Assembly (NCBI GenBank): GCA_041665485.1
Contig: JBAYIT010000001.1
Location: 345,399 to 409,398 of the forward strand
From: Candidatus Shapirobacteria bacterium
GTDB taxonomy: Bacteria > Patescibacteriota > Microgenomatia > UBA12405
Direction of reading: 5' to 3'
DNA: 64,000 bases
Shown: piece by piece, positions 1-64,000 of the stretch
Layout: each line of letters starts with the position of its first letter
How positions within the stretch are numbered: the first letter of the stretch is position 1
Position numbers and translations under genes: made by a program
Notes under the pieces: model-generated
Seen by the model: the letters and a program-made list of their open reading frames with translations, nothing else
Databases searched by the model: none
What the model was told of the DNA's origin: nothing

Positions 1-944
1 AAAAGAATTTAGTTGAAGGGAAAACTATTTATGTGTTTAACGAGGTGTTTGCCCAAGAGTTAAAAAAGAGAGGGTTGGACTCGGAGGAATTAAGACAAAA
101 AATTGTAGCTAATGGGGGGAAGTTGGAGGGGGTGGAGGGGGTACCAGCAGAGTTGCTAGAGATTTATCGGACGGCGCTGGAGATTAGCCCGGAGTGGCAT
201 ATAAAATTGCAAGCAGCGTTTCAAGAACATACCGATAATGCAGTCAGTAAAACGATTAACTTTCCCAAAACAGCTACAGTTGAGGAGGTGAGGCAAGCAT
301 ACAAGCTGGCTTATGGGTTGGGAACGAAGGGGATTACTATATATAGAAGTGGAAGTAGGGAGAAGGAGATTATTCAACAAGTTCAAAAGTTAGAAAGTCC
401 GAAAAGTCCAAAAAGTGAATTGGTAGTGAAAAAGAAGACGCCGGAGGTGGCGAGAGGGGTGAGATTAAGAAAACCTTGTGACGTCGGCAAAGTTTATACA
501 TCGATATTTTTTGAAGAAGGCGATGGGCCGGTGGAAGTGTTTGTGACTTTGGGAAAGAGTGGCGGTTATATGTCTGGAGCAGCCGAGGTGACGGGAAGGT
601 TGGCGTCGTTGGCTCTTAAATATGGAGCAAATTTAGACGAAGTGGCTGACGAATTGGTGGGAATATCCTGTGGCCAGAAAGTGGGGTTGGGAAATGGAGC
701 AGTGCTATCTATGTTTGATGCGGTGGGTAAGTCGCTTTTGGAAATTTCCCGAGGGGAACAATTATCGATGTTTGAGGAAGAAAAAGTAAAGATTAGCCAG
801 AATATTTTGGGAGAAGTGAGGAGTAAGCAGGCGGAGGGTGAAAGTAAGTTTTCCTCGTGCCCCGACTGTGGCAGTCCGCTCTATGCCGAAGAGGGGTGTT
901 TTAAATGTTCTAATAGTTTTTGCGGTTATAGCAAATGTTCGTAA
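1..944 (+). CDS. nrdJ: ribonucleotide reductase, class II adenosylcobalamin-dependent, C-terminal part (5' end outside window)
   Basis: Reading frame of ORF 33..944 is open back to position 3 with no stop. Motifs TINFP and GITIYRSGSR plus terminal CxxC..CxxC zinc ribbon match B12-dependent RNR C-termini. Contains repeat-derived insert VQKLESPKSPKSELVVKK (positions 391-420). Confidence 0.75.
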   Translation, partial: KNLVEGKTIYVFNEVFAQELKKRGLDSEELRQKIVANGGKLEGVEGVPAELLEIYRTALEISPEWHIKLQAAFQEHTDNAVSKTINFPKTATVEEVRQAYKLAYGLGTKGITIYRSGSREKEIIQQVQKLESPKSPKSELVVKKKTPEVARGVRLRKPCDVGKVYTSIFFEEGDGPVEVFVTLGKSGGYMSGAAEVTGRLASLALKYGANLDEVADELVGISCGQKVGLGNGAVLSMFDAVGKSLLEISRGEQLSMFEEEKVKISQNILGEVRSKQAEGESKFSSCPDCGSPLYAEEGCFKCSNSFCGYSKCS

Positions 945-952
945 AACGGCTC

Positions 953-1038
953 ATTGATAAATTTTTGCAGTCCTCGCTACCTTCGGGCTTGACTTCGTCT
1001 TCGCATTCGCTGCGGGCTGAAAAATTATCAATTTCGCC
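953..1038. repeat. 85-bp palindromic element, copy A (ttgataaatttttgcag...cgctaccttcggg...ctgaaaaattatcaa)
   Basis: Outer 15-bp inverted repeat enclosing a conserved core with TTCGGG hairpin. Two further copies at 31481-31577 and 60561-60642 carry compensatory substitutions in the outer stem. Confidence 0.6.
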
Positions 1039-1044
1039 TAACTT

Positions 1045-1527
1045 ATGTCTGTAATTACTAAGATGGGGGATGACGGGGAAAGCCGATTTTTGGGGAAAGT
1101 GCATAGTAAGGATAGTTGTTTACTGGAAACGATAGGAACTTTGGATGAAGTGCAATCAATAATTTCAGTCATCCAGTTACGAGTTACAAGTTACGAGTTA
1201 CAAAATATAGTTAAAGATTTGCAGGGGATTATGGGGGAGTTGGCCACTGGAAAACCAGTTATCGGTTACGAGTTACGAGTTATGAGTTTGGAAAAAGAAA
1301 TAGGAGAAATAGAGAAGAAGTTGCCAAAGCAAGATAAGTTTTTGAGTTTTGAGAAAGAGGGGGCGGTGTATTTGAATTGGACTAGAACGGTGGCGCGTCG
1401 AGCCGAGAGAGTTTTGGTTAAATATAACAAAAAGTGTCAGAATTTGGATCCAAATATTCTTATTTATATCAACCGATTATCTGATTATTTATTTATCCTT
1501 GCACGCGAAGTAGAATCTAAAAGTTAG
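1045..1527 (+). CDS. ATP:cob(I)alamin adenosyltransferase, PduO-type
   Basis: N-terminus MSVITKMGDDGESRFLGKVHSKD and overall size match PduO-type ATR (consensus M.ITKTGDKGET..). Sits beside the B12-dependent RNR. Two in-frame agttacg heptamer-repeat inserts (LRVTSYELQ and IGYELRVMS). Confidence 0.65.
   Translation: MSVITKMGDDGESRFLGKVHSKDSCLLETIGTLDEVQSIISVIQLRVTSYELQNIVKDLQGIMGELATGKPVIGYELRVMSLEKEIGEIEKKLPKQDKFLSFEKEGAVYLNWTRTVARRAERVLVKYNKKCQNLDPNILIYINRLSDYLFILAREVESKS
1175..1288. repeat. agttacg heptamer tandem arrays (two, in-frame inside PduO gene)
   Basis: agttacgagttacaagttacgagttac at 1175-1201 and ggttacgagttacgagttatgagtt at 1264-1288. Same family at 36245-36266 (inside sufS) and 55953-55986 (intergenic). 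Confidence 0.8.
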
Positions 1528-1536
1528 TTGAATTAG

Positions 1537-2688
1537 GTGAAATTCCTAGACAGTGCCGCTACGGTGACAGTCCGAGCCTTGAAGCTTTCGAGCAAAAGTA
1601 TGGAGAGAGATGTCTTAAATAAACAGGTTAATGTTGGGGTTTTGGCGAGGGTTTTTTACCCGTGGGTAAGAAGCCAGATTGATCAACGGCAAGGTGTGGA
1701 TCAGGTTTTGTTGTTGGAGGCGCCGAAGAAGAGAGTGGTTGGTTTTGATCCGGTGGGGGAAGTTGATTATTTGGGTCGAGTTGATTGTTTAGTAAGAAGT
1801 GGGGTATTGGTTAGAGAATTGGCAACACAAACAGCCGAAGATTTGGGGTTAGTAGAACATGTTGGGCATTATGATTTAAGAGACGGAAAGATTTCTGATA
1901 GGCTGTCGGGGGAAAGTTTGGTAGAAATGACTAAACGAGGAGGAGTGACAGATGAGGTGATGGCTTTGGAAAAAATTGAGAAGGGATTAGTAGAAGGGGG
2001 CGGAGTTTGGGTGCATTTTAGTCCAGTAAATGAGGAATTGGGATATCAATTCAATTGTGTTGATTTTTGGCGAGTGGTTGATGGCGAGGTGGTGAGTGTG
2101 CGATTGATGGTTAAGAATGGCGAAGCGGAAATGAGGAATGTTTGGAAGTTAATTAATAATGGAGTTGGTTTGGGTGTGGATGAAAAACTGTTGACTAACC
2201 CAGTGGTGTCGGAGAAACTTAAATTAACCAAACTTTTTGATATGGTTGAGTTGGTGGCGAAAAAAACGGGAGTTAATTTTGAGGAGATTGATAGGGTGGC
2301 CCAGCAAGTGATCGAGTATTTACGTAAAGAAAAAGGAGAAAGATTATTTGAGGATCCGGAACTGATATTGCGTGCATATACAATGGTACACGAGTTTCTA
2401 AAGCCGGGGGTGGTGGTTGAATCTTCCGGATTGGTGGGAATGATTGCCGAAAATTATTTGAGGTATTATGCGGTGGCGCCAATGAATGGGGTAAAACAGA
2501 TTAGAAGTTATGGTTGTGCTGGGAGCAGTACGGTGGGGAATTTTGCCAGTGGGGAGGGGTGGATAATTAGGAATTTGGGGGGGAAATATGTGGTTCAAAA
2601 AGGATCAACGGAAGGAAAAACTTTTTGTAAAGATTGCGGTTGTTGGTATGAGGGAAGTAAATGCCCGTTTTGTTCGAAGGGGGATTGA
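1537..2688 (+). CDS. hypothetical protein with C-terminal CxxC-x-CxxC zinc-ribbon
   Basis: 383-aa ORF with GTG start. C-terminus CKDCGCWYEGSKCPFCSKGD. No family recognised. Confidence 0.5.
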   Translation: MKFLDSAATVTVRALKLSSKSMERDVLNKQVNVGVLARVFYPWVRSQIDQRQGVDQVLLLEAPKKRVVGFDPVGEVDYLGRVDCLVRSGVLVRELATQTAEDLGLVEHVGHYDLRDGKISDRLSGESLVEMTKRGGVTDEVMALEKIEKGLVEGGGVWVHFSPVNEELGYQFNCVDFWRVVDGEVVSVRLMVKNGEAEMRNVWKLINNGVGLGVDEKLLTNPVVSEKLKLTKLFDMVELVAKKTGVNFEEIDRVAQQVIEYLRKEKGERLFEDPELILRAYTMVHEFLKPGVVVESSGLVGMIAENYLRYYAVAPMNGVKQIRSYGCAGSSTVGNFASGEGWIIRNLGGKYVVQKGSTEGKTFCKDCGCWYEGSKCPFCSKGD

Positions 2689-2692
2689 GAAG

Positions 2693-2770
2693 TGGTCAGA
2701 AATGGCTAATAACTAGTCAGGATTGGGGCAATTGAGGTCAAGATGGAGAAAGTGTTATGGGATAAGATAA
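2693..2770 (+). promoter_or_regulatory. conserved upstream module A: three GTCAGGA-like direct repeats at exact 21-bp spacing plus TTGAGG-N17-TTATGG
   Basis: gtcag at 2695, 2716 and 2737 (third is gtcaag, overlapping TTGAGG). Same architecture at 3671-3747 and 9232-9310. Lies directly upstream of ORF 2795. Confidence 0.55.
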
Positions 2771-2794
2771 CGACAATTAACTTTTGATTATTAT

Positions 2795-3241
2795 ATGAAC
2801 AAAAATCTTAAAGAAATACTCTTTCCCAATCTTGGACATGCCTCTGACAATTCAGTGGCAATAGAGAAAATTATGAGAGAAGGTGGGTATGCTAATGAAG
2901 GTGGGTATGCTAATATGGTTAGGGAAATTCGTGGTTCGGCTCAAGGAGTGTTTCTTCGGGCAGAAAGGGTGGGAATTGCAACAGGAGCTCTTATTGGTGG
3001 CCTAGTTTTACCTGCAGTTGCAGTAGCAACTCATAGCTCAGGAAACTTGATTGTGGATGGAATCGCGGGTTTGTGTTTGTCTCTCGTGGTGGGAACTTCT
3101 GGTTTTAAAGCGGGTGGATTTATTGGAGGTGCTATTGGGCAAAGTCAGGCAGATCAAATTATTGAAAAAAGACACAAAGAGATGTTTGGCTTATCATTAG
3201 GAGATCATCTAAACAAACTAAGAAGCAGACAGACAGAATAA
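2795..3241 (+). CDS. hypothetical small membrane protein (glycine-zipper helices)
   Basis: 148-aa ORF. Has GxxxG-rich hydrophobic segments and a 15-bp tandem duplication encoding EGGYANEGGYAN. Preceded by conserved module A. Confidence 0.5.
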   Translation: MNKNLKEILFPNLGHASDNSVAIEKIMREGGYANEGGYANMVREIRGSAQGVFLRAERVGIATGALIGGLVLPAVAVATHSSGNLIVDGIAGLCLSLVVGTSGFKAGGFIGGAIGQSQADQIIEKRHKEMFGLSLGDHLNKLRSRQTE

Positions 3242-3250
3242 AAGAATAAT

Positions 3251-3682
3251 ATGGATGAGGTAAATGCAAAAATAACCAACAAGATTGCGAGTTATCAGAC
3301 AGCGGTTCTTAATCCTCTTTTTGCTGTTATGGATGTTTCCAATGAAGCGAAACAACACTTACTTGAGACTATATCGATGACTATTTTGGGTGACTTTTTT
3401 GTAACTATTGTTGAGGCTATTGCCGACAAAGAAAAACAGCAAAGAGCAGTAGCGATCATTAATAATGATGAATCTAAACCTGAAGATAAATTACAAGCAT
3501 TTTCAAAAATTGTACAAGAGGATAGAGAGTTGCAGAAAGTTGGGGAAAATTTTCTTGATACTAAACTACCTCAATATATAAATGATACCGTTTCGGCCTA
3601 TCTTGCCGTAGCTACTAAAGAACAGAAGGAGGCATATTTTGCCCTCGTGCAGAAAGTAGTTGACTCGACTGGTCAGGAATAG
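3251..3682 (+). CDS. hypothetical protein
   Basis: 143-aa ORF, tightly spaced after 2795 ORF. No recognisable motifs. Confidence 0.45.
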   Translation: MDEVNAKITNKIASYQTAVLNPLFAVMDVSNEAKQHLLETISMTILGDFFVTIVEAIADKEKQQRAVAIINNDESKPEDKLQAFSKIVQEDRELQKVGENFLDTKLPQYINDTVSAYLAVATKEQKEAYFALVQKVVDSTGQE

Positions 3683-3747
3683 ACAAGGATTAGTCAGGAT
3701 AGGGTGAATTGAGGTCAAGATTGAGGAAATGTTATGGGATAGGATAA
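3671..3747 (+). promoter_or_regulatory. conserved upstream module B (3 x GTCAGGA at 21-bp phase + promoter-like spacing)
   Basis: gtcag at 3672, 3693 and gtcaag at 3714. TTGAGG-N17-TTATGG follows. Upstream of ORF 3788. Confidence 0.55.
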
Positions 3748-3787
3748 GTGTGATTTCTTTTAGTTAAAAATTTTAGAATTAAAAAAT

Positions 3788-4831
3788 ATGTCAAGTGTAA
3801 ATTTTGCGCCTGATTACAAAAGTTTATTTCCGCAAACTAATGTCCCCAAAACTGATTTGAGTGAAGATGTCTCTTTTGATGCCACGACTTTAATCGGTGG
3901 GTACAATGCTTTAAATGTCGCTCGCGAGCTGGATCGATATTATGACTACGGATTAGACAGAACGGCGACTAGTGTAGTTGGTTCTAATATGAGTGTGTGG
4001 GCGGATAAAGATGAAAGATTGTGGGGGAAAGAAGGCAATGTTTTGTTTTCTATTGGAGCTGGGCAACTGGATTCAGTTTTGATGTGCAACGTGGCTGATG
4101 CTAAGGGTACTAATATAGGGAGAGGGGTGAGACTAGCCGATCCGACGTTGTCGATGAGTGTTGTTGAGGTGGATGGAAAACTTGTATTTGTCAAAGAAGA
4201 TCCTCGGGGCGATCGGACTACTGCCGGCGTTGATGAATTGGATTTGCCTGCGTTGCAGGCACTTAATGTTTCATTGAATAAATCGGGTTACGGGAGAGAG
4301 GGGGCATTTAGATTATTAGCTGAAGGACTCAAATTATCGCAGGTTGGTGGTGGGGTGGCAGAAAGATTAAGAGAAACTAAGACATTAGACATAATGGTGA
4401 AGACAGCTCTGGAGGTCGAGACAACCATGACTCGTTGTAGTGCAATAGAGGCAGTAAAAAAAATGGTTGCTTATCGCCCACCGGCAAATGCACCAGAGGG
4501 TGTTATTGGACAGTTGGGTAGTCGTTATGATACTGTTGCCAATAATCCAGGTGAAGTCATTTTGGCTTTATGGTTGTTAGATAATAACCCCAAAGCTTTT
4601 GTAGAGAGTGGTGGTATGGATTTTGCCTATATCTTGGTAGAAAAGGTTGGCGAGTGTATTGACGCTTTAATGGAAAACAAAGAGGAGGGTGATGGGTTTA
4701 TTTCTGAGGCTATAAAGAACGGGGATATGTATAAATATTTTTTAGGTGGTGGGGATAGTGCTATGGCTAAACTTGGGGATCTTAAGGCGAAGATCGATGC
4801 GATGAATCCACTAAAAAATATAGCATTTTAA
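3788..4831 (+). CDS. hypothetical protein
   Basis: 347-aa ORF preceded by module B. No family recognised. Confidence 0.5.
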   Translation: MSSVNFAPDYKSLFPQTNVPKTDLSEDVSFDATTLIGGYNALNVARELDRYYDYGLDRTATSVVGSNMSVWADKDERLWGKEGNVLFSIGAGQLDSVLMCNVADAKGTNIGRGVRLADPTLSMSVVEVDGKLVFVKEDPRGDRTTAGVDELDLPALQALNVSLNKSGYGREGAFRLLAEGLKLSQVGGGVAERLRETKTLDIMVKTALEVETTMTRCSAIEAVKKMVAYRPPANAPEGVIGQLGSRYDTVANNPGEVILALWLLDNNPKAFVESGGMDFAYILVEKVGECIDALMENKEEGDGFISEAIKNGDMYKYFLGGGDSAMAKLGDLKAKIDAMNPLKNIAF

Positions 4832-4891
4832 AAAATGTCTTAGGTCTTAGGTTTGGGTTTAGTTTAGAGAGGCTGTGGTATAAATTTAATT

Positions 4892-5194
4892 ATGACCTTC
4901 GACCCGATTGAATTTTTGAAACTAGATAATTTGGAGCCGGAGGAGAAAGATAAAATTAGGCCAAAATTGTTTGAGCACATGGCTTGGTTTTTGATAAATC
5001 GATTCCTTGAAGGTTTTGATGAAAACAAACTGGAGAGTTTTGAGGCAGGGCTGGGGGGTAAAAATGGGGAAGAGATATTGGAGTTAATTAAGAGTTATGA
5101 TGCTGATTTTGAAGAAAAGAAGGTTGATTGGCTGGGAGAATACCGAGCGAATTTTGATTTAAGCAAACTTTACGAGGGGATAAAACATGAATGA
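4892..5194 (+). CDS. hypothetical protein
   Basis: 100-aa acidic ORF. Overlaps the start of the next gene by 8 nt. Confidence 0.4.
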   Translation: MTFDPIEFLKLDNLEPEEKDKIRPKLFEHMAWFLINRFLEGFDENKLESFEAGLGGKNGEEILELIKSYDADFEEKKVDWLGEYRANFDLSKLYEGIKHE

Positions 5195-6686
5195 TCGGGG
5201 ATTGACAGCGGAAAAACCAAAAGGGAAAGATGCCTTGAGTAGTTTGAAATTACGGGTGGCGACAGCAGTAATGGTTGGTTTGGTGGCGGTGACGGGAATC
5301 GGGGCAACAAATACTGGTGGTTTAGATGTGTTGCGGGCGTTGGTGACACCGCAAAAAATAGAGGCAAAGGCTCCGGATGGTGTTGGTCGGACGTTGGTAA
5401 CAGAAAATAGTGGACCATGGGGTTTTGATCGGGTATATAGTGATGGAACTAAGGAAGGTGGGAGAGTTGAGGGTGGACATGAAATGCCAGAACTGATGGT
5501 AGAGGCAACAGAATTAACAGAGGAAGACAGGATGGAACAAGTGGCTGATAATGTGACTAGTATTTTGGGAGTGAATTTGTATTTAGTGGATGGGGTGCCA
5601 GTTGGCTATAGGCAGGTTGATGGGACAATCATTAAACTCAGTCAAGCGGAGATAAATGAAATAAGAACAAAAAGGGAGACGGCGATGGCTTCGGGCAATT
5701 CTACTTTGGCGTTAACTATTCGTACTGGGCCGGAGTTGGTGAACGATGGGCGAGAACGGCCGGAAATTAGACAGTGGCCAGGAGATGTAGTAAGTGATCA
5801 GGAGTTGGTGGCCAAAAAAGTAAAGATCGTAACCCCAGACGGAATGGAACTAAAACTCAAAGATTCTGCTTTTGGCCCGGGAGGTTTTTTGGAGAGATTG
5901 GTAGAGGGAAGGTTGGGTAAAAGTTTACATATTGTTGTTTTGCCGAATACAATGATGGAGATACCTGAAGATTCAAAGTATGACTTGTATCGGGGGCTGG
6001 TGGATAGTCGAGCCGGGGAGGTTAAAGCCTATCGGGATAAAGAGAGCCAGAGATTGGCAGAGGTTATTAAGCAGGGTGGACAGGCAAAATTATGGGCGGA
6101 AATTGAGTTGGCGACGATAAAGCAATTATCAAATGCGGAACTATTGAACTGGATGGTGAACAATGGAGTAGCAGAGAAACAATCTGAGCCGGCGGGAATG
6201 TTTTTGTCGCCTGGGGCAGTGAGGGCTAGGAATCCAAATTCGCCATTAGTAAAAGAGGGAGCAATAGTAGTATTTGTGGGTTGGAATGCTGATGGTGACA
6301 AGGGAATGGTGGTGCCGTTGGTGTGTGGTTCTAGTGGGGAATTTTGGGCCGAATATGGGGGTGGGATTGTTTCCAGTGGAAGTAGAACTGGAGTTTTTGA
6401 TGGTGCTACCAATTTACCAAGAGAACACAAGACTGATCCAGCACGGGCCCCGTATCAGATTGCAGAGACAACGGGTGATGTCATTGTGGCTCATGAAATG
6501 GATCATTTGAAAAAGTGGGCTGATGGAGACCCTAAAAAACCTCACACGGACGAGGGTTTGGTAGACCAAGGGGTGATTGATTATCATGAAGATGCCGGAA
6601 AAACTTTTGATGAATCTGATGGTGTAGATATGTCTAAGTATCAGTTCGCGGTTAGATTGCCAAATAATCGGGTCGTGGTTTTTTGA
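5187..6686 (+). CDS. hypothetical membrane-anchored protein with HExxH motif (possible metallopeptidase)
   Basis: N-terminal hydrophobic segment VATAVMVGLVAVTGIGA. C-terminal VAHEMDHL carries an HExxH motif. No further family assignment possible. Confidence 0.45.
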   Translation: MNDRGLTAEKPKGKDALSSLKLRVATAVMVGLVAVTGIGATNTGGLDVLRALVTPQKIEAKAPDGVGRTLVTENSGPWGFDRVYSDGTKEGGRVEGGHEMPELMVEATELTEEDRMEQVADNVTSILGVNLYLVDGVPVGYRQVDGTIIKLSQAEINEIRTKRETAMASGNSTLALTIRTGPELVNDGRERPEIRQWPGDVVSDQELVAKKVKIVTPDGMELKLKDSAFGPGGFLERLVEGRLGKSLHIVVLPNTMMEIPEDSKYDLYRGLVDSRAGEVKAYRDKESQRLAEVIKQGGQAKLWAEIELATIKQLSNAELLNWMVNNGVAEKQSEPAGMFLSPGAVRARNPNSPLVKEGAIVVFVGWNADGDKGMVVPLVCGSSGEFWAEYGGGIVSSGSRTGVFDGATNLPREHKTDPARAPYQIAETTGDVIVAHEMDHLKKWADGDPKKPHTDEGLVDQGVIDYHEDAGKTFDESDGVDMSKYQFAVRLPNNRVVVF

Positions 6687-6705
6687 TTTAGAGTAAAATG
6701 GGTGA

Positions 6706-8043
6706 ATGGGGAAAGATGATGGCGCTGATAATCCAAAACTGATAGTGGATTTTGGATTGGAGAGGAGGCAATTGACAGATGGGCCGTTGAAGAGATTGAA
6801 TAGAGTGTTAAAAATGCCGTTCAATGGGGCGGTTATAGATCTGTTTGGGGATAATGTAGCCTTGGGTGGAGGCATGGCGACGATGATTTTGGCTGACAGA
6901 CTTGATGGTGAAAGAGTTGGTTTAGGGTGGGTGGGAGAGGATATGTCGCCAATAGCGGGAGCTGTTGGTGATTGTGATTGGTTGGTAAAAAGAGATGATT
7001 GGGACGTGGAGAGAATTGTCGCCGATTTGAACGAGAGTAATAATGGTCGATTTGTGGCGATGGCAGTGGGAGTTGGGGGTGAATACTCGAGGGTGGATAT
7101 TGAGGCTAATGGAGTAATTGTGGCGTCGGTAAGAAATATTGCTTTGGTGGCGGAATATGAAAGAAAGTTAAGAGAATCTTTAGGGGAAGAGGTGGAAGAA
7201 GTGCCTGATTGGGTTTTGGATCTGGCGGGAGCTCCTTTTAAAAATTGGGCGACGATTGAGAAGAGCGGGGAAGGGTGGGAGGTGTTGGGATTCAAAAGAG
7301 ATGGTGGTTTAAATCTGGAAAGAAACGAGTTTTCGACAACTAATGTTGTGAATTTTGAAAAATTATTGCGTGCTGGAAAGCCGGAGGCTTATTTGGTGGC
7401 GGGTGATTTTTTGGCGATGATGGGGAGATTGTTCACATTGAAGTGTTATGGGGCAGGTTTTGGAGATCGGGCTGAAGACATGCAGAAGATAATGGCTGAA
7501 TTTGGACAATTTTTCCAACTGGCGGAAGGATTTAAAAAAAAGCAATACAACTCATCTAGATCAAGATTGGCGGAAAGGATGGCATTGGGTTTGGCTTTTG
7601 ATGTCGATGCTGGCAGGCAAATGCTGATTAAAACTGGCTTAATGGCTGTATTTTCAGAAAAATTGGCGGGAAAAATTAGTGAACTTAGTAACCTCGAGAA
7701 TCAAGCAAAGTTTTCTAATGCATTCGATCTAGTAAATTATTTTGACAATGGATTGAAGATAAGAGATATAGGAAGATTGTTGGTAGTGTTGGGAATAGGT
7801 TGTGGTTTAAACCGAGAAGAATATCTTGAAGTAATGGAGGAAATGAGACAATATTGGAACCCGAGGCCGATTGATAAAGTGGCAAAATGGGGTGGCCGAG
7901 GTGGGTTTGACGTGAGCTTGAGAGAGAGAGGTTTTAGTGAAGTGTTTGATGATGAACAGGTAAGAAGTTGGCAAAGATTGGAAACCAGAAAACCCGAAGA
8001 GACGGAGAAGTTGGTTGGATGGTTGGTTGATGTAGTAAAATGA
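6706..8043 (+). CDS. hypothetical protein
   Basis: 445-aa ORF. Its stop overlaps the start of the next gene (ATGA at 8040-8043). Confidence 0.5.
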   Translation: MGKDDGADNPKLIVDFGLERRQLTDGPLKRLNRVLKMPFNGAVIDLFGDNVALGGGMATMILADRLDGERVGLGWVGEDMSPIAGAVGDCDWLVKRDDWDVERIVADLNESNNGRFVAMAVGVGGEYSRVDIEANGVIVASVRNIALVAEYERKLRESLGEEVEEVPDWVLDLAGAPFKNWATIEKSGEGWEVLGFKRDGGLNLERNEFSTTNVVNFEKLLRAGKPEAYLVAGDFLAMMGRLFTLKCYGAGFGDRAEDMQKIMAEFGQFFQLAEGFKKKQYNSSRSRLAERMALGLAFDVDAGRQMLIKTGLMAVFSEKLAGKISELSNLENQAKFSNAFDLVNYFDNGLKIRDIGRLLVVLGIGCGLNREEYLEVMEEMRQYWNPRPIDKVAKWGGRGGFDVSLRERGFSEVFDDEQVRSWQRLETRKPEETEKLVGWLVDVVK

Positions 8044-9233
8044 ATGATCTTATGAGTACTTTTGGACCAATATTAACTAAAGAAAGTTATCGGGTGGTGG
8101 CCGAAGTGGTGGAAAAGGTGATTGACGGGAGTAAATTAGAGGTACTTGTGGGATTACCGTATTCGGGGCGGTCCTTGATTTTGCGGCAAATGATGTACAA
8201 CCCGGAATTTTATAGTGAAGAATTTAAAAAGAAGGTAGAGAAAATAGTTGGAGTAGTGTTTGATATTCCCTCGGAGGCTGGTTTGGATGAGGTTTGGCAA
8301 AATAGTCCCTGGGGGAAAAAGATGGGAGGGAATTTTGAGGAGGCGGTTGAAAAAATAGTGAGTAGTGGTAAGCGATTAGTTTTAGCAATTAATTCAATTG
8401 ACACCTTGGGAGATAGTAAGGAAACTAGAAAAAATTGGAAGAAACTAATGGCAATTTATTATCGTCATCAGGCAGGTATTTCTTGGATAATTGGCCAAGG
8501 TTGGGAGGAGGTTGACGATGTGGCTGGTTGGCTTAGAGAAATGGATGGGTATTATCTAACCAATAAAAATTGGTTGCCAATGAGAACTTTAGAGGATATA
8601 AGCTTGTTTTTAAAAAATAGTAATAGTCAAAAACCAGAGACAGGGAAAATTTATGGTTTGAGTGGTGGATATTATTGTTTGGCAGAAAGGCTTAGAGAAA
8701 AACCGGAATTAGTTGATGCGCCGGTGGCGGTTAACGACGGAGTTATAGATCATTATTTGGGAATTTTATGGGAAAGTTGTGGCGAGAAAAGTCAACAGCA
8801 ATTATTAGATTTAATGCGGGGAAAGAGTAGTAATTTTAATGATTATTTGGCTAAAACTGGAGTGGTAAAAATAGAAGAGGGAAAGTGGAAATTATTTTCA
8901 CCGTTATTTTACGAGTGGCTAAAAAAGATGGTGGGAAGTAAGAGGCCAGAGATTGAGGAAAAGCTGGAAAAATTGTGGTTGGGAAGTAGTGATTTGAGCG
9001 AGGAGTTGAGTTATCAGGAGTATGAGGTATTGAAATTGCTGTGGCAAAAACAGGGTGAGGTGGTGGTGCGAAATGAGGTGGCCGAAGTGTTGTGGCCAAA
9101 TGATACGGAGGATAAATATTCCGATTGGGCGATTGACCAGGTAATGGCAAAAATTAGAAAAAAGCTTGGAGATGTAGGGGAAAATAGATTGATTAGGACA
9201 ATCAAGGGCAAGGGGATGATGCTAGAAAAATAG
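8040..9233 (+). CDS. P-loop NTPase-like domain fused to C-terminal OmpR/PhoB-type winged-helix DNA-binding domain (putative transcriptional regulator)
   Basis: C-terminus LSYQEYEVLKLLWQKQGEVVVRNEVAEVLWPND..DQVMAKIRKKLGD..LIRTIKGKGMML matches the trans_reg_C consensus (L.E..LL..L....G.V.SR..L...VW......D....I..LRKKL.....I.TVRG.GY). N-terminus has Walker-A-like GLPYSGRS and Walker-B-like LVLAINSID. Confidence 0.6.
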   Translation: MNDLMSTFGPILTKESYRVVAEVVEKVIDGSKLEVLVGLPYSGRSLILRQMMYNPEFYSEEFKKKVEKIVGVVFDIPSEAGLDEVWQNSPWGKKMGGNFEEAVEKIVSSGKRLVLAINSIDTLGDSKETRKNWKKLMAIYYRHQAGISWIIGQGWEEVDDVAGWLREMDGYYLTNKNWLPMRTLEDISLFLKNSNSQKPETGKIYGLSGGYYCLAERLREKPELVDAPVAVNDGVIDHYLGILWESCGEKSQQQLLDLMRGKSSNFNDYLAKTGVVKIEEGKWKLFSPLFYEWLKKMVGSKRPEIEEKLEKLWLGSSDLSEELSYQEYEVLKLLWQKQGEVVVRNEVAEVLWPNDTEDKYSDWAIDQVMAKIRKKLGDVGENRLIRTIKGKGMMLEK

Positions 9234-9310
9234 TCAGAATTGGGCAAAAAATAGTCAGGAAAGAGGCATTTAAGGTCAAGATGTTAATAATGTTATGGGA
9301 TATTATGGGG
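9232..9310 (+). promoter_or_regulatory. conserved upstream module C (3 x GTCAGGA at 21-bp phase + TTAAGG-N17-TTATGG)
   Basis: gtcag at 9233 and 9254, gtcaag at 9275. Immediately downstream of the regulator gene and upstream of ORF 9357. Confidence 0.55.
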
Positions 9311-9356
9311 GCATATGAAAAACATAGATAGAAGGTAATTTTTAAGATTTGCTACT

Positions 9357-9980
9357 TTGGCTGTGGTTGGCGCTGGAGTGGCGGCGTGTGCTCCTAGAGC
9401 CCCGGAAGTAGTTGACCCAAGCTGTTTAATTGAGTGGACTAAAAATGGCGAATGGATAGACGCTAGTAGGAAATTGGACAAGACAGAGTCAGTTTGGCCA
9501 GTAGACGGTTTGGTTGGTGGTGGTTGCCCGTGTACTCTAAGGGCTGGGGTGTTGCACGGAAGAGAGCTTGATGGGGATGAATTAAGGTTATTAGAAAAAA
9601 GTAAATATTATATTAATTTGGCAGATGGAGTAAATGTTGATGATGAAACGTATGAAAGTGGGCCAGATTTTAATGGAATATGGACAGGACAAGATGGTTA
9701 TATAAAGAAGGCGCATTTGATTGCGGTTCGTAAGCTGAACACTGCTACTGGGGAAATGACTTTGAGTGATTATGTCTTGTCTGTGGAAGAAGTGAATGGG
9801 CAAACCGGTGGTGGATATCATCGATTTAGTGTGCCTTTGGGCCGAGAAACAATGGTGATTGCAACCGTGACTGACAGTAATGGAAAAATGGGATTAACAA
9901 GTCGAGACAGATTGGTTGTGTGGAAAAATGGTAATGGAGGGATTGGTTTGTATCGACAGTCTTCGGGGTTTGGGCCCTAG
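9357..9980 (+). CDS. hypothetical protein (possible lipoprotein; start codon uncertain)
   Basis: TTG start. N-terminus AVVGAGVAAC resembles a lipobox but the signal peptide is too short. The in-frame upstream region is closed by a stop at 9336. Confidence 0.35.
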   Translation: MAVVGAGVAACAPRAPEVVDPSCLIEWTKNGEWIDASRKLDKTESVWPVDGLVGGGCPCTLRAGVLHGRELDGDELRLLEKSKYYINLADGVNVDDETYESGPDFNGIWTGQDGYIKKAHLIAVRKLNTATGEMTLSDYVLSVEEVNGQTGGGYHRFSVPLGRETMVIATVTDSNGKMGLTSRDRLVVWKNGNGGIGLYRQSSGFGP

Positions 9981-10010
9981 TGGGGGTGTATTTTGGTGAT
10001 AGAATTAAGT

Positions 10011-10733
10011 ATGAAAAAAATAATTGCAACGGTGGTGATGGTGTTAGCGATTATTTGGATTGTGCCGTTTCGGCTGATTAATTGGGGCAAGATTGCCTGG
10101 GTGCCGGCGGAAACGGTGACAGTGATGGGGGAGGCAAAGACAACGGTTAAAAATCAAATTGCCAGTTTTAATGCCGGGGTGGATGTGTTGAGTAATACCA
10201 AAGAGGAAGCGACTAAAGAAATTAATAGCAAAATGGAGGCGCTGGTGGTGGCGATGAAAGGTTTTGGAATCGGTGAGGCTGATATTAGAACTCAAAGCTT
10301 GAGTTATTACCAACAGGAAGAACCATATTGGGAAAATGGGGTGCAGAGATACAAAAAGGGCCAGTGGCGGGTTAGTAGTTCAATTGAGGTTAAATTGAGG
10401 GAGATTGACAGGGCGTCGGAATTGGCCGGAGTGCTGGCGGGAAGCGGAGCCAACAATGTTTATGGGCCAAATTTCCAGCTGGATGACACGACTGAAGCAG
10501 AGAAAGGGTTGTTTGAAGAGGCAGTTAAAAATGCCAAAGATAAGGCAGAGTTAGTGGCAACGGCTACTGGAAGGAAATTGGGGAAAGTATTAAGTGTGAG
10601 TGAAGGAGGAGCCAGTGGTGGGATTTACCCAGTATATGGAGCTAAAATGGCCGAGGGTGGAGGTGGAGCACCAATGGAGGCTGGAGCCGGGACGGTGTAC
10701 AAATCGGTGACGGTGGTGTTTGAACTCAAGTAG
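10011..10733 (+). CDS. SIMPL-domain (DUF541/BP26-like) protein
   Basis: N-terminal TM segment followed by conserved core resembling SIMPL/BP26 periplasmic proteins (GIGEADIRTQSLSYY ... GANNVYGPNF ... ATGRKLGKVLSV). ATG at 10011 preferred over TTG at 9993. Confidence 0.65.
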   Translation: MKKIIATVVMVLAIIWIVPFRLINWGKIAWVPAETVTVMGEAKTTVKNQIASFNAGVDVLSNTKEEATKEINSKMEALVVAMKGFGIGEADIRTQSLSYYQQEEPYWENGVQRYKKGQWRVSSSIEVKLREIDRASELAGVLAGSGANNVYGPNFQLDDTTEAEKGLFEEAVKNAKDKAELVATATGRKLGKVLSVSEGGASGGIYPVYGAKMAEGGGGAPMEAGAGTVYKSVTVVFELK

Positions 10734-10789
10734 TTCAAAAAGTCCAAAAAGTAGAAAGTCCAAAAAGTTTTGGTGGTAAAATTGGATTT

Positions 10790-10972
10790 ATGGATTTGCA
10801 AAAGAGGAAAAGGCTAGAGGAGGAGTTAGAGAAATATAAAGATAAGTTGAATCAATTGCAAAAGGACTGGGCCTCGAGCAAAGAGGGGAGTAGATATGGC
10901 AATGAATATTTGGAAACACAAGTGAAGGTGTATAAAGCAATGATTGAGGAAGTGGAGAGAGAACTAAAATAA
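10790..10972 (+). CDS. hypothetical small coiled-coil protein
   Basis: 60-aa charged helical ORF. No homology recognised. Confidence 0.3.
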   Translation: MDLQKRKRLEEELEKYKDKLNQLQKDWASSKEGSRYGNEYLETQVKVYKAMIEEVERELK

Positions 10973-11054
10973 ACTTCGTAAACCGTTAACCGTGATCCGT
11001 GAACCGTAAGAATCTACGAATATAGAATCTGGGGGGTGGTAAAATGAGATTTGA

Positions 11055-11894
11055 ATGACGGAATTTGACAAACAATACCAAGAGGTTTTGAGAGAGATTA
11101 TGGAGAGGGGGATTGAAGAGATTAACGAGCGGACGGGCCACAAAACCAAAATAATAACGGGTGTGAATCTGGTAATAAACAAGGGATTTCCGTTGTTAAC
11201 CTTAAGAAAAATACCGACTCGGATTTTTACGGCTGAACAAATTTGGTTTCAAATGGGGAGCCGACGGCCAGCGGAATTTTTAAATAAATACACCAAAATT
11301 TGGGATGATTTTACCAATATTGATGGGGTGGTGAGCGCGGCCTATGGCTATCGCTGGCGGCACCATTTTGGCCGGGACCAAATGGAAGGGTTAGTAGAAC
11401 TTTTGGAAAAACAGCCAAGTTCGCGGCACGGAGTGGTGATGACTTGGGATGCGGGAGATGATGGGTTAAATTCGAGTTTGGGAAAGAGAAATAAAAAGAA
11501 TGTGCCTTGCCCATTTTGTTTTGTGGTTAATATTGTGGGGGGAAAGTTAAATTTACACAACATTGTTAGAAGTAATGATATGGTGTTGGGGGCGCCAATG
11601 GATGCGGCCGGGTTTGGGTTGTTACAAAATATTTTGGCGGCCAGATTGGGGGTGGAGGTGGGAACATATATTCACACCATATCTCATGCTCATGTTTACG
11701 ATATTCATTACGAAGTGGCTAAAGAACTAATGGGGAGAAAAAATGATCATCCGGAAATAAAACTAGAGCCGAAAAAAAATTGGTATGATCGGTCTAAAGT
11801 AGGTGACGAAACTTTGGTTGATGAAATACTTGGGCAATTTGAAAAACAATATAATCCCGGTGAGCCAATTAAGGGAATTCAGATTGTGCTATGA
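11055..11894 (+). CDS. thyA: thymidylate synthase (ThyA family)
   Basis: GFPLLTLRKIP, IWFQMG, IWDDF and the catalytic-Cys region VPCPFCFVVN (compare PCHAFFQF) align with ThyA. Confidence 0.8.
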   Translation: MTEFDKQYQEVLREIMERGIEEINERTGHKTKIITGVNLVINKGFPLLTLRKIPTRIFTAEQIWFQMGSRRPAEFLNKYTKIWDDFTNIDGVVSAAYGYRWRHHFGRDQMEGLVELLEKQPSSRHGVVMTWDAGDDGLNSSLGKRNKKNVPCPFCFVVNIVGGKLNLHNIVRSNDMVLGAPMDAAGFGLLQNILAARLGVEVGTYIHTISHAHVYDIHYEVAKELMGRKNDHPEIKLEPKKNWYDRSKVGDETLVDEILGQFEKQYNPGEPIKGIQIVL

Positions 11895-12406
11895 AGAAAA
11901 TAATAGTTTGTGCCATGAGCTTGGATGGGAAAATTGCTAAAACATCGGCGGATAATTTGAGTTGGACAGGAAGCGATGACAAAAAATGGTTTGCCGGTGT
12001 GAGCCGGGAGGCGGGAGTAATAATTATGGGCAATAATGCTTTTAAACAAATAAATCGTCCGTTGTCGGGGCGGTTGATTAAAGTGATGGTGTTGCCCGGA
12101 GAGGAGGGCGAGAATATTGAAGGTCAAGTGGAATATACTTCAAAAAAACCAGCAGAAGTAATTGAGGAATTAGAGACGAGAGGTTACAAACAAGTGGTGA
12201 TTGGCGGCGGGGCAATGATAAACACTTTATATTTGGAGGCGAATTTAGTGGATGAAATGTGGCTGTCGGTGATTCCGATGGTGCTGGGGTCAGGAATCGG
12301 GCTGTTTAGAAACGATGTTGATTTGGAAAAGGAGCTAGAACTAATTAGTAGTGAAAAGTTGGGCGAAAAGGGACTGGTTTTGAAATACAAACTACTTTTT
12401 GTATAA
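11891..12406 (+). CDS. dihydrofolate reductase family protein (RibD C-terminal-like)
   Basis: MKKIIVCAMSLDGKIA N-terminus is typical of the RibD_C/DHFR-like fold. Start overlaps the thyA stop (ATGA), suggesting a thyA-folA-like coupling. Confidence 0.6.
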   Translation: MKKIIVCAMSLDGKIAKTSADNLSWTGSDDKKWFAGVSREAGVIIMGNNAFKQINRPLSGRLIKVMVLPGEEGENIEGQVEYTSKKPAEVIEELETRGYKQVVIGGGAMINTLYLEANLVDEMWLSVIPMVLGSGIGLFRNDVDLEKELELISSEKLGEKGLVLKYKLLFV

Positions 12407-12835
12407 GGCAACGGAATCTTCTCGCAAATAGACATTGGCAATTCGAGCTTCAATCATTTTGTTCCAACAGTCTTCACAACACCACCAGTGGCCGTCGAGA
12501 TAGAGATCGGCATTGGTAGTATCAAAACCATTTTGTTTAGCATCGGCAATGGCAGTGACTTCGGCATGGCCGATTTGATGACAAATTTCTCTACATAAGT
12601 GATAGCCCTCACCGGTTTTGAAACCTTGTTGGTCGCGAGGACAAACCTTAACTTTTATACCAGCATTAGTGCCTCGGCCAATAACTTGGCCATCTTTAAC
12701 AATGACAGCACTGGTGGCTTGTTTGCAACAACCACTGTGTTGAAGACCTTCGGAGGCGGTGAACATAAATTGATTATTGGCGGGAACGTAGAGAATAGTC
12801 CGGCCTGGTGGCAAATAGGGGTATTCGATGGTCAT
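12392..12835 (-). CDS. dCMP deaminase (cytidine/deoxycytidylate deaminase family)
   Basis: Zinc-binding HAEVTAI and a second-half PCxxC equivalent (WCCEDC) are typical of deoxycytidylate deaminase. Confidence 0.8.
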   Translation of the reverse strand: MTIEYPYLPPGRTILYVPANNQFMFTASEGLQHSGCCKQATSAVIVKDGQVIGRGTNAGIKVKVCPRDQQGFKTGEGYHLCREICHQIGHAEVTAIADAKQNGFDTTNADLYLDGHWWCCEDCWNKMIEARIANVYLREDSVALYKK

Positions 12836-13197
12836 TTAATATTGATTGCTTTATCGATTGTATTTATCAGGTCAGTGCTTGAAGAGTAGGTAAGAATCTG
12901 TTGGGAAACTGAAGAGACAGAACTCGAAGGTGGAGAGGTAGGTTTATGAAGGCAGATAATGGGTACATTAAGATCGTAAGCCCAGCCAAGCTCGATACCA
13001 AGGCCGGTTGAAGGAAAAGAGACTTCGGCAACTAATAACTGGCAAGTTTTAATGATATCTCGGGAAAATTCGGTGGTTCTAGTTGCGTCATGAGGAAAAA
13101 CAAATTGATGTTGACTTGATAGGTGAGAATTTTTAATGGGAAGGTAAAGTTCATTTTGAAAATCGAAGAGGCGAGAATGAGCGATGTAAATTTTCAT
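12832..13197 (-). CDS. nucleoside 2-deoxyribosyltransferase-like protein
   Basis: MKIYIAHS N-terminus and GLGIELGWAYDLNVPIICL resemble the NDT/Rcl family (KIYLAGP ... G.A.ELG.A.A.GKPV). Sits in the deoxynucleotide cluster. Confidence 0.45.
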   Translation of the reverse strand: MKIYIAHSRLFDFQNELYLPIKNSHLSSQHQFVFPHDATRTTEFSRDIIKTCQLLVAEVSFPSTGLGIELGWAYDLNVPIICLHKPTSPPSSSVSSVSQQILTYSSSTDLINTIDKAINIK

Positions 13198-13221
13198 TTG
13201 AGTTATGTTACTATATTTCCA

Positions 13222-13857
13222 ATGTCAGTGCTAACGAGAAATGAAATTTTGGATTTGTTGAAAAAAGAAAAGTTAAAATTCGCCCCAGAGTTAGATCAAT
13301 TTCAGTTACAAGGGCATTCGATTGACCTGAGGCTTGGCTATTCTTTTATGGTGCCAAGAGTGTGGGAGCTGGTGTCGGAGGGGAGGGTGGCGCTAAATAT
13401 TGACCGCTTTAAAAGTGATAAAAAAAGTTTTGAAATAATTGAGCTTGAAGAGGGGCAGTATTTTGAAATTTTGCCGGGGGAACACGTGATTGTGTCGACT
13501 TTAGAGAAAATTACTTTACCAACAACGGTGATGGGGGTGTTGTACCCCCGGTCGTCGGTGAATCGAAGAGGGTTGTCGCTTGATTTAACAGGAATTGTGG
13601 ATGCTGGTTATGAGGGAACTTTGGTGGTGCCGGTGCGAAATACAACTGGAAGCCAAGTGATTCGGGTGTATCCCGGGGAGAGATTTTGCCAGATTGTGTT
13701 GCATCCGTTGATGTCAGAAGTAAAAATGGAGCAGTCGAGGTGGCACAATCGGGACACGACGGTGGAAGTGTTGCCAGAGAGGAACACCAGTGAAATGGAT
13801 TTATTGGAAAAAGGGGATTTGAGGAAATTAAAACAGGATTTTAAGCTGGAATTTTAA
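13222..13857 (+). CDS. dcd: dCTP deaminase (dUTPase superfamily)
   Basis: SIDLRLG, ILPGEHVIVSTLEKITLP, RSSVNRRGL and GIVDAGYEGTL fit Dcd. ATG at 13222 chosen to avoid overlap with the convergent upstream gene. Confidence 0.8.
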   Translation: MSVLTRNEILDLLKKEKLKFAPELDQFQLQGHSIDLRLGYSFMVPRVWELVSEGRVALNIDRFKSDKKSFEIIELEEGQYFEILPGEHVIVSTLEKITLPTTVMGVLYPRSSVNRRGLSLDLTGIVDAGYEGTLVVPVRNTTGSQVIRVYPGERFCQIVLHPLMSEVKMEQSRWHNRDTTVEVLPERNTSEMDLLEKGDLRKLKQDFKLEF

Positions 13858-13858
13858 A

Positions 13859-14287
13859 ATGAGTCGAGTATTTGGAACCCGTGAGGCTGTGTTAGGGGCA
13901 GGTTTAATAAGTGTTCATTTTGAAGTAATGAATCAGATTTGTGGTGGCAACTACTTGTTAATGAAACCAGGCGGTGATTGTCACTCGATGGTGGGGGGAG
14001 TGAGGACAGCAATTGGTTTATTGTATGATGGCGCTTTTGTGGTAGAGAACGGGAGTGGGTATGAGGCGGTTTGTGGTCGATGCGGGGCGAGATTTAATCT
14101 GGAAAAAATAGAAAAGGGAGATTGTTTTAGAGGGCCATTGGGTTTGAGAGAATCTCTGGTGTGTGGTGTTTTGGGTTGCCCAAAAACAAGATGTTATTGG
14201 TATTGGGAGGTGGCCAATAGGAGAGATCTTAATTTTGCAGACTGGATACCAAATGGTGTGATGGAGGGTGGTAGACCTAGGACTTAA
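13859..14287 (+). CDS. hypothetical Cys-rich protein
   Basis: 142-aa ORF with several Cys pairs (CGGNY..CHS, CGRCGARF, CGVLGCPKTRC). Lies between dcd and tmk. Confidence 0.4.
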   Translation: MSRVFGTREAVLGAGLISVHFEVMNQICGGNYLLMKPGGDCHSMVGGVRTAIGLLYDGAFVVENGSGYEAVCGRCGARFNLEKIEKGDCFRGPLGLRESLVCGVLGCPKTRCYWYWEVANRRDLNFADWIPNGVMEGGRPRT

Positions 14288-14313
14288 GAAAAAATGTGAG
14301 ATAATGGGGTTAT

Positions 14314-15015
14314 ATGACGGGTGGAGTTGAAAGGGGTAAATTGTTGGTAACTGAAGGTATTGATGGAAGTGGTAAGTCCCTTCAGACCGATTTGTTAGTG
14401 GGGAAGTTAAGGTCTATTGGTTTGACGGTATATGTGGATGATTACCCGAGATATGAAACATCTTTTTGGGGACGTCATGTTGGAAGAATGTTAAAGGGAG
14501 ATTTTGGTGATCCAATGAAAATTGATCCTAGTCTGACTTGTTTACCATATTTATTGGATGAAGCTGATGGCAGTCGCGCAAACGAGGCTAGGTTGCAGAA
14601 TGGGGTTTGGGTAGTAAGTAATCGATATTTTACTTCTAATATCCATCAAATAGCCAAATTACCTGTAGCAGAAAGGGAAGAGTATGCGAGGTGGTTGTGG
14701 CAGGCGGGGTATGGAGAATTGGGAATTTTGCGGCCAGATTTGGTAACAGTTTTGTTGGTTGATCCTTTGGTTTGTCGCGAGAATATAGGGAAAAAGGCAG
14801 AGAGAAAATATACTGGTGGAGAAGTGTTAGACTATGCCGAGAAAGATTTTGGACATCAGATGGTGGCGGCAGAGGAGTATCGAAGGATGGTGGACAAAAA
14901 CCCTGATTGGTGGGTAGCGATCGAATGTTGTGTTGAAGGAAAGTTACTAACTCCGGAACAAATCCACGAGATGGTGTGGGGAGAGATAGAGGCCAGGAAT
15001 ATTTTAAAGGGTTGA
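14314..15015 (+). CDS. tmk: thymidylate kinase
   Basis: P-loop LLVTEGIDGSGKS matches the Tmk consensus FIVFEGIDGAGKST. Size fits. Confidence 0.8.
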   Translation: MTGGVERGKLLVTEGIDGSGKSLQTDLLVGKLRSIGLTVYVDDYPRYETSFWGRHVGRMLKGDFGDPMKIDPSLTCLPYLLDEADGSRANEARLQNGVWVVSNRYFTSNIHQIAKLPVAEREEYARWLWQAGYGELGILRPDLVTVLLVDPLVCRENIGKKAERKYTGGEVLDYAEKDFGHQMVAAEEYRRMVDKNPDWWVAIECCVEGKLLTPEQIHEMVWGEIEARNILKG

Positions 15016-15046
15016 TTTGAGGGGGAAATTGGGGTAAAAGTGGGGT

Positions 15047-16324
15047 GTGGAAAACAGAGAGACAAAAATGGGTGATGTTTTACGGGAGATTGTTTTTCAG
15101 AGCGACTGGTCTTTGTTGCCAAGAGTGAGAGAGAGTTGGTCTTGTGGGAAAGAATTGGGGACATTGGAAGCAAAAGAGGTGGCGATAAGACTGGCGGCGG
15201 TGGTTGGAGCAGTGAGATGTTATGATGGGTCTACTGATTGTTCAAAGCTCGATAAGTTGAGAGATTTTGTGTACAGAGAGTGGGATCCGTTTATCTTTGG
15301 AGAAAATGTTTTGATTGACTTTTATTCAACTGTCTTAAGAGGAGAGGAAGAAAGTGTCACTGATTTTACGGTTGGGGAATGGGTCGTCAGGGATTGGGAG
15401 GTGGCAAAACCAATGACAGCAAGATGCGACTTTTCGAAAAAGATTATCGAAATGGTTAATGAACATGGATACACGAGAATATTGTTTGAGTTGTCGGGAA
15501 TTAACGATGTGCTGGCAAGAATGGCTGGTTTCAAATTTTTAGGTGTATTAGAACCGGAAAAAGACTGGAGTTCATTTGTCTCCCGCTTAGGTTTAGGAAG
15601 GAATTATGTTTTTGACAAGTTAAAATTGGTAGCAGACGAGTTGAGTAAAAGAGTAGATGGCCATGAGATGCATTTAACTGATAGAGAATGGCTTAAGGAA
15701 ATGGTGACTAAAATGGATGAAGGTTGGAATGATTTTGTTTGGCAGAGATTATTGACTGAAGGTAGTCGGCCTAGAGCAGAAGTGGCGGGGTGGACTAAAG
15801 GAAAAACGAGAGAAGAAAAGATGGCAATCTGGAAACAGTCTGGATTTTGGGAGAAACTGACTGATTCGGAAAGGGTGGTGTTGGTGGCAGTGTCAGAAAT
15901 TACTGGACAACTGAAAAATGATCGACAGTTGGCAGAAGAATTGGCTATTGGATATACGACTTTTAAGGCAACATTGGGGCGTGTTTTAGCTGTAGGTAAA
16001 GGTGAAGAAGACAGGGTGGTGGGAACTGATCGTTACCCGTTTGCCAGAAAGACGGATTTCCCTTTGTCTTTAATTTTGTTGTCTAGAGATTGTAAGCCGG
16101 AGTGGCTTAAGGAAAAACTTGACCCTCTCCATTGGGAAATTTGGGAGTTTGTAACTACATCGGTTAGAGGTGGTTATTATCATACTTGGAAAGAAGTGGA
16201 AATGAAATTTGGAGATAGGTGTAACCTCTATTGCTATACGAAGATTTTGACAGAGAAGGTGAGAAAAATAATGGAGGAAAACGGAGTGACAGTGACCAGA
16301 CAGAAGAATTTTAGAGTAAAATAA
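15047..16324 (+). CDS. hypothetical protein with sigma-70 region-4-like HTH
   Basis: 425-aa ORF. Segment LTDSERVVLVAVSEITGQLKNDRQLAEELAIGYTTFKATLGRV resembles a region-4/LuxR-type HTH. Confidence 0.4.
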   Translation: MENRETKMGDVLREIVFQSDWSLLPRVRESWSCGKELGTLEAKEVAIRLAAVVGAVRCYDGSTDCSKLDKLRDFVYREWDPFIFGENVLIDFYSTVLRGEEESVTDFTVGEWVVRDWEVAKPMTARCDFSKKIIEMVNEHGYTRILFELSGINDVLARMAGFKFLGVLEPEKDWSSFVSRLGLGRNYVFDKLKLVADELSKRVDGHEMHLTDREWLKEMVTKMDEGWNDFVWQRLLTEGSRPRAEVAGWTKGKTREEKMAIWKQSGFWEKLTDSERVVLVAVSEITGQLKNDRQLAEELAIGYTTFKATLGRVLAVGKGEEDRVVGTDRYPFARKTDFPLSLILLSRDCKPEWLKEKLDPLHWEIWEFVTTSVRGGYYHTWKEVEMKFGDRCNLYCYTKILTEKVRKIMEENGVTVTRQKNFRVK

Positions 16325-16327
16325 ACT

Positions 16328-17485
16328 ATGGATAAGATATTTGAATTAATTAAAAAAGAAGAAGAAAGGCAGAGGGAGGAGATAAGTTTAATACCGAGTG
16401 AAAACTTTGTTTCTGAGGCGGTTAAACGGGCATTAGGGAGTGATTTGACCAATAAATATGCCGAAGGGTACCCTGGGAAACGTTATTATCAGGGAAATAA
16501 AGTGTGTGATGAAATTGAGAGTTTAGCAATAGAGCGGGGGAAGAAATTATTGGGAGTGGAATATTTAAATGTTCAGCCGTATTCGGGCAGTCCGGCCAAC
16601 AGTGCCGTTCAGATGGCCTTGCTGGAAAGGGGTGATAAAATTTGCGGTTTGAAATTATCGGCGGGAGGCCACTTAACTCACGGCCACCCTAACATTACTT
16701 TTTCAGGGAAGTACTTCGACTCCGTTCAGTATGATGTGGAGGAGGACGGGCGGATTGATTACGACAAACTAAAAGAGCTCGTTTTAAGGGAAAAACCGAA
16801 GTTAATTATGGCGGGGACAACAGCTTACCCCTGGATTTTAGACTGGCAAAAGTTTAGTGAGATTGCTGATTTAGTGGGGGCGTGGCTAGTGGCTGATATC
16901 TCCCATGTGGTGGGATTAATCGTTGGTGGAGTTCATCCAAGTCCAGTTCCATTTGTGGATATTATTACGTCGACTACACACAAAACCTTACGGGGGCCGA
17001 GAGGGGCGGTGATTGGAGTGACTAAGAAAGGTTTAGGTAAAGATAGTGAACTAAACAAGAGGATAGACCGAGCAGTTTTCCCCGGTTTACAGGGTGGACC
17101 GCATATGAATAATATTGGTGCTATGGCGGTGGCTTTCGAGGAAGCGAGCACACCTGAGTATAAAATTTATACAAAGCAAGTGATAAGTAATGCCTACACA
17201 TTGACGGAAACACTAAAAAAACAGGGATTAAAAGTATTTGGGACGGAGAATCATTTGATGGTGGTTGATGTTGGTGAGGGTAGAGGTAAGGAGATAGCGG
17301 TGAAGTTAGAAGAGGAGGGGATAATTGTTAATGCTAATACGATTCCGCACGATAAAGCAGGCCCGCTTAAGCCGTCAGGAATTAGGATTGGTAGTCCGGC
17401 AATGACAACACTGGGCTGGAAGGAAAAAGAGTTTGAGGAAATCGGGGAGAAGATTGCGAGAGTGCTCGGAAAGATGGCTGGCTAA
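16328..17485 (+). CDS. glyA: serine hydroxymethyltransferase
   Basis: LIPSENFVS, YAEGYPGKRYYQG, SAGGHLTHGH and THKTLRGPRGA are canonical SHMT motifs. Confidence 0.9.
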   Translation: MDKIFELIKKEEERQREEISLIPSENFVSEAVKRALGSDLTNKYAEGYPGKRYYQGNKVCDEIESLAIERGKKLLGVEYLNVQPYSGSPANSAVQMALLERGDKICGLKLSAGGHLTHGHPNITFSGKYFDSVQYDVEEDGRIDYDKLKELVLREKPKLIMAGTTAYPWILDWQKFSEIADLVGAWLVADISHVVGLIVGGVHPSPVPFVDIITSTTHKTLRGPRGAVIGVTKKGLGKDSELNKRIDRAVFPGLQGGPHMNNIGAMAVAFEEASTPEYKIYTKQVISNAYTLTETLKKQGLKVFGTENHLMVVDVGEGRGKEIAVKLEEEGIIVNANTIPHDKAGPLKPSGIRIGSPAMTTLGWKEKEFEEIGEKIARVLGKMAG

Positions 17486-17709
17486 AGATTACAAGAGATA
17501 AGGGGTTGAAATGACGAGGAGCCACCCAACTCCTTATTCTCTTCTAATCTCTAGTTGTTAAGTTTACAACCTATATTATACATTATTTATGTCGCTTGTC
17601 AAGTTATAGGTCTATGTTTTAAAGTAATTGGTAAACGGTAACCGGTAATTGGTAAAAATATAGGGCTAGAAGATGGTTGATTAGATTTCGAGGCCTATAA
17701 AGTTTAGAT

Positions 17710-18297
17710 TTAGTAGCCTCGGGTGAGGCGACGGGCTTTGAGGGTGACCAGAGTGCCACTGAGGCTTAAAAGAGTTCCGAAGATGAGATTGGTCGAGCCG
17801 GTCTGAGGCAAGGGCTTCTTATTGTTGATTGAGCCGGAATTAGTGTAGAAGTAAAGGTTGTCGGAAGCAACTGTGCCTATGTCTGATTTGATACCAACAC
17901 TCATGTCGTTTTTGGTTAGAGTTTGGTTGACTTGAGTTTTGTCTTTAATAGTGAGGATAAAATTTTGGGTGTAGTCGGTATTGGCGGAGATTTGGGGAAT
18001 AGTAAAGACTAGTGGTGAATTGATGGAAACAGAACTTGGAAGTTTGCCGATGACTTTGACATTGGTTTGGTTGCGATTACCCAAATTTCGAACAGTTAGC
18101 TGGAGTTGGATTTGAGAGCCGGGAGGGAAAATGACTGTATTGCTATCTAGATTGTCAAAATATTGGCTTTGATTAAGGACTTTGGCTTTGAGATCGACTT
18201 GAAGATTGCGGATTTCGTCGTCAGCGAGGGCAATAGAGTTGCCCAGAGATAAGAAATAAGAGCTAAGAACTAAGAGGCCAAAGATTAATTTTTTCAT
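17710..18297 (-). CDS. LPXTG-anchored secreted protein (sortase substrate)
   Basis: N-terminal signal peptide MKKLIFGLLVLSSYFLSLG. C-terminus LPQTGSTNLIFGTLLSLSGTLVTLKARRLTRGY is LPXTG plus hydrophobic stretch plus basic tail. Confidence 0.7.
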   Translation of the reverse strand: MKKLIFGLLVLSSYFLSLGNSIALADDEIRNLQVDLKAKVLNQSQYFDNLDSNTVIFPPGSQIQLQLTVRNLGNRNQTNVKVIGKLPSSVSINSPLVFTIPQISANTDYTQNFILTIKDKTQVNQTLTKNDMSVGIKSDIGTVASDNLYFYTNSGSINNKKPLPQTGSTNLIFGTLLSLSGTLVTLKARRLTRGY

Positions 18298-18383
18298 TTT
18301 CCACCTGCTTAATGGTTAATGGTAGGGCTAGTTTAACAGATTTTGAATAAAAAAAGATATGGGTTGAAGAATAATGAATATTT

Positions 18384-18746
18384 TTGAAAAATGAAGATGT
18401 GGAGACATCAAGACATCATTTGTTGCCCAAAGAATTTGTTGGTATGAGGGTCTCTCTGACTGGTTTGGGAGTAATTAGTGTTAGACGAGAAGATGTATTT
18501 TGTGAGAGGAATGTTATGAAACTAGATGGAAGGTTGCATGCTCTAACTCATTATTGGTGGGTGGTTATGTTAGAGGATAGGAGATTGGCAGAAAAACAAA
18601 GAATGGGCATGGGTGGGTTAACTGGTGGAATGACTCGTTCGGAGTGGCAATGGTTTCAGAGAGCCACAGCTAAATTAGATAAAAATCCGACAGAAACCAT
18701 TGATCCTTTTTGGAAAAGATGGACGCTTAATGAATTATTGGTTTAG
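18384..18746 (+). CDS. hypothetical protein (weak)
   Basis: 120-aa ORF with TTG start and no recognisable features. May be non-coding. Confidence 0.2.
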   Translation: MKNEDVETSRHHLLPKEFVGMRVSLTGLGVISVRREDVFCERNVMKLDGRLHALTHYWWVVMLEDRRLAEKQRMGMGGLTGGMTRSEWQWFQRATAKLDKNPTETIDPFWKRWTLNELLV

Positions 18747-18800
18747 CGCCGGAGAAAAGTTGGGATCTTTTTTGGCCAAGAGAAGGTTGGCTTTGAAACG

Positions 18801-19721
18801 TCAAAAGAGTTTTGGGGGGTAGGCGCCACTGTCGATTAACTGTTTGATGGACTCGATAATACGGGGGCGGTCTTCTTGGTAAGTAACGCCAAACCATTTT
18901 TCGCCAGTAGAGAGAACTTTGACTTTAGCCCGACCTTCACGGGCCATATTACCAATAATATTTGGGAGTAAAAATTCAGCCTTTTCCGGATTTTGGGGGA
19001 CTTTTTCTGCTAAGAATTTAGGAAATTGGGTTTCCAATTCGGTAATAAAGTTGGGGGTTAGCCCCCACATGTTCATAGAAACATGGTCGTCGTAAGAGAC
19101 TTCGGTCCAGGTGGTGCCATCTTCTGACAATGATTGAAGTTTGCCATCTTTCTCTTCAACGTGTTTGTGTTCGATTAGATCGGTTAAATAGCCATCTTGA
19201 TTAATTTGACAGATTCCTCGGCTGACGAAGCCATTTTCGGAGAGGGTATTTTTCATAGTGTAGCCGGGGAGAGCATAAGTAGCAGGATTTGAGTCGGTGG
19301 CAGTGGAGAGGAATTTGGCCATTTGTTGATATGATTCCAGGCCATAGAAGTCGTCAGCGTTGATATCTAGGAAATTACCAGTAATTTTGTCTTTACAGCA
19401 GAGGACGGCGTGGCCGGTGCCCCAGGGTTTAACCCGGCCTTCGGGGATAGTGAAGCCAGCAGGTAAATAATTTAATTCCTGAAAGGCATATTCGACTTGA
19501 ATGGCTTTTTCTACAGCCTGGCCAATTCTTTCTCGGAAGGCTTCTTCGATGTCGTGACGGATGAGAAAAATTACTCGGTTAAAACCACTACGAATAGCGT
19601 CGTAGATGGAGTAGTGGATAATAAGCTCGCCGTTGGGGCCGACAGGGTCAATTTGTTTGATACCGCCGTAGCGGGAACCGATACCGGCAGCGCGGATGAG
19701 GAGGGTGAGATTGTTGGTCAT
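18801..19721 (-). CDS. sugar-1-phosphate nucleotidylyltransferase (NTP_transferase family)
   Basis: N-terminal LIRAAGIGSRYGG..K matches the nucleotidyltransferase G-rich loop. KPWGTGHAVL resembles GlmU/GalU-type motifs. Confidence 0.6.
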   Translation of the reverse strand: MTNNLTLLIRAAGIGSRYGGIKQIDPVGPNGELIIHYSIYDAIRSGFNRVIFLIRHDIEEAFRERIGQAVEKAIQVEYAFQELNYLPAGFTIPEGRVKPWGTGHAVLCCKDKITGNFLDINADDFYGLESYQQMAKFLSTATDSNPATYALPGYTMKNTLSENGFVSRGICQINQDGYLTDLIEHKHVEEKDGKLQSLSEDGTTWTEVSYDDHVSMNMWGLTPNFITELETQFPKFLAEKVPQNPEKAEFLLPNIIGNMAREGRAKVKVLSTGEKWFGVTYQEDRPRIIESIKQLIDSGAYPPKLF

Positions 19722-19741
19722 GGTGATTTAATTATATATTA

Positions 19742-20355
19742 TTGATTGTGGATTTCCATCGACGGTCGATAAGATTGAAAGGTTTTGATTATTCGAGTAA
19801 CGGGTTGTATTTTGTGACGGTAGATTTGGAGGATAAAAGAAATTGGCTATGGGAAATCGATGATAATAGCGGAGATGGGAATATAGGAAAGGGCGGAAAT
19901 GGGAATATAGGAAAGGGCGGAAATGGGAATATAGGAAAGGGCGGAAATGGGAATATAGGAAAGGGCGGAGATGAGAATGAGGAGAAGGGCGGACACATCG
20001 GTCCGCCCGTACATATGAATGAGATCGGGAAAATGATGGATTATTGGTGGGGTGAAATAAAATGTCATTTTCAAAATGTGGAATTAGATGAATATGTAAT
20101 AATGCCAAATCATATGCATGGAATAATAATTATTAAATGGGAAATATCATCCAATGGTTTAAAACAATGACGACCAATGAATATATCAACAATGTGAAAT
20201 CAAATAATTGGCCGAGATTTAACAAGAGATTGTGGCAGAGAAATTATTTCGAAAGAATAATTCGAAATAAAAGGCAATACGAAGCAATTAAAAAGTATAT
20301 TAGGGAAAATCCAATAAATTGGAATACAAATCAGAAAAGGGATTTGATAAAATAG
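19742..20355 (+). pseudogene. IS200/IS605-family Y1 (RAYT-like) transposase, frameshifted, with internal 24-bp tandem repeat expansion
   Basis: ORF 19742-20170 ends in the HuH motif region LDEYVIMPNHMHGIII. ORF 20137-20355 in the +1 frame continues with the catalytic-Tyr region LWQRNYFERIIRN..YIRENPINW, matching RAYT/IS200 TnpA. The frameshift lies in an A/T homopolymer tract near 20125-20145. Confidence 0.6.
19877..19996 (+). repeat. 5 x 24-bp perfect tandem repeat (gggaatataggaaagggcggaaat) inside transposase remnant
   Basis: Four near-identical units plus one degenerate unit. In-frame, encoding (GNIGKGGN)n. No spacers, so not CRISPR. Confidence 0.9.
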
Positions 20356-20363
20356 CCGTGTTA

Positions 20364-20439
20364 GGGCCCATGGCTTAGTTGGTAGAGCGTCCCCATGGCA
20401 TGGGGAAGGTCGGGGGTTCGAATCCCCCTGGGTCCACCA
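20364..20439 (+). tRNA. tRNA-Ala (anticodon GGC)
   Basis: Cloverleaf with acceptor gggccca/tgggtcc including the G3:U70 alanine identity pair. Anticodon loop atGGCat, T-loop ttcgaat, encoded CCA. Confidence 0.85.
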
Positions 20440-21149
20440 TGAGTGAAACAGGGATGATAGAAATGATGACTGGTTTTGGTGCTAGGGAGCGTGGCGAGAG
20501 AGAAGGTGGCCTAGGTGTGGTGATAGTGCAAGGAATGGCTGATTTGAAAGAGCTAGGAAATGAAATAATGGCGGGTTTTGTAGACAGTGGAGCTACAGTT
20601 TATGATCCGGGGTGGCATCAGAAAGATGGTGTGGATAGAGACTTGGAAATGATGTTATCTGAATTTGGTCAGATGGTAGAGGTGGCGGGTGAAAATGGAA
20701 AACCAGTGGTGGTGGTGGGGGTTAGTGCTGGAGCTGGGCTAGCATTGCTTTACAAATTGAGAAATCCGGAGGCAAACATCCTTCATTTGTATTCGGCGAG
20801 TGGGGTATTGGATCCAAACATAAATTCGAACAATGTTTACGATATTCGGATGTGGAGGGTACTGTGCGAAGGGCATCCGGCTTTTACAGACATGGTTAAT
20901 GAATTGAGTGCTAGATTGGGGGAAAAAGGTGCGACCGAGAAACATGGATTGAGGGATTGGGTGACGGTGTTGACTTCCGGAGGTGTTGATGGAACGGTTC
21001 CGAAGGCAACGCTTGAGCCGGAGTGGGCAAAAGTCGAACGTGTTGGAAACAGTAATCATGTTGGAACAGTAATAACTGCTTTGGGTGCGATTATTGGACC
21101 AAGAATTAGAGAACTAAAGCAAGGATTAATAAGTGGTGGTTTTGAGTAG
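20439..21149 (+). CDS. alpha/beta-hydrolase-like protein
   Basis: ORF 20379-21149 overlaps the tRNA, so the start is placed at ATG 20439 (MSETGM..). GVSAG nucleophile-elbow-like motif in VVVVGVSAGAGLALLY. Confidence 0.4.
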   Translation: MSETGMIEMMTGFGARERGEREGGLGVVIVQGMADLKELGNEIMAGFVDSGATVYDPGWHQKDGVDRDLEMMLSEFGQMVEVAGENGKPVVVVGVSAGAGLALLYKLRNPEANILHLYSASGVLDPNINSNNVYDIRMWRVLCEGHPAFTDMVNELSARLGEKGATEKHGLRDWVTVLTSGGVDGTVPKATLEPEWAKVERVGNSNHVGTVITALGAIIGPRIRELKQGLISGGFE

Positions 21150-21178
21150 AGGAGTTTTAGGATATAATTCGGTGAATT

Positions 21179-21250
21179 AGGCCCGTAGTGAAACGGCTAT
21201 CACCAAGGTCTCCAAAACCTTTATTCATGGTTCGAATCCATGCGGGCCTG
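21179..21250 (+). tRNA. tRNA-Trp (anticodon CCA)
   Basis: Acceptor aggcccg/cgggcct, D-stem gtga/tcac, anticodon loop ctCCAaa, T-arm catgg-ttcgaat-ccatg, discriminator G. No encoded CCA. Confidence 0.75.
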
Positions 21251-21254
21251 CTGA

Positions 21255-21545
21255 ATGAGAGCTAAATCTTTTTTAGGTTCACCTGATTGTGTTGCTTATA
21301 CGTACGGGGTTGATGGGTTAGACCCTCACCGTGACCAGGTTGTAAGTCATCATTTTCCTCTGTGTAGGCATCCTGGAAATGAACTCGGTGAGTGTGCGTT
21401 AGTTGCAGTCGATCTGAAAAGAGGTTGCTTAGTGGTGGGCTTGAATTCAGATGTTACTTGTCCATTTCAGGTTAGATCAACAGATGTGGGAGCGGAGGCG
21501 TTGTTGAAAAAAATTGAGCAACTAGAGCATGAAAAAATGTTTTGA
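21255..21545 (+). CDS. hypothetical protein (weak)
   Basis: 96-aa ORF starting 5 nt after tRNA-Trp. No features recognised. Confidence 0.2.
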   Translation: MRAKSFLGSPDCVAYTYGVDGLDPHRDQVVSHHFPLCRHPGNELGECALVAVDLKRGCLVVGLNSDVTCPFQVRSTDVGAEALLKKIEQLEHEKMF

Positions 21546-21562
21546 CGGGATAAAATAGAGGA

Positions 21563-22207
21563 GTGAAGGCGATAATAATTGCAATATTGGGGTGGTTGGG
21601 AATTTTGGGAAAGGGGGAGATGGTCAAGCCGGTGGTGATTGAGACGTTTAAACCGGCACCGACAGAAATTATTGAGCCGACTTTAGTACCGACGAAGATG
21701 GTGATAAAACTAAAACCAGTAGTAATTGGACCGAGTCAAACTCGGCTGTCGGACACTGGGCCGTGGGGAGTGGCCAAACAAGTTGGGGAGCACACTTATA
21801 CGATGAAGATTAAACTAGACGAGAGGATGGGAACGCCAAAAGAAATTCTTGAAGCCTTAAATGATTATCGGGTGAGGCGGGGGTCGCAGAGATTGACTTG
21901 GGATGATAAGCTGGCTAATTACGCTCAAAGCCGGGCGGTATATTTGGCCTCAATTAAAAATGTGGATGGGCATGCTGGATTTCAAAATTATTTAGAAAAG
22001 GAAAATGGCTTTGAAAAGCTGGGGTTTACCAAACTTGGGGAAAACATAAGTTATGGCTACAAAATGGAGGGGGTGCATTTAATTGAATGGATTTATGCTG
22101 GGGACAAACCACATGATGACAACCAGACGAATAATGATTGGAACTATGTGGGAATTGGAGTGGAGGGGACAGCAACGTGTTTGATTTTTGGAACCGGTCG
22201 GTCATAA
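21563..22207 (+). CDS. CAP/SCP-domain (PR-1-like) secreted protein
   Basis: N-terminal hydrophobic segment. C-terminal region LNDYRVRRGSQRLTWDDKLANYAQSRAVYL...GHAGFQNY resembles the CAP-domain consensus. Confidence 0.5.
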   Translation: MKAIIIAILGWLGILGKGEMVKPVVIETFKPAPTEIIEPTLVPTKMVIKLKPVVIGPSQTRLSDTGPWGVAKQVGEHTYTMKIKLDERMGTPKEILEALNDYRVRRGSQRLTWDDKLANYAQSRAVYLASIKNVDGHAGFQNYLEKENGFEKLGFTKLGENISYGYKMEGVHLIEWIYAGDKPHDDNQTNNDWNYVGIGVEGTATCLIFGTGRS

Positions 22208-22270
22208 GAATCTACGAATTTAGGAATCTAGAATCTAGAATAGGAAACGGTAAACTGGTAAAGTTTTAGA

Positions 22271-23497
22271 GTGAAGAGGAGATTTAAAAAAGTTTTGGTG
22301 GTGGTGGTTTTTGGAGTATTAATGATGGCGGGGGGGTTGGTAGCCGGGAAAATGATATTTGAGGAAAAGCAGAGGCCGGCAGTGGTGGAGAAAAATATCT
22401 ATTTAGAATTTATTAATGAGGTTAGAGGAATAATTTCTGATAATTACTGGAATAAATTGACTGTTGAGCAGTTGGATAAATTATTAATTGCCGGAACGGA
22501 AAAACTAACCGGTCAAATTCAAAACGGTTCGGCAGAAAAAGTGATCTTGGGGGTGTTGAAACAATATGAAAGTGACGAGAAAAGGAAGCAGTTTACCAGT
22601 AGTTTAATGGATGCGGTGTTGGCGAGTTTGGAGCCGGTGGGGAGGTCAAGGCTTTATGTTAAGCAGGATGCTAAAGCGTTGTCGGATAACGTGAATAATA
22701 AGACAGATAAGGATTTTTATGCTGATTTGGGAGTAGACAAGAAAGCCAGTGATGAGGAGATTAAGAAGGCTGGCGAAATAAAAAAGGATGACCCATTAGC
22801 CCAAAAGGCTTATCAGATTTTGAGTGACCCAGTGGCTAAGAAAAACTACGATATTGCCGGAGTTGAGCCGACGATGGAGTATAAATTGATGGACGGCGGG
22901 GTGTTTTATATCCACTTGACTAAATTTTCGCCACAGACAGTGGAAGAATTAACCAGAGTAACGGAGAAAGTTAAAGGAAAGATGGGGGTAGTAAGCTTGA
23001 TATTGGATTTGAGAGACAATGTGGGCGGGGCCATCGATGGTTTGCCTTATTTTTTGGGGCCGTTTATTGGAAATGATAATTATGCTTATCAATATTTTCA
23101 TCAAGGAGCCAAAGAAGATTTCAAAACCAAATCTGGCTGGCTTGAAAGCCTAGTGCAATACAAACGGGTGGTGGTGCTGATAAATGGAAATACTCAATCA
23201 ACGGCAGAATTAATGGCCTCGGTGGTTAAAAAATATAATGTTGGGGTGGTGGTGGGAACTAAAACCCGAGGTTGGGGAACAGTGGAGCGGGTGTTTCCAA
23301 TCAAAAATCAGATTGACCAAAATGAAGTTTATAGCGTGTTTTTGGTGCATAGTTTGACGTTGCGGGAAGACGGCGAGCCAATTGAGGGCAAGGGAGTCGA
23401 GCCGGTGGTGGATATCAGTAGTAAAACCTGGCAGAAGGAATTGTTGGAATATAATGGGGATGAAAGGCTGGTTAAGGCGGTTTCGGAAGTGTTATAA
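22271..23497 (+). CDS. S41-family C-terminal processing peptidase
   Basis: N-terminal TM segment. LILDLRDNVGG and VVLINGNTQSTAELMASVVK...GTKTRGWG match the S41 peptidase catalytic region. Confidence 0.65.
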   Translation: MKRRFKKVLVVVVFGVLMMAGGLVAGKMIFEEKQRPAVVEKNIYLEFINEVRGIISDNYWNKLTVEQLDKLLIAGTEKLTGQIQNGSAEKVILGVLKQYESDEKRKQFTSSLMDAVLASLEPVGRSRLYVKQDAKALSDNVNNKTDKDFYADLGVDKKASDEEIKKAGEIKKDDPLAQKAYQILSDPVAKKNYDIAGVEPTMEYKLMDGGVFYIHLTKFSPQTVEELTRVTEKVKGKMGVVSLILDLRDNVGGAIDGLPYFLGPFIGNDNYAYQYFHQGAKEDFKTKSGWLESLVQYKRVVVLINGNTQSTAELMASVVKKYNVGVVVGTKTRGWGTVERVFPIKNQIDQNEVYSVFLVHSLTLREDGEPIEGKGVEPVVDISSKTWQKELLEYNGDERLVKAVSEVL

Positions 23498-23956
23498 TTG
23501 GCTATGGAGCCGATGCAAGTGATGGTGATAGCTGGTTTACTAATGGTAATGGCGGAATTGTTGATGGGAATTCAGACAGGATTTGATCTGGTGCTGGGGG
23601 GAAGTATTTTAATAATTTCTGGCTTTGCCGGGATGTTGGGGGGTGGATGGCAGTTGAGTATTGGCCTGGCGATTATAATGAGTATTGTCTATATTGCTTA
23701 TGGCCGAGGGTTGGTGAAATCAAAATTAATAATTACAACCACCCACACCAATATTGATAAATTAATTGGCCAGAAGGGAGTGGTGGTTAGATCAATTACA
23801 CCGGATACAGCCGGGCTGGTGAGACTGATGGATGAAGACTGGCGGGCGGTGAGCGATGAGGTGTTGTATGAAAAAGACAGGGTGGAGGTGGTGACAGTGG
23901 AGGGGGTGAGCTTGAGAGTCCAAAAAGTAGAAAGTCCAAAAAGTTCAAAAAGTTAG
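23498..23956 (+). CDS. NfeD-family membrane protein
   Basis: Three N-terminal TM helices followed by OB-fold-like C-terminal region IGQKGVVVRSITPDTAGLVRL. Upstream partner of the SPFH gene. C-terminal VQKVESPKSSKS tail is derived from the aaagtcc/aaaaagt repeat (23918-23960). Confidence 0.65.
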   Translation: MAMEPMQVMVIAGLLMVMAELLMGIQTGFDLVLGGSILIISGFAGMLGGGWQLSIGLAIIMSIVYIAYGRGLVKSKLIITTTHTNIDKLIGQKGVVVRSITPDTAGLVRLMDEDWRAVSDEVLYEKDRVEVVTVEGVSLRVQKVESPKSSKS

Positions 23957-23974
23957 AAAGTTAAAAATAAAAAT

Positions 23975-24823
23975 ATGGCATTTGGAAGCACAACGTTTTT
24001 GATAGTTTTTATTATTTCTCTAATTGCACTTTTTCGAAGTTTTCGGATAATAAAGCAGTATGAGAAGGGGTTGGTAATAAGATTGGGAAAATATCACACC
24101 ACAGCTGATTCAGGAGTGGTATTTTTAATGCCATTTATCGATAGTTTAATAGCGGTTGATATGCGGGAGAACGTTATAAATGTGGCGCCACAGAAGGTAA
24201 TTACTAAAGATAATGTGTCGGTGGTGGTGGATGCAGTGATTTACTACAAAGTGGTTGATCCGGTTAAGGCGGAATTTGAAATTGTCGATTTTGATTATGC
24301 AGCGACAACCTTGGCTCAAACTAATTTGCGGAATTTAATTGGCGACAAGTCTTTGGATGAGACATTGACGGCCAGAGACAGTATTAATGCCTCGTTGCGG
24401 GCGGTGCTGGACGAATCAACTAATGGTTGGGGGGTAAAAGTAACTAAAGTGGAATTACAAAAGATTGATCCGCCAACTGATATCACCGATGCCATGAGTC
24501 AACAAATGAAAGCTGAACGGGAAAAAAGAGCGAGGATATTGGAGGCGGAAGGAAAGAAACAGTCGGCAATTTTGGAAGCGGAAGGTGAAGCAACAGCCAA
24601 GAAGATGAGGTCTGAAGCTGATGCTAAAGCGATTGAAGTGGTGGCGAATTCGGCTGAAAAGAACTTTACTCAAAGAGCAGAAAAATTAAAAAGATTAGAT
24701 GTTGTGGCTCAAGTGTTGGGCGGAAATTCAACTAAATTTGTGCTCCCGGCCAATGGCGAGATTGTTTCAGTGCTTAATCTTGAGGGCAAGGGAGATAATA
24801 ATATTATCCCGGTGAGGAAATAA
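23975..24823 (+). CDS. SPFH/band-7 (stomatin-like) protein
   Basis: N-terminal TM segment plus conserved SPFH core (QYEKGLVIRLGKY, TKDNVSVVVDAVIYYKVVDP, EAEG repeats). Classic NfeD-stomatin operon. Confidence 0.85.
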   Translation: MAFGSTTFLIVFIISLIALFRSFRIIKQYEKGLVIRLGKYHTTADSGVVFLMPFIDSLIAVDMRENVINVAPQKVITKDNVSVVVDAVIYYKVVDPVKAEFEIVDFDYAATTLAQTNLRNLIGDKSLDETLTARDSINASLRAVLDESTNGWGVKVTKVELQKIDPPTDITDAMSQQMKAEREKRARILEAEGKKQSAILEAEGEATAKKMRSEADAKAIEVVANSAEKNFTQRAEKLKRLDVVAQVLGGNSTKFVLPANGEIVSVLNLEGKGDNNIIPVRK

Positions 24824-24863
24824 AAACTAAGAATTTACGAATCTAGGAATTTACGAATCTAGA

Positions 24864-27239
24864 TTACTTGAGAATGACTTTGATGGGCCAAGATTTCATG
24901 CCAGTGTTCTTTTGTTTGTCCCAAACAGAGAGGGATGTCCAGTAGTCGCCGGCTTTAGTTGGCCAGCCACGAAGAGTACAAGTGAATAACTTTCGAGAGT
25001 CGTTTTTGGCGGTGTATTGACGGCAGGAGCTGTAGAGGCCACGAGGTAAATTGGTGAATTTAAAATAGAGGTAATGTTTTTTATCGGGGTCAGAGCCGGT
25101 GATAGTGGCGGAATAATATTTGTAGCGCTTAAGGACTGGAAAGGAGGTGTCGATGATAGTGATGTGAGAGGGAGGGGGAGCCGGAGGCCCGGGAGGTGAA
25201 GAACCGCCACCACCACCACCAGAATTACCACCGCCACCTCCGCCACCACTTGAAGAGCCACCCCCACCTCCACCGATAGCCGGGGCAGTTGTGGGAGTTG
25301 GTGTATTAGTCGGAATTGGAGTTAAAGTCGGGGTTGGGGTTAGGGTAGGAGTTGGAGTATTGGTTGGCGTTGAAGTTGGGGTGGAGGTGGGCGTTGAAGT
25401 ATTAGTAGGAATAGGTGTATTTGTTGGAGTTGGGCTGGGGGTGGGGGTAGAAGTAGGGGTAATTACTAAATTTGGTATGGCAAAGTTTCGGGTAGTAGTT
25501 CTGGTGTAGGTATATGGCAGTGGGCCACCATCTTTACTAAAAGAAATAAATCCTGATGGGAGACCTAGAGGGTATGTATAACGGTAGTAGTTATAACTAA
25601 CACGGTCATAAGTGACACGAGAATTTTCTGGTTTAGGTTGGTATGAGGAAAGTGAAAAATATTTTGCCGGCGGCTGATAATTCCAATAAGCCATTTCAGC
25701 TTGATCTGAAGAGATGCCGGAGGTGATTGGATAAAGCTCAAAAACTGTTTTATTAAATTGATTATTTGAAAAATCGTGAGTAATGTAGAAAACACGGTTG
25801 CCAAAAGGATTAAGGCCGTTTTGATTGTTGACAGGCCGATAACGCTTATCGAAAGCGGTTGAAACAAATAATACTCTGGCTTTTTTGTTGGCACCAAAAT
25901 AATCAACAGTTAGATCGATATTGGTAACGGTGGGGTTGATCAATGTTTTGGCGGTGGTGTTAAAAATTCGGCTGTCGTAACAAAAAGAGCTTAAATATGA
26001 GTGAGATGTAGAAGCCGTTGAAGTTGAACCGAAAAGATCAAAACACTCTTCTGCGGTAGGATCAATAATAGTAGACGTAAAAGAGGGATAACTTTGATTG
26101 TTACTAGTAAAGCTTATTGGTTGCGAGCTATTGGATTGGCCAAGAGCAAAGAGTTGTTTTAGATTTTTAACTTGATCGCCAGTGATATTAAAAATGATTG
26201 AATTAGTTGAATCTTTGACTTCGGCGGTGATGGTGATGTTGTAATATTCCAATGTTTGAGGGTCGCTGTCGCCAATTTGTCTGGCGGCTGGAACCGGATA
26301 GTAACAGTGAGGAGCTCTCTTTTCACAATCCTCTTTGGCAATTTGTTGCCAGCGGACGTCAGTAGTTTGGCCATTGTTATCAACGTAATCCCAGTAATAC
26401 CCATCAGTACACCAATATTTAATGCCGATGTGTCCTGGCCAAGCCATCTGGACTAAAAACTGTTCACCTTGATATTCGATTTTATCAACTACTGTTTTTA
26501 GTGGGCAGGATAGACCGATTGGGAGTGGAATTGGAGTGGGAGTGGGGGTGGAAGTAGGGGTTGGAGTTGGGGTGGGGCTGTTGGTAGGAGTAGGAATAGG
26601 TGTTGTTGGCGAGCTTGAATTGTATGCGATGGAGCTTGCTTCAAAGTCAACAGTTCCATGACCGATGTTTTGACTGTTGGCCGAGTCGGAGAAATCACCA
26701 TCTAGGTGGAATAGAGATACTGTGAATTCGTCGGGGACAAACGGGGTCGATGGTGGGGTAAAGTTAGCGGCATATCTGACGTTTTTTGAGATTCGAATTT
26801 CATCAATACTCCCATAGAATGGAGCATCGTTTGGTTGATACATTCCAATATAAAAGGGGCCGTTTCCGTAAATGATTGGCACAGAAGTACTAGTTGACCC
26901 TTGGAGTTGTCCGTTAACATACAAGCGACCGTTCTGTCTGTTTTGGTTGTTTGGGTCGTTTACCAAGGCGATGTGTGACCATCGGCCGCATAAATTTGAG
27001 TTGGAGGTAATAGCCTGGACTCCACTACCATACATGAAACGACCAGTGTTATCGTTGTAGATTCCTTTGTATGTGAAAAAGGAGAAAGAGTCATTATAGG
27101 GAAGGTCGAAGTTTTCTCGTTTTCGGAAAGCATAAAAAGTACCATCGGGAGAGTTGGTGCAGTCTTTTTTGATCCAGCCTTCGGCGGTAAATTCTTGGAG
27201 ATTGTAGATGCTACCAGGGAAACTTACGCCTTGCCCCAC
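24864..27239 (-). CDS. large Pro/Thr-rich surface protein with LamG/ConA-like lectin domain (C-terminal 791 aa; same frame as ORF 27378-27866)
   Basis: N-terminal part resembles a LamG-like jelly-roll (GRWSHIALV...LYVNGQ...FYGSIDEIRIS). PT-rich linkers, a poly-Gly/Ser tract and a Cys-containing C-terminal domain follow. Apparent start is GTG, and the frame stays open upstream to the TAA at 27378-27380. Confidence 0.6.
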   Translation of the reverse strand: MGQGVSFPGSIYNLQEFTAEGWIKKDCTNSPDGTFYAFRKRENFDLPYNDSFSFFTYKGIYNDNTGRFMYGSGVQAITSNSNLCGRWSHIALVNDPNNQNRQNGRLYVNGQLQGSTSTSVPIIYGNGPFYIGMYQPNDAPFYGSIDEIRISKNVRYAANFTPPSTPFVPDEFTVSLFHLDGDFSDSANSQNIGHGTVDFEASSIAYNSSSPTTPIPTPTNSPTPTPTPTSTPTPTPIPLPIGLSCPLKTVVDKIEYQGEQFLVQMAWPGHIGIKYWCTDGYYWDYVDNNGQTTDVRWQQIAKEDCEKRAPHCYYPVPAARQIGDSDPQTLEYYNITITAEVKDSTNSIIFNITGDQVKNLKQLFALGQSNSSQPISFTSNNQSYPSFTSTIIDPTAEECFDLFGSTSTASTSHSYLSSFCYDSRIFNTTAKTLINPTVTNIDLTVDYFGANKKARVLFVSTAFDKRYRPVNNQNGLNPFGNRVFYITHDFSNNQFNKTVFELYPITSGISSDQAEMAYWNYQPPAKYFSLSSYQPKPENSRVTYDRVSYNYYRYTYPLGLPSGFISFSKDGGPLPYTYTRTTTRNFAIPNLVITPTSTPTPSPTPTNTPIPTNTSTPTSTPTSTPTNTPTPTLTPTPTLTPIPTNTPTPTTAPAIGGGGGGSSSGGGGGGGNSGGGGGGSSPPGPPAPPPSHITIIDTSFPVLKRYKYYSATITGSDPDKKHYLYFKFTNLPRGLYSSCRQYTAKNDSRKLFTCTLRGWPTKAGDYWTSLSVWDKQKNTGMKSWPIKVILK

Positions 27240-27377
27240 GGTGGTGAGTTTGATTGCCTGGCCGAAAGGGTTGGTTGGTGATGGAATTGGGGTGGTGGTT
27301 GATGTCGGAGTGGGAGTGGAAGTTGCTGTTAGTGTTGGAATGGGTGTGGAATTGGTGGTAGCAGTGAGAGCAACATG

Positions 27378-27866
27378 TTATCTGGTGCTTGTAAATTGCC
27401 AGACTATTTGTGGAGTAGAGGTAACGTCCATTTCATCAACCTTGATGATTGGTGTTTCGCCTTCGTACATGCCGGTGAAAAGGGAAGGATCAATGGATTG
27501 ATCGTGACCGTAAATGTAGGTGTAAGCAAGTTTTCCAGGAGCATTGAGAAGACTGCCACAACCAACTAATTCGCCACGAGGACTGTAAAATTTGACTTGG
27601 GTGCCTTGAGGTAGAGGTTGGCCATCAGAATTGTTTAATTCTCCATAATAGATGGAGTAGACAAAAGATCCGAATCTTTCTCCTGGGCAAATTTGCGGAG
27701 TAGGGGTTTGGGCTCTATTTTTCCAAACAGTTTTTTGTTGGGTAAGAAAAGTAGATAAGGGGAGAACTAAGGCGAGGAAAATAAGTATGCCGACAGTAAT
27801 TTTTTGATCCAGACTAGCTGGTTTTAACCGAGGCATTGAGATAATGGTAGCGGTAGTGGTGATCAT
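27378..27866 (-). CDS. N-terminal signal-anchor segment of the large surface protein (separated from 24864-27239 by one in-frame TAA)
   Basis: 162-aa ORF with TM anchor VGILIFLALVLPLSTFL. Exactly in frame with the downstream ORF, with 46 sense codons (PT-rich) in between. Confidence 0.5.
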   Translation of the reverse strand: MITTTATIISMPRLKPASLDQKITVGILIFLALVLPLSTFLTQQKTVWKNRAQTPTPQICPGERFGSFVYSIYYGELNNSDGQPLPQGTQVKFYSPRGELVGCGSLLNAPGKLAYTYIYGHDQSIDPSLFTGMYEGETPIIKVDEMDVTSTPQIVWQFTSTR

Positions 27867-28123
27867 ATGTCAACAGGTACCGCCGATTATACATACTGGT
27901 TACTTATATGTCAAGTTATAGGACGTTATTTTCCACCGGAACCACGGCTTTGAGTGCGAAAGGCAGTGTTGAATTTAGGGACGTTGAATTGTGGTTTCCT
28001 GAATTGGTTGAAGCCGGGATTTTTGGGAGGAATCCGAACCTCGAAAGGTTTGGTGGCTTGAGGACTTTGGAGAGTGTTGTCTGATGGTTTAGTCATATTG
28101 GTTTATTTTAGCAGAAATTTCTA

Positions 28124-28207
28124 ACGTCATCGCGAGGCCGAAGGCCGTGGCGATCTCGTTTGGGATTGCTTCGTCCTCCGAAAGCTTTCGGAGTCCTCGC
28201 AATGACG
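28124..28207. repeat. REP/MITE-like palindromic element, copy 1 (acgtcatcgcgagg...cctcgcaatgacg)
   Basis: 13-bp terminal inverted repeats enclose ggccgaaggccgtggcgatctc..gggattgcttcg plus an internal hairpin. Other copies at 37624-37727 (reverse orientation, with insert), 55577-55648, 56005-56081, and a minimal fused form at 62735-62752. Confidence 0.8.
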
Positions 28208-28217
28208 GACGATGTGG

Positions 28218-29087
28218 TTAAAGAACAGTATAAACGACATCATTAATAGTATTGGCGCCGGAGAGGAGCATGGCAAGCCGGTCGAAACCGAGGCCGACGC
28301 CGGCGATAGGAGTGGGTAGGCTTGCTGAATTGATGGCGAAATTGGGATTAGTGCGGTGGATGGGGAGATTGTTTTGAAGGCGAAAATTGGTTTCGGTGGC
28401 AAAATTTTCTTCGATTAGTTTGGGGTCGGTGTTTTCAGTACAGCCGTTGGCAATTTCCATGCCATTAATATAGAGTTCAAAACGTTCTGCCAGATTATTT
28501 TTTGGTTTGGCTAATGGTGACATGAAGGCAGGGTAGTCAGTAATAAAAATAGGAGTGAGGGGGAGTTTTGGCTCGATATGGTTTAGAAAAATTTGATTGA
28601 GATCCGGCTCGTTTTTGGGGAGAGAAAAGCCCTTGTTGGCAAAAAGTTTAGCGAGGGGAATTCGGGGCCAAGGAGCATTGGGTATCTTTAGTGTTCGAAT
28701 ACTCTTTATTTTATTAAAGCAGTGGGTAATATAGTTTTGGGTAGAAGTCATTAAGTCAGTGTAATTGTGGCCGATTTCGTACCACTCGAGCATGGTAAAT
28801 TCGGGTTGATGAAGAGGGCCACTGGCTTCAAGGTCGCGAAAAGACTTAGAAATGGCAAAACAATTTTGTTTTTGAGTGGCTAAAATCTTCTTTAGGGTAG
28901 ATTCAGGAGAAGTAGCTAAATATAACTTTTGCTTATTGTGTTGCCAAATGGTGGAAAATGAGTAAATATCTGGTTCGATTGGGAGAGAGGGTAGAAGGAT
29001 GGGCGGGTCGACTTCAATAAAACCGTTAGCCCAAAAATATTCCCTGGTAAATTTTAATAATTGCTGACGAATCTCTTGAGGGGACAT
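28218..29087 (-). CDS. epmA: EF-P lysyl transferase-like protein (truncated class II LysRS paralog, EpmA/PoxA family)
   Basis: Motifs YLATSPE, SKSFRDLEASGPLHQPEFTMLEWY align with EpmA (SPE..., FRNE...HNPEFTMLEWY). Size about 290 aa, lacks an anticodon-binding domain. Confidence 0.6.
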   Translation of the reverse strand: MSPQEIRQQLLKFTREYFWANGFIEVDPPILLPSLPIEPDIYSFSTIWQHNKQKLYLATSPESTLKKILATQKQNCFAISKSFRDLEASGPLHQPEFTMLEWYEIGHNYTDLMTSTQNYITHCFNKIKSIRTLKIPNAPWPRIPLAKLFANKGFSLPKNEPDLNQIFLNHIEPKLPLTPIFITDYPAFMSPLAKPKNNLAERFELYINGMEIANGCTENTDPKLIEENFATETNFRLQNNLPIHRTNPNFAINSASLPTPIAGVGLGFDRLAMLLSGANTINDVVYTVL

Positions 29088-29118
29088 TGAAAAAAATTTT
29101 AAATTTTAAATTTTAAAA

Positions 29119-30069
29119 TCAAGAAAAGTATTTTATAACATCTTGGCAGGAGGGTAGGTGGAGGTCTTGAGAATAACCACAATTATATTTTGGATCACAA
29201 CAACCGGAACAGGAAATTTTTAATTTCTCCGTCTGAGACGGACTTCGCTTCGCTTCGCAATTTTCAATTTTCAATGAATGTTCAAATTTATTAATTTCAA
29301 AATTATTAAATAGTTTGCAGTTTTGACAAGTGGAAAGTAAATTTGAAAAATCAGTAACTATTTTTTTAATTGGATCGGAGAGTTTGCCGATAGAAATAGG
29401 GGATTCGCAACAACTATAAATTAGGCCGTTTGACTGAAGAGAGATTTGGGAGCAGCCTAAATTTTTTCCTGGAAAAGTGGGGTAATTTTGTTTAATGTTG
29501 ATAACTTGGGCGGGAGTGAGAGAGCCTAAACGGTCGGTGAGATAGGTAACGGTAACTGGTAATCGGTAATCGGTAATCAGTGATCTGGGAAAAGAGTCCT
29601 TATACTTATATGAATCTTTAGTAATTAGAAAAAAGATACCAACGGGGAAGCCGAGGGAAAGGGCGTGGTTGATAAAGTCGATAGATTTGGCAAAATTGCC
29701 CCCCCCGCGATTTTTGTCGTGAATTTCCTTGGGGCCATCAAGAGAGACCAGAAGCTGGCAGTTTTGAGGATCATTGATTTTATCGAGTTGGTCGATAGTG
29801 CCATTAGTAATAATGGTGATAAATATGCCAAGTTTGAGGAGATTATTGACGAGGCAGGGAAAGCTTTTAAGAGTGAAGACTTCACCACCGCAAAAAGTAA
29901 TAGATCCTAGATTTTGGTTTTTAGATGTTAGATAGGAACGATATCTTTTAACAAAACCTAGAATTTGCTTGTTGGTGAGGATATTTTTAGTCTTGCGGGT
30001 GTAGCAGTATTTGCAGGCAAGGTTACAGGATTCGAGAGGAGAGATATAAAGACTAGTTAGCATGGCCAA
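29119..30069 (-). CDS. radical SAM enzyme with SPASM/twitch-like C-terminal Cys cluster
   Basis: N-terminal CNLACKYCY (Cx3Cx2C) after 14 residues. CGGE SAM-binding glycine motif. C-terminal CSQISLQSNGLIYSCC (Cx8Gx4C) and CQNC...C...SCSGCC...C clusters. Two repeat families are inserted in-frame (29230-29275 and 29545-29585). Probable ATG at 30063, 8 nt after the rpmG stop. Confidence 0.7.
   Translation of the reverse strand: MAMLTSLYISPLESCNLACKYCYTRKTKNILTNKQILGFVKRYRSYLTSKNQNLGSITFCGGEVFTLKSFPCLVNNLLKLGIFITIITNGTIDQLDKINDPQNCQLLVSLDGPKEIHDKNRGGGNFAKSIDFINHALSLGFPVGIFFLITKDSYKYKDSFPRSLITDYRLPVTVTYLTDRLGSLTPAQVINIKQNYPTFPGKNLGCSQISLQSNGLIYSCCESPISIGKLSDPIKKIVTDFSNLLSTCQNCKLFNNFEINKFEHSLKIENCEAKRSPSQTEKLKISCSGCCDPKYNCGYSQDLHLPSCQDVIKYFS
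29545..29585. repeat. ggtaat[ct] heptamer tandem array (in-frame inside radical SAM gene)
   Basis: ggtaacggtaactggtaatcggtaatcggtaatcagtgatc encodes ITDYRLPVTVTYLTD on the minus strand. Family members at 17625-17658, 22246-22265, 43258-43296, 43575-43600, 56471-56510, 61218-61258 and 61624-61662. Confidence 0.8.
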
Positions 30070-30070
30070 C

Positions 30071-30259
30071 TTATTTCAATTTAGTCGATTCTTTGTGCTC
30101 GGTACGCTTTTTACACCAATTGCAGTATTTCATGAATTTGAGCTTGTCGGGAGTGTTGGTCTTGTTCTTTTGGGTGAGATAATTTTGAGCGCCACAAACA
30201 GAACATAAGAGAGCTAGTAAAATTCGTGGTGTTTTTTTTGATTTTTCGCCTTTGGCCAT
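30071..30259 (-). CDS. rpmG: 50S ribosomal protein L33 (zinc-ribbon form)
   Basis: MAKGEKSKKTPRILLALLCSVCGAQNYLTQKNKTN..KLKFMKYCNWCKKRTEHKE is an L33-like sequence with a CxxC...CxxC zinc ribbon. Confidence 0.8.
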   Translation of the reverse strand: MAKGEKSKKTPRILLALLCSVCGAQNYLTQKNKTNTPDKLKFMKYCNWCKKRTEHKESTKLK

Positions 30260-30296
30260 GAGGGTATTGTACTACAAAATTTTAAATTTGAAATTT

Positions 30297-31154
30297 TTAA
30301 TTTTTAAATTCTAAGGTTTCGATGATTTTGTTGTCGAAAAGGGTTTTGGCCAGGGTGTCGGAGAAGAATTGGGCGCCGAGTTCGGAGGGGTGGAGGTTGT
30401 CGGCCTTGGAGATAAGTTCGGGAAGGCCTTCGTCGTTTTTGAGGCTATTGGTGAAGGCATTGGCTAGGGGGAATTTTTGTGATTGAGCAAAATTAATGAT
30501 GTTTTGAAGATAGGCCCTGATGGTTTTGGTCTTTTCTATTTTTTCGAGATTGGTGAGATGAATATCTTTAATGCCAGAAGCAAAATTAAGAGAATTAGGG
30601 GCAATGGTGGCAGTGAGAACGATTTTGGTGGCAGGTAATTCTTTTTGGATGGTAGAGGTAATATTGCTTAGAGCTTGCCATTGACGATCAAAACCGGATT
30701 GAGTATTACCAAAATTGTTGTAGGCAAATGATTCAACGACGATGATATCTGGGTTGAGAGAGAGGAGGGAAGGATAATCCTGATCTTTATATTGATAATT
30801 ATTTTTGAGCCGGTGGAGAGCGTATTCGATATTAGAGGCGCCGACGCCATAGTTAATAATCTTGAATTTTTTATTGGGGAAATATTGTTCGAGGGCGGTT
30901 TCTAAGCTGGAGATGTCTGGCCCAAGGGTATCGATCATGGAGTCGCCCAAAACGGCAATGGTGATAATCTGCTGGTTTTCTTGAATACCGCCAATGCCAT
31001 GAATTACGGAGTTAGGTCGTCGATCATCGATCGTCGTTTGGATGCCCAAGACCTGAGGTGTTTCAATGTTTTGAACTAGAGCGATTGGGGTGGGCATGGG
31101 TAGAGAATAGTGAGGTTGATAAGCCTCGATAAGTTGATAGAAGAGAGGAATCAT
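30297..31154 (-). CDS. SGNH/GDSL-family hydrolase
   Basis: GDS block IAVLGDSMID and C-terminal DNLHPSELG (DxxH) are typical of SGNH hydrolases. Confidence 0.65.
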   Translation of the reverse strand: MIPLFYQLIEAYQPHYSLPMPTPIALVQNIETPQVLGIQTTIDDRRPNSVIHGIGGIQENQQIITIAVLGDSMIDTLGPDISSLETALEQYFPNKKFKIINYGVGASNIEYALHRLKNNYQYKDQDYPSLLSLNPDIIVVESFAYNNFGNTQSGFDRQWQALSNITSTIQKELPATKIVLTATIAPNSLNFASGIKDIHLTNLEKIEKTKTIRAYLQNIINFAQSQKFPLANAFTNSLKNDEGLPELISKADNLHPSELGAQFFSDTLAKTLFDNKIIETLEFKN

Positions 31155-31468
31155 GAAAGTGAGTAGTTAACCAATGTTTGTTTATAGCGCTTGATTTGTT
31201 TCTCGATTTGTTGGCTTAGATCGATGAGAGCGCTTTCGAGATTAATGTGGGAAGTAGAGGCAAAAAGGCTTTCTTTGCCGGGAAGATTCATGTCAAAGTT
31301 GACGGTAAAATGGCCGATTTTGTCTTTAGTGATTTTCATGGAGGCGATTTTTAAATCAGGGGCAAAATCAGTCAAAAGTTTTTCTAATTTGAGATTAATT
31401 TTGTTGTCGATTAGCTTTTTAACTTTGGAGGAAAGAGAAATGTTATCGCCGAGGATTTGAATGTTCAT
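31151..31468 (-). CDS. hpf: ribosome hibernation promoting factor / RaiA family
   Basis: 105 aa. MNIQILGDNISLSSKVKKLIDNKINLKLEKL...FTVNFDMNL matches the HPF/YfiA short form. Confidence 0.7.
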   Translation of the reverse strand: MNIQILGDNISLSSKVKKLIDNKINLKLEKLLTDFAPDLKIASMKITKDKIGHFTVNFDMNLPGKESLFASTSHINLESALIDLSQQIEKQIKRYKQTLVNYSLS

Positions 31469-31480
31469 GCTTTTTTATTG

Positions 31481-31577
31481 CTCAATAACTGATTTTTGCA
31501 ATCCTCGCTACCTTCGGGGTCCGCTGTATGCTGGACCGTTCGCTGCGGGTTGAAAAATCGTTATTTCGCAATCAATA
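31481..31577. repeat. 85-bp palindromic element, copy B
   Basis: caataactgatttttgcaatcctcgctaccttcgggg...cgctgcgggttgaaaaatcgttattt. Same core as copies A and C, with covarying outer stem. Confidence 0.6.
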
Positions 31578-31615
31578 AAAATATAACCTCTCAATTCAAA
31601 TATAGCACGCGGGGG

Positions 31616-33070
31616 TTAGGTAAAGAGAGAGAGGGAGGCAAGAAGGGTAGAGATACCGAGAGTGTGCGATAGATAAGAAATAAGAAAAAACTGGCGATTT
31701 TTGATGGCCGAGAGGCCCATGAGGCTAATACCTAATTCATCGGGGAGGGGAGAGGCGATAATAATGGCGCCGACAAGGGAGAGTGTCCAACCAAAAAATT
31801 TCGTATGGAGAATTTTTCGGATATGTTGGTGGTGAGGAAAAAGTTTGTAAATGGGGCTGACGTGAGCTTCAGCCTTATGACGGACGAGCTTGAAGATGAG
31901 AAGATCGGTGGTGACAGCACCAAGGGCGCCAACAATGATGAGAATGAGAGGGTTGAGGGTGGGGGCAATGTTGGCAATGAGTAGAGCACCAATGGTGACA
32001 GTAAAGGTGGAGGCGAAAAGGCTTCCGGCGAGAAAGGCAGAAAGATAACCAAGTCTACCAAGATGGGGAGTTAGATTGGCAAAAATAGAACTTTTGAATA
32101 AGACAAAAGTGATGGCTAAGCCAATAAAGAGAGCGATTAGGTTTTTGTGTTTGTGTTGGTGGTGGGGAGCAATTCTGGGCCAACGGTGAAGAAATTGAAG
32201 AGGAATAAGGAGAAGATTATTGCTGATGGTGTAGGCAATTGAGGGAAGGGCAACTAAGGGAGAAAAGACAGTTAGGGCAAGAATGGTGCCCATAGTGTAG
32301 TTTTTGTAACCTGAGGTTAGGCCGTAAGTAATTTTTTCGGGAAAAGAATTCTTGAGGGTTGTGCCAAGAAAAAAATTAATAACAGTGAGAATGGAAATAA
32401 AAACAGTTAACCCAAGAGTTAGAGTGAGGTTTTCAGAAATAACAGTTTTGATGGGGGAAAGAATACCCAAAATAATGAGGAAAAGAATTAGGGTGGAGAG
32501 AGATGAGGTGTAAGAGGAAAGTTTTTGGCCGGGGCGCGTTTTGCCAAATAAATAGCCTAAAATGAGTGGTATTAGAACCATGAAAAAAATGGTTTGTGAC
32601 ATGCTGGCCAAGGGCAAACTAACAACTTGATGAGCAAAAAGATAGACAATGGCCGGGACCAAAATTGGAGAAAGGAGGTTGCTAGTGGTGGAAGCAATTA
32701 GGGCCTTGATGGGAATACCACCATAAATAAGGCTTAAAAAGACAGAACTACGGCCGGCAGGGATGGAGGCAGCCAAAATCAGGCCAAGAAAAATTGGTGG
32801 AGAAAAGAGGTCTCTTAAGAGAAAAATAATTAAAGGAGAAACGAGGTGGACGATGGTTATGACTAAGGCAAGAGATTTGAGGTCGGAAAAGCCATCAATG
32901 ATTTGTTTGATTTGGAGGTCAAGGCAACTTAAAAACATCATGACAGCCAGAAGATAGTTGAGGTAGGGCTTGATTTCTTGGCCAAGAACAGGAAAAATAA
33001 GGCTAACGGTGATTGCTAGAAGAATAATCGCCCAGGTATTTTTCTTAATTAGTTGATTAAGATCGTTCAC
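31616..33070 (-). CDS. bile acid:sodium symporter (BASS)-family-like transporter with C-terminal extra TM domain
   Basis: Polytopic membrane protein. ASIPAGRSSVFLSLIYGG and overall helix pattern resemble BASS/ACR3-type carriers. Confidence 0.45.
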   Translation of the reverse strand: MNDLNQLIKKNTWAIILLAITVSLIFPVLGQEIKPYLNYLLAVMMFLSCLDLQIKQIIDGFSDLKSLALVITIVHLVSPLIIFLLRDLFSPPIFLGLILAASIPAGRSSVFLSLIYGGIPIKALIASTTSNLLSPILVPAIVYLFAHQVVSLPLASMSQTIFFMVLIPLILGYLFGKTRPGQKLSSYTSSLSTLILFLIILGILSPIKTVISENLTLTLGLTVFISILTVINFFLGTTLKNSFPEKITYGLTSGYKNYTMGTILALTVFSPLVALPSIAYTISNNLLLIPLQFLHRWPRIAPHHQHKHKNLIALFIGLAITFVLFKSSIFANLTPHLGRLGYLSAFLAGSLFASTFTVTIGALLIANIAPTLNPLILIIVGALGAVTTDLLIFKLVRHKAEAHVSPIYKLFPHHQHIRKILHTKFFGWTLSLVGAIIIASPLPDELGISLMGLSAIKNRQFFLISYLSHTLGISTLLASLSLFT

Positions 33071-33088
33071 ATAAAGATGGTAGCAGAT

Positions 33089-33173
33089 TGGCGGAGGGTA
33101 CAGGGGTCGAACCTGTTAGTCCTTACGGACACCAGTTTTCAAAACTGGCGCATTACCGTCCTGCCCACCCTCC
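33089..33173 (-). tRNA. tRNA-Ser (anticodon TGA)
   Basis: Reverse complement folds as a type II tRNA: acceptor ggagggt/accctcc, 3-bp D stem, anticodon loop ttTGAaa, long variable arm, T-loop ttcgacc, discriminator G, encoded CCA. Confidence 0.85.
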
Positions 33174-33215
33174 TACACCCAGGTTTCGGAGGGCAATGCC
33201 CTCCAAGATGAAAAG

Positions 33216-33288
33216 AGCCTGGAAAGGAACTCGGATCCTTGACCTTCCCCTTACCAAGGGGATGCTCTACCAACTGAGCTATCCAGGC
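33216..33288 (-). tRNA. tRNA-Thr (anticodon GGT)
   Basis: Reverse complement gcctggatagctcagttggtagagc...ttGGTaa...tccaggc+t folds as a canonical cloverleaf. Confidence 0.85.
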
Positions 33289-33353
33289 ATGTCAAAGGCT
33301 ATTTTAGCAGATTTAAACATACTACACTTGTAGTTGAAGTGGTAGAATAAGGA

Positions 33354-34076
33354 GTGTTGAAAATAGGAAATTTGGAAGTCAAAATTGAAGGGAAGAAGGT
33401 ATTGGCCGGTCTTAATTTGGAAATCAAAGATGGAGAGGTGGTGGCGGTGATGGGGCCAAATGGGAGTGGTAAGTCAACTTTAGCCTATACTTTGGCAGGA
33501 AAATACCCAAATACAGGTAAAATTTTATGGAACAAAAATGATATTAGTGATTTGAAGCCGGAAGAAAGAGCCCATCTTGGCATTTTTTTGGCCAATCAAT
33601 CCCCGGTGGCGATTCCCGGGTTGTCGGTGAATAGATTCTTGTGGAATTTATATAAAGTCCGAAAAGTAGAAAGCCCAAAAAGTTTGGGGGTGATGGAGTT
33701 TAGAAAGTGGATCGAGAAGAAGGTGGAGAATCTAGGGATAGGTGGGGAATTGTTAAAGCGGGGACTGAATGATGGTTTTTCGGGCGGGGAAAGAAAGAAG
33801 ATGGAAATTTTGCAAATGCTAGTACTGGAGCCAAAGTTGGTAATTTTGGATGAAATTGATTCGGGGCTTGATGTTGATGCCCTAAAAAGAGTGACTCAAG
33901 TAGTTGTAGACGAGGTAAAAAATAGAAAAATGGCAGTGTTGGTAATTACTCATTACAGCCGGATTTTGAAGTATTTGAAACCAGATAGAGTGGCAATTTT
34001 GAAAGCAGGAAAAATTGAAAGAACGGGAGGATGGGAACTAACGGAAGAAATTGAAAGAGATGGCTATGAAAAATAA
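33354..34076 (+). CDS. sufC: Fe-S cluster assembly ATPase SufC
   Basis: Walker [15 protein letters not shown] signature FSGGERKK, Walker [13 protein letters not shown]. Contains in-frame repeat-derived insert [12 protein letters not shown] (33655-33690). Confidence 0.85.
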
Positions 34077-35418
34077 AGCTTATGTTTTTAGGGCCAAAAA
34101 GGGTTTGGATCAAGGGGTGGTGGAGCAGATATCGGCCAAGAAACAAGAACCGGAATGGATGAGAGATTTTCGGCTGAGGGCATATAAAATCTTTTTGGAA
34201 AAGCCGATGCCAACTTGGGGGGCAGATTTAAGTGGAATTAATTTTGAGGAAATATATTATTATCTTAAGCCAAACGAAAAGGTGGAGAGGAGTTGGGACG
34301 ATTTACCAAAAGAAATAAGGGATACCTATGACAAAATCGGAATTCCCGAGGCGGAGAAAAAATATTTGGGGGGAGTAAAGGCACAATATGAGTCAGAGGT
34401 GGTATATGGCAGTTTGAAAAAAAGTTTGGAGAAGAAAGGAATTATATTTTGTGGGATGGATGAAGCGCTTTTAAAATATCCGGAAATGGTGAAGAGATAT
34501 TTTGGGACAATAATACCGTCTGGCGACAACAAATTTGCGGCTCTAAATTCGGCAGTTTGGTCGGGCGGATCGTTTATCTATGTGCCAAAGAATATTAAAG
34601 TAGGGCTACCGCTTCAAGCGTATTTTCGGATAAATTCGGCCAATATGGGCCAATTTGAGAGAACACTAATAATCGTGGATGAAAGGGCAGAGGTGCATTA
34701 TGTGGAGGGGTGTTCGGCGCCAATTTATTCTGATGATAGTTTACATGCGGCAGTGGTGGAGGTAGTAGTTAAGAAGGGCGGTAAGTGTCGCTATACTACT
34801 ATTCAAAACTGGTCGACCAATGTTTACAATCTGGTGACCAAAAGAGCTTGGGTGGAAGAAAACGGACTAATGGAGTGGGTGGATGGCAACTTGGGAAGTA
34901 AGGTGACAATGAAATATCCAGCTGTGGTGCTGGCGGGCGAAGGGGCGCGGGGAGAAATTTTATCGATGGCAGTGGCAGGGAAAGGGCAAAATCTTGATAA
35001 TGGAGGAAAATGTATTCATCTGAAGCCAAACACAACTAGTCGGATTACGGCCAAATCGATAAGTATGAAGGGGGGGAGAAGTAGTTATCGGGGGCTAATC
35101 CAAATTAGTCCGGGAGCGAAAAATGCCAGAAGTAAGGTGATGTGTGATGCTTTGATTTTGGATGGAAAATCTCGAAGTGACACCTATCCGACCAATAAAG
35201 TATTGGAAAGTGAGGCGATTGTGGAACATGAGGCAACGGTGAGTAAAATCGGTGAAGAGCAATTATTTTATTTGCGGTCGAGAGGATTTTCCCCTAAAGA
35301 AGCGGAGACGATGATTGTTAATGGTTTTATGGAGCCGATAGTTAAAGAATTACCAATGGAATACGCAGTGGAATTAAACCGACTTATAGGGTTACAAATG
35401 GAGGGAAGTTTGGGATGA
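34051..35418 (+). CDS. sufB: Fe-S cluster assembly protein SufB
   Basis: Conserved SufB core ([51 protein letters not shown]). Confidence 0.85.
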
Positions 35419-35804
35419 GACAACAAGTTATAAAGTTGAAAGTCGGAAAGTTAGAAAGCAAAGGTGTTGCTAAGATTTGGCGGATAAATAAATCCAACAT
35501 AAAAAAAAGACTGGTGATGAGGGCGGTGGTGGAAGAAGGTGGATATTTGGAAATGAAAGGTAAAATAGTCATCGGCAAGAATATTGCCGATGTTGATGTT
35601 TTTTTAGAACAGAGGGTGTTGCTTATGGGGGTTGGAGCTAGAGCGGTGGTGATCCCGGAATTGGAGATTGAAAGTAATGAAGTAAAGGCCGGCCATGCGA
35701 CCAGTGTAGGGCAAATAGACCAGGAACAATTATTCTATTTAACTAGTAGGGGGTTAACTAGAGAATTAGCAGTTAAGTTGTTGATTGAAGCTTTCTTGGC
35801 GTAA
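35415..35804 (+). CDS. sufD: short SufD-like protein (SufBD C-terminal domain)
   Basis: C-terminal [36 protein letters not shown] matches the SufD/SufB C-terminal motif. Gene is unusually short (129 aa). Confidence 0.5.
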
Positions 35805-37023
35805 AATTATGGTGACAATGACCAATTTCCAAAATTACAAACATTTTTTTCCCATCTTTAAAAACAATCCAGATTTGGTGTACTTGGACAGCGGGGCGAC
35901 GACGTTGAAGCCCCAAATAGTGCTCGATAAAATGATGGAGTATTACACTAAATATAGCGCTAATATTCATCGGGGGATTTATGGAATATCAGAAATGGCA
36001 ACGGAGGAGTATGAGAAGTCGAGAGAAAAACTGCGGAAGTTTATTGGTGGACAGGATGGGCAGGTAATATTTACTGGTGGGACAACTGAAGCAATAAATT
36101 TGGTGGCCAGGGGGTGGGGAGATAAAAATTTAGTAGAAGGTGAGGAAATAGTGGTAACAGAAATGGAACACCATTCTAACTTAATTCCATGGCAAGAGTT
36201 GGTAAAGCGCAAAAATTTAAGACTTAAATTCATGACAGTTAACAATTACGAGTTACGAGTTACGAATTTTGGAAAAGTTATTGATAAAAAAACTAGACTA
36301 TTGGCGATAACGCAGGTGAGTAATGTGACCGGGTCAGTTAATCCAATTAAAAAAATAATTGAAGAGGCGAGAAAAATAAATCCGAAAATAGTGGTGGTGG
36401 TGGACGGAGCCCAGGCAGTGGCTCACAGGCCGGTTGACCTGCAGGACTTGGGGTGTGATTTTTATGCATTTTCAGGGCATAAAATGTATGGACCGACAGG
36501 AATTGGAGTGTTGTGGGCAAAAGAAGAAAGATATAAGGAGATGGAACCGATTAAATTTGGCGGGGGGATGATTGCTGAAGTGGGGCTTCTGGAAAGCACA
36601 TTTTCCAGTGGGGTGGAGAAATTTGAGGGGGGCACACCGCCGATTGCCGAAGCTATTGGGATGGGAGTGGCAGTCGATTTTATAGAAAAAATCGGAATGA
36701 CTAAAATCAAAAAACATGAGGAGGAATTAACGGCTTATTTAAGGTTTAAATTAGAAAAAGTTGCCGGTATTAAAACTTTTTCGGCGTGGCAAAGCGGAAT
36801 AGTGGCGATGGAGATCGCCGGAGTTCATCCACACGATGTGGCCCAAATTCTGGCTGACAGGGGAGTATGTGTGCGAGCAGGGCATCATTGCGCTATGCCA
36901 CTTCATAAAGCGCTGGGGGTAGAGGCAACGACACGGGTAAGTTTGGGGATTTATAATACCAAAGAAGATATAGATAAATTAGTTGAGGGACTGGAAGCAG
37001 TTAAGAAAATTTTTAATATCTAA
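35785..37023 (+). CDS. sufS: cysteine desulfurase SufS
   Basis: LDSGATTLKPQIV, HRGIY, PLP-binding FSGHKMYGPTGIGVLW and C-terminal RAGHHCA active-site Cys. In-frame agttacg repeat insert VNNYELRVTNF (36245-36266). Confidence 0.85.
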   Translation: MKLSWRKIMVTMTNFQNYKHFFPIFKNNPDLVYLDSGATTLKPQIVLDKMMEYYTKYSANIHRGIYGISEMATEEYEKSREKLRKFIGGQDGQVIFTGGTTEAINLVARGWGDKNLVEGEEIVVTEMEHHSNLIPWQELVKRKNLRLKFMTVNNYELRVTNFGKVIDKKTRLLAITQVSNVTGSVNPIKKIIEEARKINPKIVVVVDGAQAVAHRPVDLQDLGCDFYAFSGHKMYGPTGIGVLWAKEERYKEMEPIKFGGGMIAEVGLLESTFSSGVEKFEGGTPPIAEAIGMGVAVDFIEKIGMTKIKKHEEELTAYLRFKLEKVAGIKTFSAWQSGIVAMEIAGVHPHDVAQILADRGVCVRAGHHCAMPLHKALGVEATTRVSLGIYNTKEDIDKLVEGLEAVKKIFNI

Positions 37024-37038
37024 TTTCTAAATAAAAAT

Positions 37039-37392
37039 ATGGATGATATATATAGAGATTTAATTATTGATCGGTATCAAAATCCGAAGAACAGGGGAAA
37101 GATTAAAGGGATTGAGGCAAGTGAGGCTAATTTGCTCTGTGGCGATAAACTTTTGATTTCAGCGGAGATAAAAAACGGGGTGATTACTGAAATAAAATTT
37201 GACGGGGGTGGGTGCGCCATTTCGATGGCGGCAGTCGATTTGCTTTTGGATAAAATTAAAGGGAAAAAATTAAGTGAGATTAAAAAAATGAGTGGCAAAG
37301 AGGTTGAGGAAATGATGGGAGTAGAGCTCACTCCGGCACGCAAAAAATGCGCCTATTTAGGTTTGGAAGTTGTCAAAAAGCTGGGGGAGTAA
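37039..37392 (+). CDS. sufU: SUF-system Fe-S scaffold / sulfur acceptor SufU (IscU/NifU-like)
   Basis: NPKNRG, LLCGDKLLI and DGGGCAISMAAVD match SufU conserved Cys/Asp ligand regions. Confidence 0.8.
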   Translation: MDDIYRDLIIDRYQNPKNRGKIKGIEASEANLLCGDKLLISAEIKNGVITEIKFDGGGCAISMAAVDLLLDKIKGKKLSEIKKMSGKEVEEMMGVELTPARKKCAYLGLEVVKKLGE

Positions 37393-37404
37393 AAAATTCT
37401 TTTG

Positions 37405-37477
37405 AGCCTGAAGTCGGACTTGGACCGACGACCTAGCGTTTACAAAACGCTTGCTCTACCAACTGAGCTATTCAGGC
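37405..37477 (-). tRNA. tRNA-Thr (anticodon TGT)
   Basis: Reverse complement gcctgaatagctcagttggtagagc a agcgt ttTGTaa acgct aggtc gtcgg tccaagt ccgac ttcaggc t folds as a cloverleaf. Confidence 0.85.
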
Positions 37478-37623
37478 TAATTGTAAAATTGCGACGACCT
37501 GTCCGAAAGCCTTCGGACTGCTCTGTCTCCCCGATATTGTGATCGGGGTCGTCCCCTGGACGAAACTGTGGGGTTTAGCCCCACTCCGGTTCCATACCGG
37601 AGAGCTATTCAGGCAAGATTCCA

Positions 37624-37727
37624 ACGTCATTGTGAGGATCCCGATAGCTATCGGGAGACGAAGCAATCTCAATGAGATCGCCACGGCCTTTGGCCTTCCG
37701 TCTGAGCCGGACGCGGCGCGATGACGT
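37624..37727. repeat. REP/MITE-like palindromic element, copy 2 (reverse orientation, with about 30-bp internal insert)
   Basis: Reverse complement reads acgtcatcgcg[ccgcgtccggctcagacgg]aaggccaaaggccgtggcgatctcattgagattgcttcgtctc..cctcacaatgacgt. Part of a GC-rich, hairpin-dense intergenic stretch at 37480-37740. Confidence 0.7.
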
Positions 37728-37782
37728 GGGTGTGAAACTGGCTAATTATAACAAGAGGAGGTGGGTAGAGTAGAATAGGAGA

Positions 37783-38943
37783 GTGAAAAAGAAAGTTTTA
37801 GTATTGACTGACGAGTTACCTTGGGGGCATCGGTCGATTGCTAAATCAATTTATGGTTATTTGAAAGCAAGAGAGAAAGAAGGTAATATTGAAGTCGAAT
37901 TTGTTCAAGTAAAGGCTAATATAGGAATTGGCTTTGATGCTTACAACTTTATTTATAAGTATTGGCCAAGTAGTAATATTGTGGCTCATCGGCTGATGCA
38001 CAATGAAACAGCCAGAGAATTGTTTAGGGAGATGTCGGTGCGGAATTTACCCGGTTTGCAAAAGACGGTCAAGTGGTATAAACCTGATTTGATAATTTCG
38101 GCCTATTTTCTTCATAGTAATTCACTGGCTAAATGGAAAGAGAATGATAGGGGATTAACGTGGAAGCTGTGGACAATCGTGGCTGATCCGTGGACAATAA
38201 ACCCGATTTCTTATGTGACAGGAGCTGATAAACATATCGTGTATGACAAAGTGGGAGTAGAATTGGCGCCGAAATATGGTGTGGCCAAGGAAAATGTCTT
38301 AGCAACTGGCTGGTGGACTCGAGAAGAGATGTTTAAGAAATACAATAAAGTTGAGGCCAGAAAGAAGCTGGGAATTGAGGATGACCGGCCGGTAATTTTT
38401 GTGGGAGGGGGAAGTTTGGGAAATAGTGCCTTACCAAAAATATTACCAGCTTTAATGGTGGTTAAGAGACCGGTGGGAATGGTGTTTAATGCCGGGACAG
38501 ATAAGTTGGCTCTTAATTTGGTAACTGAATTCGACAAACTCTATCGGAAAGTTAAAAAAGATAATTTAGTAAAGATTGTTAATTACGGTTGGATTGAAAA
38601 TATCGCTGAGGTCCTGGCTGGGGTGGATATAGTCTTTGGAAAAGCCGGGCCAAACTTTTTATTTGATGTGGTGGCAGCCAGAAAGCCGTTTGTGGCAATG
38701 ATGCATATCAGTGGCCAAGAAGATGGAAATCTTGACATAATTAGAAAAAAGAAATTGGGATGGATTAAAGAAAAAAGTGGAGAATTAGGTGATTTTATGA
38801 TGGAGTATTTGGAAGATCCGGAAAAGTACAATCAAAAGTTTACGGCGACGATTGAAAAAGAAGCGAGAACAAATGAGGGAAGTTTAGAGAAGGTTTGGCA
38901 GGAGCTTTTAAAAGAAATGCCCACCAAAAGTGTTTCCCAATAG
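37783..38943 (+). CDS. diacylglycerol glycosyltransferase (MGDG synthase/UgtP-like, GT28)
   Basis: N-terminal KVLVLTDELPWGHRSIAKSI resembles the MGDG_synth N-terminal motif (ILILTA..G.GH.SAA.AL). Size and a C-terminal GT-B-like region fit. Confidence 0.55.
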   Translation: MKKKVLVLTDELPWGHRSIAKSIYGYLKAREKEGNIEVEFVQVKANIGIGFDAYNFIYKYWPSSNIVAHRLMHNETARELFREMSVRNLPGLQKTVKWYKPDLIISAYFLHSNSLAKWKENDRGLTWKLWTIVADPWTINPISYVTGADKHIVYDKVGVELAPKYGVAKENVLATGWWTREEMFKKYNKVEARKKLGIEDDRPVIFVGGGSLGNSALPKILPALMVVKRPVGMVFNAGTDKLALNLVTEFDKLYRKVKKDNLVKIVNYGWIENIAEVLAGVDIVFGKAGPNFLFDVVAARKPFVAMMHISGQEDGNLDIIRKKKLGWIKEKSGELGDFMMEYLEDPEKYNQKFTATIEKEARTNEGSLEKVWQELLKEMPTKSVSQ

Positions 38944-39093
38944 CGGCTTTTCCACGCTAAAGAACAGAACGTGGGGAGAACTATCTCGAAACGTAAAACG
39001 GATCGAGAACGCGTCCTCCATTTTCAAGGGTTAGCTAGAAAAAACACCCTCTTAGGATTTTGTACCTTCTGGTAGGCCTTTTATTTTAACACA

Positions 39094-39831
39094 TTAGCGA
39101 CAGGTGATTGGGCGATTAGCACAGACATTGCTAGCATAGGCTTTCCAAAGACTTAGTGGCTTACAACTAGTTGGTCCACCCATAGTTTCTTGCCAACCAT
39201 CGGTACATTCTATATCGAGATAGTGATAATTATCGGCACCACAATTCCCCCGAACATTGTATTTCTGTAACTTTATCTTGTCACAGGAAATACTTGCTGG
39301 AGTTGGGGTTGGCATAATGGAAACTTGTGGTGTTGGCATAGCAGAAACACGAGGGGTAGGCATAATGGAAACTGGTGGAGTCGGTATGATTGCTGTTGGA
39401 CAGAAAGGTCTAATTGTCTCCAATAGTTTAATACATGAGCTTGGTTTTTCTAGACAATCATTTTGAATAAAAGCCATAATGACGGAACAAGGGACTGATT
39501 GTCCTATGGTAACTGGTGTTGGTGTTAGATATGTAGTTGGGAAAGGGCGAGCAATGACACAAATGTTATTTATACACATCTCCCCACCTCTGTAATCGCA
39601 GTCAAAATCACTCTGACATTTTTTGGGAATATTTGAAGTTGGGGTTGGAGTGTTGGTGGGTCTGATGGCTGTGGTTGGATAGACAGTTTGTGTTGGAGTG
39701 GGAGTTGGTATTGGATTGGTGATGGTCAGACCGAGAATACCCCCTTTCTTGGTTTGATCGATGAGGTTAACAGTAGTAAGAGAAATAAAGCAGATAACGA
39801 GAGCAATAATAGCTGTTTTAGTGGTGTTCAT
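39094..39831 (-). CDS. hypothetical secreted Cys-rich, Pro/Thr-rich protein
   Basis: Signal peptide MNTTKTAIIALVICFISLTTVNLI. PTPTPTQT linkers and many Cys residues. Confidence 0.5.
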   Translation of the reverse strand: MNTTKTAIIALVICFISLTTVNLIDQTKKGGILGLTITNPIPTPTPTQTVYPTTAIRPTNTPTPTSNIPKKCQSDFDCDYRGGEMCINNICVIARPFPTTYLTPTPVTIGQSVPCSVIMAFIQNDCLEKPSSCIKLLETIRPFCPTAIIPTPPVSIMPTPRVSAMPTPQVSIMPTPTPASISCDKIKLQKYNVRGNCGADNYHYLDIECTDGWQETMGGPTSCKPLSLWKAYASNVCANRPITCR

Positions 39832-39879
39832 AGTATAAAGGTATACTGGTGTAAATTTTCTGTCAACAGTTAATTCTCT

Positions 39880-40488
39880 CTAGAAAAGCAGATGGAGGAG
39901 GAAGGTGGTGGGAGGGGAGAGGATGAGGGAGAGAATGTTGCTGGAACCAAAGGGGAGGATGAAGAGAAAGATGAGGATAAGTTGGCCGTAACGGCCCAAG
40001 CTTTCTTCCCAGTTTAGGGAAGATTCCAAAGGTAAAAGATTAAGAAAAATTTTAGAACCATCGAGGGGGGGCAAGGGGAGGAGATTAAAGAGAGCAAGAG
40101 AAATATTGATAAGAGCAAAAACATAAAGAATGGGAGTAAGAGAGGAAGGGAGAAAATTATTTGAAAGTCCGGCTAGTAGGGCAAGAAGCAAATTACTGCC
40201 GGGGCCGGCCAGAGAAACTAAAAGTTCATCGCGACGGGGGGAGCGGAAATTATAGGGGTCAATTTGAACCGGTTTACCCCAACCAAAGTGGGCGATAATA
40301 AGCATTAAAGTTCCAATTGGGTCGAGATGACGAAGAGGGTTGAGAGACAGTCGGCCAAGACTTCTGGGAGTTGGGTCGCCTAGACGATCGGCGACTAGGG
40401 CGTGGGCAAATTCATGGACAGTAATGGCGACAACAAGAATGATGAGAGAAAGTGGGTTTAGCATGATGGGTTTTTGTAATATGGCCAA
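39880..40488 (-). CDS. M50-family (site-2 protease-like) membrane metallopeptidase
   Basis: HEFAHALVA (HExxH) inside a TM segment. DPIGTLML and LAGPGSNLLLA are typical of M50B peptidases. Confidence 0.75.
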   Translation of the reverse strand: MAILQKPIMLNPLSLIILVVAITVHEFAHALVADRLGDPTPRSLGRLSLNPLRHLDPIGTLMLIIAHFGWGKPVQIDPYNFRSPRRDELLVSLAGPGSNLLLALLAGLSNNFLPSSLTPILYVFALINISLALFNLLPLPPLDGSKIFLNLLPLESSLNWEESLGRYGQLILIFLFILPFGSSNILSLILSPPTTFLLHLLF

Positions 40489-40517
40489 ACAAGAAAGGCT
40501 GTGTTATAGTATACGAC

Positions 40518-40739
40518 ATGAGAAGAGTCTGTGGATTGTGCGGTAAGGGGACGGTTATTTTGCGCAACCGTTCTCACGCCCAAAATCGAACCCCAAAAAG
40601 CTACAAGGCCAATGTTCAGCGGGTGACAATAAAAGTAAAAGAGGGTGAAGTTTCCGGTGATTTTTGCACAAAGTGTATCAAGAGAGTGAAAAGGGATATG
40701 GGAGCCAACCAAAAACTCCGACCTGAGGCCGGAGTTTAA
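40518..40739 (+). CDS. rpmB: 50S ribosomal protein L28
   Basis: MRRVCGLCGKGTVILRNRSHAQNRTPKSYKANVQRVTIKV matches L28 (MSRVCQVTGKRP..GNNRSHA.N.T.R.F.PNLQ). Zinc-binding Cys pairs present. Confidence 0.8.
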   Translation: MRRVCGLCGKGTVILRNRSHAQNRTPKSYKANVQRVTIKVKEGEVSGDFCTKCIKRVKRDMGANQKLRPEAGV

Positions 40740-41000
40740 GGATTAAAAAAGACAAGGACTACTTTTTTTTAGCTTTTTTAACGGTTTTCTTTTTGGCCAC
40801 TTTTTTAACGGCCTTTTTTACTTTTTTGACTGGCATGTTTGTTTCCTCCTTTGATAAAATTTAGACAGAAAATATAATAAATGTCAAAATAATAAAATCC
40901 TATTTTTAGGGTAGAATTAACTAAAATGAATTCAAAAATCAAGATGAGCTATAAAAGATCGATTGAGAGATAATCCCGACGTTGCCGATGAATTTGAGTA

Positions 41001-41870
41001 TCAAATAGTATCAAAATTTGATTTTATAGTATCCCAAGAAGTTGGTTTTTTGCCTTCAATTTGGACAATTAGTGGTTCGAGATTTGTGATTTTCAAACGC
41101 TCTTTTTTGGGAGTAATCGTCCAGATTCCAGGCCAGGGAACGAAGGCGCGAAAGAGATGGTCGAGATCAGTATTGAATTTGGGATGAATAATTTGGTGAT
41201 TATTTAGATATTTTTGAAAAAACTGCCAATCGATGAAGCCATCGTCGCGAGTGATTTGACGGGCATAGATTAGATGTTGGATGTTAGATCCTAGATCCTG
41301 GGGAGCAAGATGATAATTACCGGTGGCAATTTGGGGAAGAAGTTCGAGTGATTTTTGGCCAGCCAAACAGTAAAGAGAATCATAGAGAGCCTCACGGGTG
41401 TCGGTGGGTATTATGGGAATGGGATATTGGGCGATAATTTCGCCACGATCGAATTGGCTTGACATCTTGATAAAGGTAATGCCGGTTTCAGATTCGCCAT
41501 TGATAATGGCCCACTCGACTGGGAAACGACCAGCGTAGTTGGGGAGGAGAGATTGATGAATGTTGATAGCCATAACCTTGGAGAAATTGAGCCATTTTTC
41601 GTTGATCAATTTTCCAAACCCTGAAACTAAAATAAAATCGGGCCGAGTCAAACTCGATGGGATTTGATCAAGAGTTTCGAGGGGAAAACATGGGATTTTG
41701 TTGTCTTCGGCGTAAATTTGAGTGGGGTTTTTAGTGAGAACTAATTTGTCGCCGGGGCGGGGCGGGGTGGTGACAACGCCGATAATATCGAATTGGTGGC
41801 TTTGGGCAAGAAGGTCGAGAGTGAGGACGGAATAGTGTTGGAATGAGCCAAAAAAAATAATTGAATTCAT
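41001..41870 (-). CDS. fmt: methionyl-tRNA formyltransferase
   Basis: N-terminal IIFFGSF..DIIGVVTTPPRP, INIHQSLLPNYAGRFPVEWAIINGESETGIT and the C-terminal domain fit Fmt. In-frame gatctta-family repeat insert (41270-41305). Confidence 0.85.
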   Translation of the reverse strand: MNSIIFFGSFQHYSVLTLDLLAQSHQFDIIGVVTTPPRPGDKLVLTKNPTQIYAEDNKIPCFPLETLDQIPSSLTRPDFILVSGFGKLINEKWLNFSKVMAINIHQSLLPNYAGRFPVEWAIINGESETGITFIKMSSQFDRGEIIAQYPIPIIPTDTREALYDSLYCLAGQKSLELLPQIATGNYHLAPQDLGSNIQHLIYARQITRDDGFIDWQFFQKYLNNHQIIHPKFNTDLDHLFRAFVPWPGIWTITPKKERLKITNLEPLIVQIEGKKPTSWDTIKSNFDTI

Positions 41871-41904
41871 GGGCTAATTATATCGGATTTGTTAAAATAG
41901 AGGC

Positions 41905-42459
41905 GTGAGACGAATTTTGACTTATCCTGACCCAATTTTGAGAACTAAAACGAAAGAAGTTAAGGCGGTTGACGAGAAACTGCTTGGTGAAATTAATGAG
42001 TTGAAGGAGATTTTATTAAAGAGTGAAAATGGGGCGGGGCTGGCGGCTACTCAAATTGGGTCGGCGGGCAGGTTTTTTGGATTGAAAAATTTGAGTAAAA
42101 AAAAGACGGAAGTTTTTATTAATCCAAAAATTACCAAATTTTGGGGAGAAAAGACATATCCTCGAATTATAAAAAACAAGGATGAGTCGGAAGATTTTCT
42201 GGAAGGTTGTTTGTCGTTTCCCAATTATTACGGCACAGTGAAGAGATATTTAAAGATAGAGGTGGAGTGGGATGAAATTAGGAGTAAGGAACTTGGTACG
42301 AGGAAAAAGGTGTTGGAAGGGTTTGAGGCGATTGTTTGGCAACATGAAGCAGATCATTTGGATGGGATTTTGTTTATTGACCATATAAAGCGGGACGGGG
42401 GAAAGTTGTATTGGTGGGAAGGAGAAACTAAAAAAGAGATATTAGATCCTAGATTTTAG
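41905..42459 (+). CDS. def: peptide deformylase
   Basis: GAGLAATQIG, EGCLSFP and HEADHLDG are the three canonical PDF motifs. Confidence 0.9.
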   Translation: MRRILTYPDPILRTKTKEVKAVDEKLLGEINELKEILLKSENGAGLAATQIGSAGRFFGLKNLSKKKTEVFINPKITKFWGEKTYPRIIKNKDESEDFLEGCLSFPNYYGTVKRYLKIEVEWDEIRSKELGTRKKVLEGFEAIVWQHEADHLDGILFIDHIKRDGGKLYWWEGETKKEILDPRF

Positions 42460-44393
42460 ATGTTAGATTTTTTGATTTTGTCGAGGTACTTTTGAGCATC
42501 AATGTTGGTGGGGGCAAATTTGAGGGTAGATTCAAATAGTTGACGGGCTTCGGAGTATTTTTTTTGATTAAAGTAGATTTTGCCGAGATTAAAAAGGGCG
42601 TGGTCGTAGTTGGATTTGAGAGCAATGGCTTGTTGATAGTATTTAGTGGCGGTGGTTTCGTCTTTATTAAGTTCGTTAAAGTAGCCTAGGAGATAAAAGC
42701 TTTTGGCGTCGGTGGGGGCTAATTTAACGACTTGCTCTAGGCTATTAATTGAGGCAGAGATCATTTTAGGGTCGAGGGCCGAGAGATAAAAATAATTTTG
42801 GGCTGATTGCTTCCAAAAATTAGTATTGGCGGGAGAGATTTCTAGGGCGAGTTGGGTGAATTGAAGGGATTGACTGGAATAGAGCTTTTTTGACTCCGGA
42901 TTAGAAATGGCGACGGCTAACTTAGCGGTAATTGAGCCGGCGGAGATTAAATATTCCGGTTCGTTTGGCGATAGTTTTAGAGCTAAAATAATTTGAGTCA
43001 AGGCAGGTTGAATTTGGTTTTGGGAGTCAAGAGTTGAGGCTTTGGCAAAACAGATATCGGCCAAAAACAATTTGGAAATTTGGAGTAAGAGAAATAAGGG
43101 GATAATTAAGACTAAAAACAAAAAAGATCGTCGATCGTCGATCGTCGATGGTCGATTATTTTCATTTAGAACGAGGGCGGGGAGGAGAAAGAGGTAGAGA
43201 GAGGTGATGACGATGGAAAAGCCAGTGAGGTTGGTGATGAGAATTGACAAGAAAGAAATGGTAATTGGTAATCGGTAATTGGTAATCGGTAATTTGAGAA
43301 ATAAATATAGAATAGAAAAAATAAGAATAAGATAGGTGAGGAGGCCGAAGGTGCCGGTGGTGGCGGAAAAATTAAGATATTCGTTGTGGGCTTTGTTGTA
43401 GAGGAAATCCCATTCGGAGGTGAGATTGTGAGACGAAGGCCTGGTCCAATAATAGGAATAAGCAAAGGTTTCGACACCGGTGCCAAAGAGTGGGTAGTGG
43501 CGCCAGAGATCGAAAGCGCCTTGCCAGACGATTTTGCGAATATCCTGACTAGGAGTGATATTGATGTTTTGTGACTCGTGATTAGTGATCGGTGATCCGG
43601 TTTTAGAAGGGAACACGAGGTCTTTGATGGGATTGTTGATGATGAGAGTTAGAGTCAAAAGTAAAAAGTAAAAAGTGAAAAGTGAAAGCTTATTTTTTTG
43701 TTTTTGAATTAGAGAAAGGACAAAAAATAAAAACAAACAAACAAGGGCGGTGAGGATGCCGGTTTTGGATTTGGTAGAGAGAAGACAAAAATAGAAACAA
43801 GAACTAAGAGCTAAGAAATAAGATTTATTAATAAAACTCTTTGAATTTAGAAATTTAAAGAGAGAAAAGGGGAGGAGGAGGCAGAGATAGGCGGATAACC
43901 AATTGGGCTGGCCGAAAGTGGAGAAAACTCGTGATTGAACATCCTGAACCCAGTAGGTTTTATCAATGCCAAAGTGTTGGGCTATGCCATAGAGAGAAAC
44001 TATAAATCCAGAGATTAGGGAATAATTAATAATTTTGGATTTTAATTCTTCGGTAATGTGAACAGACAAAATAAAATAGAGAAGAACAAAACAGACAGTG
44101 GAAATTAGGCCACCATTGAGGCGGGAATAGTAACCAAAAAGTGAAGTGTGAATGTCGATGGAAAAAATAGTAGAAATAACTTGGGAAGTTAAAAACAAAA
44201 GAAGGGGAATGGTGAGAAGGGTGGAGCGAAGGAGGTGGTTCTTACCTTTAATCCAGCCATAAAGATGTAAAGTAAGAATGGTAAGGGTGGCAATATAAAC
44301 AAAATACATTTTGGGGACTTCAAAAAGCTCGGAATTTAGGGGGGAATAGAGGAGAGGGGTGAGAAAAAAGAGAAGACAGTAGAGAAAGTTCAT
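42456..44393 (-). CDS. O-antigen ligase (Wzy_C)-family polytopic membrane protein with C-terminal TPR repeats
   Basis: About 10 TM helices, Wzy_C-like WQGAFDLWRHYPLFGTGVETF, and C-terminal TPR-like repeats. Contains in-frame inserts of three repeat families plus a (cgatcgt)4 heptamer microsatellite at 43125-43160. Confidence 0.6.
   Translation of the reverse strand: MNFLYCLLFFLTPLLYSPLNSELFEVPKMYFVYIATLTILTLHLYGWIKGKNHLLRSTLLTIPLLLFLTSQVISTIFSIDIHTSLFGYYSRLNGGLISTVCFVLLYFILSVHITEELKSKIINYSLISGFIVSLYGIAQHFGIDKTYWVQDVQSRVFSTFGQPNWLSAYLCLLLPFSLFKFLNSKSFINKSYFLALSSCFYFCLLSTKSKTGILTALVCLFLFFVLSLIQKQKNKLSLFTFYFLLLTLTLIINNPIKDLVFPSKTGSPITNHESQNINITPSQDIRKIVWQGAFDLWRHYPLFGTGVETFAYSYYWTRPSSHNLTSEWDFLYNKAHNEYLNFSATTGTFGLLTYLILIFSILYLFLKLPITNYRLPITISFLSILITNLTGFSIVITSLYLFLLPALVLNENNRPSTIDDRRSFLFLVLIIPLFLLLQISKLFLADICFAKASTLDSQNQIQPALTQIILALKLSPNEPEYLISAGSITAKLAVAISNPESKKLYSSQSLQFTQLALEISPANTNFWKQSAQNYFYLSALDPKMISASINSLEQVVKLAPTDAKSFYLLGYFNELNKDETTATKYYQQAIALKSNYDHALFNLGKIYFNQKKYSEARQLFESTLKFAPTNIDAQKYLDKIKKSNI
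43258..43296. repeat. ggtaat[ct] heptamer tandem array (in-frame in Wzy-like gene)
   Basis: gtaattggtaatcggtaattggtaatcggtaatt encodes LPITNYRLPITI on the minus strand. Confidence 0.8.
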
Positions 44394-44421
44394 GTGGTTT
44401 ATATTATAATCGTGTTACTTT

Positions 44422-46068
44422 ATGGGTAATACAGATAGAGTGGGAGTGGGTGATGTACAGCGTTTTCTTGTTAGTCCTAGTACTCAAGGAGAGTTGGATG
44501 CGATGGCGACGGCAGCCTATGTGGCTCCACCACGAGAAGGAATTAGCATGATGGACCAAGAGTCGCCACTGAAACCCCCTTTAAGGTTTCAAGCTGATGG
44601 AAGAGGCGATTGGGTTTTGGTAAGCAGATCGTTGACTGTTCAAGACTCGGTATTGTTGGCAAAGTTTGACGATGATGGAGAAATTTATTATCGTTTGGCC
44701 AGTGGAACTAAGTTTCGCCAGGAGAACAATATTTCAGATAACGCGATTAGAGGCAGAATGAATAGTAGATATCAGATTGATAGCGCTGGGGGTGAAGTTT
44801 CAAATTGGACATATGGTGGAGTGTTTAATAATAAGGTGGTGTTGTTTTGTGCTGATATTTCAAGACCAGTAGAAGAAAGAGTAACTAGTCGGACAATGAC
44901 CATTGGCGATTTTCTGGCGCTTAAGGAGGCGCAAAGAAAGGGGGGTGTGATTGAAGGTTCGGTGAAACCGGGAGTAGTTATAAATGAAGCAGTTGTTAGG
45001 CCACAACTAGATTTTTACAGACCCAATGGATCGCCAGCAGTGGGTAACTTGTTTAGGTGTGAAAAGGCACTTTTACTACCCGATAATCATGGAGGTTTAC
45101 CTGGGTCGCCTTTTGGAAGGATGTTGGATGGAGCTACGGGGGGTGAGTTAGTAATGGTTCAAGAAGTGCCAGACAGAGGGGCTGAGATTGCGAGAGCGAT
45201 GCAAGAGACAATGGAGATGGTTAAATCTGGCAGGGCGGTTTATTTGATTGGTAACCATGATCCAATGATGATGATGGCGATGAGTGGAGACGAGAAGGCC
45301 CTTTTTAACTGGTTGCATCCAAAATATGGCCACGGCGACGCAACTATTAGGAGTTGTGGATACAATCTTCCGGTTGGTTTTGGAGATGATTTTGAAGAGT
45401 TTCAAAAAACGATCGTACAGATATCTTCAGAATTAAAAACAGACCCTCGGTTTCAGATTTTAAGAGAATGGGTTAAGTTTGTGGAAGATTATGGCAGAGT
45501 TTTTGTTAACATAAATGGTCATTTTGCTGTACATGCAGGATTGCCAGTTGATAAGGCGGGAAACTTGGTAGAAATGACTAAGCTTAAGAAAGATAGTTGC
45601 TTCAAAGGGAAGGTGGGCGTGGCTCTGTTGTTGGAAATGCAGATAGCATTGAGAAAAAAGGATATGGTGGCGATTGGTGAGATGTATGGGGCTAGTGCTG
45701 ATGATGGTGGTTTGAACCCTCTTTGGATTAGAGAGCCCTGGTTTGCCGTAGCCGAAAACCCGGGGTTAGTACATAAAGTTAGAGAGCAACTGAATGAACA
45801 GATGGCTCAGAGGTATCCTAATGATCCGAGGGCTTTGGTAGAGGTGGTTGTTTTGGGCCATTCACCTTGGAGGGGGGATGAGAGGTGGAAATCGCACTCT
45901 ATTTGTCCGAGATTAGTTTTTATTGATGTTGGTTTTGCTGATGATGGGCATGAAAGAGTGTTGAAATTGGAGGTAAATCCAAGTAGTCCATCGACAGTAT
46001 CGGCGACTTATTCGGATCCTTCAGGAAGGGATCCGGTGATGATGGTGGCGAATTATGATTTGCATTAG
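44422..46068 (+). CDS. hypothetical protein with PPP-family metallophosphoesterase-like motifs
   Basis: DNHGG, EVPDRG, YLIGNHD, VHAG and VVVLGHSP loosely follow the GDxHG/GDxxDRG/GNH[DE]/HGG/GH motif order of PPP phosphatases. Has an approximately 200-aa N-terminal extension. Confidence 0.4.
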   Translation: MGNTDRVGVGDVQRFLVSPSTQGELDAMATAAYVAPPREGISMMDQESPLKPPLRFQADGRGDWVLVSRSLTVQDSVLLAKFDDDGEIYYRLASGTKFRQENNISDNAIRGRMNSRYQIDSAGGEVSNWTYGGVFNNKVVLFCADISRPVEERVTSRTMTIGDFLALKEAQRKGGVIEGSVKPGVVINEAVVRPQLDFYRPNGSPAVGNLFRCEKALLLPDNHGGLPGSPFGRMLDGATGGELVMVQEVPDRGAEIARAMQETMEMVKSGRAVYLIGNHDPMMMMAMSGDEKALFNWLHPKYGHGDATIRSCGYNLPVGFGDDFEEFQKTIVQISSELKTDPRFQILREWVKFVEDYGRVFVNINGHFAVHAGLPVDKAGNLVEMTKLKKDSCFKGKVGVALLLEMQIALRKKDMVAIGEMYGASADDGGLNPLWIREPWFAVAENPGLVHKVREQLNEQMAQRYPNDPRALVEVVVLGHSPWRGDERWKSHSICPRLVFIDVGFADDGHERVLKLEVNPSSPSTVSATYSDPSGRDPVMMVANYDLH

Positions 46069-46073
46069 TTGAG

Positions 46074-47483
46074 ATGGTTGCCACAGACAAGAGAGAGCGA
46101 GGGAGTAAAAACGAGAGAACTTTGAGTTCTCTGGTGACAACTTGCGGGGTGACAGGTGGTTGGGTGTTGGCAGAAATACCGGGAATGGGGGTGGCAAGAA
46201 ATATTTTTAATGGAGTTTCGAGTGTAGAACAGGTTATGGGGATGGTGTTGACCGACGGAAGAAAATTTGTAAGTGATGGCCAAGGTGGTGTTTGTTATTC
46301 TGATGAGGCAGGATACACTAGCTTAGTTGTTCAATTAGCTTCAAACTTTGCCAGTACAGAAGCGGTACTTAGAGTTGGGGAGACAGTGGTGGATAATTGG
46401 CAGAGAGCTGGGCGAGTGGCTAGTGGCGAATCTTATAAAGCCGGATTGACAACAATGATGTCGGTGTTGGCTGATGATGTTGATCGGGCTCGGTTAGATT
46501 TGGTGGTTGAATCTCTGGAAAGGAGTAGAGATCCAATTGACGGAAAAAGAATTGTAGACGAGAAAGCCTTAGATGGAATTAAACAAGGAAAAATAAAATT
46601 TAAACCACACTTTATTGAGGGAACAAGTAGACGTGGAGTGAGTGTCTTTGTGTGTAAAACAGGACTTTTGGGAAGAGAAATTGTGGGAGAGAAAGAGTTA
46701 AAGAAGATCGCCACTTCTCTTGAAGAGGCGTCTCACTTATTTGGCTTGGATGAACCCGATAAAGGTAGCCCGATTATGTACGTTGTAGTGCCACAATGGT
46801 TTTTAGGAAAATATGCGTATGTAGACGAAGATAGAATGGTATTTCTGGGGGCAAGTTTGGGCGACTCTATTTCATTTGAAAATGTTTTGAAAAAGGAAAT
46901 CTGTGATCATGAAAATGTTCATCTGGTGTTAAGTAGGATATTTGGAGGACATCCACCAATACCGGATTTAGTTGAAGGGGTGGCAGTATGGGTTCAACGT
47001 TATATGGCTGGTTTGAGATACGAGAAGGCAAGAAACTGGAATAATTTTTTAGGAAAGGCGGTGGAAAAATTAAAAAGTGAAACAGGGGTTAGCAATGTTT
47101 CCGGAACTAAGATATTGAAAGATGAGGGTAGGGGGAATGCTTATGCTAATGCTTTTAAGATGGATGTGTTGGTGGGAGTGGTGGTAGCAATGTTTCCTAA
47201 TGATTGGGTAAAGATGATCAAAAAAATGTATTCTTATGGAAATTTTAGTCAATTTAATTCGAGAAAGGGCCAGACATTAATTGATAGTGGGGTGGTAGTT
47301 AGCGGGATAAGACAGAGAGATATATTGTTTGAATTGTTAGCTATGTCGATTTCTGACGTTGATATAAGCCAAAAAAGAGGATGGTTAAGATATTTAAATG
47401 AGAAACAAGTTCCGCCGCAGGATGATATTTTACCCAAATTTGTGGAAGCAATTATGGGAGAACTACTAGAGAAGAAAAAGTAA
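46074..47483 (+). CDS. hypothetical protein with HExxH motif
   Basis: 469-aa ORF. CDHENVHLVL contains HENVH. No family recognised. Confidence 0.45.
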   Translation: MVATDKRERGSKNERTLSSLVTTCGVTGGWVLAEIPGMGVARNIFNGVSSVEQVMGMVLTDGRKFVSDGQGGVCYSDEAGYTSLVVQLASNFASTEAVLRVGETVVDNWQRAGRVASGESYKAGLTTMMSVLADDVDRARLDLVVESLERSRDPIDGKRIVDEKALDGIKQGKIKFKPHFIEGTSRRGVSVFVCKTGLLGREIVGEKELKKIATSLEEASHLFGLDEPDKGSPIMYVVVPQWFLGKYAYVDEDRMVFLGASLGDSISFENVLKKEICDHENVHLVLSRIFGGHPPIPDLVEGVAVWVQRYMAGLRYEKARNWNNFLGKAVEKLKSETGVSNVSGTKILKDEGRGNAYANAFKMDVLVGVVVAMFPNDWVKMIKKMYSYGNFSQFNSRKGQTLIDSGVVVSGIRQRDILFELLAMSISDVDISQKRGWLRYLNEKQVPPQDDILPKFVEAIMGELLEKKK

Positions 47484-47502
47484 AGACTGATATACTTTTG
47501 AA

Positions 47503-48561
47503 ATGAAGGGATGGGGAATTTTGGAAAAAATTAGAGAGACGGGGGGGAGGTTTCGTTGCCATTTGGGAATGGATATGGGTAGCTGTAATACTTTGATGTA
47601 TTTGAAAGATCGGGGGGTGGTGGTGGAAGAGCCGTCGGTGATAGCCCGGATAAAAAAAAGAAGGTGGCAAAAAGAAAGTCGTTTGTTGGCAACCGGATCT
47701 AGGGCTAAAGAAATGGTGGAAAGAGAACCAAGACAAGTAGAAGTGGTTTGGCCAATTAAAGGAGGGATGGTTGACGACTATCGGGCGATGGCAGCAATGA
47801 TGGGTAACTATTTAAAGATTGCTTATGATGTGCCGGTTAAAGGGTTGGCGATATTAAGACCGACGACGGTGGTGGCAGTGCCCGGTTTGATGACTGATGT
47901 TCAATTAAGAGCGATATCGTCAATATTGTCTGACTTGGGAATAGGAGAGGTGACATTGGTGAACGCGGCGGTGGCAGCAACAATAGGAGTGGGAATGTCG
48001 GTTGATCGGTTTTCTGGAATAGTGGTTGACATTGGTGGTGGTAAGACGGCGGTAAGTGTTGTTTCGGCAGGAGGGGTGGTGGCGGAGAGAAACATTGAAA
48101 CAGGAGGAAATTCGATTGACGAGGCGATTGTTGGTTTTGTTAAAATGAAATACGGCGTATTAATAGGTAAAGTCACAGCAGAAAGGATAAAAATGAAGGT
48201 TAGTAATATGGTGGTTAGGGGCAGAGATCTGGAAAGCGGTTTGCCAAAAAGTATTATGGTGGGGGTAGCGGAAGTAGATGAGGCGGTGGCGTTGGAGTTG
48301 ACCAAAATTGTGAGGACAATTAAGTCAGTTTTAGACGAAGCCCCGCCGGAAATTACCAACGAAGTGGTTAGACAGGGAATTTTATTGGTGGGTAGGGGTT
48401 CGTTAATTTCCGGATTAAGGGAGATGGTTGAGAGTGAGACCAAAATAAACTGTATGCCCTTAGAAGATCCGGGAACGGTGGTAATTCGAGGGGTGGCAGC
48501 GATTGTCGAAGATAATCAACTAAGGGAAAGTGTTAAGCTGGTGTCGGGATATGGAAACTAA
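47503..48561 (+). CDS. mreB: rod shape-determining protein MreB
   Basis: GMDMGSCNTLMY (compare GIDLGTANT), AVPGLMTDVQLRAISS, VDIGGGKTAVSVVSAGGVV. Actin-like ATPase motifs. Confidence 0.85.
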   Translation: MKGWGILEKIRETGGRFRCHLGMDMGSCNTLMYLKDRGVVVEEPSVIARIKKRRWQKESRLLATGSRAKEMVEREPRQVEVVWPIKGGMVDDYRAMAAMMGNYLKIAYDVPVKGLAILRPTTVVAVPGLMTDVQLRAISSILSDLGIGEVTLVNAAVAATIGVGMSVDRFSGIVVDIGGGKTAVSVVSAGGVVAERNIETGGNSIDEAIVGFVKMKYGVLIGKVTAERIKMKVSNMVVRGRDLESGLPKSIMVGVAEVDEAVALELTKIVRTIKSVLDEAPPEITNEVVRQGILLVGRGSLISGLREMVESETKINCMPLEDPGTVVIRGVAAIVEDNQLRESVKLVSGYGN

Positions 48562-50083
48562 CAAACAAAGAATCTATTGGTTGTTGATGTGGTGTTTGGT
48601 GTCGTCATTGGGACTTTTGGTGGTGATTAGTTTTAGAACGATGATTATTCGGGGCGGGTATTATCGAAATTTGGCGATGGGCAATAAAATTCGGGAGATT
48701 GTGATTCCGGCCCCCAGAGGTAAAATTGTTGACCGTAAAGGCAGAGTGGTGGCTTTAGATAAATTCCAATACAAAAATGGGGTTCCCGGAGAATTTTTGG
48801 GATGGCAATTTGAGGGCAAAGATTTGGCAGTGAAAATAAATCGATATTATCCGTATGGAGAATCGATGGCGACAGTGACAGGATGGGTGGAAAAGGCTGG
48901 GGTAGAGGCGGTAAAGAATAAGGAGTTGTCTGGGGTTTCGGGAAAAAGGTTGGTGGAAGTTGACGCTTTGGGTGATTTTATGAGAGAGCTTGGTGGCCAG
49001 AATCCTGAAGTAGGCAAAGATTTGGAGCTAACAATTGATGCTTATTGGCAGGAAAAGTTGTATCAAATAATGACAGGAGCCGGAGTTAAAGGAGCGGTGG
49101 TGGTGTCGGAGCCGGCAACGGGCAAAATAATTGCCATGGTGTCAACACCTTCTTACGACCCGAATATGTTTACCAATATATTGGACAATCAAAAAATTGG
49201 AGAATATCTAAATGATGAAAAAGGATTTCCCCTGCTTAATCGAGTAGTGGCGGCCAGATATCATCCGGGGAGCGTTTTCAAAATTGCTGTAGCCATAGGC
49301 GGATTGGAAAGTGGAGTAGTGTCAAAAAATGACACTTTTGAGGACACTGGGGTAATTAAAATCGGTGATTATAGCTATACTAATTGGTTGTGGAATAAGT
49401 CAGGGGGGACTGACGGAATGGTGGACATGGTAAAGGCGTTGAAACGATCTAATGACATTTATTTTTATAGATTGGGGGAAAAAATGGGGGCGGAAAAAAT
49501 TAAGGAATGGGCGGTAAAATTGGGATTGGGGGAGAAAACTGGAGTGGAATTGCCAGGAGAATTGGCTGGAGTAATACCTGATCCTAATTGGAAGTGGGAA
49601 ACAAGAAGGGAAAAGTGGTTTTTGGGAAATACTTTTCATATGGCCATTGGCCAGGGTGATGTGGACGTGACTCCATTGCAAATTAATTTAATTACTAATG
49701 TGGTGGCCAGTGGGGGAATGAGGTGCCAGCCGACAATAATTTCGGGGGCGGAAAAGTGTAAGGATTTGGGCTTAAAAACAGAGACACTGGCAGTAATTAA
49801 AGAGGGGATGATGGCAGCGTGTAGTAGTGGCGGAACGGCCTATCCTTTGGTAAACTTTAAAACAAGATTGGCCTGTAAAACAGGAACGGCGGAAGTGGGA
49901 GACGGCAGTAAAGATACCCATGCCTGGCTAACGGCTTTTGGGCCGGCAGAAAATCCGGAAATATCAATAACAATGGTGGTGGAGAAAGGTGGGGAGGGTA
50001 GCGATGTGGCCGCGCCGTTGGTGGGGGATTTTTTGAAAGAATGGTTTGAGGAACCAGGGACTGTAATAGTTAGAAAGAAATAA
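48551..50083 (+). CDS. mrdA: penicillin-binding protein 2 (transpeptidase)
   Basis: N-terminal TM. SxxK PGSVFK, SxN KRSNDIY and KTG CKTGTAEV active-site triad. ATG at 48551 preferred. Confidence 0.8.
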   Translation: METNKQRIYWLLMWCLVSSLGLLVVISFRTMIIRGGYYRNLAMGNKIREIVIPAPRGKIVDRKGRVVALDKFQYKNGVPGEFLGWQFEGKDLAVKINRYYPYGESMATVTGWVEKAGVEAVKNKELSGVSGKRLVEVDALGDFMRELGGQNPEVGKDLELTIDAYWQEKLYQIMTGAGVKGAVVVSEPATGKIIAMVSTPSYDPNMFTNILDNQKIGEYLNDEKGFPLLNRVVAARYHPGSVFKIAVAIGGLESGVVSKNDTFEDTGVIKIGDYSYTNWLWNKSGGTDGMVDMVKALKRSNDIYFYRLGEKMGAEKIKEWAVKLGLGEKTGVELPGELAGVIPDPNWKWETRREKWFLGNTFHMAIGQGDVDVTPLQINLITNVVASGGMRCQPTIISGAEKCKDLGLKTETLAVIKEGMMAACSSGGTAYPLVNFKTRLACKTGTAEVGDGSKDTHAWLTAFGPAENPEISITMVVEKGGEGSDVAAPLVGDFLKEWFEEPGTVIVRKK

Positions 50084-50193
50084 CCAAATTCCAATTTTCA
50101 ATTTTCAATGAATTTATTAATTTTAAAAATTTTCAATTGAAAATTAATACATTAGAATATTCATTGGATTTTGGAATTTGAAAATTGAAAATT

Positions 50194-50844
50194 ATGACTT
50201 TGGCGATTGGTAAATTAGTTAGAGATTTCTCAGAACTATTAAAACAGATACCGGATTGTCCCCATAAATTATATTGTTTGGGAAATATTGATTTACTGCG
50301 AGAAAAGAAAATAGTGGCGGTGGTGGGGAGCCGAAAAATGAGTGATTATGGTAAGCTCATGGTGGAAAAATTGGTTGTTGAGGCGGTGAAAAACGATTGG
50401 GTAATTGTGGCGGGGATGGCCCTGGGGGTGGATGCGTGGGTGCACCAGGTTTGCCTTGACAATAAAGGGAAAACGATAGCAGTTTTAGCGGGAGGAGTGG
50501 AAAGGCCTAGGCCGGCAGCTAACCAACAAATATATCAAAGTATAATAGACGGGGGTGGTTTAGTTATTTCAGAAGACAGGGAAGGGAGTGTTATAGATAA
50601 GAATAGCTTCTTAAGAAGAAATCGAATTGTGGCCGGATTGAGCTTGGGGGTGGTGGTGATTGAGGGAGAGAGGAGAAGTGGAACTTTGAATACGGCTGGT
50701 TGGGCGGGGAAATTTGGGCGAGAAGTGATGGCTATTCCGGGAAGGATTGGAGATAGCCTGTCAGAAGCACCGAATTGGCTTATTAAGAATGGGGCGGGAT
50801 TAGTGGAAAATTTCAGCGATGTCGCTGAAATTTTAGGAAACTAG
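50194..50844 (+). CDS. dprA: DNA processing protein DprA (Rossmann domain)
   Basis: VVGSRKMSDYG, IVAGMALGVDAWVHQ, VLAGGVE and IEGERRSGTLNTAGWAGKFGREVMAIPG match the DprA core. Lacks an N-terminal SAM domain. Confidence 0.8.
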   Translation: MTLAIGKLVRDFSELLKQIPDCPHKLYCLGNIDLLREKKIVAVVGSRKMSDYGKLMVEKLVVEAVKNDWVIVAGMALGVDAWVHQVCLDNKGKTIAVLAGGVERPRPAANQQIYQSIIDGGGLVISEDREGSVIDKNSFLRRNRIVAGLSLGVVVIEGERRSGTLNTAGWAGKFGREVMAIPGRIGDSLSEAPNWLIKNGAGLVENFSDVAEILGN

Positions 50845-50949
50845 AAACTAGTAACTAGATACAAGATGTTGACAGGGGATGATAAGATAGACGACAATGC
50901 TTGAAGTTCATCAAGTAGAAAGTTAGAAAGTTTATCAAGTAGAAAATTC

Positions 50950-52938
50950 ATGAAGAATTTATTGATAGTCGAGTCGCCGACAAAGGCGAGAACAATTTCC
51001 AAGTACTTGGGCAAGGATTATGAAGTGGTGGCAACGGTGGGACATTTGCGGGATTTGCCAAAGAATAAGATGGCGATTGATATTAAGAACAATTTTGAAC
51101 CGGAATATGTGGTGGATTCGGAAAAAAAGAAAATAGTTGATGGTTTACTTTCGGCAGCTAAACGAGCGGAGAGAATTATATTGGCAACTGATCCGGATCG
51201 AGAAGGAGAAGCGATAGCGTTTCATGTAAAATTTCTAATTTCCAATAACCAATTTCCAAACAAATCACAAAAAACAAGCTCAAAAAAACAAATTTCGAGG
51301 ATTACGTTTCATGAAATTACTAAGGAGGCGGTGGAAGAAGCGCTGAAAGGGGCGAGGGAGGTGGATATGAATATGGTAAATGCCCAGCAGGGGAGGCGGG
51401 TGTTGGATCGATTGGTGGGTTATTCGTTATCGCCGGTGTTGTGGCGGAAAGTACGCCGAGGTTTGTCGGCGGGGAGAGTGCAGTCGGTGGCCGTCAGACT
51501 AATTGCGGAGCGGGAAAAGGAGATAGAAAGTTTTACTAAATCAAAATTTTTCCGGCTTAAAGCCGTGCTGGGGAAGAAAAAGTTTGAAGCAGAAATGACG
51601 AGATGGAAGGGAGAAAGAACAGAAATAACAACCAAAATAAAGTTATTTGATGGAATTTACAGCTTTTCGAAATCTATTTTTGAAAACAAAATTAAGGTAG
51701 AGGAGATAAAAGAGATTTTAGCGAGAGGGAAATTTGAAGTAACCGACGTTAAAATGAGCGAAACACATCGCCATCCATTACCGCCGTTAACAACGTCGAA
51801 AATGCAACAGGTGGCGGCCAGGCGATTTGGCTGGAGTGGTAAGCAGACAATGCGGATTGCCCAAAGACTGTACGAACAGGGGTTAATTACTTATCATCGG
51901 ACCGATGCTGTGAACATTTCAGAAAAAGCCATAGAAGATTTTCGCAGATATATAAAGGAGCGGATCGGGGCGGAGTATGTAGCGGAAAAAGAAAGGCATT
52001 TTAAGAATACGTCAAAGAACGCCCAAGAAGCCCATGAAGCCATTAGGCCAACCAGCGCTTTTTCCGATGTAGAAGAAATTGATAGTAAAGAAAAGAAGCT
52101 TTATGAATTGATTTGGAAGAGAGCAGTGGCCACCCAGGCTTCAAGTGCGGTTTTGGACACGACTAAAATAACTTTAAAAAATAATGAGGGAGAATTTAAT
52201 AGTGGCGGAGTGGTGGTGAAGTTCCCTGGATTTTTAAAAATTACTGAAGATAAAACCGAAGAGCAGGAATTGCCAAAATTGGCGGTGGGGGAGACTTTGG
52301 ATGGCGAAGTGGCGGTGGAGGAGCTGGAAACCAGCCCACCTCCCCGTTATAGCGATGCCTCGCTGGTGTCGTCTTTGGAAAAGCAGGGAATAGGCCGACC
52401 TAGCACCTATGCCCCAATTATTAGCACAATTCTCGATCGGCAATATGTAGAGAGAGAGGAGGGGAGGTTTAGGCCGACTGGATTAGGCACGGCGGTAAAT
52501 GAATTTTTGGTGGCTAATTTTGCCAGAGAGGTGGATTTGCCGTTTACGGCCGGGATGGAGGAGGAGCTGGATGAGGTGGCTCTGGGCAAAGTTGATTGGC
52601 GAAAAATGATAGGTAATTTTTGGGAAAAGTTTGAAAAAGAGGTGGTGCTGGCGTCGGATCAGGCGGATAGAGTTAGGGTGGCGGTGGAGAAGACAGGGGA
52701 GAAGTGTCCGGAGTGCAAGGTTGGTGACTTGGTGATAAGGCTAGGAAGATTTGGCAAGTTTATTTCCTGTGATCGGTTTCCGGGATGTAAATATACGGGA
52801 AAACTAGTGGAAAAGGCGGGATTTAACTGCCCGTTGTGTGGCGGGGAGGGAGTGGTTAAGAAAACCCGCACCGGCCGTAAATTTTACGGCTGTGCTAACT
52901 ACCCTAATTGCAAATGGGCGGGGTGGAAAAAGCCGTAA
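50950..52938 (+). CDS. topA: DNA topoisomerase I
   Basis: TOPRIM N-terminus LLIVESPTKARTISKYLG, active-site region LITYHRTD, and C-terminal C4 zinc ribbons (CPECK..C, CPLCGG..C). Low-complexity insert ISNNQFPNKSQKTSSKKQIS. Confidence 0.9.
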   Translation: MKNLLIVESPTKARTISKYLGKDYEVVATVGHLRDLPKNKMAIDIKNNFEPEYVVDSEKKKIVDGLLSAAKRAERIILATDPDREGEAIAFHVKFLISNNQFPNKSQKTSSKKQISRITFHEITKEAVEEALKGAREVDMNMVNAQQGRRVLDRLVGYSLSPVLWRKVRRGLSAGRVQSVAVRLIAEREKEIESFTKSKFFRLKAVLGKKKFEAEMTRWKGERTEITTKIKLFDGIYSFSKSIFENKIKVEEIKEILARGKFEVTDVKMSETHRHPLPPLTTSKMQQVAARRFGWSGKQTMRIAQRLYEQGLITYHRTDAVNISEKAIEDFRRYIKERIGAEYVAEKERHFKNTSKNAQEAHEAIRPTSAFSDVEEIDSKEKKLYELIWKRAVATQASSAVLDTTKITLKNNEGEFNSGGVVVKFPGFLKITEDKTEEQELPKLAVGETLDGEVAVEELETSPPPRYSDASLVSSLEKQGIGRPSTYAPIISTILDRQYVEREEGRFRPTGLGTAVNEFLVANFAREVDLPFTAGMEEELDEVALGKVDWRKMIGNFWEKFEKEVVLASDQADRVRVAVEKTGEKCPECKVGDLVIRLGRFGKFISCDRFPGCKYTGKLVEKAGFNCPLCGGEGVVKKTRTGRKFYGCANYPNCKWAGWKKP

Positions 52939-52944
52939 GGATTT

Positions 52945-53271
52945 TTAGATCGAAGCTTGGTTTGTGGCCTCGCAAGTGCCGTTTATAATCTCGTAAGCCT
53001 TAGCCAAAGTTATTGTTTGGTCACATTGACGAGTTTTAGGACATTGTGCGCAGATAGCATTAGTTAATCCTGCGAGCGGAGTGACTTCTGTGCCATCTGG
53101 CATTGTTACTTTTTCTAAGGCAATCCTTCTTGCCTCTTTCTTTGCTTGACAGATATCAGGTTGTTTAGGGTCTATCGGAAAAACTCTCTCTCCTTTGTCG
53201 TCCTCTTTCCAAAGAATAGTGTTTGCTGTCCTAATTAATTCTCTTTTTGTTGCCATGTCGGTATTATACAA
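52945..53271 (-). CDS. hypothetical protein
   Basis: 108-aa ORF downstream of the ATPase gene and small ORFs on the same strand. Four Cys. No family recognised. Confidence 0.4.
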   Translation of the reverse strand: MYNTDMATKRELIRTANTILWKEDDKGERVFPIDPKQPDICQAKKEARRIALEKVTMPDGTEVTPLAGLTNAICAQCPKTRQCDQTITLAKAYEIINGTCEATNQASI

Positions 53272-53463
53272 AATTTATTATGAGATTCTAGGGGTTAGAT
53301 TTGGGAGCCGGAACGACCAACTAAAATATCAGTAGGTTTGATTTCTCCAATGATATTTAAATTGGTTCTGGATGGTTCTGCTCCTTTTGTTCCAGGTTTC
53401 ATTTCTAAACCAGTAGGACTTTTAAAAAATTCTGGTGATTTCATATTTGATAAAAATTAATAA

Positions 53464-53619
53464 TTAAATTTTATTGAGTTGAGATAACCGAGTGGTTAAG
53501 GCTTCGTAGACCCTTGCTTGGAGTTCGATAGGGGAAGCCTCGATTATTTTTTCGAGTGATGGGCCTTTTTCAACTGGTTTATGTAATTCTGGCTTGAAGC
53601 CGATTGGTGATCTTTCCAT
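53464..53619 (-). CDS. hypothetical small protein (51 aa)
   Basis: Hand-translated ATG..TAA ORF MERSPIGFKPELHKPVEKGPSLEKIIEASPIELQARVYEALTTRLSQLNKI. Not in supplied track (below 60 aa). Confidence 0.2.
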   Translation of the reverse strand: MERSPIGFKPELHKPVEKGPSLEKIIEASPIELQARVYEALTTRLSQLNKI

Positions 53620-53686
53620 AATCTTATAATAATGATTATTAATTAAATATAGGCTGGCCTATAAGAGATGTCAAGGGGGGAATTTG

Positions 53687-53727
53687 GATCTTAGATCTTG
53701 GATCTTAGTTCTTAGATTCTAGATTAC
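53687..53727. repeat. gatctta heptamer tandem array
   Basis: ggatcttagatcttggatcttagttcttagattctagattac at the 3' end of the ATPase gene. Same family at 60048-60080, 42445-42476 and 41270-41305. Confidence 0.8.
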
Positions 53728-55943
53728 TTATGCTTGCCCCAGCGTTCTTGGGAAGTGCGGATGAGCTTATCGTGGCCTTGGTTTTTACAGTCAAGTAGAG
53801 GCAGAGTGGTGGCGTAAAATGGTTCTTTGGTTTCGGAGTCGATCGATAATTTACAAATGATTTGATATTTGCCCAGTTTGACTAGGTCATCGGCGGGGAA
53901 CTTCTCGCCAAATTCTTTGCTTAAGATATAAGCGTCTTGATTGCCAACGACAAAGGACATAAGTGAGCCGACGTTGCCAAAAATAGCGTCTTGGATGGGG
54001 CGCTCAAGCTGATTCATATATTGGTTGGCAACAATGAGGTTGAGTTTAAATTTGCGGGCTTCAGAGAGTATTTTAATAAAGGCCTCGGTGGCAAAATTTT
54101 GGAATTCGTCAACGTAGAGATAGAAGTCTGATCGGTCGGCTTGTGTTTGAAATACCCGATTCATGGCCGAAAGTTGAATTTGGGTGATCAACATGGCGCC
54201 AAGAAGGGCAGAATTATCTTCGCCGAGTTTGCCATTGGACAGGTCGGCGATCAAGATTTTCTTTTGATCCATGATATCTTGAATGCGGACTTTAGATTTG
54301 GGGTGGGCAATAGTGTTGCGGATATTAGTGGAGGAAATAAATTGGCCGACTTTGTTCAAAATAGGAGCGATGGCTTCGTTTTGGAATTTGGCATCCATTT
54401 GATCAAATTCATTAATCCAGAAGTTTTTAAGAGTTTGATTGGCAAGGAGAGGAACGATTTTTTGGCGATAAGATTTGGAGGTGAGAATTTCAACGATATG
54501 AGTGAGATCGGAGCCGGGAACGTTGACGAGAGTTAAAACGGCGTTGCGCAAAATATGCTCGAGGCGTGGCCCCCAGGAGGTGGCGCCATAAAGTTTTTTG
54601 AAAATGGAAATAACGCCGGAGGCAACTAATTCTTTTTGGGAATCGTTTTCAGCCTCCAAAACATTTAAGGGGTAAACATAATCGGGATCGGCGGGGTTGA
54701 AATAACAACAATCGTTGATGCGGGAGGAGGGGATGTAATCAAGAATAGTTTGGCAAAGGTCGCCGTGGGGGTCGATGACGGCTACGCCCCGGCCTTTGCG
54801 AATATCGTCGATGGCCATGTTGGCGATGAGAGTGGTTTTACCGGTGCCGGATTTACCGACAATGTAGGTGTGGCGGCGGCGGTCTTCACCTTCTTTAATG
54901 CCAAAAATAGCTTCTTTATTGCGGAATTCGGTTTTGGCAAAAACAGTCACGTTTTGACGTTCTTCTTCGGAAAGGTCGGCAACGACGGGTAAGTTTTCGG
55001 GCGGATCAGCATACAGCTTTTTGCCCCAAGCAATGTTGGGGATCTTGGTTTTTTCTCCGGGAAAGTGCCAAAGGACTGACAATTCTTCAGTGTTTAAAAT
55101 TTGATGATTAAGAGAAGAAGTAAAAGCGCGGTTAAGAATCGATTTGAGTAATTTCTTTTTGGTGAAAAAACCGGGTTGATTAATTTTAATAAAATTGCCA
55201 CGAGGGTTGGTATAAATGCCAAAGGAAGAGGTAAAAGCAGATAGAAGGCCGGAATTATTGGTTAAAAAATTAATTTGGGTGAGGAGGCCGGGGAATTGGA
55301 TTTTGGTTTCGAAAACGGCCTTATCGGGGTGATTTTGGCGAAAATTGCGGGATGAGTCGACCATGATGCCATTTTGAATGATGGAGGTGATGGGGTATTG
55401 CCAATTGTTGGGGGCGGAAGTGATTAAAATTTGATAAAGAAAAAAATCGGTGGGGGAGAGGGAGCGGGAAAGGGGGGAGAGGAGGGAATTAAGGGGATCA
55501 GTGTCCTTAAAATCGTGAATGGATTTTATTGGATAATTGTCTGATTTTGATAAGGACAATTGACTAAAAAATAGCCCGTCATCGCGAGGCCGAAGGCCGT
55601 GGCGATCTCCTTGGGATTGCTTCGTCGCTTCGCTTCTCGCAATGACGTCGGAAGCAAGGTAATCATTAATTTCCAAAGTAATAGCGGTGGGGTACTGGGC
55701 TAGGATTTGGGAGCGAAAGAATTCGGCTGAATCGGCAGGCGTTGCCACCATAAAATAAAGCTGGCCTTGTTTGAGAACGATTTCTAAAGAAATGGCGGTG
55801 TGCTTTTTGCCAAAGATGCGGTCAAAAAACGAGCCTGTGCCGGCTTGAGAAAAATTAGAGAGGAGGGAGGACATGGATTCGAGAGTGAATTCGTTGGTTT
55901 GAGGAAGACGGATGTTGAAGAGTTTCCAGGGAGACATAACCAA
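53724..55943 (-). CDS. P-loop NTPase of the TraG/TraD/VirD4-like (DUF87/AAA-like) conjugation/secretion ATPase type
   Basis: Walker A IVGKSGTGKTTL and Walker B YLYVDEFQNF in a C-terminal domain of about 400 aa. No N-terminal TM helices. Carries a complete REP-like element in-frame (55577-55648, encoding SDVIARSEATKQSQGDRHGLRPRDD). Confidence 0.5.
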   Translation of the reverse strand: MVMSPWKLFNIRLPQTNEFTLESMSSLLSNFSQAGTGSFFDRIFGKKHTAISLEIVLKQGQLYFMVATPADSAEFFRSQILAQYPTAITLEINDYLASDVIARSEATKQSQGDRHGLRPRDDGLFFSQLSLSKSDNYPIKSIHDFKDTDPLNSLLSPLSRSLSPTDFFLYQILITSAPNNWQYPITSIIQNGIMVDSSRNFRQNHPDKAVFETKIQFPGLLTQINFLTNNSGLLSAFTSSFGIYTNPRGNFIKINQPGFFTKKKLLKSILNRAFTSSLNHQILNTEELSVLWHFPGEKTKIPNIAWGKKLYADPPENLPVVADLSEEERQNVTVFAKTEFRNKEAIFGIKEGEDRRRHTYIVGKSGTGKTTLIANMAIDDIRKGRGVAVIDPHGDLCQTILDYIPSSRINDCCYFNPADPDYVYPLNVLEAENDSQKELVASGVISIFKKLYGATSWGPRLEHILRNAVLTLVNVPGSDLTHIVEILTSKSYRQKIVPLLANQTLKNFWINEFDQMDAKFQNEAIAPILNKVGQFISSTNIRNTIAHPKSKVRIQDIMDQKKILIADLSNGKLGEDNSALLGAMLITQIQLSAMNRVFQTQADRSDFYLYVDEFQNFATEAFIKILSEARKFKLNLIVANQYMNQLERPIQDAIFGNVGSLMSFVVGNQDAYILSKEFGEKFPADDLVKLGKYQIICKLSIDSETKEPFYATTLPLLDCKNQGHDKLIRTSQERWGKHK
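55577..55648. repeat. REP/MITE-like palindromic element, copy 3 (inside ATPase coding sequence, in-frame)
   Basis: cgtcatcgcgaggccgaaggccgtggcgatctccttgggattgcttcgtcgcttcgcttctcgcaatgacg. Confidence 0.8.
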
Positions 55944-56004
55944 TTATAGAACAGTTATCAGTTAAGAGTTACGAGTTACGAGTTGATTTTTAATTTAAAG
56001 ACAT

Positions 56005-56081
56005 ACGTCATCGCGAGGCCGAAGGCCGTGGCGATCTCGTTCGGGATTGCTTCTCCGCTAGCTGGCGGATCGCAATGACGT
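56005..56081. repeat. REP/MITE-like palindromic element, copy 4 (intergenic)
   Basis: acgtcatcgcgaggccgaaggccgtggcgatctcgttcgggattgcttctccgctagctggcggatcgcaatgacgt. Preceded by an agttacg array (55953-55986). Confidence 0.8.
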
Positions 56082-56210
56082 TAAATTTGTTTTTGTCTTA
56101 TGGGATAAAAGAAACTACATACGTAGTAGGTAGAAAAAAGACCACTTGCTACTTGAAAATGATTTTATAAGAGTGTATCTTATAGGGCAATTTACTAGTT
56201 ATTATCTTTT

Positions 56211-56441
56211 ATGCCTAGTGGGCGGGTAATGAATAATCAAGTAGTAGCTGCGATTGCAATCGACGAGTTGAGGTGTTTGGAAGTTGTTGATGGGGGTGAT
56301 GGTTCTAACGTTCCAGGTTTTCAGGTAATGGAGAGGTTCACGAGGACATTAAAAACGGATGAGAGTCCTCATGCAAACAGGAGGTTGGATGCCCCAGATG
56401 ATAGAGGTTACACCCCTTCTCACGATATTAGAAGAAGTTAA
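56211..56441 (+). CDS. hypothetical protein (weak)
   Basis: 76-aa ORF. No features. Confidence 0.25.
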   Translation: MPSGRVMNNQVVAAIAIDELRCLEVVDGGDGSNVPGFQVMERFTRTLKTDESPHANRRLDAPDDRGYTPSHDIRRS

Positions 56442-56552
56442 TTTAACCAGACAGGATCCGAAGAAAAAACACTGGTAATCAGTAATTGGTAATCAGTAAC
56501 TGGTAACTAGAAACAAGAAAAAAGTTAAAAATTTAATTTAATCCGCCAGTGG

Positions 56553-56801
56553 GTGGACAAGAAAAAAATGGCGCCGAGAAAGGGTAGGGGCGAAAGAGAA
56601 GGACAGATGGCTTTTGGTTATACTGTTCCGAGCTTGGCTCCAAAACAACCGGAAGGCTTGCCTGGTAAACCTCCAAAACCAGCAATTGGAGGGTTGCCAC
56701 TTATTAGAGAGAATGTTGGGCATTATGAGTTTGGAGATACTGGGGGTGGAGAGCCAGAGTATGTTTGGGTGAGAGGAGGGGAGAATGAATGGACTGATTG
56801 A
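56553..56801 (+). CDS. hypothetical Gly/Pro-rich protein
   Basis: 82-aa ORF. Overlaps the next ORF by 17 nt. Confidence 0.3.
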   Translation: MDKKKMAPRKGRGEREGQMAFGYTVPSLAPKQPEGLPGKPPKPAIGGLPLIRENVGHYEFGDTGGGEPEYVWVRGGENEWTD

Positions 56802-57543
56802 GGGAAGGGATGGAGGGAGTTGTGGAGGATATACTGATCAGTTGATTGGTGGGGCGAGGATAAATGGATTGAGACTTGGTGATTCTTTGTCCGTGTTGGG
56901 GGATGGAGGTGGTTTAGCCAGAATTAGGGGAGATTTAATGTTTGACATATTGGCGGGTCATAGAGGATTTGGAAAAACGGAAGAGATAAAAAGAAATGTC
57001 ACTGAAGGCGAGGCGAAATGGCTGGCGGTGCTGGCGGAGACGTTGGATTTGGTGATGGGAAGAGTTTCTGGAGAGACGATTTTTTTGGCAAGTCAGAGAA
57101 CAGTGGGGGGAGATAAAGAAATTGGTTTGGAAGTTGGCTGGGTTGGTGGATCTTTAAATTTATTGCTTATGCGTAGTGGAAGATCGGTTGGTGGGGTAGT
57201 AGCTAAGGTCGACAGCGAAAACTCGGTGAGTTTTGGAACTACTAATGGCAGTGGAATGATGGTGGATTGGGATCTGAGAGTTTGGGAGGTGGTTAAGCAG
57301 TTATTACCGGAAGCGACGGGGAATGATGCGCAAGCGATAGTGCGAAGGGGTGCAAGATCGGAAAGTTATGTTTGGAGCGATTTGAGAGATAAAATGATTA
57401 GGTGGCAGGATTTTGATGGTTATCCATGGAGTGATGTGTTTGGTGTTATGCGATATGGGAACGAATTTGTCGGCAGTCGTTTTGGTGTTGGTTGTGGTGT
57501 TAAAAAAACTAAAATATCTGATTTGAGTTTGAGGGTTAATTGA
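56785..57543 (+). CDS. hypothetical Gly/Val/Arg-rich protein
   Basis: 252-aa ORF. No family recognised. Confidence 0.4.
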   Translation: MNGLIEGRDGGSCGGYTDQLIGGARINGLRLGDSLSVLGDGGGLARIRGDLMFDILAGHRGFGKTEEIKRNVTEGEAKWLAVLAETLDLVMGRVSGETIFLASQRTVGGDKEIGLEVGWVGGSLNLLLMRSGRSVGGVVAKVDSENSVSFGTTNGSGMMVDWDLRVWEVVKQLLPEATGNDAQAIVRRGARSESYVWSDLRDKMIRWQDFDGYPWSDVFGVMRYGNEFVGSRFGVGCGVKKTKISDLSLRVN

Positions 57544-57588
57544 CATTATGATGAAAATTGATGCAGTTTGTGATATATTTGCCTAAAT

Positions 57589-58776
57589 ATGGCAGGGGTG
57601 AATCCGATTGAAGCGAGAAATGGAGATGAAGTGGTTCCGTTTGGGTTGGCGCAGATTGACAGGTTGGTGACAAGATTAGTGGGTACAGAAAATTGTAGAG
57701 GTGGAGGTGTTGTTTTGAGTGGAGTAGCAAATGAATGTGGTGAAGTGGCTATGATGAGGGCGTGGCGTGGTAGTTTGGAGGCAGGGGCCGGGTTAATTCA
57801 GGTAATGACTAGAGCTGGTACTGTTTATTGTGTTGAGGCAGAACGGGACGGGAGACATCGGGTGTCGGTTAACGGGATGGTTGAGTCAGACGAGAATAAG
57901 GCCTGGCTGGGAAAGCAACTATCTGTTTTTTTTGGGAGGGCTGATTTGGAGGTAATGAAAATTGATGAAAGTGGACAAGAGGTGAAATCTGGGGGCAGGT
58001 TTGAATGGAGGCCGGTAGTGGTCGCTGAAATGCCGGTGGTGAGAAACCACCCCACAACTTCAGAAAGATCTTTACCTATGGTAGATGGGAGAACAGGTGA
58101 GCGGGCTGATGTTGAATATGTGGCTTTAGTAAGAGATACCTTGGCGGCATGGAACACTCAAATTAAAGGGGTGATTGGGCATGCGGTTTTTGGGGATGAT
58201 GGCGAAAAAGGGGTGATAAGGTGCTATTGGAAAGAAGAAGGGCGTCTTGGGGTGGAAGTGATGGGTGGTGATGGAACTATACATATTTGCACTTTAGTAG
58301 TTGATGGTAATACGGTTAGGGGAGTTGATGTTGAAGGTGAGGATGTAAAAAGTGTAGAATTGTCGCTTATTGTTGGAAAATTACGTCAGGTGGTTGATAC
58401 AGGTACTTTGTGTCATTATGCTGGCAATGTGGCAACCGAGACTATTGCGGTGAGTTTTGGTGGTAAAGTTGCCAACTCAGATGTAGTACTGGTGAGAGCA
58501 GTGGAAAGTCGGTTAGGTGCTAGTGGGGGCGGGAATATGTCTGGACGTATTACTCTGGAGGATGGTTCTGTGGTTGAGGCGAAGTTGGTTGCAATGATGG
58601 GTGGTGTTGGTATGGAATTAAAGTTTGGAGGGGACGTGTATTGTGTTTATGTAAGGGACGGAATACTCAGTGTCCAAAATGAGTACGAGCGTAGTTTGGC
58701 GGGGGGGAGAGAAGGTGAGGAATTGCGTGTAAGAGTGCTAAATTGGGTTCGAGAAATAGTAAATAGACAGAGTTAA
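57589..58776 (+). CDS. hypothetical Gly/Val-rich protein
   Basis: 395-aa ORF. No family recognised. Confidence 0.45.
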   Translation: MAGVNPIEARNGDEVVPFGLAQIDRLVTRLVGTENCRGGGVVLSGVANECGEVAMMRAWRGSLEAGAGLIQVMTRAGTVYCVEAERDGRHRVSVNGMVESDENKAWLGKQLSVFFGRADLEVMKIDESGQEVKSGGRFEWRPVVVAEMPVVRNHPTTSERSLPMVDGRTGERADVEYVALVRDTLAAWNTQIKGVIGHAVFGDDGEKGVIRCYWKEEGRLGVEVMGGDGTIHICTLVVDGNTVRGVDVEGEDVKSVELSLIVGKLRQVVDTGTLCHYAGNVATETIAVSFGGKVANSDVVLVRAVESRLGASGGGNMSGRITLEDGSVVEAKLVAMMGGVGMELKFGGDVYCVYVRDGILSVQNEYERSLAGGREGEELRVRVLNWVREIVNRQS

Positions 58777-58815
58777 TTTGACATTATAGGATGGCGGGGG
58801 TAGAATACTGGGCAA

Positions 58816-59037
58816 ATGATAGGAGCTATCGCTTCTCATTCTCATGAAGCTTGGTTTTATGGTACACATGATCCGAACTTGTCTTGGAGACGGCGTCTGC
58901 AGGAGGCAAAAAAAGAACCTTTTGATTTGGTAAGGTGTTTTAGAGAAAATTTAGAATGCAGATTTGGGGTGATTGGTGTTGGAGTTGGTTTTGGGTCGTT
59001 GTTGTGTGCTTGTGTTCTTCGTGGAGTACCGCAATAA
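58816..59037 (+). CDS. hypothetical small protein (weak)
   Basis: 73-aa ORF with hydrophobic Cys-containing C-terminus. Confidence 0.25.
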   Translation: MIGAIASHSHEAWFYGTHDPNLSWRRRLQEAKKEPFDLVRCFRENLECRFGVIGVGVGFGSLLCACVLRGVPQ

Positions 59038-59135
59038 AAAATCTGTTATAATTCCCTGTTAAAAAGTTTTAGCTGGGCTTTAGTAATTATCCTGGGATTT
59101 TCCCTGAAGTCTGGCTTAATAAAAAGGATAGTCAA

Positions 59136-60047
59136 ATGGCAAAAAAAATTGTTAAGACAAAAACGGTTAATCGAACCGGTAAAAAAATCGTTAAGAAAGC
59201 GTTGGTAATTAAAGAAAAAAAAGAAAAGGTGTTGACGGCGGAGAAGATTAAGTCTTTGAACGAGAAAACTTTAGGAACAAGGAAAGAGGTACAAGGTACA
59301 AGGAAAGAGGAATTGGAAATTAAGGCAAAAGATGAGAAGAAGATACTTGAGGACAAAAAATATAATTTGACGGTGGGGCTGAAGGATTTATTGGCGGCAG
59401 GATGCCACCTGGGGCATAAAGTCAGTAAAACTAACCCCAAAGCCAAGGGAAATCTTTACAAAGCAATTGACGGAATTCAGGTGTTTGATTTGGTTAAAAC
59501 GATGGCCGGGCTAGAGGCGGCCTGCAATTTTGTCTACAACTCCAAGAGGAACGGTAAACAGATTGTGTTGGTGGGAACTAAGAGACAAGCTAAAGAAGTG
59601 GTTAAGAGAGTGGCGCTGGACGCCGGAGTGGCCTACATTACCAACCGATGGCTGGGAGGAACGATAACTAATTGGGACCAGATTAGAAAAACGATCAAGC
59701 GTTATTGGGATTGGAAAGAAGGCTTGGAGCAAAATAAATTCACCAATAAAACCAAAAGAGAGCTTTTGGAAATGAGTAAAGAATTAGTTCGGATTGAGAA
59801 AAATATCGGTGGATTGGCTAAGTTGGATAAACTATTTGATGTGATGTTTGTGGTTGATGCCGGTGGAGAAAAGACGGCGGTAAAAGAAGCAAGTTTGACT
59901 AAAGTGAAGATAGTGGGAATGGTGGACACTGACACTGATCCGGCTAAAGTTGACTTTCCGATTCCGGCCAATGATGACAATGTTAAATCAGTGACTTTAA
60001 TAGTTGAGGAAATTGGGAAGGCTATTAAGGCGGCAGGGGTCAAATAG
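59136..60047 (+). CDS. rpsB: 30S ribosomal protein S2 with about 90-aa Lys-rich N-terminal extension
   Basis: Core LLAAGCHLGHKVSKTNPKAKGNLY, QIVLVGTKRQAKEVVKRVALDAGVAYITNRWLGGTITNW and FVVDAGGEKTAVKEA match S2. The extension contains a direct duplication (LGTRKEVQGTRKEE). Confidence 0.85.
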   Translation: MAKKIVKTKTVNRTGKKIVKKALVIKEKKEKVLTAEKIKSLNEKTLGTRKEVQGTRKEELEIKAKDEKKILEDKKYNLTVGLKDLLAAGCHLGHKVSKTNPKAKGNLYKAIDGIQVFDLVKTMAGLEAACNFVYNSKRNGKQIVLVGTKRQAKEVVKRVALDAGVAYITNRWLGGTITNWDQIRKTIKRYWDWKEGLEQNKFTNKTKRELLEMSKELVRIEKNIGGLAKLDKLFDVMFVVDAGGEKTAVKEASLTKVKIVGMVDTDTDPAKVDFPIPANDDNVKSVTLIVEEIGKAIKAAGVK

Positions 60048-60102
60048 ATCTTAGATTTTAGATCTTAGTTCTTAGAAATAATATATTAATTTTAATTAAA
60101 AC

Positions 60103-60552
60103 ATGGAACAAAAAAAATTGATTGAAATTGTTAAAAAGTTGAGGGATGAGACGGGGGCGGGGGTGATGGAGGTAAAGACGGCAGTTGAAGAAGCCGGAGG
60201 CGACGAGAAGAAAGCGAGAGAGGTGTTGAAGAGAAAAGGAAAAGAGAAGGCGGAGAAAAAAGCCGAGAGGGAAACCAGACAGGGATTAGTGGCAACTTAT
60301 ACCCATTCTACGGGAAAAATAGGGGTGATGGTGGAGCTTCTATGTGAAACCGATTTTGTGGCTAAAAACGAAGAGTTTACTAAAATAGCCAGAGATTTTT
60401 GCTTGCAGGTGGCAGCGATGGGAACAGAAAAACTTTTGGAGCAAGAGTTTATAAAAGATCCTTCAAAAAAGATGGATGATTTGATTAAAGAGCTGGTGTT
60501 GAAATTTGGAGAAAATATTAAATTAGGTAGAGTTGAACGATACGAAATATAA
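60103..60552 (+). CDS. tsf: elongation factor Ts (short form)
   Basis: N-terminal UBA-like IEIVKKLRDETGAGVMEVKTAVEEAGGDEKKAREVLKRKG, followed by TYTHSTGKIGVMVELLCETDFVAKNEEF. Confidence 0.85.
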   Translation: MEQKKLIEIVKKLRDETGAGVMEVKTAVEEAGGDEKKAREVLKRKGKEKAEKKAERETRQGLVATYTHSTGKIGVMVELLCETDFVAKNEEFTKIARDFCLQVAAMGTEKLLEQEFIKDPSKKMDDLIKELVLKFGENIKLGRVERYEI

Positions 60553-60560
60553 TTTCTGGC

Positions 60561-60642
60561 TCGATAACTAATTTTTGCAGTGCTCACGCGTTGCGCCCTT
60601 CGGGCTTACATGATTGCGCGCTGAAAAATTGTTATCTCGCCT
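60561..60642. repeat. 85-bp palindromic element, copy C
   Basis: cgataactaatttttgcagtgctcacgcg...cccttcgggc...gcgcgctgaaaaattgttatctcg. Outer stem differs from copy A by paired, complementary substitutions. Confidence 0.6.
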
Positions 60643-60665
60643 TAAAATTATTGCTATACTAACTT

Positions 60666-61217
60666 ATGATAAATACAACCGATGTCAGACAGAAAATGGA
60701 TAGGGTGGGGCAATTGTTTTCCGAGGATATTGGCTCAATACGGACAGGGAGAGCGACGCCGGCGCTGATTGAAAACGTGGCAGTGGCGGTGTATGGAGGG
60801 CAGAAAATGAAGTTGATTGAGCTGGGGAGTATAGGTGTTCCTGATGTGCGGAGTTTGACGTTCCAGCCATGGGATGCGTCGACAGTACGAGAGATTGCTA
60901 ATCAGATTCAGGCGGCTAATGTGGGGTTGACACCAGTAGTAGACGGAGTGTTGATTCGGATAAACTTACCGATGTTGACGGTAGAACAGAGGGAAGATTA
61001 TGTAAAGTTATTGGGAAGAAAACTGGAAGGGGTGAGGGTGATGATTCGAGACATACGGGCTGATTTTAGAAAAAAGCTAATTGATGCCAAACAAGAGAAA
61101 ACGATTGGCGAGGATGAATATAAACGGGATGAGACGGAATTACAAAAAGTGACCGATGAATACGTGGCCAAGTTGGAAAAGATAGCTCAAGAAAAAGAGA
61201 AAGAGATTAGGGGATAG
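60666..61217 (+). CDS. frr: ribosome recycling factor
   Basis: IRTGRATPALIENVAVAVYG, LTFQPWDAS and VMIRDIRADFRKKL are canonical RRF blocks. Confidence 0.9.
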   Translation: MINTTDVRQKMDRVGQLFSEDIGSIRTGRATPALIENVAVAVYGGQKMKLIELGSIGVPDVRSLTFQPWDASTVREIANQIQAANVGLTPVVDGVLIRINLPMLTVEQREDYVKLLGRKLEGVRVMIRDIRADFRKKLIDAKQEKTIGEDEYKRDETELQKVTDEYVAKLEKIAQEKEKEIRG

Positions 61218-61258
61218 CATTGGTAATTGGTAATTGGTAATCTGTAATCTGTGATAGG
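61218..61258. repeat. ggtaat/tctgtaa heptamer array (left flank of four-helix-bundle gene)
   Basis: attggtaattggtaattggtaatctgtaatctgtgatagg. Inverted counterpart at 61624-61662 (gattaccaattaccaattactgattactgattactaatc). Confidence 0.8.
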
Positions 61259-61625
61259 AAATAAATTGGTTGATTTTTATGATCTAGAAGCATGGAAGGA
61301 AGGACATAAGTTGGCTCTGTTGGTGTATGGAATGGTTAGTAAATTACCATCAGACGAAAAATATGGTTTGTCAGATCAACTAAGAAGAGCTTCAGCTTCG
61401 GTAACGGCAAATATTGCCGAGGGTTTTGGTAGGTTTCATTTTAATGACAAAATACACTTTTTCTATTTATCGAGAGGTTCGGTGAAAGAAGTTCAGAGTT
61501 TTTTATTGCTAGGGAGAGATTTGAAGTATTTGAGTGTAGTAGATGTTAATATTGTTTGGACCCAATCAAAGTCGGCTGAAAAATTAATTAACGGACTAAT
61601 AAGGTCAACAGAAAAACAAAAATGA
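61251..61625 (+). CDS. four-helix-bundle protein (TIGR02436, 23S rRNA IVS protein / Avd-like)
   Basis: GTG start. YDLEAWKEGHKLALLVY...LSDQLRRASASVTANIAEGFGRF...FLLL matches the family signature. Confidence 0.8.
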   Translation: MIGNKLVDFYDLEAWKEGHKLALLVYGMVSKLPSDEKYGLSDQLRRASASVTANIAEGFGRFHFNDKIHFFYLSRGSVKEVQSFLLLGRDLKYLSVVDVNIVWTQSKSAEKLINGLIRSTEKQK

Positions 61626-61662
61626 TTACCAATTACCAATTACTGATTACTGATTACTAATC
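61624..61662. repeat. inverted heptamer array (right flank of four-helix-bundle gene)
   Basis: Reverse complement pairs with 61218-61258 over gattaccaattaccaatta. Confidence 0.8.
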
Positions 61663-62715
61663 ATGGATATAATAATTTTCGTAATTGCGCTGTCAATTTT
61701 AGTTTTGGTGCATGAATTTGGCCATTATTTGGCGGCGATTAAGACTGGGGTATTGGTGGAAGAGTTTGGGCTGGGGTTGCCACCAAGGATTTTTGGCAAA
61801 AAGATAGGTAAAACTATTTTTAGTTTGAATTGGTTGCCGATTGGTGGTTTTTGCCGGCTTTACGGCGAGGACGGCGACAAAAAAGAAAAAAATGCTTTTA
61901 ATAACAAAAATCCATGGCAAAAGGGACTGATAGTTTTGGGAGGAGTATTGATGAATTTGGTTATGGCAGTGGTAATTTTTTCGGTGGTTTACTCGATTTT
62001 GGGAGTGCCCAAGGAAACGGATGTGGTGAAGATTATTGGGGTGACTAAAAATAGTCCGGCGGAGACGGCTGGCTTGAAAGAAGGCGATGTAATTTTGGCG
62101 GTGGAGCAGAAGCCGATAACTAAATCGGCAGAATTGATTGAAGAAGTGGGGAAATATAAAAATAAGTTTGTCAAGTTGAAAGTTGAAAGTTTCAAGTCGA
62201 AAGTGATTGGGGAGGTGGAGGTGGAGGTAAGGGAGAATCCGCCGGCGGGGGAGGGGGCGATGGGAGTGGCAGTGTCAAACACAGAAATGGTGAAATTACC
62301 TTGGTACCGATTTTACGAGGGGATTGGAGCGGGATTTAAGGAAGCTTATTATTGGGGCCGAGTGATATTCGGCGGAGTGACAAAAATGATTGGCGGATTG
62401 CTTTTGGGCCAAGTGCCAAAGGATGTGGCCGGGCCAATTGGCATGTTTCAGGCAACAAGTAGTATTAAGCAGAGCCAGGGAATGCTGGCAGTAATTCATT
62501 TTTTCGGAATAGTGTCGGTTAACTTGGCGATTGTGAATATTTTACCGTTTCCGGCGCTGGACGGAGGCAGAATTATTTTTGTGCTTTATGAACTTATAGC
62601 CAAGAAGCGAGTAAACCAGAGGTTTGAGGTGTTGGTTAATAATGTTGGGATGATGGTGTTGCTGGGATTGTTGTTGCTGATAACAGTAGGGGACATTGGG
62701 AGAGTGCTTAAATAG
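61663..62715 (+). CDS. rseP: RIP metalloprotease RseP (site-2 protease, M50, with PDZ)
   Basis: HEFGHYLAA in TM1, PDZ-like middle region (GLKEGDVILAV), and C-terminal LDGGRII/NIL motif. In-frame agttgaa repeat insert KFVKLKVESFKSKV (62161-62210). Confidence 0.85.
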   Translation: MDIIIFVIALSILVLVHEFGHYLAAIKTGVLVEEFGLGLPPRIFGKKIGKTIFSLNWLPIGGFCRLYGEDGDKKEKNAFNNKNPWQKGLIVLGGVLMNLVMAVVIFSVVYSILGVPKETDVVKIIGVTKNSPAETAGLKEGDVILAVEQKPITKSAELIEEVGKYKNKFVKLKVESFKSKVIGEVEVEVRENPPAGEGAMGVAVSNTEMVKLPWYRFYEGIGAGFKEAYYWGRVIFGGVTKMIGGLLLGQVPKDVAGPIGMFQATSSIKQSQGMLAVIHFFGIVSVNLAIVNILPFPALDGGRIIFVLYELIAKKRVNQRFEVLVNNVGMMVLLGLLLLITVGDIGRVLK

Positions 62716-62734
62716 TCCAAAAAGTAAAACAAGA

Positions 62735-62752
62735 ACGTCATCGCAATGACGT
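62735..62752. repeat. minimal REP-like palindrome (acgtcatcgcaatgacgt), fused terminal repeats without internal region
   Basis: 7-bp stem and 4-nt loop identical to the termini of the long copies. Lies between rseP and the convergent GH gene. Confidence 0.6.
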
Positions 62753-62760
62753 GGGCTGGG

Positions 62761-63927
62761 TTATAGTGGAGAAAGTTCCAAAAGAACGGCGGAGTTGACG
62801 TCAAGAAAAATTTCGGTTAGATAACGGGTGGTAACGGAAATTTGCTTAGTTGAAGGTTTGCGGGAGGCGGGGTAGAGACTAGTAGTGAGCTGATATTGAC
62901 CGGGAGAAATACCAGTGATAGCCAAAGGAACTGTTTCGGCGTGAGTTTGACGAGGATCATAATTAACTAAAAGTATTCTAGTGACACTGCCGTCTTGAGC
63001 AGAGAGAGAGGTAACCCAACTGCCATCGCCGGTGGTGGCGAGGCGTTCTCCAGAGAGGTTATTGAGAAGCTCTATCGCTTGAAAACGGGGTTTAGGAGTG
63101 GCTTTGGAATTGGGGTGAGTGATCATGCCCCAGCCGGTGGATTTATCACTTCGGGGGGAGGGGCCGTCGACGGCTTCAAAGGGAAAAATACGATGGACTT
63201 TGCCGGCAAGTTGAGTGGTAAGAGAGAGGAGATGGATGCCGGAAAGATGGTTGTCGTACCAGGGGTCGGGCTCGGAATTGGGGCCGATTTCAGTGATAAG
63301 ACGTTCAATATTTGAATACTGTGGGTAATCAGTAAGAATTAGATTTAATTTGTCAAAATCGGCAATAAAGTCGTCGATGTTTTTGGAATAGCGATGCCAG
63401 GAAAGAAAATCAAGGCGAAGATGGTTGTCGGCAGTAGTTTTTAAAAGCGAGGTGATCCAATTGGGGTAAAAGCCGGTAGTGGCCGGGCCACCAATCTTGT
63501 ATGGAGAGTTGCCGGCCCCTTGGGCAACTGCCTTGGCGGTTTGAAGATAAAGAGTGGAGTAGGAAGGGGAACGGCTGTAATGCCAGCCACCAAAAAGGTC
63601 GGGCTCGTTCCAAACTTCGTAATAGATGTTGGGAATGTTTTGGTCGACACTATAGCGTTTGGCGGTGGCAGAAACGAGCTGAAACCAAAGATTCCAGTCT
63701 TTGGGCTCGCCGGCATTTTGGCCGGTTTTACTCATATCGGCGGTGGTATAAGAAATAGAGAGGAGGGGAGTGGCGCCGGTTAAGAGAATACTATTGACAA
63801 CTTTGTCGAGTTTGGAAAAGTCGTAGTTGCCCGGGCCCTGATAAACCTGGTAATAGTCAAATAAGTGATCGACGCGGATTAATTCGGGCTGAAGTTGGCG
63901 AACTAGAGGGAAAATAGGGCCGATCAT
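62761..63927 (-). CDS. glycoside hydrolase, GH39/GH5-like (TIM-barrel) family
   Basis: YYEVWNEPDL (acid/base Glu) and ITEIGP (nucleophile Glu) are spaced as in GH39-type beta-xylosidase/iduronidase-like enzymes. A TGA stop lies immediately upstream of the ATG at 63927. Confidence 0.5.
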   Translation of the reverse strand: MIGPIFPLVRQLQPELIRVDHLFDYYQVYQGPGNYDFSKLDKVVNSILLTGATPLLSISYTTADMSKTGQNAGEPKDWNLWFQLVSATAKRYSVDQNIPNIYYEVWNEPDLFGGWHYSRSPSYSTLYLQTAKAVAQGAGNSPYKIGGPATTGFYPNWITSLLKTTADNHLRLDFLSWHRYSKNIDDFIADFDKLNLILTDYPQYSNIERLITEIGPNSEPDPWYDNHLSGIHLLSLTTQLAGKVHRIFPFEAVDGPSPRSDKSTGWGMITHPNSKATPKPRFQAIELLNNLSGERLATTGDGSWVTSLSAQDGSVTRILLVNYDPRQTHAETVPLAITGISPGQYQLTTSLYPASRKPSTKQISVTTRYLTEIFLDVNSAVLLELSPL

Positions 63928-64000
63928 GTCAACTGGCTCCTCGCCACCTTGAGCAAGATTACGCCAAAGAGAGGGGTTTATACTGCCTTGAGGAGAGGAA

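Follow-up and report, generated by a model that had tools for sequence, protein, structure and literature searches.

The window analyzed here, a 64,000-nt stretch of a Candidatus Shapirobacteria genome, carries at 1045-1527 the gene for a PduO-type adenosyltransferase, in which two short tandem arrays of a seven-nucleotide unit are translated in frame. Combining TRF (score cut-off 30) with a mismatch-tolerant lag-7 scan of the window, we find many such head-to-tail heptamer arrays, seen as TRF rows with period 7 or 14 and as 29 lag-7 arrays of 16-38 bp with 2.3-5.3 units each (Table 1). Thirteen lie in genes, namely those for PduO, SufS, Fmt, RseP, ribosomal protein S2, a radical-SAM protein and a Wzy-like protein, and ORF 17710-18297. 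The products of the array-bearing and other listed genes agree with Pfam matches, which upholds every gene identification of the initial annotation, and the arrays it described were recovered at essentially all of its coordinates by TRF, by the lag-7 scan or, for 43575-43600, by direct reading. Its observation that heptamer arrays sit in frame within conserved housekeeping genes also stands, both PduO arrays being examples. The agt[ct]Naaa / aaagtcc repeats that it counted among the heptamers have a TRF period of 9, or of 8 and 26 (394-416, 10732-10768, 23917-23967), and the SufC segment it listed as an array (33655-33690) is weak. At gathering thresholds, Rfam finds five tRNAs in the window and nothing else.

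Table 1. Tandem repeats of the window, in order of position; strand is given for repeats read within a gene.
Repeat	Positions	Strand	Location and encoded peptide	Detection
9-nt unit (AAAGTCCAA)x2.6, non-heptamer	394-416	+	NrdJ linker; ESPKSPKS	TRF
(AGTTACG)x3.9	1175-1201	+	PduO, aa 44-53; QLRVTSYELQ	TRF + lag-7
(GTTACGA)x3.4	1265-1288	+	PduO, aa 74-82; GYELRVMSL	TRF + lag-7
(GTCTTAG)x2.3	4837-4852		Intergenic, 5 nt past stop codon	TRF + lag-7
9-nt unit (AGTCCAAAA)x4.3	10732-10768		Gene end / spacer	TRF
(CGTGAAC)x4.4	10977-11007		Intergenic	TRF + lag-7
(GGTAAAC/GGTAACC/GGTAATT)x3.7	17630-17655		Intergenic, convergent genes	TRF + lag-7
(AGAGATA/AGAAATA)x4.4	18245-18275	-	Close to N-terminus of ORF 17710-18297	TRF + lag-7
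(GAATCTA), units 7-8 nt	22207-22241		Fills spacer after stop at 22207	TRF + lag-7
8-9-nt units, AAAGTCC/AAAAAGT family	23917-23967	+	NfeD C-terminal tail, across stop codon	TRF
8/16-nt units (CTAGGAATTTACGAAT)x2.2	24827-24862		Fills spacer of convergent genes	TRF
(AAATTTT)x3.4	29094-29117		One nt downstream of radical-SAM stop codon	TRF + lag-7
(CAATTTT)x2.6	29258-29275	-	Radical-SAM gene	TRF + lag-7
(GGTAATC)x5	29551-29585	-	Radical-SAM gene; RSLITDYRLPVT	TRF + lag-7
(AAATTTT)x5.3	30277-30314		Overlaps stop codon of gene 30297-31154	TRF + lag-7
Weak 8-9-nt repeat	33655-33690	+	SufC; VRKVESPKS	Under TRF score cut-off 30
(TTACGAG)x2.9	36246-36265	+	SufS; NYELRVTN	TRF + lag-7
(GATGTTA/TAGATCC)x3.9	41273-41299	-	Fmt; QDLGSNIQHL	TRF + lag-7
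(TAGATCY/TAGATTT)x3.7	42443-42468		Overlaps stop codons of two convergent genes	TRF + lag-7
(GATCGTC)x4.4	43126-43156	-	Wzy-like gene; NRPSTIDDRRS	TRF + lag-7
(GGTAATT/GGTAATC)x5	43259-43293	-	Wzy-like gene; KLPITNYRLPITI	TRF + lag-7
(GTGATnn)x3.7	43575-43600	-	Wzy-like gene; GSPITNHESQ	Direct reading
(AGTAAAA)x5	43653-43687	-	Wzy-like gene, hydrophobic segment	TRF + lag-7
(AAGAACT)x3.6	43799-43823	-	Wzy-like gene; SYFLALSSC	TRF + lag-7
(CCAATTT/CAATTTT)x3.7	50084-50109		Directly after stop codon; left arm of inverted pair	Lag-7
(TTGGAAT/TTGAAAA)x4.3	50164-50193		Overlaps dprA start; right arm of inverted pair	Lag-7
(GAAACTA)x3.1	50837-50858		Overlaps dprA stop codon	TRF + lag-7
(GATCTTA)x4.1	53687-53715		8 nt downstream of stop of gene 53724-55943	TRF + lag-7
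(CAGTTAT/GAGTTAC)x4.7	55952-55984		Upstream of gene 53724-55943	TRF + lag-7
(ACTGGTAATCAGTA)x2.6 then (GTAACTR)n	56471-56524		Intergenic	TRF + lag-7
(AGGTACA)x2.4	59287-59303	+	Ribosomal protein S2 (rpsB); EVQGTR	TRF + lag-7
(TAGATCT/TAGATTT)x4.4	60045-60075		Supplies rpsB stop codon, fills rpsB/tsf spacer	TRF + lag-7
(ATTGGTA)x3.3 + (ATCTGTA)x1.6	61219-61252		Nearly entire frr/IVP spacer	TRF + lag-7
(ATTACCA)x2.7 + (ATTACTG)x2.9	61625-61658		Fills IVP/rseP spacer	TRF + lag-7
(AAGTTGA)x2.7	62173-62191	+	RseP PDZ region; KLKVESF	TRF + lag-7

Seven is the only enriched unit length. Exact period-7 runs of at least 17 bp number 16 against 0.15 in dinucleotide shuffles, and every other period from 2 to 18 gives two at most; the 29 tolerant lag-7 arrays compare with 0.7 in dinucleotide-preserving shuffles. 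In unrelated genomes, 1.37 Mb of sequence yielded 9 exact runs, and tolerant arrays occurred at about 1.5 per 64 kb. Once the arrays are masked, the window has no residual lag-7 excess (0.2677, similar to lags 5, 8, and 10) and no enrichment of two-unit proto-arrays, so it is the discrete arrays that carry the signal; a weak 7-nt periodicity running through the whole sequence, or a graded series of proto-arrays, was rejected because neither is seen after masking.

The same families recur along the window. Ten pairs of distant arrays have the same unit, where 0.57 are expected and 500 simulations gave at most 5, and 37 pairs agree within one mismatch against 10.5 expected, so that calling the families unrelated overstated the case. 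On direct reading of the arrays, a TTAC/GTAA core is common to several heptamer units, none contains GGG, and no conserved termini, target-site duplications, palindromic structure, or self-complementarity inside single arrays are seen, though the first part of the 61625-61658 array is the inverted complement of 61219-61241. Array edges are fuzzy and decay gradually into degenerate units. The initial annotation had likened the arrays to Rickettsia RPE insertions, a likeness that does not survive: they are direct repeats of 16-38 bp, show no conserved termini and mostly add no net length. The sole transposase-like ORF in the window is a degraded RAYT-like remnant (19742-20170), with a sub-threshold NCBIfam match to the HUH region and nothing in Pfam or PDB. 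TTAC, which forms the core of several of these units, is also the target of IS608-type Y1 transposases; we note this as coincidence only. With a DGR in mind, we looked for a reverse transcriptase near the array-flanked Avd-like 23S_rRNA_IVP gene and found none among the nearby called genes.

Arrays are strongly concentrated outside genes. With coding and non-coding counts resting on a greedy ORF map, not a curated annotation, 16 of the 29 arrays fall in the 6.2% of the window outside ORFs, a density of about 4 per kb as against 0.22 per kb in coding sequence. Ten of 15 intergenic arrays overlap the upstream stop codon or begin within 5 nt of it, seven of the 15 place stop codons in all three frames on the strand of the upstream gene, and several operon spacers consist almost entirely of arrays.

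Within genes, alignments to solved structures and orthologs place the array-coded peptides in loops, linkers, helix ends, membrane segments, and termini, where at most sites they replace native residues with little or no change in length. The array lengths themselves (27, 24, 31, 18, 35, 20, 27, 31, 35, 35, 25, 17, and 19 bp) contradict the earlier statement that only multiples of 3 occur in genes. The expectation of lineage-specific insertions in surface loops was half borne out: the sequences are lineage-specific and occupy variable loops, linkers, and termini, but mostly without net insertion. PDB alignments indicate that the peptides are absent from unrelated bacteria, so the refuting condition that the initial annotation set for itself does not arise. 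SufC is gap-free over its repeat segment against the Escherichia coli protein (+2 aa against the relative L005), SufS changes by at most 1 aa against both PDB SufS and L005, its array overlaying native residues and retaining their hydrophobic pattern, and Fmt gains 4 aa over PDB Fmt after the N-terminal formyltransferase domain. The RseP segment is 2 aa longer than in distant homologs and keeps a conserved KLK within the array. Only PduO segment 1 and the NrdJ linker, which is repeat-coded differently in four species and variable in length, fall in truly length-variable regions.

In an AlphaFold model of PduO, the first array spans residues 44-49, a loop, and the opening turn of helix 2, at a site whose length varies among relatives and where sister species carry other heptamer families. 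Among the PduO differences, (AATTACC)n for (AGTTACG)n is gap-free. The second array, modeled in the first two turns of helix 3, shows zero length change against PDB homologs and relatives alike and retains the conserved PduO residues E-x-R-V. Compared with the relative P0007, its codons are identical in 6 of 6 identical-residue columns, where the background is 0.48. The AGTTACG unit is found in four different native contexts, with residues such as E-L-x-V retained.

In the species-representative collection, the nearest genome shares only 58% identity in SufS, and closer relatives were therefore sought through exact-protein look-ups, which gave five or six, on short contigs. The alignment to sister species covers 20.6 kb at 75-81% identity. 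Array columns shared with sister species number 311 against 14.7 expected, a value that none of 2000 circular shifts reached. Within these co-located arrays, orthologs agree at 0.71, less than in the aligned blocks (0.75-0.81), and the lag-7 self-identity of the arrays reaches 0.90 in the window as against 0.80 in the relatives. The rpsB array aligns without gaps (AGGTACAAGGTACAAGG in the window, AGGAACTAGGAACTAGG in L231), and two changes in L231 are present in both units, synonymous sites included. At the RseP codons 62173-62191, (AAGTTGA)n in the window is matched, again gap-free, by (GAGTTAC)x3.3 in L231. Four of the five array sites of the Wzy-like gene are gap-free against the ortholog in L230, which at 43126-43156 has no array and is 3 aa longer, at 43259-43293 (gap-free) has a partly different unit, at 43575-43600 holds the same family with differences between the species, at 43653-43687 bears a (TAAGAAC)-type array in the same place, and at 43799-43823 has (GTGAACT)n of equal length. 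Variant units are thus spread across the array, and arrays at orthologous sites evolve in concert in a 7-base register, without change of gene length.

The rpsB/tsf spacer contains different repeat families in the window, L231, and L230, the tsf/frr spacer holds arrays in two species and an unrelated hairpin element in the window, and the 50164-50193 array is absent from L230. The frr/IVP array, by contrast, is identical to that of L231 at 34 of 34 bases in a locus about 80% identical overall, and the IVP/rseP array at 30 of 34. Sister loci L085-L091 and L230-231 reuse the units AATTACC, AACCGTG, AAATTCC, and AACTCGT, with a GC skew of about 0.4 throughout, and CGTGAAC recurs in L086 (3734-3756).

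The window sequence was independently assembled from four samples, with 100% identity across the compared stretches and 99.98-100% overall, and this agreement means that the arrays are not assembly artefacts. The suggested comparison of copy number between strains gave no difference among the four samples, a weak test given that they are nearly clonal; some spacers do vary between species, both in length and in array content. The frr/IVP and IVP/rseP spacers keep the same number of units from one species to the other, and with the constancy among samples this indicates that slippage cannot be fast. An apparent 11-nt strain indel was rejected, being a run of N.

Beyond this lineage, at least 120 metagenome contigs of 27-69% GC and no skew carry (AGTTACG)x3; in 48 of them it lies in a frame free of stops for 150 codons or more. 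A viral collection gave 8 matches against 1 and 6 for two shuffled-unit controls. The breadth of AGTTACG therefore reflects the general abundance of heptamer repeats, and we dropped the idea that it is a globally special or horizontally spread unit.

We think it probable that the arrays are bacterial heptanucleotide simple-sequence repeats, created and homogenized by a process working in a 7-nt register and filtered by selection; both the mechanism of homogenization and the selective neutrality of the arrays are inferred. A DNA-level process in this register would make short arrays and keep homogenizing them, likely through replication slippage or through transient misalignment of adjacent units and realignment, amounting to gene conversion within the array, so that variant units would spread through it. 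Selection would then decide which arrays survive. In the roughly 6% of the DNA that is non-coding they could accumulate freely, often taking up a whole spacer and supplying or abutting the stop codon. In genes, the possible orientation would be limited to the one with an open reading frame, survivors would be the changes that keep the frame (net length the same or altered by a multiple of 3), and the positions occupied would be the tolerant ones, that is, loops, linkers, helix ends, membrane segments, and tails. Native codons would be overwritten by repeat-coded peptides such as SYELRVT and LPITNYR, with no insertion of a mobile element. In genes, slippage by a single unit is a frameshift, and length-neutral homogenization requires either that units be gained and lost in pairs or that substitution be templated. 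A limited, shared set of units is not predicted by random in-place slippage, and different families at one orthologous site could also reflect wholesale replacement of arrays.

A more specific proposal, possible in our view but doubtful, is that a dedicated or lineage-specific mutational process rewrites DNA in a strict 7-nt register and length-neutrally, by templated conversion between adjacent units, even in rpsB, sufS, and pduO, where it would outweigh protein constraint at tolerant positions. Such rewriting might be tied to a peculiar mode of replication in these CPR genomes, which have an extreme and uniform G/C strand disparity. Conservation past the neutral expectation, as in the frr/IVP array (34/34) and the PduO segment 2 codons (6/6 vs 0.48), hints at either function or strong homogenization.

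Several other accounts have to be weighed against this reading. Preformed micro-elements, copy-pasted into their targets or overwriting them by ectopic gene conversion from same-family arrays, much like RPEs or the small dispersed repeats of cyanobacteria, and landing where the native sequence resembles them, would fit a restricted unit vocabulary common to several species, the presence of different families at the same orthologous site (PduO segments 1 and 2, RseP, Wzy, the rpsB/tsf spacer), the absence of a proto-array continuum, and the keeping of E-L-x-V-type residues by AGTTACG in its four native contexts. Yet most sites have no net insertion, termini, target-site duplications, and palindromes are not seen, edges decay gradually, and no transposase is linked to an array. 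Homology between families is also too short and mismatched for ordinary RecA-mediated conversion, and concerted changes even in the 17-bp, two-unit rpsB array make foreign replacement unneeded, and we hold such an origin to be quite improbable. We likewise judge it unlikely that the arrays are functional cis-elements, either three-frame stop spacers or DNA or mRNA sites for a factor of the cold-shock or S1 type that recognizes tandem heptamers, with the coding copies as by-products. The crowding of intergenic arrays at upstream stop codons (10/15), the three-frame stops (7/15), and the spacers that are nearly all array do speak for this, as do the intact frr/IVP array and the conserved synonymous sites of PduO segment 2. 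GGGNATC and TAACTGA repeats, too, are reported near gene ends, and for CspB of Bacillus subtilis binding to heptamer repeats has been reported (PMC4692102, PMC4679880). Short spacers, however, make proximity to a stop codon partly trivial, the classification is biased in that stop-free arrays tend to be counted as part of ORFs, and arrays within essential enzymes lack an obvious regulatory logic. Sequence-specific recognition is also unlikely at the rpsB/tsf and tsf/frr spacers, whose contents differ among species, with three family sets in the former in three sister species and an array facing a hairpin in the latter.

Frequent gain or loss of one unit, switching genes on and off as phase-variable contingency loci, is suggested by a unit length that is not a multiple of 3 and by the presence of arrays in the Wzy-like gene, a surface-polysaccharide gene, and in probable 5' regions; heptanucleotide phase variation is also known from Haemophilus, with 7-bp repeats upstream of HMW adhesin genes. 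We consider it very improbable here: copy number is identical in the four nearly clonal samples and, at 61219 and 61625, between species, the arrays are short (2.3-5.3 units), and many of the genes concerned (rpsB, sufS, fmt) are not sensibly switched off. To chance, to base composition or codon usage as the source of the pattern, or to an assembly artefact we give practically no credence. The extreme composition of the genome (G 29.5%, C 13.1%) could inflate low-complexity matches, but shuffles yield 0.15-0.7 where 16-29 are observed, period 7 alone is affected, protein-level repeats cannot generate a 7-nt period, and four independent assemblies agree.

As heptanucleotide simple-sequence repeats, the arrays belong to a familiar class of bacterial repeats, here in a setting that is unusually informative. 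One such class is the STRR (short tandemly repeated repetitive) sequences of heterocystous cyanobacteria (Mazel et al. 1990, mentioned in PMC4692102). The STRR are tandem heptamers with units such as CCCCAGT, TTGGTCA, and CAACAGT, and we know of neither a mechanism nor a function for them. Like the arrays of the window, they combine tandem 7-nt units with a few recurrent, dispersed families and a lineage-specific vocabulary. The present arrays differ in their CPR host, in their units (AGTTACG, GGTAATY, TAGATCT, GAATCTA, AAATTTT, and others), and in that nearly half of them lie in frame inside conserved genes; length-neutral concerted turnover at orthologous sites, seen here, is something we found no account of for STRR in the literature. 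RPEs are about 100-150 bp, palindromic, and dispersed rather than tandem, and they add a net peptide insert. Both systems place repeat DNA in frame within conserved genes at positions the protein tolerates, but the window arrays are short tandem direct repeats that are mostly length-neutral.

In marine Beggiatoaceae, cyanobacteria, and Bacteroidetes, TAACTGA repeats of 2-6 heptamers are mostly intergenic at gene boundaries, where the forward orientation gives three-frame stops and often overlaps the upstream stop codon; in ORFs they are read through only in reverse orientation, as LSVISYQ (MacGregor 2015, PMC4679880). That system has one dominant unit, mostly just upstream of start codons, with in-ORF copies mostly in hypothetical proteins or protein ends, whereas the window has many families, mostly just downstream of stops, and in-gene arrays inside folded parts of SufS, PduO, S2, and RseP. 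The TAACTGA/TCAGTTA unit itself is not in the window: its nearest approaches are AGTTACG, different at 2 of 7 positions, and two degenerate CAGTTAT units at 55952, the first units of that array resembling TCAGTTA, the reverse complement of TAACTGA. The sister locus L085, though, has the exact unit (3461-3492), and its PduO carries an AGTTATC array, again the reverse complement, encoding ISYQ. In Xanthomonas and Nostoc, the GGGNATC repeats have G-tracts, fold into G-quadruplexes, and favor arrays of four units (Rehm 2015, PMC4692102), unlike the units of the window, which have no G-tracts and no four-unit preference. Coding palindromes in mitochondrial genes of Nematomorpha (PMC6649704) are long inverted repeats of animal mitochondria, as opposed to 7-nt tandem arrays.

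As later papers relay the survey (Mrazek 2007, via PMC4679880, PMC4692102), heptanucleotide repeats are described as the commonest type of long simple-sequence repeat in many bacteria, with slippage of the polymerase across roughly 7 nt put forward as their cause; their abundance has been noted while their origin and function are still unexplained (PMC4679880, PMC4692102). Among the top-ranked literature matches, none concerned heptamer repeats in CPR or Microgenomates, or their concerted evolution, and our results extend the phenomenon to a CPR (Microgenomates-group) lineage. With about 94% of the genome coding, close to half of the arrays fall within conserved genes that can be aligned, where orthologs serve as a ruler, and the finding of the same sites with concerted unit change and no indels constrains the mechanism far more than intergenic repeats do. 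Repeat dynamics at the level of DNA can dictate loop and helix-end residues in SufS, PduO, and S2, which matters for alignment, phylogenetics, and protein annotation in CPR bacteria. If ordinary slippage and selection are at work, the arrays are a clean and useful example and no surprise. If the specific templated rewriting is true, bacterial sequences would have a new way of evolving, and these genomes, small and dense in genes, would lend themselves to asking why 7 nt is favored, a question raised since the STRR of 1990 and the simple-sequence repeat survey of 2007.

Tandem repetition at period 7 is specific in the window and originates in discrete arrays. Exact runs (2.5 copies or more) number 16 at this period, against 0.15 in dinucleotide-preserving shuffles, with at most two at each other period from 2 to 18, and a mismatch-tolerant scan yields 29 arrays at lag 7 versus 0.7 in shuffles, lags 14 and 21 being likewise raised as multiples of 7 and the remaining lags at background. 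Unrelated genomes hold 9 exact period-7 runs in 1.37 Mb and about 1.5 tolerant arrays per 64 kb (about 1.33 Mb scanned). The arrays cover about 2.5% of the window; masking them leaves lag 7 at the level of lags 5, 8 and 10 (0.2677 matches), with no enrichment of two-unit proto-arrays, so the period-7 signal comes from the discrete arrays. Four independent samples assembled identical sequence (100% over compared stretches, bar a stretch of N and a single 1-nt indel), which excludes an assembly artefact. In a 5.2-kb comparison with the retrieved locus L093, the single between-sample difference is a 1-nt indel, which probably explains why the GH39-family ORF is called with 388 aa from the window but with 458 aa from JGI sample 3300037810.

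The initial annotation had described such arrays inside conserved genes as in-frame insertions with lengths always a multiple of 3. Direct reading verified one of its arrays (43575-43600), Tandem Repeats Finder listed nearly all the others, and Pfam upheld all its gene identities (NrdJ, SufC, SufS, Fmt, Wzy/TPR protein, radical-SAM protein, NfeD and RseP). The length rule fails, with in-gene arrays of 27, 24, 31, 18, 35, 20, 27, 31, 35, 35, 25, 17 and 19 bp; the supposed AAAGTCC/AAAAAGT heptamers have units of 8-9 nt, and the SufC example stands as a weak repeat.

Units recur across the window: 10 array pairs more than 200 bp apart share the same unit up to rotation and strand (0.57 expected, maximum 5 in 500 simulations), and 37 pairs agree within one mismatch (10.5 expected). 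The main families are AGTTACG, GGTAAT[CT]/GGTAAAC, TAGATCT/GATCTTA, GAATCTA/GAAACTA, AAATTTT/CAATTTT and TAAGAAC; GATCGTC, CGTGAAC and AGTAAAA occur once each, and a TTAC/GTAA core is common to several units on a reading of the unit list without significance test. On a greedy ORF map rather than a curated annotation (76 genes, 93.8% coding), 13 arrays are wholly intragenic (0.22 per kb of coding DNA) and the other 16 occupy spacers or gene edges (about 4 per kb). The upstream gene's stop codon is overlapped, or lies within 5 nt of the array start, in 10 of 15 intergenic arrays, and several operon spacers are almost wholly array (see the table).

The process shaping these arrays holds at particular sites across species. 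The window's ribosomal protein S2 matches an NCBI record of a Candidatus Shapirobacteria MAG at 100% identity, and exact-protein look-ups supplied a few short sister-species contigs (L085, L086, L088, L090, L230 and L231; 69-81% DNA identity), all bearing heptamer arrays whose vocabulary overlaps the window's. Over 20,616 aligned columns, arrays occupy 571 in the window and 553 in the relatives, and 311 coincide versus 14.7 expected; 2000 circular shifts gave at most 90. Ortholog identity inside co-located arrays is 0.71, under the 0.75-0.81 of aligned blocks, and lag-7 self-identity, the match of an array to itself shifted by 7 nt, reaches 0.90 for the window's arrays and 0.80 for those of the relatives. 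This combination is a signature of concerted evolution in a 7-nt register, usually gap-free; MAFFT can misplace gaps in repeat regions, the net length being fixed by flanking anchors.

Within genes, the RseP array reads AAGTTGAAAGTTGAAAGTT in the window and AAGTTACGAGTTACGAGTT in L231, aligned gap-free, and the rpsB array reads AGGTACAAGGTACAAGG in the window versus AGGAACTAGGAACTAGG, the same two substitutions in both units altering two amino acids and two synonymous sites. Four segments of the Wzy-like gene are array-coded both in the window and in L230, two of them with differing units of equal length. Between genes, the rpsB-tsf spacer holds TAGATCT arrays in the window, GAATCTA and AAATTTT in L231, and CAATTTC and CAAATTA in L230; the spacer between frr and IVP (a 23S_rRNA_IVP/Avd-like gene) is 34/34 identical to L231; and in the tsf-frr spacer each of the two sister species has heptamer arrays in inverted arrangement, the window having a hairpin element unrelated to them.

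The two focal arrays lie in a gene for a PduO-type cob(I)alamin adenosyltransferase. Segment 1 occupies a length-variable site, missing from most of 17 PduO relatives, where solved homologs have a longer connection; in an AlphaFold model (pLDDT 85) it forms loop 44-49 and the first turn of helix 2. By codon alignment it is (AGTTACG)n in the window, a decayed copy in the relative P0002, (AAATCAA)n in L085, (CAATTAC)n with 16 extra residues in L086, and nothing in L090. Segment 2, which the same model puts on the two opening turns of helix 3, matches IPYKVTIV of 3KE4 residue for residue and, in the comparison with the 17 relatives, obeys the family pattern [ED]-x-R-[IV]-x-x-[LMV]-E. Its GAGTTAC array is identical, including synonymous sites, down to 59% protein identity (6/6 codons against a background of 0.48), and L086 carries (CTTCAAY CTAGAAW)x2 in the same 8 codons.

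Alignments with structures and relatives bear out the earlier guess that the arrays occupy tolerant sites and revise their reading as insertions, since for the most part they overwrite native codons instead of adding new ones. The SufC segment VRKVESPKS aligns gap-free with E. coli SufC, and SufS NYELRVTN aligns with DGELNIED and DGTISLED of solved structures with a gap of at most 1 aa, its alternating hydrophobic pattern preserved. RseP KLKVES pairs with KLKILR of the Aquifex enzyme, 2 extra residues lying nearby, and Fmt exceeds its solved homologs by 4 aa in the stretch directly following the N-terminal formyltransferase domain. Different repeat-coded peptides fill three length-variable linkers of NrdJ across four species. 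Compared with L085 and L086, the window organism's NrdJ (locus L001, upstream of the window start) is also longer by an inserted PSVDGQR (7 aa, 21 nt), the size expected of three heptamer units.

A DNA-level process with a 7-nt register thus shapes the arrays, spreads unit variants within an array, and is filtered inside genes to keep frame and length. We infer that this process is replication slippage, or transient misalignment of adjacent units followed by realignment, which would amount to conversion within the array; selection would purge frame-breaking changes and those damaging to the protein. Among long SSRs, heptanucleotide repeats are the most abundant type in many bacteria, and a proposed explanation is polymerase slippage over about 7 nt (Mrazek 2007, summarized in PMC4679880). 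The inferred account leaves three observations poorly explained: a unit vocabulary that is restricted and shared, identical copy numbers among nearly clonal strains, and the conservation of two arrays beyond the neutral level. These three observations therefore keep two rivals alive, one in which preformed arrays are dispersed or spread by ectopic conversion, and one in which arrays serve as cis-regulatory elements or stop modules.

Positions of the arrays and neighboring features (window coordinates unless a contig is named)
Feature	Coordinates	Sequence or unit	Details
PduO gene	1045-1527		160 aa; PF01923, E = 1e-33
PduO segment 1	1175-1201	AGTTACGAGTTACAAGTTACGAGTTAC	QLRVTSYELQ
PduO segment 2	1265-1288	GTTACGAGTTACGAGTTATGAGTT	GYELRVMSL
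Array-filled operon spacers	61218-61250, 61626-61662, 29088-29118, 24824-24863, 22208-22270
IVP gene	61251-61625		124 aa; PF05635, E = 4e-30
IVP gene with flanking arrays	61219-61658	(ATTGGTA)n upstream, (ATTACCA)n downstream	inverted complements
PBP-dprA palindrome	50084-50193	inverted (CAATTTT)n and (TTGAAAA)n	~110 nt, imperfect; folding z-score -2.48
Hairpin element	945-1044, 31469-31615, 60553-60665	GATAAnTTTTTGCAG...CTGAAAAATTATC	roughly 90-110 nt, GC-rich centre, same orientation; z-scores -1.75, -3.22, -3.65
REP-like palindrome	28120-28217, 55995-56095, 62716-62760; L230 8005-8164	ACGTCATCGCGAGGCCGAAGGCCGTGGCGATCTCG...CGCAATGACGT	GC-rich; z-scores -3.75, -4.61
Coding tandem repeat	19869-19993 (ORF 19742-20170)	24-nt unit x5.2	TRF score 206; about five GNGNIGKG copies
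Upstream motif	2689-2794, 3683-3787, 9234-9356	TAGTCAGGA-N-TTGAGGTCAAGAT-N-TGTTATGGGATA	about 55 nt
791-aa ORF, minus strand	24864-27239 (repeats 25203-25400, 26519-26595)	GGGGTT, TGGGAG, ACC-type (+ strand)	periods 6 to 30 nt
Interval noted for the L093 comparison	62761-63927		1-nt indel over the 5.2 kb compared

Several other elements accompany the arrays. The IVP gene encodes an Avd-like four-helix bundle, and its flanking arrays, an arrangement kept in L231, could pair on the transcript across the whole ORF; no reverse transcriptase was among the genes called nearby. The PBP-dprA spacer is only 21 nt in L230. The hairpin element, without a match in Rfam, fills the tsf-frr site of the sister species' inverted arrays and so may be mobile. 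The REP-like palindrome stands out from an otherwise C-poor host genome and is 91% conserved in L230, above the surrounding DNA. The window's strongest tandem repeat lies in an ORF with nothing in Pfam or PDB, whose C-terminal VIMPNHMHGII gives a sub-threshold hit to the REP-associated tyrosine transposase model NF047646 (E = 4e-5; 23 bits, cut-off 80); the ORF is possibly the remnant of a RAYT gene, a reading with which the REP-like hairpins would agree. The motif upstream of three unknown-function genes looks like a shared promoter plus operator, or a leader, and the repeats of the 791-aa ORF are unrelated to the heptamer arrays. The window also has an extreme, uniform G/C strand disparity: G makes up 29.5% and C 13.1% of its + strand, and each 4-kb block has a GC skew between +0.29 and +0.46 whatever the gene orientation, the skew being 0.38-0.45 in sister-species contigs (L085-L091, L230-L231). 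A similar disparity in the Microgenomates order UBA1400 was attributed to possible unidirectional replication (PMC7143001); here it is found in a MAG labelled Shapirobacteria.

The nearest known features include cyanobacterial STRR heptanucleotides, GGGNATC repeats situated near stop codons (PMC4692102), and TAACTGA direct repeats. These last are found in intergenic DNA where genes begin or end, give stops in three frames when forward and read LSVISYQ in reverse (PMC4679880). An exact TAACTGA-type unit is carried, in reverse orientation, by the L085 PduO gene. The window arrays have the defining features of the general bacterial heptanucleotide-repeat class and depart from the specific TAACTGA, G-quadruplex, RPE and contingency-locus definitions. 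(AGTTACG)x3 occurs in at least 120 metagenome contigs of 27-69% GC, 48 of which keep a long reading frame open across the array, and has 8 viral-collection matches versus 1 and 6 for two shuffled-unit controls; as these counts are of the same order, we make no claim that the unit is special. Among the top-ranked literature matches, heptamer repeats are combined neither with CPR or Microgenomates nor with concerted evolution. The kind of feature is already known, and this variant is new in its many unit families, in having nearly half of its arrays in conserved genes, and in persisting at orthologous sites with length-neutral, concerted unit switching; it is informative about mechanism as well.

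Follow-up and report, generated by a model that had tools for sequence, protein, structure and literature searches.

Phased GTCAG boxes at predicted promoters of a Shapirobacteria genome and a candidate STAND-OmpR-type regulator that may read them

Bacteria of the Candidate Phyla Radiation (CPR) have tiny genomes and few transcription factors. The lineage considered here, a member of Candidatus Shapirobacteria, is uncultivated and cannot be grown alone. In the 64-kb window that we analyzed (a single stretch of 64,000 nucleotides), an ~80-bp module with three phased repeats precedes three groups of genes, one of which ends in a gene for a winged-helix protein, ORF 8040-9233. This raises the questions of what the module does and which protein reads it. 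We put the probability at roughly 60% that the modules are regulator-dependent promoters activated via GTCAG boxes to which the product of ORF 8040-9233 would bind.

Three phased modules and their conservation in close relatives

The pattern GTCAGRA-N14-GTCAGGA-N14-GTCAAGA, searched with up to three mismatches, occurs at exactly three sites in the 64-kb window, all on the plus strand and all without a mismatch, while 100 dinucleotide-preserving shuffles of the window gave a chance expectation of 0.00. Box 1 starts at 2695, 3672, and 9233, and the distance from one box start to the next is exactly 21 bp in all three copies. An unbiased repeat search recovered the same family as three copies of 78 nt (2693-2770, 3670-3747, and 9231-9308), the second and third being 82% and 74% identical to the first. 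Pattern search, shuffles, and repeat search thus confirm the preliminary description of an ~80-bp module in three copies with an exact 21-bp phase. Single GTCARGA heptamers were not enriched (14 found vs. 10.5 expected in the window), so the signal lies in the phased arrangement rather than in the word itself.

Within each module, the three boxes are followed by TGTTATGGGA and then by a TAnnAT hexamer, the predicted −10. Module A (2693-2770, plus strand) carries the boxes GTCAGAA (2695-2701), GTCAGGA (2716-2722), and GTCAAGA (2737-2743), then TGTTATGGGA at 2753-2762, a predicted −10 TAAGAT at 2763-2768, and a predicted start near 2775. Module B (3670-3747, plus strand) carries GTCAGGA twice (3672-3678 and 3693-3699), GTCAAGA at 3714-3720, TGTTATGGGA at 3730-3739, a predicted −10 TAGGAT at 3740-3745, and a predicted start near 3752; its box 1 falls within the final codons of ORF 3251-3682 (GGTCAGGAATAG). 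Module C (9231-9308, plus strand) carries GTCAGAA (9233-9239), GTCAGGA (9254-9260), and GTCAAGA (9275-9281), with TGTTATGGGA at 9291-9300, a predicted −10 TATTAT at 9301-9306, and a predicted start near 9314. The first base of its box 1 is the G of the regulator's stop codon TAG (9231-9233), which places this copy over the stop and not, as first described, 1 bp past it. In all three modules, the hexamer begins at the last TA of TTATGGGATA. The 12-mer TGTTATGGGATA begins 9 nt past box 3 (2753, 3730, and 9291) and has no other exact copy in the window.

To see how far the module extends beyond this genome, we examined the contigs of regulator homologues at 57%, 39-45%, and down to 25% identity. 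A module lies beside every close homologue of ORF 8040-9233, in eight genomes. Two modules each were found in L004 (1446 and 4977), L006 (3008 and 3881), L008 (4956 on the plus strand and about 1161 on the minus strand), and L011 (5242 and 5979), and one each in L009 (about 10890) and L010 (3503); those of L012 (8207) and L013 (3427, minus strand) lie in the divergent intergenic region adjoining the operon of the regulator and its upstream neighbor, gene X. The modules of these relatives touch the X-regulator operon or sit within ~80 bp of it, and the regulator stop codon is usually overlapped.

An alignment of 14 module instances from eight genomes defines the footprint. Conserved columns comprise T-rGTCAGrAaT at box 1, tAGTCAGrA at box 2, TT before box 3, AG-[GC]TCAAG at box 3, T.TTAyrGGA, and TAnnAT, while the sequence of the 14-bp spacers varies almost freely. 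Of the 14 instances, 13 keep a 21/21 bp spacing and L009 has 20/21. Box 3 never takes the GTCAGG form; the proximal box is the variant [GC]TCAAG in all 14 instances. A weight matrix trained solely on nine modules from other genomes, with the window copies left out, scored the three window sites at 75.6-76.8 bits, and the next best of ~128,000 positions on both strands scored −3.8. The matrix thus serves as an independent test, by which the window holds exactly three sites. A possible fourth site, a box-like triple on the minus strand (41915-41942) ahead of an fmt-like gene, is probably due to chance.

Sequence conservation would equally be expected if the module were transcribed as a small or structured RNA, an outcome that the preliminary description regarded as damaging to its promoter reading. 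This is extremely improbable. A scan of the window at Rfam gathering thresholds returned five tRNAs only, fold z-scores ranged from −1.6 to +1.7 against shuffles on both strands, and the three copies have no common structure. Moreover, conservation falls in phased blocks without covariation. The module accordingly shows neither an Rfam match nor a fold beyond that of shuffles.

Genes downstream of the modules

The modules precede three units, and all genes of the cluster lie on the plus strand. Unit A (2795-3682) consists of ORF 2795-3241 (148 aa, glycine-rich, with two predicted transmembrane segments) and ORF 3251-3682 (143 aa, not membrane-associated), neither in a known family. Unit B (3788-9233) opens with the proximal ORFs 3788-6686, namely ORFs 3788-4831 (347 aa) and 4892-5194 (100 aa), neither of them membrane-associated, and ORF 5187-6686 (499 aa), with a transmembrane anchor at its N terminus and the motif HEMDH. 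The unit closes with X (6706-8043, 445 aa, not membrane-associated) and, immediately downstream, the regulator (8040-9233, 397 aa). Unit C (9315-10733) begins with an ATG at 9315, 8 nt after the predicted −10 and thus apparently leaderless. A twin-arginine/lipobox-like signal starts at this ATG and is broken off by a TAA in frame (9336-9338), followed by ORF 9357-9980 and a SIMPL-family ORF (9993-10733) with an N-terminal hydrophobic segment. The cluster sits amid nucleotide-metabolism genes, with NrdR, ribonucleotide reductase, and cobalamin adenosyltransferase upstream and SIMPL, thymidylate synthase, DHFR, dCTP deaminase, thymidylate kinase, and SHMT downstream.

The regulon first proposed, ORFs 2795, 3788, and 9357 with their downstream genes, survives as these three predicted units, and via copy B it would also take in the regulator's own operon. 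Its characterization as a set of membrane or secreted proteins was only partly right. It suits 2795, 5187, the unit-C protein, and the SIMPL protein, but not 3251, 3788, 4892, or X, and in the relatives most module-driven genes encode soluble proteins without a family assignment. Apart from the 3788 family, which recurs in L004, the module-driven genes show no homology between genomes.

Gene X directly precedes the regulator in every genome with the 21-bp module. It belongs to no recognizable family: searches of Pfam, NCBIfam, PADLOC, and PDB sequences, a profile search included, gave no match, and word-based searches for homologues recovered P0030 and X itself, but nothing else. The structure model of X was unusable (pLDDT 33). 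A role as co-factor or sensor is possible.

The unrelated cargo behind the modules could also be explained if the module served mainly for recombination or cassette insertion, or were a small mobile repeat, and thereby reshuffled variable cargo genes, with promoter activity being secondary. In line with this, L005 and L007 diverge from L006, which has an identical regulator, inside the module 12 nt past box 3, and in L008 the X-regulator block lies between inverted copies of the module. From these two cases, the repeated modules seem to be recombination joints for cargo turnover. However, the breakpoints are accounted for just as well by homologous recombination between promoters that occur in repeated copies. 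None of the loci examined contains an integrase or transposase, and there are no terminal inverted repeats or target-site duplications. The module has just three copies in 64 kb, all co-oriented with their downstream genes, and forms no stable hairpin.

Broader scans gave the same picture. In 185,579 species, represented by one genome each (the source genome evidently not being a representative), the two-box pattern TRGTCAGGA-N11-RAGGTCAAGA matched 43 loci over unrelated phyla, and among those of the loci that were scanned the full three-box module appeared only in CAZIHS010000013 (two loci, corresponding to L008). Among viral contigs, the DNA pattern had three matches, all of them tandem repeats of 21 nt within coding sequence, and no relative turned up there with the regulator profile. 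Phage and plasmid records yielded only winged-helix-level matches to ordinary response regulators and no full-length homologue. With three copies in the window and a single relative in the species scan, the module is not the common mobile repeat against which the preliminary description had cautioned, and we regard a primarily mobile or cassette-inserting element as very improbable.

The candidate regulator and its distant relatives

As first described, ORF 8040-9233 ends in an OmpR/PhoB-type winged helix: Trans_reg_C at aa 322-394 is its only Pfam match, and searches of NCBIfam and PDB sequences with the protein matched only the DNA-binding domains of OmpR/PhoB-family proteins. Its classification as an OmpR/PhoB-family activator holds for the winged-helix family but not in the sense of a two-component response regulator. 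No Response_reg match to a receiver domain was found in aa 1-320 even at an E-value of 5, and no HisKA or HATPase_c domain of a histidine kinase partner was found among the window ORFs tested or within ±10 kb in any locus. Instead, the N-terminal ~300 aa are modeled as a STAND/NB-ARC-like (AAA+-like) module, and the structure model contains the NBD, helical domain, and winged-helix domain fold of a NOD. Neither Pfam nor the structure model shows a repeat-type sensor (TPR, LRR, WD40, or SUPR), the protein ending with its winged helix, and no BTAD match was found, the winged helix being C-terminal. Because a receiver domain is lacking and the N-terminal domain is STAND-like, the protein is a minimal STAND-type NOD joined to a C-terminal OmpR-type winged helix rather than a response regulator.

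The nucleotide-binding motifs of this module are degenerate. The P-loop is GLPYSGRS in the regulator itself and GLPxSGRS among close relatives, other homologues having GANS, AGRR, or MGIS. Walker B reads hhhhNSxD, with only the D nearly invariant. Neither Walker A (GxxxxGK[ST]) nor the set of acidic residues of Walker B is intact, and the canonical lysine is missing. ATP-driven switching or nucleotide hydrolysis is therefore doubtful. By contrast, the recognition-helix region EKYSDWAIDQvMsKIRKK is near-invariant, even between proteins at 22% overall identity: S361, W363, and A364 are invariant, and Y360, D362, I365, and D366 are each found in at least 90% of the family. A near-invariant recognition helix matches an invariant box, which we count in favor of the regulator as the binder. 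The N-terminal domain family is very rare, a set of 1.84 billion proteins yielding 23 representative clusters at E ≤ 0.001, and the regulator locus was assembled independently from three samples.

In structure comparison, the N-terminal domain also resembles Orc1/Cdc6 and DnaA domain III. Like these initiators, the regulator combines an AAA+-like fold with a following winged-helix/HTH domain, and the sites form arrays of phased asymmetric boxes in direct orientation, as would iterons or origin-recognition boxes. A replication origin is nonetheless hardly credible here. The GC skew is positive in every 2-kb bin of the window, with no switch, the C-terminal domain is OmpR-type, and the sites are promoter-associated, each module leading, via a −10, into an ORF that in several cases starts at a leaderless ATG.

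Closer parallels come from transcriptional activators. In the SARP/AfsR activators of Streptomyces, an N-terminal OmpR-type winged helix is followed by a BTAD and, in "large" members, a STAND NOD. Here the domains come in the reverse order, the NOD first and the winged helix last; BTAD and TPR sensor are both lacking, the protein is only 300-450 aa long with a degenerate P-loop, and it comes from a CPR lineage rather than Actinobacteria. STAND + OmpR-type activators of this class bind heptamer repeats one or two turns apart that overlap a poor −35, with direct repeats 11 or 22 bp apart and the 3′ repeat 8 bp from the −10 (PMC10936776). By comparison, the period here is 21 bp, and 19 bp separate the last box from the −10. 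The class II pho-box promoters of PhoB/OmpR share the winged-helix family and, as in our modules, have direct repeats in place of a −35 beside a usable −10, and the classical ~11-bp tandem period reappears in the distant clade described below. Unlike PhoB and OmpR, our regulator has no receiver domain and no histidine kinase nearby, and its strong boxes recur with a 21-bp period and have no more than a degenerate half-site between them. Finally, MalT and the STAND (LAL) activators also have an N-terminal STAND NOD before a C-terminal DNA-binding domain, and the MalT oligomer binds several phased asymmetric boxes cooperatively, upstream of promoters without a −35. However, the protein here has an OmpR-type instead of a LuxR-type DNA-binding domain, lacks a sensor or arm repeat domain as well as the canonical Walker A lysine, and reaches only about one-third of the size of MalT.

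A metagenome scan with the regulator alignment added 16 further loci, with 25-53% identity in the best segment, and P0015 was added separately. Twelve loci of this distant clade have enough upstream sequence for their promoters to be counted (L058-L069 and L074). In all 12, the regulator gene is preceded by a canonical TTGACA-N17-TA[AC]AAT promoter, and CTGAC, the reverse complement of GTCAG, lies on both sides of the −10 with a 9-11 bp period. L064, for example, reads TTGACA-AACACTTCTATC-CTGAC-TACAAT-CTGAC-TATAGT-CTGAC-TAAT-ATG, while the boxes of L068 and L069 are slightly degenerate (CTGAG and CTGAT). A single exception, L073, has the same recognition helix but no boxes within the 7.5 kb available. 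The reverse complement of box 3 contains TTGAC, which is the true −35 on the other strand in the distant clade.

Gene X is absent from the distant-clade loci while the box is present, indicating that the box tracks the regulator gene. Across ~20 loci and two promoter architectures, the regulator gene is the box's only constant neighbor. The co-occurrence of module and regulator that was anticipated in related genomes is thus seen in ~20 loci of diverged CPR genomes, including the box of the distant clade, and it upholds the view of the modules as promoter-upstream regulatory sites for the adjacent regulator gene, with its product as the candidate binder. If the boxes were read by another factor, for instance X, a TrmB-like protein, or an alternative sigma factor, the adjacency of the winged-helix gene would be no more than synteny. 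This would fit with X always accompanying the 21-bp architecture and with the occurrence of T.TTAyrGGA-TAnnAT beside degenerate boxes, suggesting a box-independent core-promoter signature. We consider it improbable. The distant clade lacks X and TrmB and uses a canonical promoter of the sigma-70 type, yet there too the boxes accompany the regulator, and recognition helix and box both stay near-invariant over proteins diverged to 22-25% identity. The ORF 8040-9233 product is by far the best candidate, and most likely the binder of the boxes.

Core promoter and the direction of control

The core promoter initially proposed, TTGAGG-N17-TTATGG, did not hold up. TTGAGG was rejected as a −35 because relatives have TTAAGG, CCAACT, TTGAAC, and TTCCGT at that position. 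TTATGG was likewise rejected as a −10, given that a TAnnAT-like hexamer is kept in 14 of 14 instances and is correctly spaced from leaderless ATGs. In addition to the three window hexamers, relatives have TAGAAT, TATGAT, TACAAT, TATAAA, and TAATAT, and the module hexamers match the consensus at four to five of six positions. TAnnAT, ~8 bp downstream of TTATGG, is therefore the likely −10, which moves the expected starts ~8 nt downstream of those predicted before and centers the boxes near −35, −56, and −77. The end of box 3 lies 19 bp from TAnnAT and 14 bp from an alternative hexamer, T[AG]GGAT. In five modules (window module C with its ATG at 9315, both L004 modules, the first L006 module, and the minus-strand L008 module), the ATG opening the downstream ORF lies 6-8 nt past the hexamer. 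This spacing would be expected of leaderless mRNAs that start ~7 nt after the −10, and it suggests that leaderless transcripts are in use in Shapirobacteria.

Nothing resembling TTGACA was found 16-18 bp upstream of TAnnAT in the modules. By contrast, other promoters read from the window sequence are canonical TTGACA-N17-TATAAT, on the minus strand in the intergenic regions 17486-17709, 27867-28217, and 53272-53723 and on the plus strand at 58777. This difference argues for activator dependence. A good −10, a missing −35, and an activator site in the −35 slot are the standard anatomy of an activator-dependent promoter.

Each module would then be a regulator-dependent promoter of the sigma-70 type, with a usable TAnnAT −10 but no TTGACA, and with its three GTCAG-type boxes aligned on the same helical face at intervals of two turns (21 bp). 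The 8040-9233 protein would read the boxes through its winged helix, and its STAND/NB-ARC-like domain may drive the cooperative assembly of several protomers on them. The protomer at the variant proximal box [GC]TCAAG would fill the −35 slot and recruit RNA polymerase in a class II or "sigma-adaptation" mode, by analogy with PhoB and SARP/AfsR. All three adjacent units would come under this control, module B providing positive autoregulation of X and the regulator and modules A and C acting on the adjacent cargo genes. One conserved element falls outside this activation model: T.TTAyrGGA, directly upstream of the predicted −10, is too conserved to be a mere spacer. It resembles a degenerate box (TACAGGA vs. 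GTCAGGA) but lies 19 bp, rather than 21 bp, past box 3, and it is also found with degenerate boxes at L006 5712 and L011 6817.

The same sites and the same binder could also serve repression. Occupied boxes at −35, −56, and −77, perhaps together with TAyrGGA by the −10, would block RNA polymerase, and the three units, including the regulator's own operon, would be negatively autoregulated until a signal releases the regulator. A classic operator position is seen in 12 distant relatives, whose boxes lie on either side of the −10 and start of the canonical promoter that serves the regulator gene itself. Since boxes over the −10 and start of a strong promoter form a repressor-type layout, members of this family can plausibly repress. 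In the window modules, moreover, a box-like element abuts the −10, and the −10 hexamers are fairly good. Promoters built for repression normally carry strong core elements, however, and the modules lack a −35 hexamer even though housekeeping promoters of the same genome have a perfect TTGACA. The orientation of the boxes relative to transcription is also opposite to that of the distant-clade operators, and rigid two-turn phasing that ends at the −35 slot is the usual geometry of activators (PMC10936776). Repression at the window modules is thus unlikely, albeit a serious alternative to activation.

A more elaborate possibility joins both directions of control. Tandem 11-bp boxes would switch the regulator's own promoter off, while 21-bp boxes with the partner X would fire a cassette array, the module doubling as a recombination joint in a system restricted to CPR bacteria. 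We hold this two-mode switch to be a speculative extension with a rather low probability. If true, it would describe a regulator-gated hypervariable cassette locus in episymbiotic bacteria, whose genes turn over completely between strains and possibly encode host-interaction or conflict proteins.

In the literature we searched, we found no defined regulon for CPR bacteria and no description of this regulator family, its box, or a comparable CPR regulator. By analogy with the systems discussed above, the principle itself is familiar, namely phased direct repeats bound by a winged-helix protein encoded next door. Its apparent form here, a compact, permuted, and CPR-restricted STAND-OmpR regulator with a candidate cognate box in two promoter architectures, is not described in that literature. 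The design of a STAND domain with an OmpR-type winged helix, as in Streptomyces AfsR, would thereby extend to a distant lineage, in a protein that is permuted and much smaller. The cis-element is defined to the base pair, with a GTCAG box, two promoter architectures, and predicted start sites, and it is paired with a specific candidate binder from a very rare family. Together, they would form a small gene circuit that is cleanly testable in a CPR lineage with almost no known regulation.

A rearrangement breakpoint within the module

We compared the upstream module, the ~78-bp element of three GTCAG-type boxes followed by a -10, among relatives whose contigs encode an identical regulator protein, setting two of them (L005, 5571-5650, and L007, 6154-6230) against a third (L006, 3008-3090). 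The module is common to all three up to 12 nt past box 3 (…CATAATATTTGT), after which the sequences diverge completely. In L006, the divergence point is followed by the -10 and then by ~4 kb of cargo genes, whereas L005 and L007 both continue into an inverted cobalamin-adenosyltransferase/RNR block. This places the rearrangement breakpoint between the two arrangements inside the predicted promoter.

Another relative, L008, has within the interval 483-1161 a module on the minus strand, with a -10 of TAATAT and an ATG 6 nt further on. Together with a plus-strand module at 4956, it forms inverted copies on either side of the X-regulator block, that is, the regulator gene and the gene directly upstream of it. 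No genes were called in the ~600 bp behind the minus-strand module. By eye, we spotted at least one putative uncalled small ORF in the same interval.

Leaders and the start of transcription unit C

Several of the modules with long leaders have the motif TTTTAGTTAAAAAT in common, located past the predicted start site but ahead of the start codon (window 3761-3775, ~3960 in L006, and ~10970 in L009). In many of these, namely copy A of the window, module 2 of L006, the L009 module, and module 1 of L011, the start codon lies exactly 100 nt past box 1.

Behind module C, at 9315-9380, the sequence ATG AAA AAC ATA GAT AGA AGG TAA shares its frame with ORF 9357-9980, and the translation of this interval (MKNIDRR*FLRFATLAVVGAGVAAC) reads as a twin-arginine and lipobox-like signal peptide broken by the in-frame TAA at 9336-9338. 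The interval is unchanged across three independent assemblies. This may represent pseudogenisation of the start, or else a site of read-through or recoding.

Other promoter-like and repeated elements

A box-like triple with a 10-11 bp period (CTCAAAATTGG-GTCAGGATAA-GTCAAAA) occurs on the minus strand at 41915-41942, on the upstream side of a TATAAT ~40 nt away, and a formyltransferase (fmt-like) gene lies downstream (41001-41870). The triple scored poorly against the matrix built from module instances of other genomes and is probably a chance occurrence. The extended promoter at 17486-17600 (TTGACA-N16-TGTATAAT), also on the minus strand, is perfect and is directed into an ORF-free stretch with no match at the Rfam gathering score; a small RNA missing from the annotation is a possible product.

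Short tandem repeats of heptamer type make up several of the families recovered by the repeat search of the window (D2, D7, and D9: GGTAATY x n, AAAGTCCAAAAAGTAGAAAGTCC, and TAGATCT-type). They are mostly intergenic or at gene ends, at 17613, 29548, 43257, 56464, and 61219 (inverted at 61625); 378, 10739, 23915, and 33654; and 29899, 42434, 53683, and 60043. These are possible terminator or spacer elements. A REP-like palindromic element of ~90 nt (ACGTCATCGCGAGGCCGAAGGCCGTGGCGATCTC…GCAATGACG; D8, I2, I3) has at least four copies in the window (28124-28210, 55576-55626, 56005-56090, and, inverted, 37625-37696). Three copies were found of a conserved intergenic element with an internal inverted repeat (GCTCATTGATAAATTTTTGCAG…CTGAAAAATTATCAA; family D11; 949-1040, 31480-31518, and 60559-60650), which had no Rfam match; one copy is directly 5′ of a cobalamin adenosyltransferase gene.

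Strand composition

GC skew, (G-C)/(G+C), ranged from +0.26 to +0.52 across all 2-kb bins of window 1-64000, with no switch within these 64 kb. It was positive even where genes run on the minus strand (27-33, 39-42, and 53-56 kb). The strand asymmetry of the window is extreme.

Follow-up and report, generated by a model that had tools for sequence, protein, structure and literature searches.

A probable local regulon of a CPR-specific AAA+-wHTH transcription factor in Candidatus Shapirobacteria

Transcription factors of the SARP/AfsR type in Streptomyces combine an N-terminal OmpR-type wHTH with a BTAD domain, and the large forms add an NB-ARC/STAND nucleotide-binding oligomerisation domain (NOD) and TPR. 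The sites of these OmpR-type activators are direct repeats spaced 11 or 22 bp that extend over a poor -35 element, with the 3' repeat located 8 bp from the -10 (PMC10936776). The regulator described here, g7, likewise joins an OmpR-family winged helix to a predicted STAND/AAA+-type nucleotide-binding oligomerisation domain, and its locus carries direct repeats phased by helical turns (21 nt at the g7 locus, 10-11 nt in relatives), the third of which lies at -35. It differs from the SARPs in its reversed domain order (AAA+ N-terminal, wHTH C-terminal), in having neither BTAD nor TPR detectable with Pfam, in a degenerate P-loop without the Walker A lysine, in the 18-19 nt rather than 8 bp that separate the 3' repeat of the module from the -10, and in the occurrence of its family in CPR/Patescibacteria rather than Actinobacteria. 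The C-terminal wHTH and the lack of a Pfam BTAD match are the grounds on which g7 as a SARP was rejected.

The C-terminal effector domain of g7 is clearly homologous to those of the PhoB/OmpR family (Trans_reg_C; DrrD, ArlR, PhoB), and as in that family direct-repeat boxes stand in place of a -35 element. In contrast to PhoB/OmpR regulators, g7 has no receiver domain or partner histidine kinase and an N-terminus predicted to be ORC/STAND-like AAA+, and control would therefore not run through receiver-Asp phosphorylation.

To our knowledge, almost nothing is known about transcription regulation in the reduced and mostly uncultivated CPR/Patescibacteria. The locus offers this group a concrete, testable candidate for a regulator-operator pair: an AAA+-wHTH family together with a simple DNA code whose elements (GTCAGRA, GTCAGRA, TCAAG) follow one another at one or two helical turns, at a fixed distance from the -10. 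Such a code is usable for regulon prediction straight from metagenomes and for in vitro work that does not depend on cultivation. The comparison also flags g6 as a conserved partner without an assignable family, and a promoter cassette that is reused ahead of rapidly exchanged genes.

The gene block and its conservation

The analysed window is a 64-kb stretch of a 411-kb contig from a Candidatus Shapirobacteria genome. Seven consecutive plus-strand ORFs between 2795 and 9233, proposed as a block in an earlier note made from the sequence alone, are real genes, and two further ORFs follow them:

2795-3241, + strand: g1, small Gly-rich membrane protein of 148 aa, hydrophobic segments at residues 59-77 and 85-103
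3251-3682, + strand: g2, acidic protein of 143 aa, sub-threshold DUF5663 match
3788-4831, + strand: g3, soluble protein of 347 aa, homologue in related locus L008 (E 6.5e-44)
4892-5194, + strand: g4, acidic protein of 100 aa, sub-threshold DUF5663 match
5187-6686, + strand: g5, protein of 499 aa, N-terminal TM anchor (~22-40) and HEMDH
6706-8043, + strand: g6, cytoplasmic protein of 445 aa, obligate neighbour of g7
8040-9233, + strand: g7, regulator of 397 aa, predicted AAA+ domain, helical/WH linker and OmpR/PhoB-type wHTH (322-394)
9315-9980, + strand: g8, lipoprotein-like ORF behind promoter P3, lipobox-like
9993-10733, + strand: g9, membrane-anchored SIMPL/DUF541 protein (E 5.8e-41)

Identical calls for the seven genes are found in three independent assemblies. 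Their in-frame codon usage resembles that of the annotated genes in the window and is better than that of shifted frames by 0.21-0.35 nats per codon; an antisense ORF of 293 aa has codon usage unlike the annotated genes. The tight junctions were also described correctly, with ATGAATGA at 5187/5194 and ATGA at 8040/8043. The near-absence of known families holds as well: searches with Pfam, NCBIfam, PADLOC and PHROGs returned a single significant match, Trans_reg_C in g7 (E 7.5e-13). PADLOC-DB defence HMMs gave no matches to the nine proteins at E <= 0.01 and a single chance-level match at 0.03.

The first five genes have few recognisable relatives. For g1, called a glycine-zipper protein in the earlier note, the two Gly-rich hydrophobic segments are present, but the glycine-zipper family PF13488 scores 11.4 bits (E 0.32), below its 25-bit gathering score. 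DUF5663 (PF18908) matches to g2 (16.4 bits, E 0.014) and g4 (13.7 bits, E 0.094) both fall under the gathering score of 23.7 bits, and the two proteins have no detectable similarity to each other. No homologue of g1 or g2 was detected anywhere searchable. The L008 homologue of g3 lies directly behind the same promoter module and ahead of g6-g7 homologues. A g4 homologue in L007 (103 aa, E 5e-5) directly precedes a membrane-anchored HExxH protein, the positional analogue of g5, which reads HEFNHFQGFGH and matches Peptidase_M10 below cutoff (E 0.007). The HExxH regions of g5 and this analogue align at an E of just 0.56. The earlier sequence-based description of g5 holds, with a single TM segment near the N-terminus and an HExxH motif (HEMDH, residues 436-440, nt 6492-6506); the protein is a putative membrane-anchored zincin-like peptidase, with no match in Pfam or PDB.

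Gene neighbourhoods do not bear out the proposal of a single conserved seven-gene system, as g6 and g7 alone always co-occur in related loci. Among these, g3 recurs in one (L008, which has g3-g6-g7 without g1, g2, g4 and g5) and g4-g5 in one (L007), while g1 and g2 recur in none; L004 and L005 contain none of g1-g5.

A three-repeat promoter module

A conserved module upstream of genes had been reported ahead of the first and fourth genes. It is present ahead of g1, but the second site belongs to g3, and a further copy precedes the gene that comes next after the block (9357). The module consists of three direct repeats with an exact 21-nt period (R1 TRGTCAGRA, R2 TAGTCAGGA, R3 AGGTCAAGA); R3 coincides with the -35 position, and a TAnnAT hexamer follows it after 19 nt:

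2693-2768, + strand: P1 promoter/operator module upstream of g1-g2; R1 TGGTCAGAA at 2693-2701, R2 TAGTCAGGA at 2714-2722, R3 AGGTCAAGA at 2735-2743 (-35 position), conserved box TGTTATGGGA at 2753-2762, -10-like TAAGAT at 2763-2768
3670-3745, + strand: P2 promoter/operator module upstream of g3-g7; R1 TGGTCAGGA at 3670-3678, R2 TAGTCAGGA at 3691-3699, R3 AGGTCAAGA at 3712-3720, conserved box at 3730-3739, -10-like TAGGAT at 3740-3745
9231-9306, + strand: P3 promoter/operator module upstream of g8; R1 TAGTCAGAA at 9231-9239, opening with the g7 stop codon, R2 TAGTCAGGA at 9252-9260, R3 AGGTCAAGA at 9273-9281, conserved box at 9291-9300, -10-like TATTAT at 9301-9306

Exactly three copies occur in the 64-kb window, all at promoters inside or beside the block, where chance predicts 0. 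TRGTCAGRA alone occurs seven times (1.4 expected), the three 21-nt pairs accounting for six of the occurrences. Between R3 and the -10, the TGTTATGGGA box is conserved as well and may be bound by some other factor.

At least 8 further organisms have the same architecture next to their g7 homologues. In an alignment of 13 modules from no fewer than 8 organisms, GTCAG (R2), TCAAG (R3) and T..A..GG.TA are invariant and the spacers variable, with the adjoining g7 homologues sharing 25-57% identity. In the wider CPR family, the GTCAGR repeats next to the regulator gene have periods of 10-11 or 20-21 nt. Across 66 genome loci of this family, same-strand GTCAGR pairs with an 11-nt period number 15 against 0.2 expected, and those with a 20-21 nt period 10 against 0.3. 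In 16 of 24 loci examined, a GTCAGR pair lies no more than ~100 nt from a boundary of the regulator ORF, and 2 more of the 24 have it where the g6-g7 operon begins. The spacing from R3 to TAnnAT is a constant 18-19 nt across modules. In several loci an ATG follows the hexamer by 7-8 nt, an arrangement that looks leaderless.

The g7 regulator and its putative partner g6

The earlier assignment of an OmpR-type wHTH to the last gene of the block is confirmed by Trans_reg_C (PF00486; 48.8 bits, curated gathering score 26.2, residues 322-394). A profile of the g7 family finds the effector domains of DrrD (1kgs, 2.2e-11), ArlR and PhoB (1e-6) in the PDB, with E-values from 2e-11 to 1e-6. The most conserved part of the family is the DNA-reading region KYSDWAIDQ. 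This family of ~400-aa AAA+-wHTH proteins is CPR-specific; many CPR phyla have it, with several copies in a genome.

For the N-terminal domain, the AF2 model (pLDDT 87.8) predicts an ORC/STAND-like AAA+ fold with an alpha/beta core and lid. The top Foldseek matches are ORC1/Cdc6, Avs4, TnsC and SSO1545 (E 4e-6 to 5e-5, probability 1.00, TM-scores 0.3-0.37). Orc1/Cdc6 and STAND ATPases (Avs4 and the SSO1545-type archaeal ATPase) are the best structural matches to the arrangement of AAA+ base, lid and winged helix, but TM-scores are low, the Walker A lysine is missing and a PDB profile search found no sequence-level similarity in the AAA+ region; the terminal DNA-binding domain is moreover OmpR-type and not an ORC winged helix. 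The P-loop noted earlier in this gene is present as a motif (GLPYSGRS, residue 38) but is degenerate, with arginine for the Walker A lysine at a position that is not conserved across the family. The family departs from the Walker A consensus GxxxxGK[ST], relatives reading GANS or GISA with P40 and G43 as the sole invariant positions. In the region corresponding to the Walker B consensus hhhhD[DE] (VLAINSID, NSID at 118), N118 and D121 are nearly invariant and the adjacent second acidic residue is absent. Nucleotide control of g7 is uncertain because the Walker A lysine is absent and no basic residue is conserved in its place. A two-component response regulator was rejected as the identity of g7, since the receiver (REC) with its phospho-acceptor Asp is absent and the N-terminus is predicted to fold as AAA+; there was no Response_reg match, and NCBIfam response-regulator models cover just the C-terminal 70-80 residues.

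The adjacency of g6 and g7 is kept in L004-L009 and L013, and g6 would be the functional partner of g7, most likely as a sensor or signal-generating subunit. Its invariant residues include R30, G55, G56, D89, D91, R129, S141, D168 and W384, and the GG...DxD signature (G55, G56, D89, D91) is invariant in 11 sequences; the L009 homologue reads TGS...PDTDLLL...PRLDI. Classic Pol-beta nucleotidyltransferases have hG[GS] ... [DE]h[DE]h and a third carboxylate on a later strand, with 9-13 residues from G to DxD. In the g6 family this spacing is 24-33 residues, and D131, the candidate for the third carboxylate, is replaced by E or Q in some sequences. The signature of this tiny family may mark a Pol-beta nucleotidyltransferase, an assignment that is unproven. 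Searches of g6 against Pfam and PDB profiles gave no matches at E up to 10, with no AbiEii or NTP_transf even below threshold, and AF2 with 2 sequences gave no assignable fold (pLDDT 34).

A probable local regulon and competing explanations

The genes, the domain folds and the repeat architecture, which is conserved and found beside members of the regulator family, probably reflect a regulon under a CPR-specific transcription factor that acts locally, in which an autoregulated g6-g7 module would activate three promoters with variable cargo. From these observations we infer binding of g7 to the repeats, whether it activates or represses, what g6 does and what the system achieves physiologically. 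The dedicated transcriptional control suggested earlier for the block is supported by the presence of its own regulator, by the module at exactly three block promoters and by co-occurrence of module and regulator family across CPR genomes.

An envelope or host-interaction system made of all seven genes, as the earlier note suggested, might have g1, g5 and g8 as surface parts and g2, g3, g4 and g6 as assembly or chaperone factors. The single strand, tight or overlapping junctions and common promoter module agree with this, as do the membrane-like g1 (2 TM), g5 (TM and HExxH), g8 (lipobox-like) and SIMPL protein (TM) and the recurrence of a g4-like gene with a TM-anchored HExxH protein in L007. 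We consider it unlikely, however, given the failure of co-occurrence in L008, L004 and L005. Of the block itself g1 and g5 alone look membrane-associated, joined by the neighbouring g8 and SIMPL proteins, and an envelope or host-interaction role as such has little support. Downstream of the regulator, the equivalent promoter is followed by unrelated genes in every lineage compared, and module-driven proteins in relatives are mostly soluble and functionally unassigned, 28 of 32 having no Pfam match and the other four (MraZ, AtpI-like, NUDIX, TAT signal) being mutually unrelated. It is similarly improbable that the repeats belong to a promoter type peculiar to the lineage and recognised by something other than g7, such as an alternative sigma or a different DNA-binding protein, and lie near g7 through inherited synteny. 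The TGTTATGGGA box and TCAAG element are as well conserved as the GTCAGRA repeats, and an ECF-type sigma gene adjoins the regulator in L009 and L010, but the tie between module and regulator boundary persists in CPR groups of phylum rank (Shapiro-, Dojka-, Woese-, Roizman-, Gottesman- and Amesbacteria and Paceibacterota), with different neighbours and in divergent as well as downstream arrangements. The DNA-reading KYSDWAIDQ as the most conserved part of the g7 family also argues against it, as does the phasing of direct repeats at 10-11 or 21 nt, the classic site geometry of OmpR/PhoB/SARP regulators (PMC10936776).

The pair g6-g7 resembles the type IV toxin-antitoxin AbiE in being a two-gene unit of a wHTH autoregulator, as g7 would be, and a GG...DxD-bearing protein, and could be an abortive-infection pair (nucleotidyltransferase toxin plus wHTH autoregulator-antitoxin) in a variable island among unrelated cargo. 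The invariant GG...DxD...R.D of g6 recalls Pol-beta nucleotidyltransferases, flanking gene content differs between close relatives, and toxin-antitoxin genes (ParE/Phd, PIN, HigB) lie near the pair in L004 and L005. This reading is unlikely too: none of the nine proteins matches PADLOC at E <= 0.01, g6 has no AbiEii homology (hhalign of its family to a bona fide AbiEii from L069 gives a probability of 0.4%), g7 carries a predicted AAA+ where AbiEi has its own C-terminal domain, and the two genes stand in the opposite order. The pair also holds a stable chromosomal position beside RNR/Cob_adeno_trans in four loci, and the operator module serves further promoters. A speculative extension, which we consider unlikely, joins both proteins in a self-contained, CPR-unique second-messenger transcription switch: g6, a divergent nucleotidyltransferase, would make a nucleotide signal or nucleotidylylate g7, whose degenerate, non-hydrolytic P-loop pocket would be the receptor, and the switch would read the neighbouring dNTP-synthesis context and fire portable promoter cassettes with lineage-specific cargo.

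Under the favoured regulon model, g7 oligomers would, judging by association, bind the three same-face direct repeats 21 nt apart. As R3 sits at -35, 19 nt upstream of TAnnAT, g7 would stand in for the -35 element and activate in the manner of PhoB and the SARPs; since the repeats overlap the -35 region, repression is geometrically as possible as activation. P1 would drive g1-g2 and P2 g3-g4-g5-g6-g7, so that the regulator would control its own operon (positive autoregulation). The other genes would be lineage-specific cargo behind the promoter module: the Gly-rich membrane protein, the DUF5663-like and HExxH pair, and the lipoprotein-like protein. The window and 21 kb beyond it, out of the 411-kb contig, were covered, and the regulon may be larger. 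Outside the block as first delimited, g8 (ATG 9315, in-frame TAA 9336-9338, then TTG 9357 to 9980) is a putative member of the same regulon. P3 would drive it, probably with the SIMPL gene g9, which possibly shares this transcription unit because in L007 and L008, as here, it comes after the variable gene behind P3.

Promoter modules in the window and in related genomes

The conserved upstream module that the earlier note placed before the first and fourth genes of the seven-gene block (g1 to g7) is present before gene 1, but the stretch before gene 4 (4832-4891) contains no such module; the real sites are gene 1, gene 3, and g8, the first gene after the block. A 33-nt core pattern matches exactly these three sites in the 64 kb (0 expected), and TRGTCAGRA occurs 7 times in the window versus 1.4 expected, with six of the occurrences forming three pairs exactly 21 nt apart. 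Each module consists of three direct repeats with a 21-nt period (R1, TRGTCAGRA; R2, TAGTCAGGA; R3, AGGTCAAGA), then a conserved box, TGTTATGGGA, and a -10-like hexamer, TAnnAT, starting 19 nt past the end of R3.

Promoter modules in the window
P1, before g1: R1 at 2693, R2 at 2714, R3 at 2735; -10-like hexamer TAAGAT
P2, before g3: R1 at 3670, R2 at 3691, R3 at 3712; -10-like hexamer TAGGAT
P3, before g8: R1 at 9231, R2 at 9252, R3 at 9273; -10-like hexamer TATTAT

The box between R3 and the hexamer, TGTTAT(G/A)GGA (2753-2762, 3730-3739, and 9291-9300), is conserved as strongly as the repeats, is neither a repeat copy nor an extended -10, and is also found in the related loci L004, L006, L008, L019, and L039. 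The 60-nt gap before g4 (4838-4891) carries a tandem GTCTTAG GTCTTAG plus TGGTATAAAT, which resembles an extended -10; the TATAAA hexamer ends ~10 nt upstream of the ATG. Transcription of g4-g7 could thus also begin here, from an internal promoter independent of the module.

The same module architecture is found in other genomes at loci encoding homologs of the g7 regulator with 25-57% identity: copies occur in L004, L009, L013, and L019, with two each in L006, L007, and L008, placed directly past the regulator stop codon, before the operon, or divergently upstream. Across 13 aligned modules from at least 8 organisms, GTCAG in R2, TCAAG in R3, and T..A..GG.TA are invariant while the spacers vary freely, a pattern that is that of a putative protein-binding footprint, not of an RNA element or a mobile repeat.

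A scan of genome collections with the most conserved peptide of the regulator family, [ED][KS]YSDWAI, recovered 66 loci, frequently 2-3 per genome, from Shapiro-, Dojka-, Woese-, Roizman-, Gottesman-, Levy-, Davies-, Ames-, and Blackburnbacteria, Paceibacterota, and Saccharibacteria. Same-strand GTCAGR pairs in roughly 900 kb from these loci number 19 at a spacing of 10-11 nt (about 0.5 expected) and 10 at 20-21 nt (about 0.3 expected), and a third repeat, (G/A)TCAAGC, usually follows them. In 16 of the 24 loci examined, such a pair is found no more than about 100 nt from a regulator ORF boundary, and in two more it is at the start of a g6-g7-type operon. The distance from R3 to TAnnAT is constant at 18-19 nt, and in several loci an ATG follows 7-8 nt past the hexamer (L008 1528, L006 3089, and 9315 in the window), which supports the assignment of TAnnAT as a -10 element and suggests leaderless transcripts at these loci. 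Short and long forms of the regulator were considered as the source of the two periods, 11 nt and 21 nt, but this was rejected because all members are about 330-460 aa. A metagenome scan with the three-repeat DNA pattern proved too loose: 118 of 119 matches were 7-mer or 21-mer tandem repeats from unrelated organisms, and only L157, of the same locus type as L009, was genuine.

The AAA+-wHTH regulator and its partner

Two adjacent genes close the block:
6706-8043 (+), g6, neighbor of the regulator
8040-9233 (+), g7, AAA+-wHTH regulator

The g7 protein contains a clear OmpR/PhoB effector domain (Trans_reg_C, E 7.5e-13), and the family profile matches the structures of DrrD, ArlR, and PhoB at 2e-11 to 1e-6. 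An AF2 model built from 13 family sequences was confident (pLDDT 87.8), and its top Foldseek matches in the PDB were Orc1/Cdc6, human and yeast ORC subunits, the STAND defence ATPase Avs4, TnsC, and the archaeal ATPase SSO1545 (E 4e-6 to 5e-5), with OmpR-family regulators matching the C-terminal domain. The Walker A equivalent is GLPYSGRS, of which the family strictly conserves just the Pro and the second Gly, the basic residue being Arg in g7 and Arg or absent among relatives; the Walker B equivalent is VLAINSID. The g7 protein thus combines an N-terminal AAA+ module of ORC/STAND-like type, whose nucleotide pocket is degenerate, with an OmpR wHTH at the C terminus. Searches of Pfam and NCBIfam found no receiver domain, so g7 is not a response regulator.

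The closest functional analog is the SARP/AfsR class, in which an OmpR-type domain is combined with a STAND NOD, and phased direct repeats 11 or 22 bp apart overlap a weak -35, the 3' repeat lying 8 bp from the -10 (PMC10936776). The g7 protein is not a member of this class because its domain order is reversed, it lacks a BTAD, and its 3' repeat is 18-19 nt from the -10 instead of 8 bp. A literature search found no mention of the g7 regulator family. Since many small CPR genomes (e.g., LCJH01, JBDRHZ01, JAFGIK01, CAZVJU01, and PRDT01) carry 2-3 copies, the family may rank among the principal transcription factors of small-genome CPR. Records of family members labeled Gammaproteobacteria, Clostridia, or Bathyarchaeia probably reflect MAG mislabeling. 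In L009, two convergent genes lie immediately downstream of the distant g7 homolog, and the size of the second recurs in L013:
12754-13341 (-), ECF-type sigma factor (Sigma70_r2/r4_2)
11316-12752 (-), 478-aa unknown protein

Among the six distinct related loci compared, g6 is the constant companion of g7, directly upstream, and the only gene to be so. The relation extends to a 566-aa gene upstream of the 25%-identical regulator in L009 (profile-profile comparison, probability 95%, E 3e-8), while in L013 the arrangement is recognized by position. Word-indexed searches with the single sequence or the alignment returned just g6 plus one relative; HMMER, run exhaustively against 1.84 billion representatives, returned 10 members. 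R30, G55, G56, D89, D91, R129, S141, D168, G251, G311, and W384 are invariant in 11 aligned members, and the family pattern reads hYGGxA ... GDxDxxV ... YxRVDI ... SVxDL, with TGS ... PDTDLLL ... PRLDI in the L009 relative. By resemblance of these signatures g6 might be a Pol-beta nucleotidyltransferase, an assignment that we keep as a lead but regard as less likely than not: no Pfam or PDB profile matched g6 even at E 10, and hhalign of the family against genuine AbiEii gave a probability of 0.4%. An AF2 model from just 2 sequences was unusable (pLDDT 34). A G[GS]...DxD protein also lies directly beside three distant family regulators:
L042, 8481-9962 (-)
L054, 8080-9717 (+)
L063, 8258-9340 (+)
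These were rejected as g6 relatives since none was significant by hhalign; in the best, from L042, GDIDFVV aligns with GDxDxxV (E 0.0055, probability 6.6%).

Block genes and co-inheritance

The window belongs to a 411,674-bp metagenomic contig of ENA ERZ27249449, and a JGI assembly and a Logan assembly share the locus, with an identical regulator; the source samples are ERZ27249449, JGI 3300037810, and SRR6484324. At NCBI the identical regulator protein is assigned to Candidatus Shapirobacteria, a member of Microgenomates/CPR. Forward-strand GC skew is +0.26 to +0.52 in all 2-kb bins of the window (1-64000), far above typical bacterial values, and stays at +0.28 to +0.35 at 24.8-33 kb, a segment whose long genes lie on the minus strand. 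Because such extreme skew generates long spurious antisense ORFs, the coding potential of the block ORFs was checked by comparing an in-frame codon model from the window's annotated genes with shifted-frame models. All of g1-g7, together with g0 (the gene before the block), g8, and the SIMPL/DUF541 gene g9 (9993-10733, +), favor the in-frame model by 0.21-0.35 nats per codon, whereas the 293-aa antisense ORF at 6414-7295 (-) fails it, with non-coding codon usage.

The observation in the earlier note is partly confirmed, and its description of the genes is accurate: seven forward-strand ORFs at 2795-9233 have overlapping junctions (ATGAATGA at 5187/5194 and ATGA at 8040/8043), and family searches, hydropathy, and HEMDH at g5 residues 436-440 uphold its wHTH regulator (g7) and the local motifs in g1 and g5. 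No significant match to g1-g6 was found in Pfam, NCBIfam, PADLOC, or PHROGs, the sub-threshold hits being a Gly-zipper in g1 (E 0.32) and DUF5663 in g2 (E 0.014) and g4 (E 0.094); a literature search found no account of DUF5663. Hydropathy indicates two Gly-rich TM segments in g1 and a single N-terminal anchor in g5. A Shine-Dalgarno sequence is recognizable only at g5 (GAGGGGA) and perhaps g6, the leaders of most block genes (g1-g4, g7) being A/T-rich (gene starts, 2775-9357). Between Cob_adeno_trans and P1, g0 (1537-2688) encodes a 383-aa protein of unknown function with a zinc-ribbon-like CxxC...CxxC C-terminal end; it has no Pfam match and no homolog in related loci, and at L004, L005, and L008 its place is taken by another protein, of 292 aa, which is homologous among those loci.

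The proposal that the seven genes form one system did not hold, because only g6 is always found with g7 and the cargo differs between loci. Gene g3 recurs in L008 only (E 6.5e-44), right behind a module and directly before g6-g7. In L007, a g4 homolog (E 5e-5) precedes a 303-aa protein that has a TM anchor at its N terminus and carries HEFNHFQGFGH (Peptidase_M10, sub-threshold at E 0.007); the g4-g5 combination, a small DUF5663-like protein next to an HExxH protein anchored in the membrane, is thus a recurring one. No homolog of g1, g2, or g8 was detectable in any locus compared. A small helical ORF and a small 2-TM Gly-rich ORF lie behind the divergent module of L007; they were rejected as g1/g2 homologs and are analogous only, since no similarity is detectable. 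Each lineage has its own, unrelated gene behind the promoter after the regulator (207, 326, 331, 191, and 261 aa), with SIMPL next in the window, L007, and L008. Among module-driven proteins in relatives, 28/32 lack a Pfam match, the other four being MraZ, AtpI-like, NUDIX, and TAT-signal proteins. These comparisons point to g6-g7 plus a portable promoter cassette as the stable unit.

The g6-g7 pair lies beside NrdR, class II RNR, and Cob_adeno_trans in the window, L004, L005, and L007, and upstream of SIMPL, DCD, and SHMT in the window and L007, with ThyA, DHFR, and Tmk also present in the window. Such a neighborhood may reflect synteny inherited among Shapirobacteria, or it may hint that the pair is linked to nucleotide metabolism. 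A prophage origin was dropped because viral-contig scans found no relatives of g3 or g5, and no protein matched a PADLOC defence model. The envelope role suggested in the earlier note is weakly indicated.

Proposed control and the P3-driven gene

Dedicated transcriptional control of the block, also proposed there, is supported: it is established that three promoters share a common three-repeat module, that module and regulator family co-occur across CPR, that g7 unites an AAA+ domain with an OmpR wHTH, and that g6 is its obligate neighbor. We infer that the wHTH domains of g7 oligomers would sit on R1-R3, spaced by two turns along a single face of the DNA. R3 would stand in for a -35 element, so that g7 would activate P1 (g1-g2), P2 (g3-g7, with positive autoregulation), and P3 (g8 and SIMPL). 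The activity of g7 would be set by g6, by a nucleotide ligand bound in the degenerate P-loop, or by both. Repression by g7 instead of activation is geometrically possible. The mechanism class of the proposed activation is familiar, an OmpR-type activator on phased direct repeats; what is new is an undescribed CPR-wide AAA+-wHTH family with a readable operator code and a conserved partner of unassignable family. For CPR biology, the regulator family and its operator code are useful and can be tested.

The start codon of the P3-driven gene is an ATG at 9315, 8 nt past the -10-like TATTAT, in a leaderless-like geometry, and the gene reads MKNIDRR, an in-frame TAA (9336-9338), and then FLRFATLAVVGAGVAAC (9315-9380). 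Here a stop codon divides what has the predicted form of a textbook lipoprotein signal peptide. Three independent assemblies agree on the TAA, and candidate readings are a gene interrupted by a nonsense mutation, a second initiation at TTG 9357, or readthrough.
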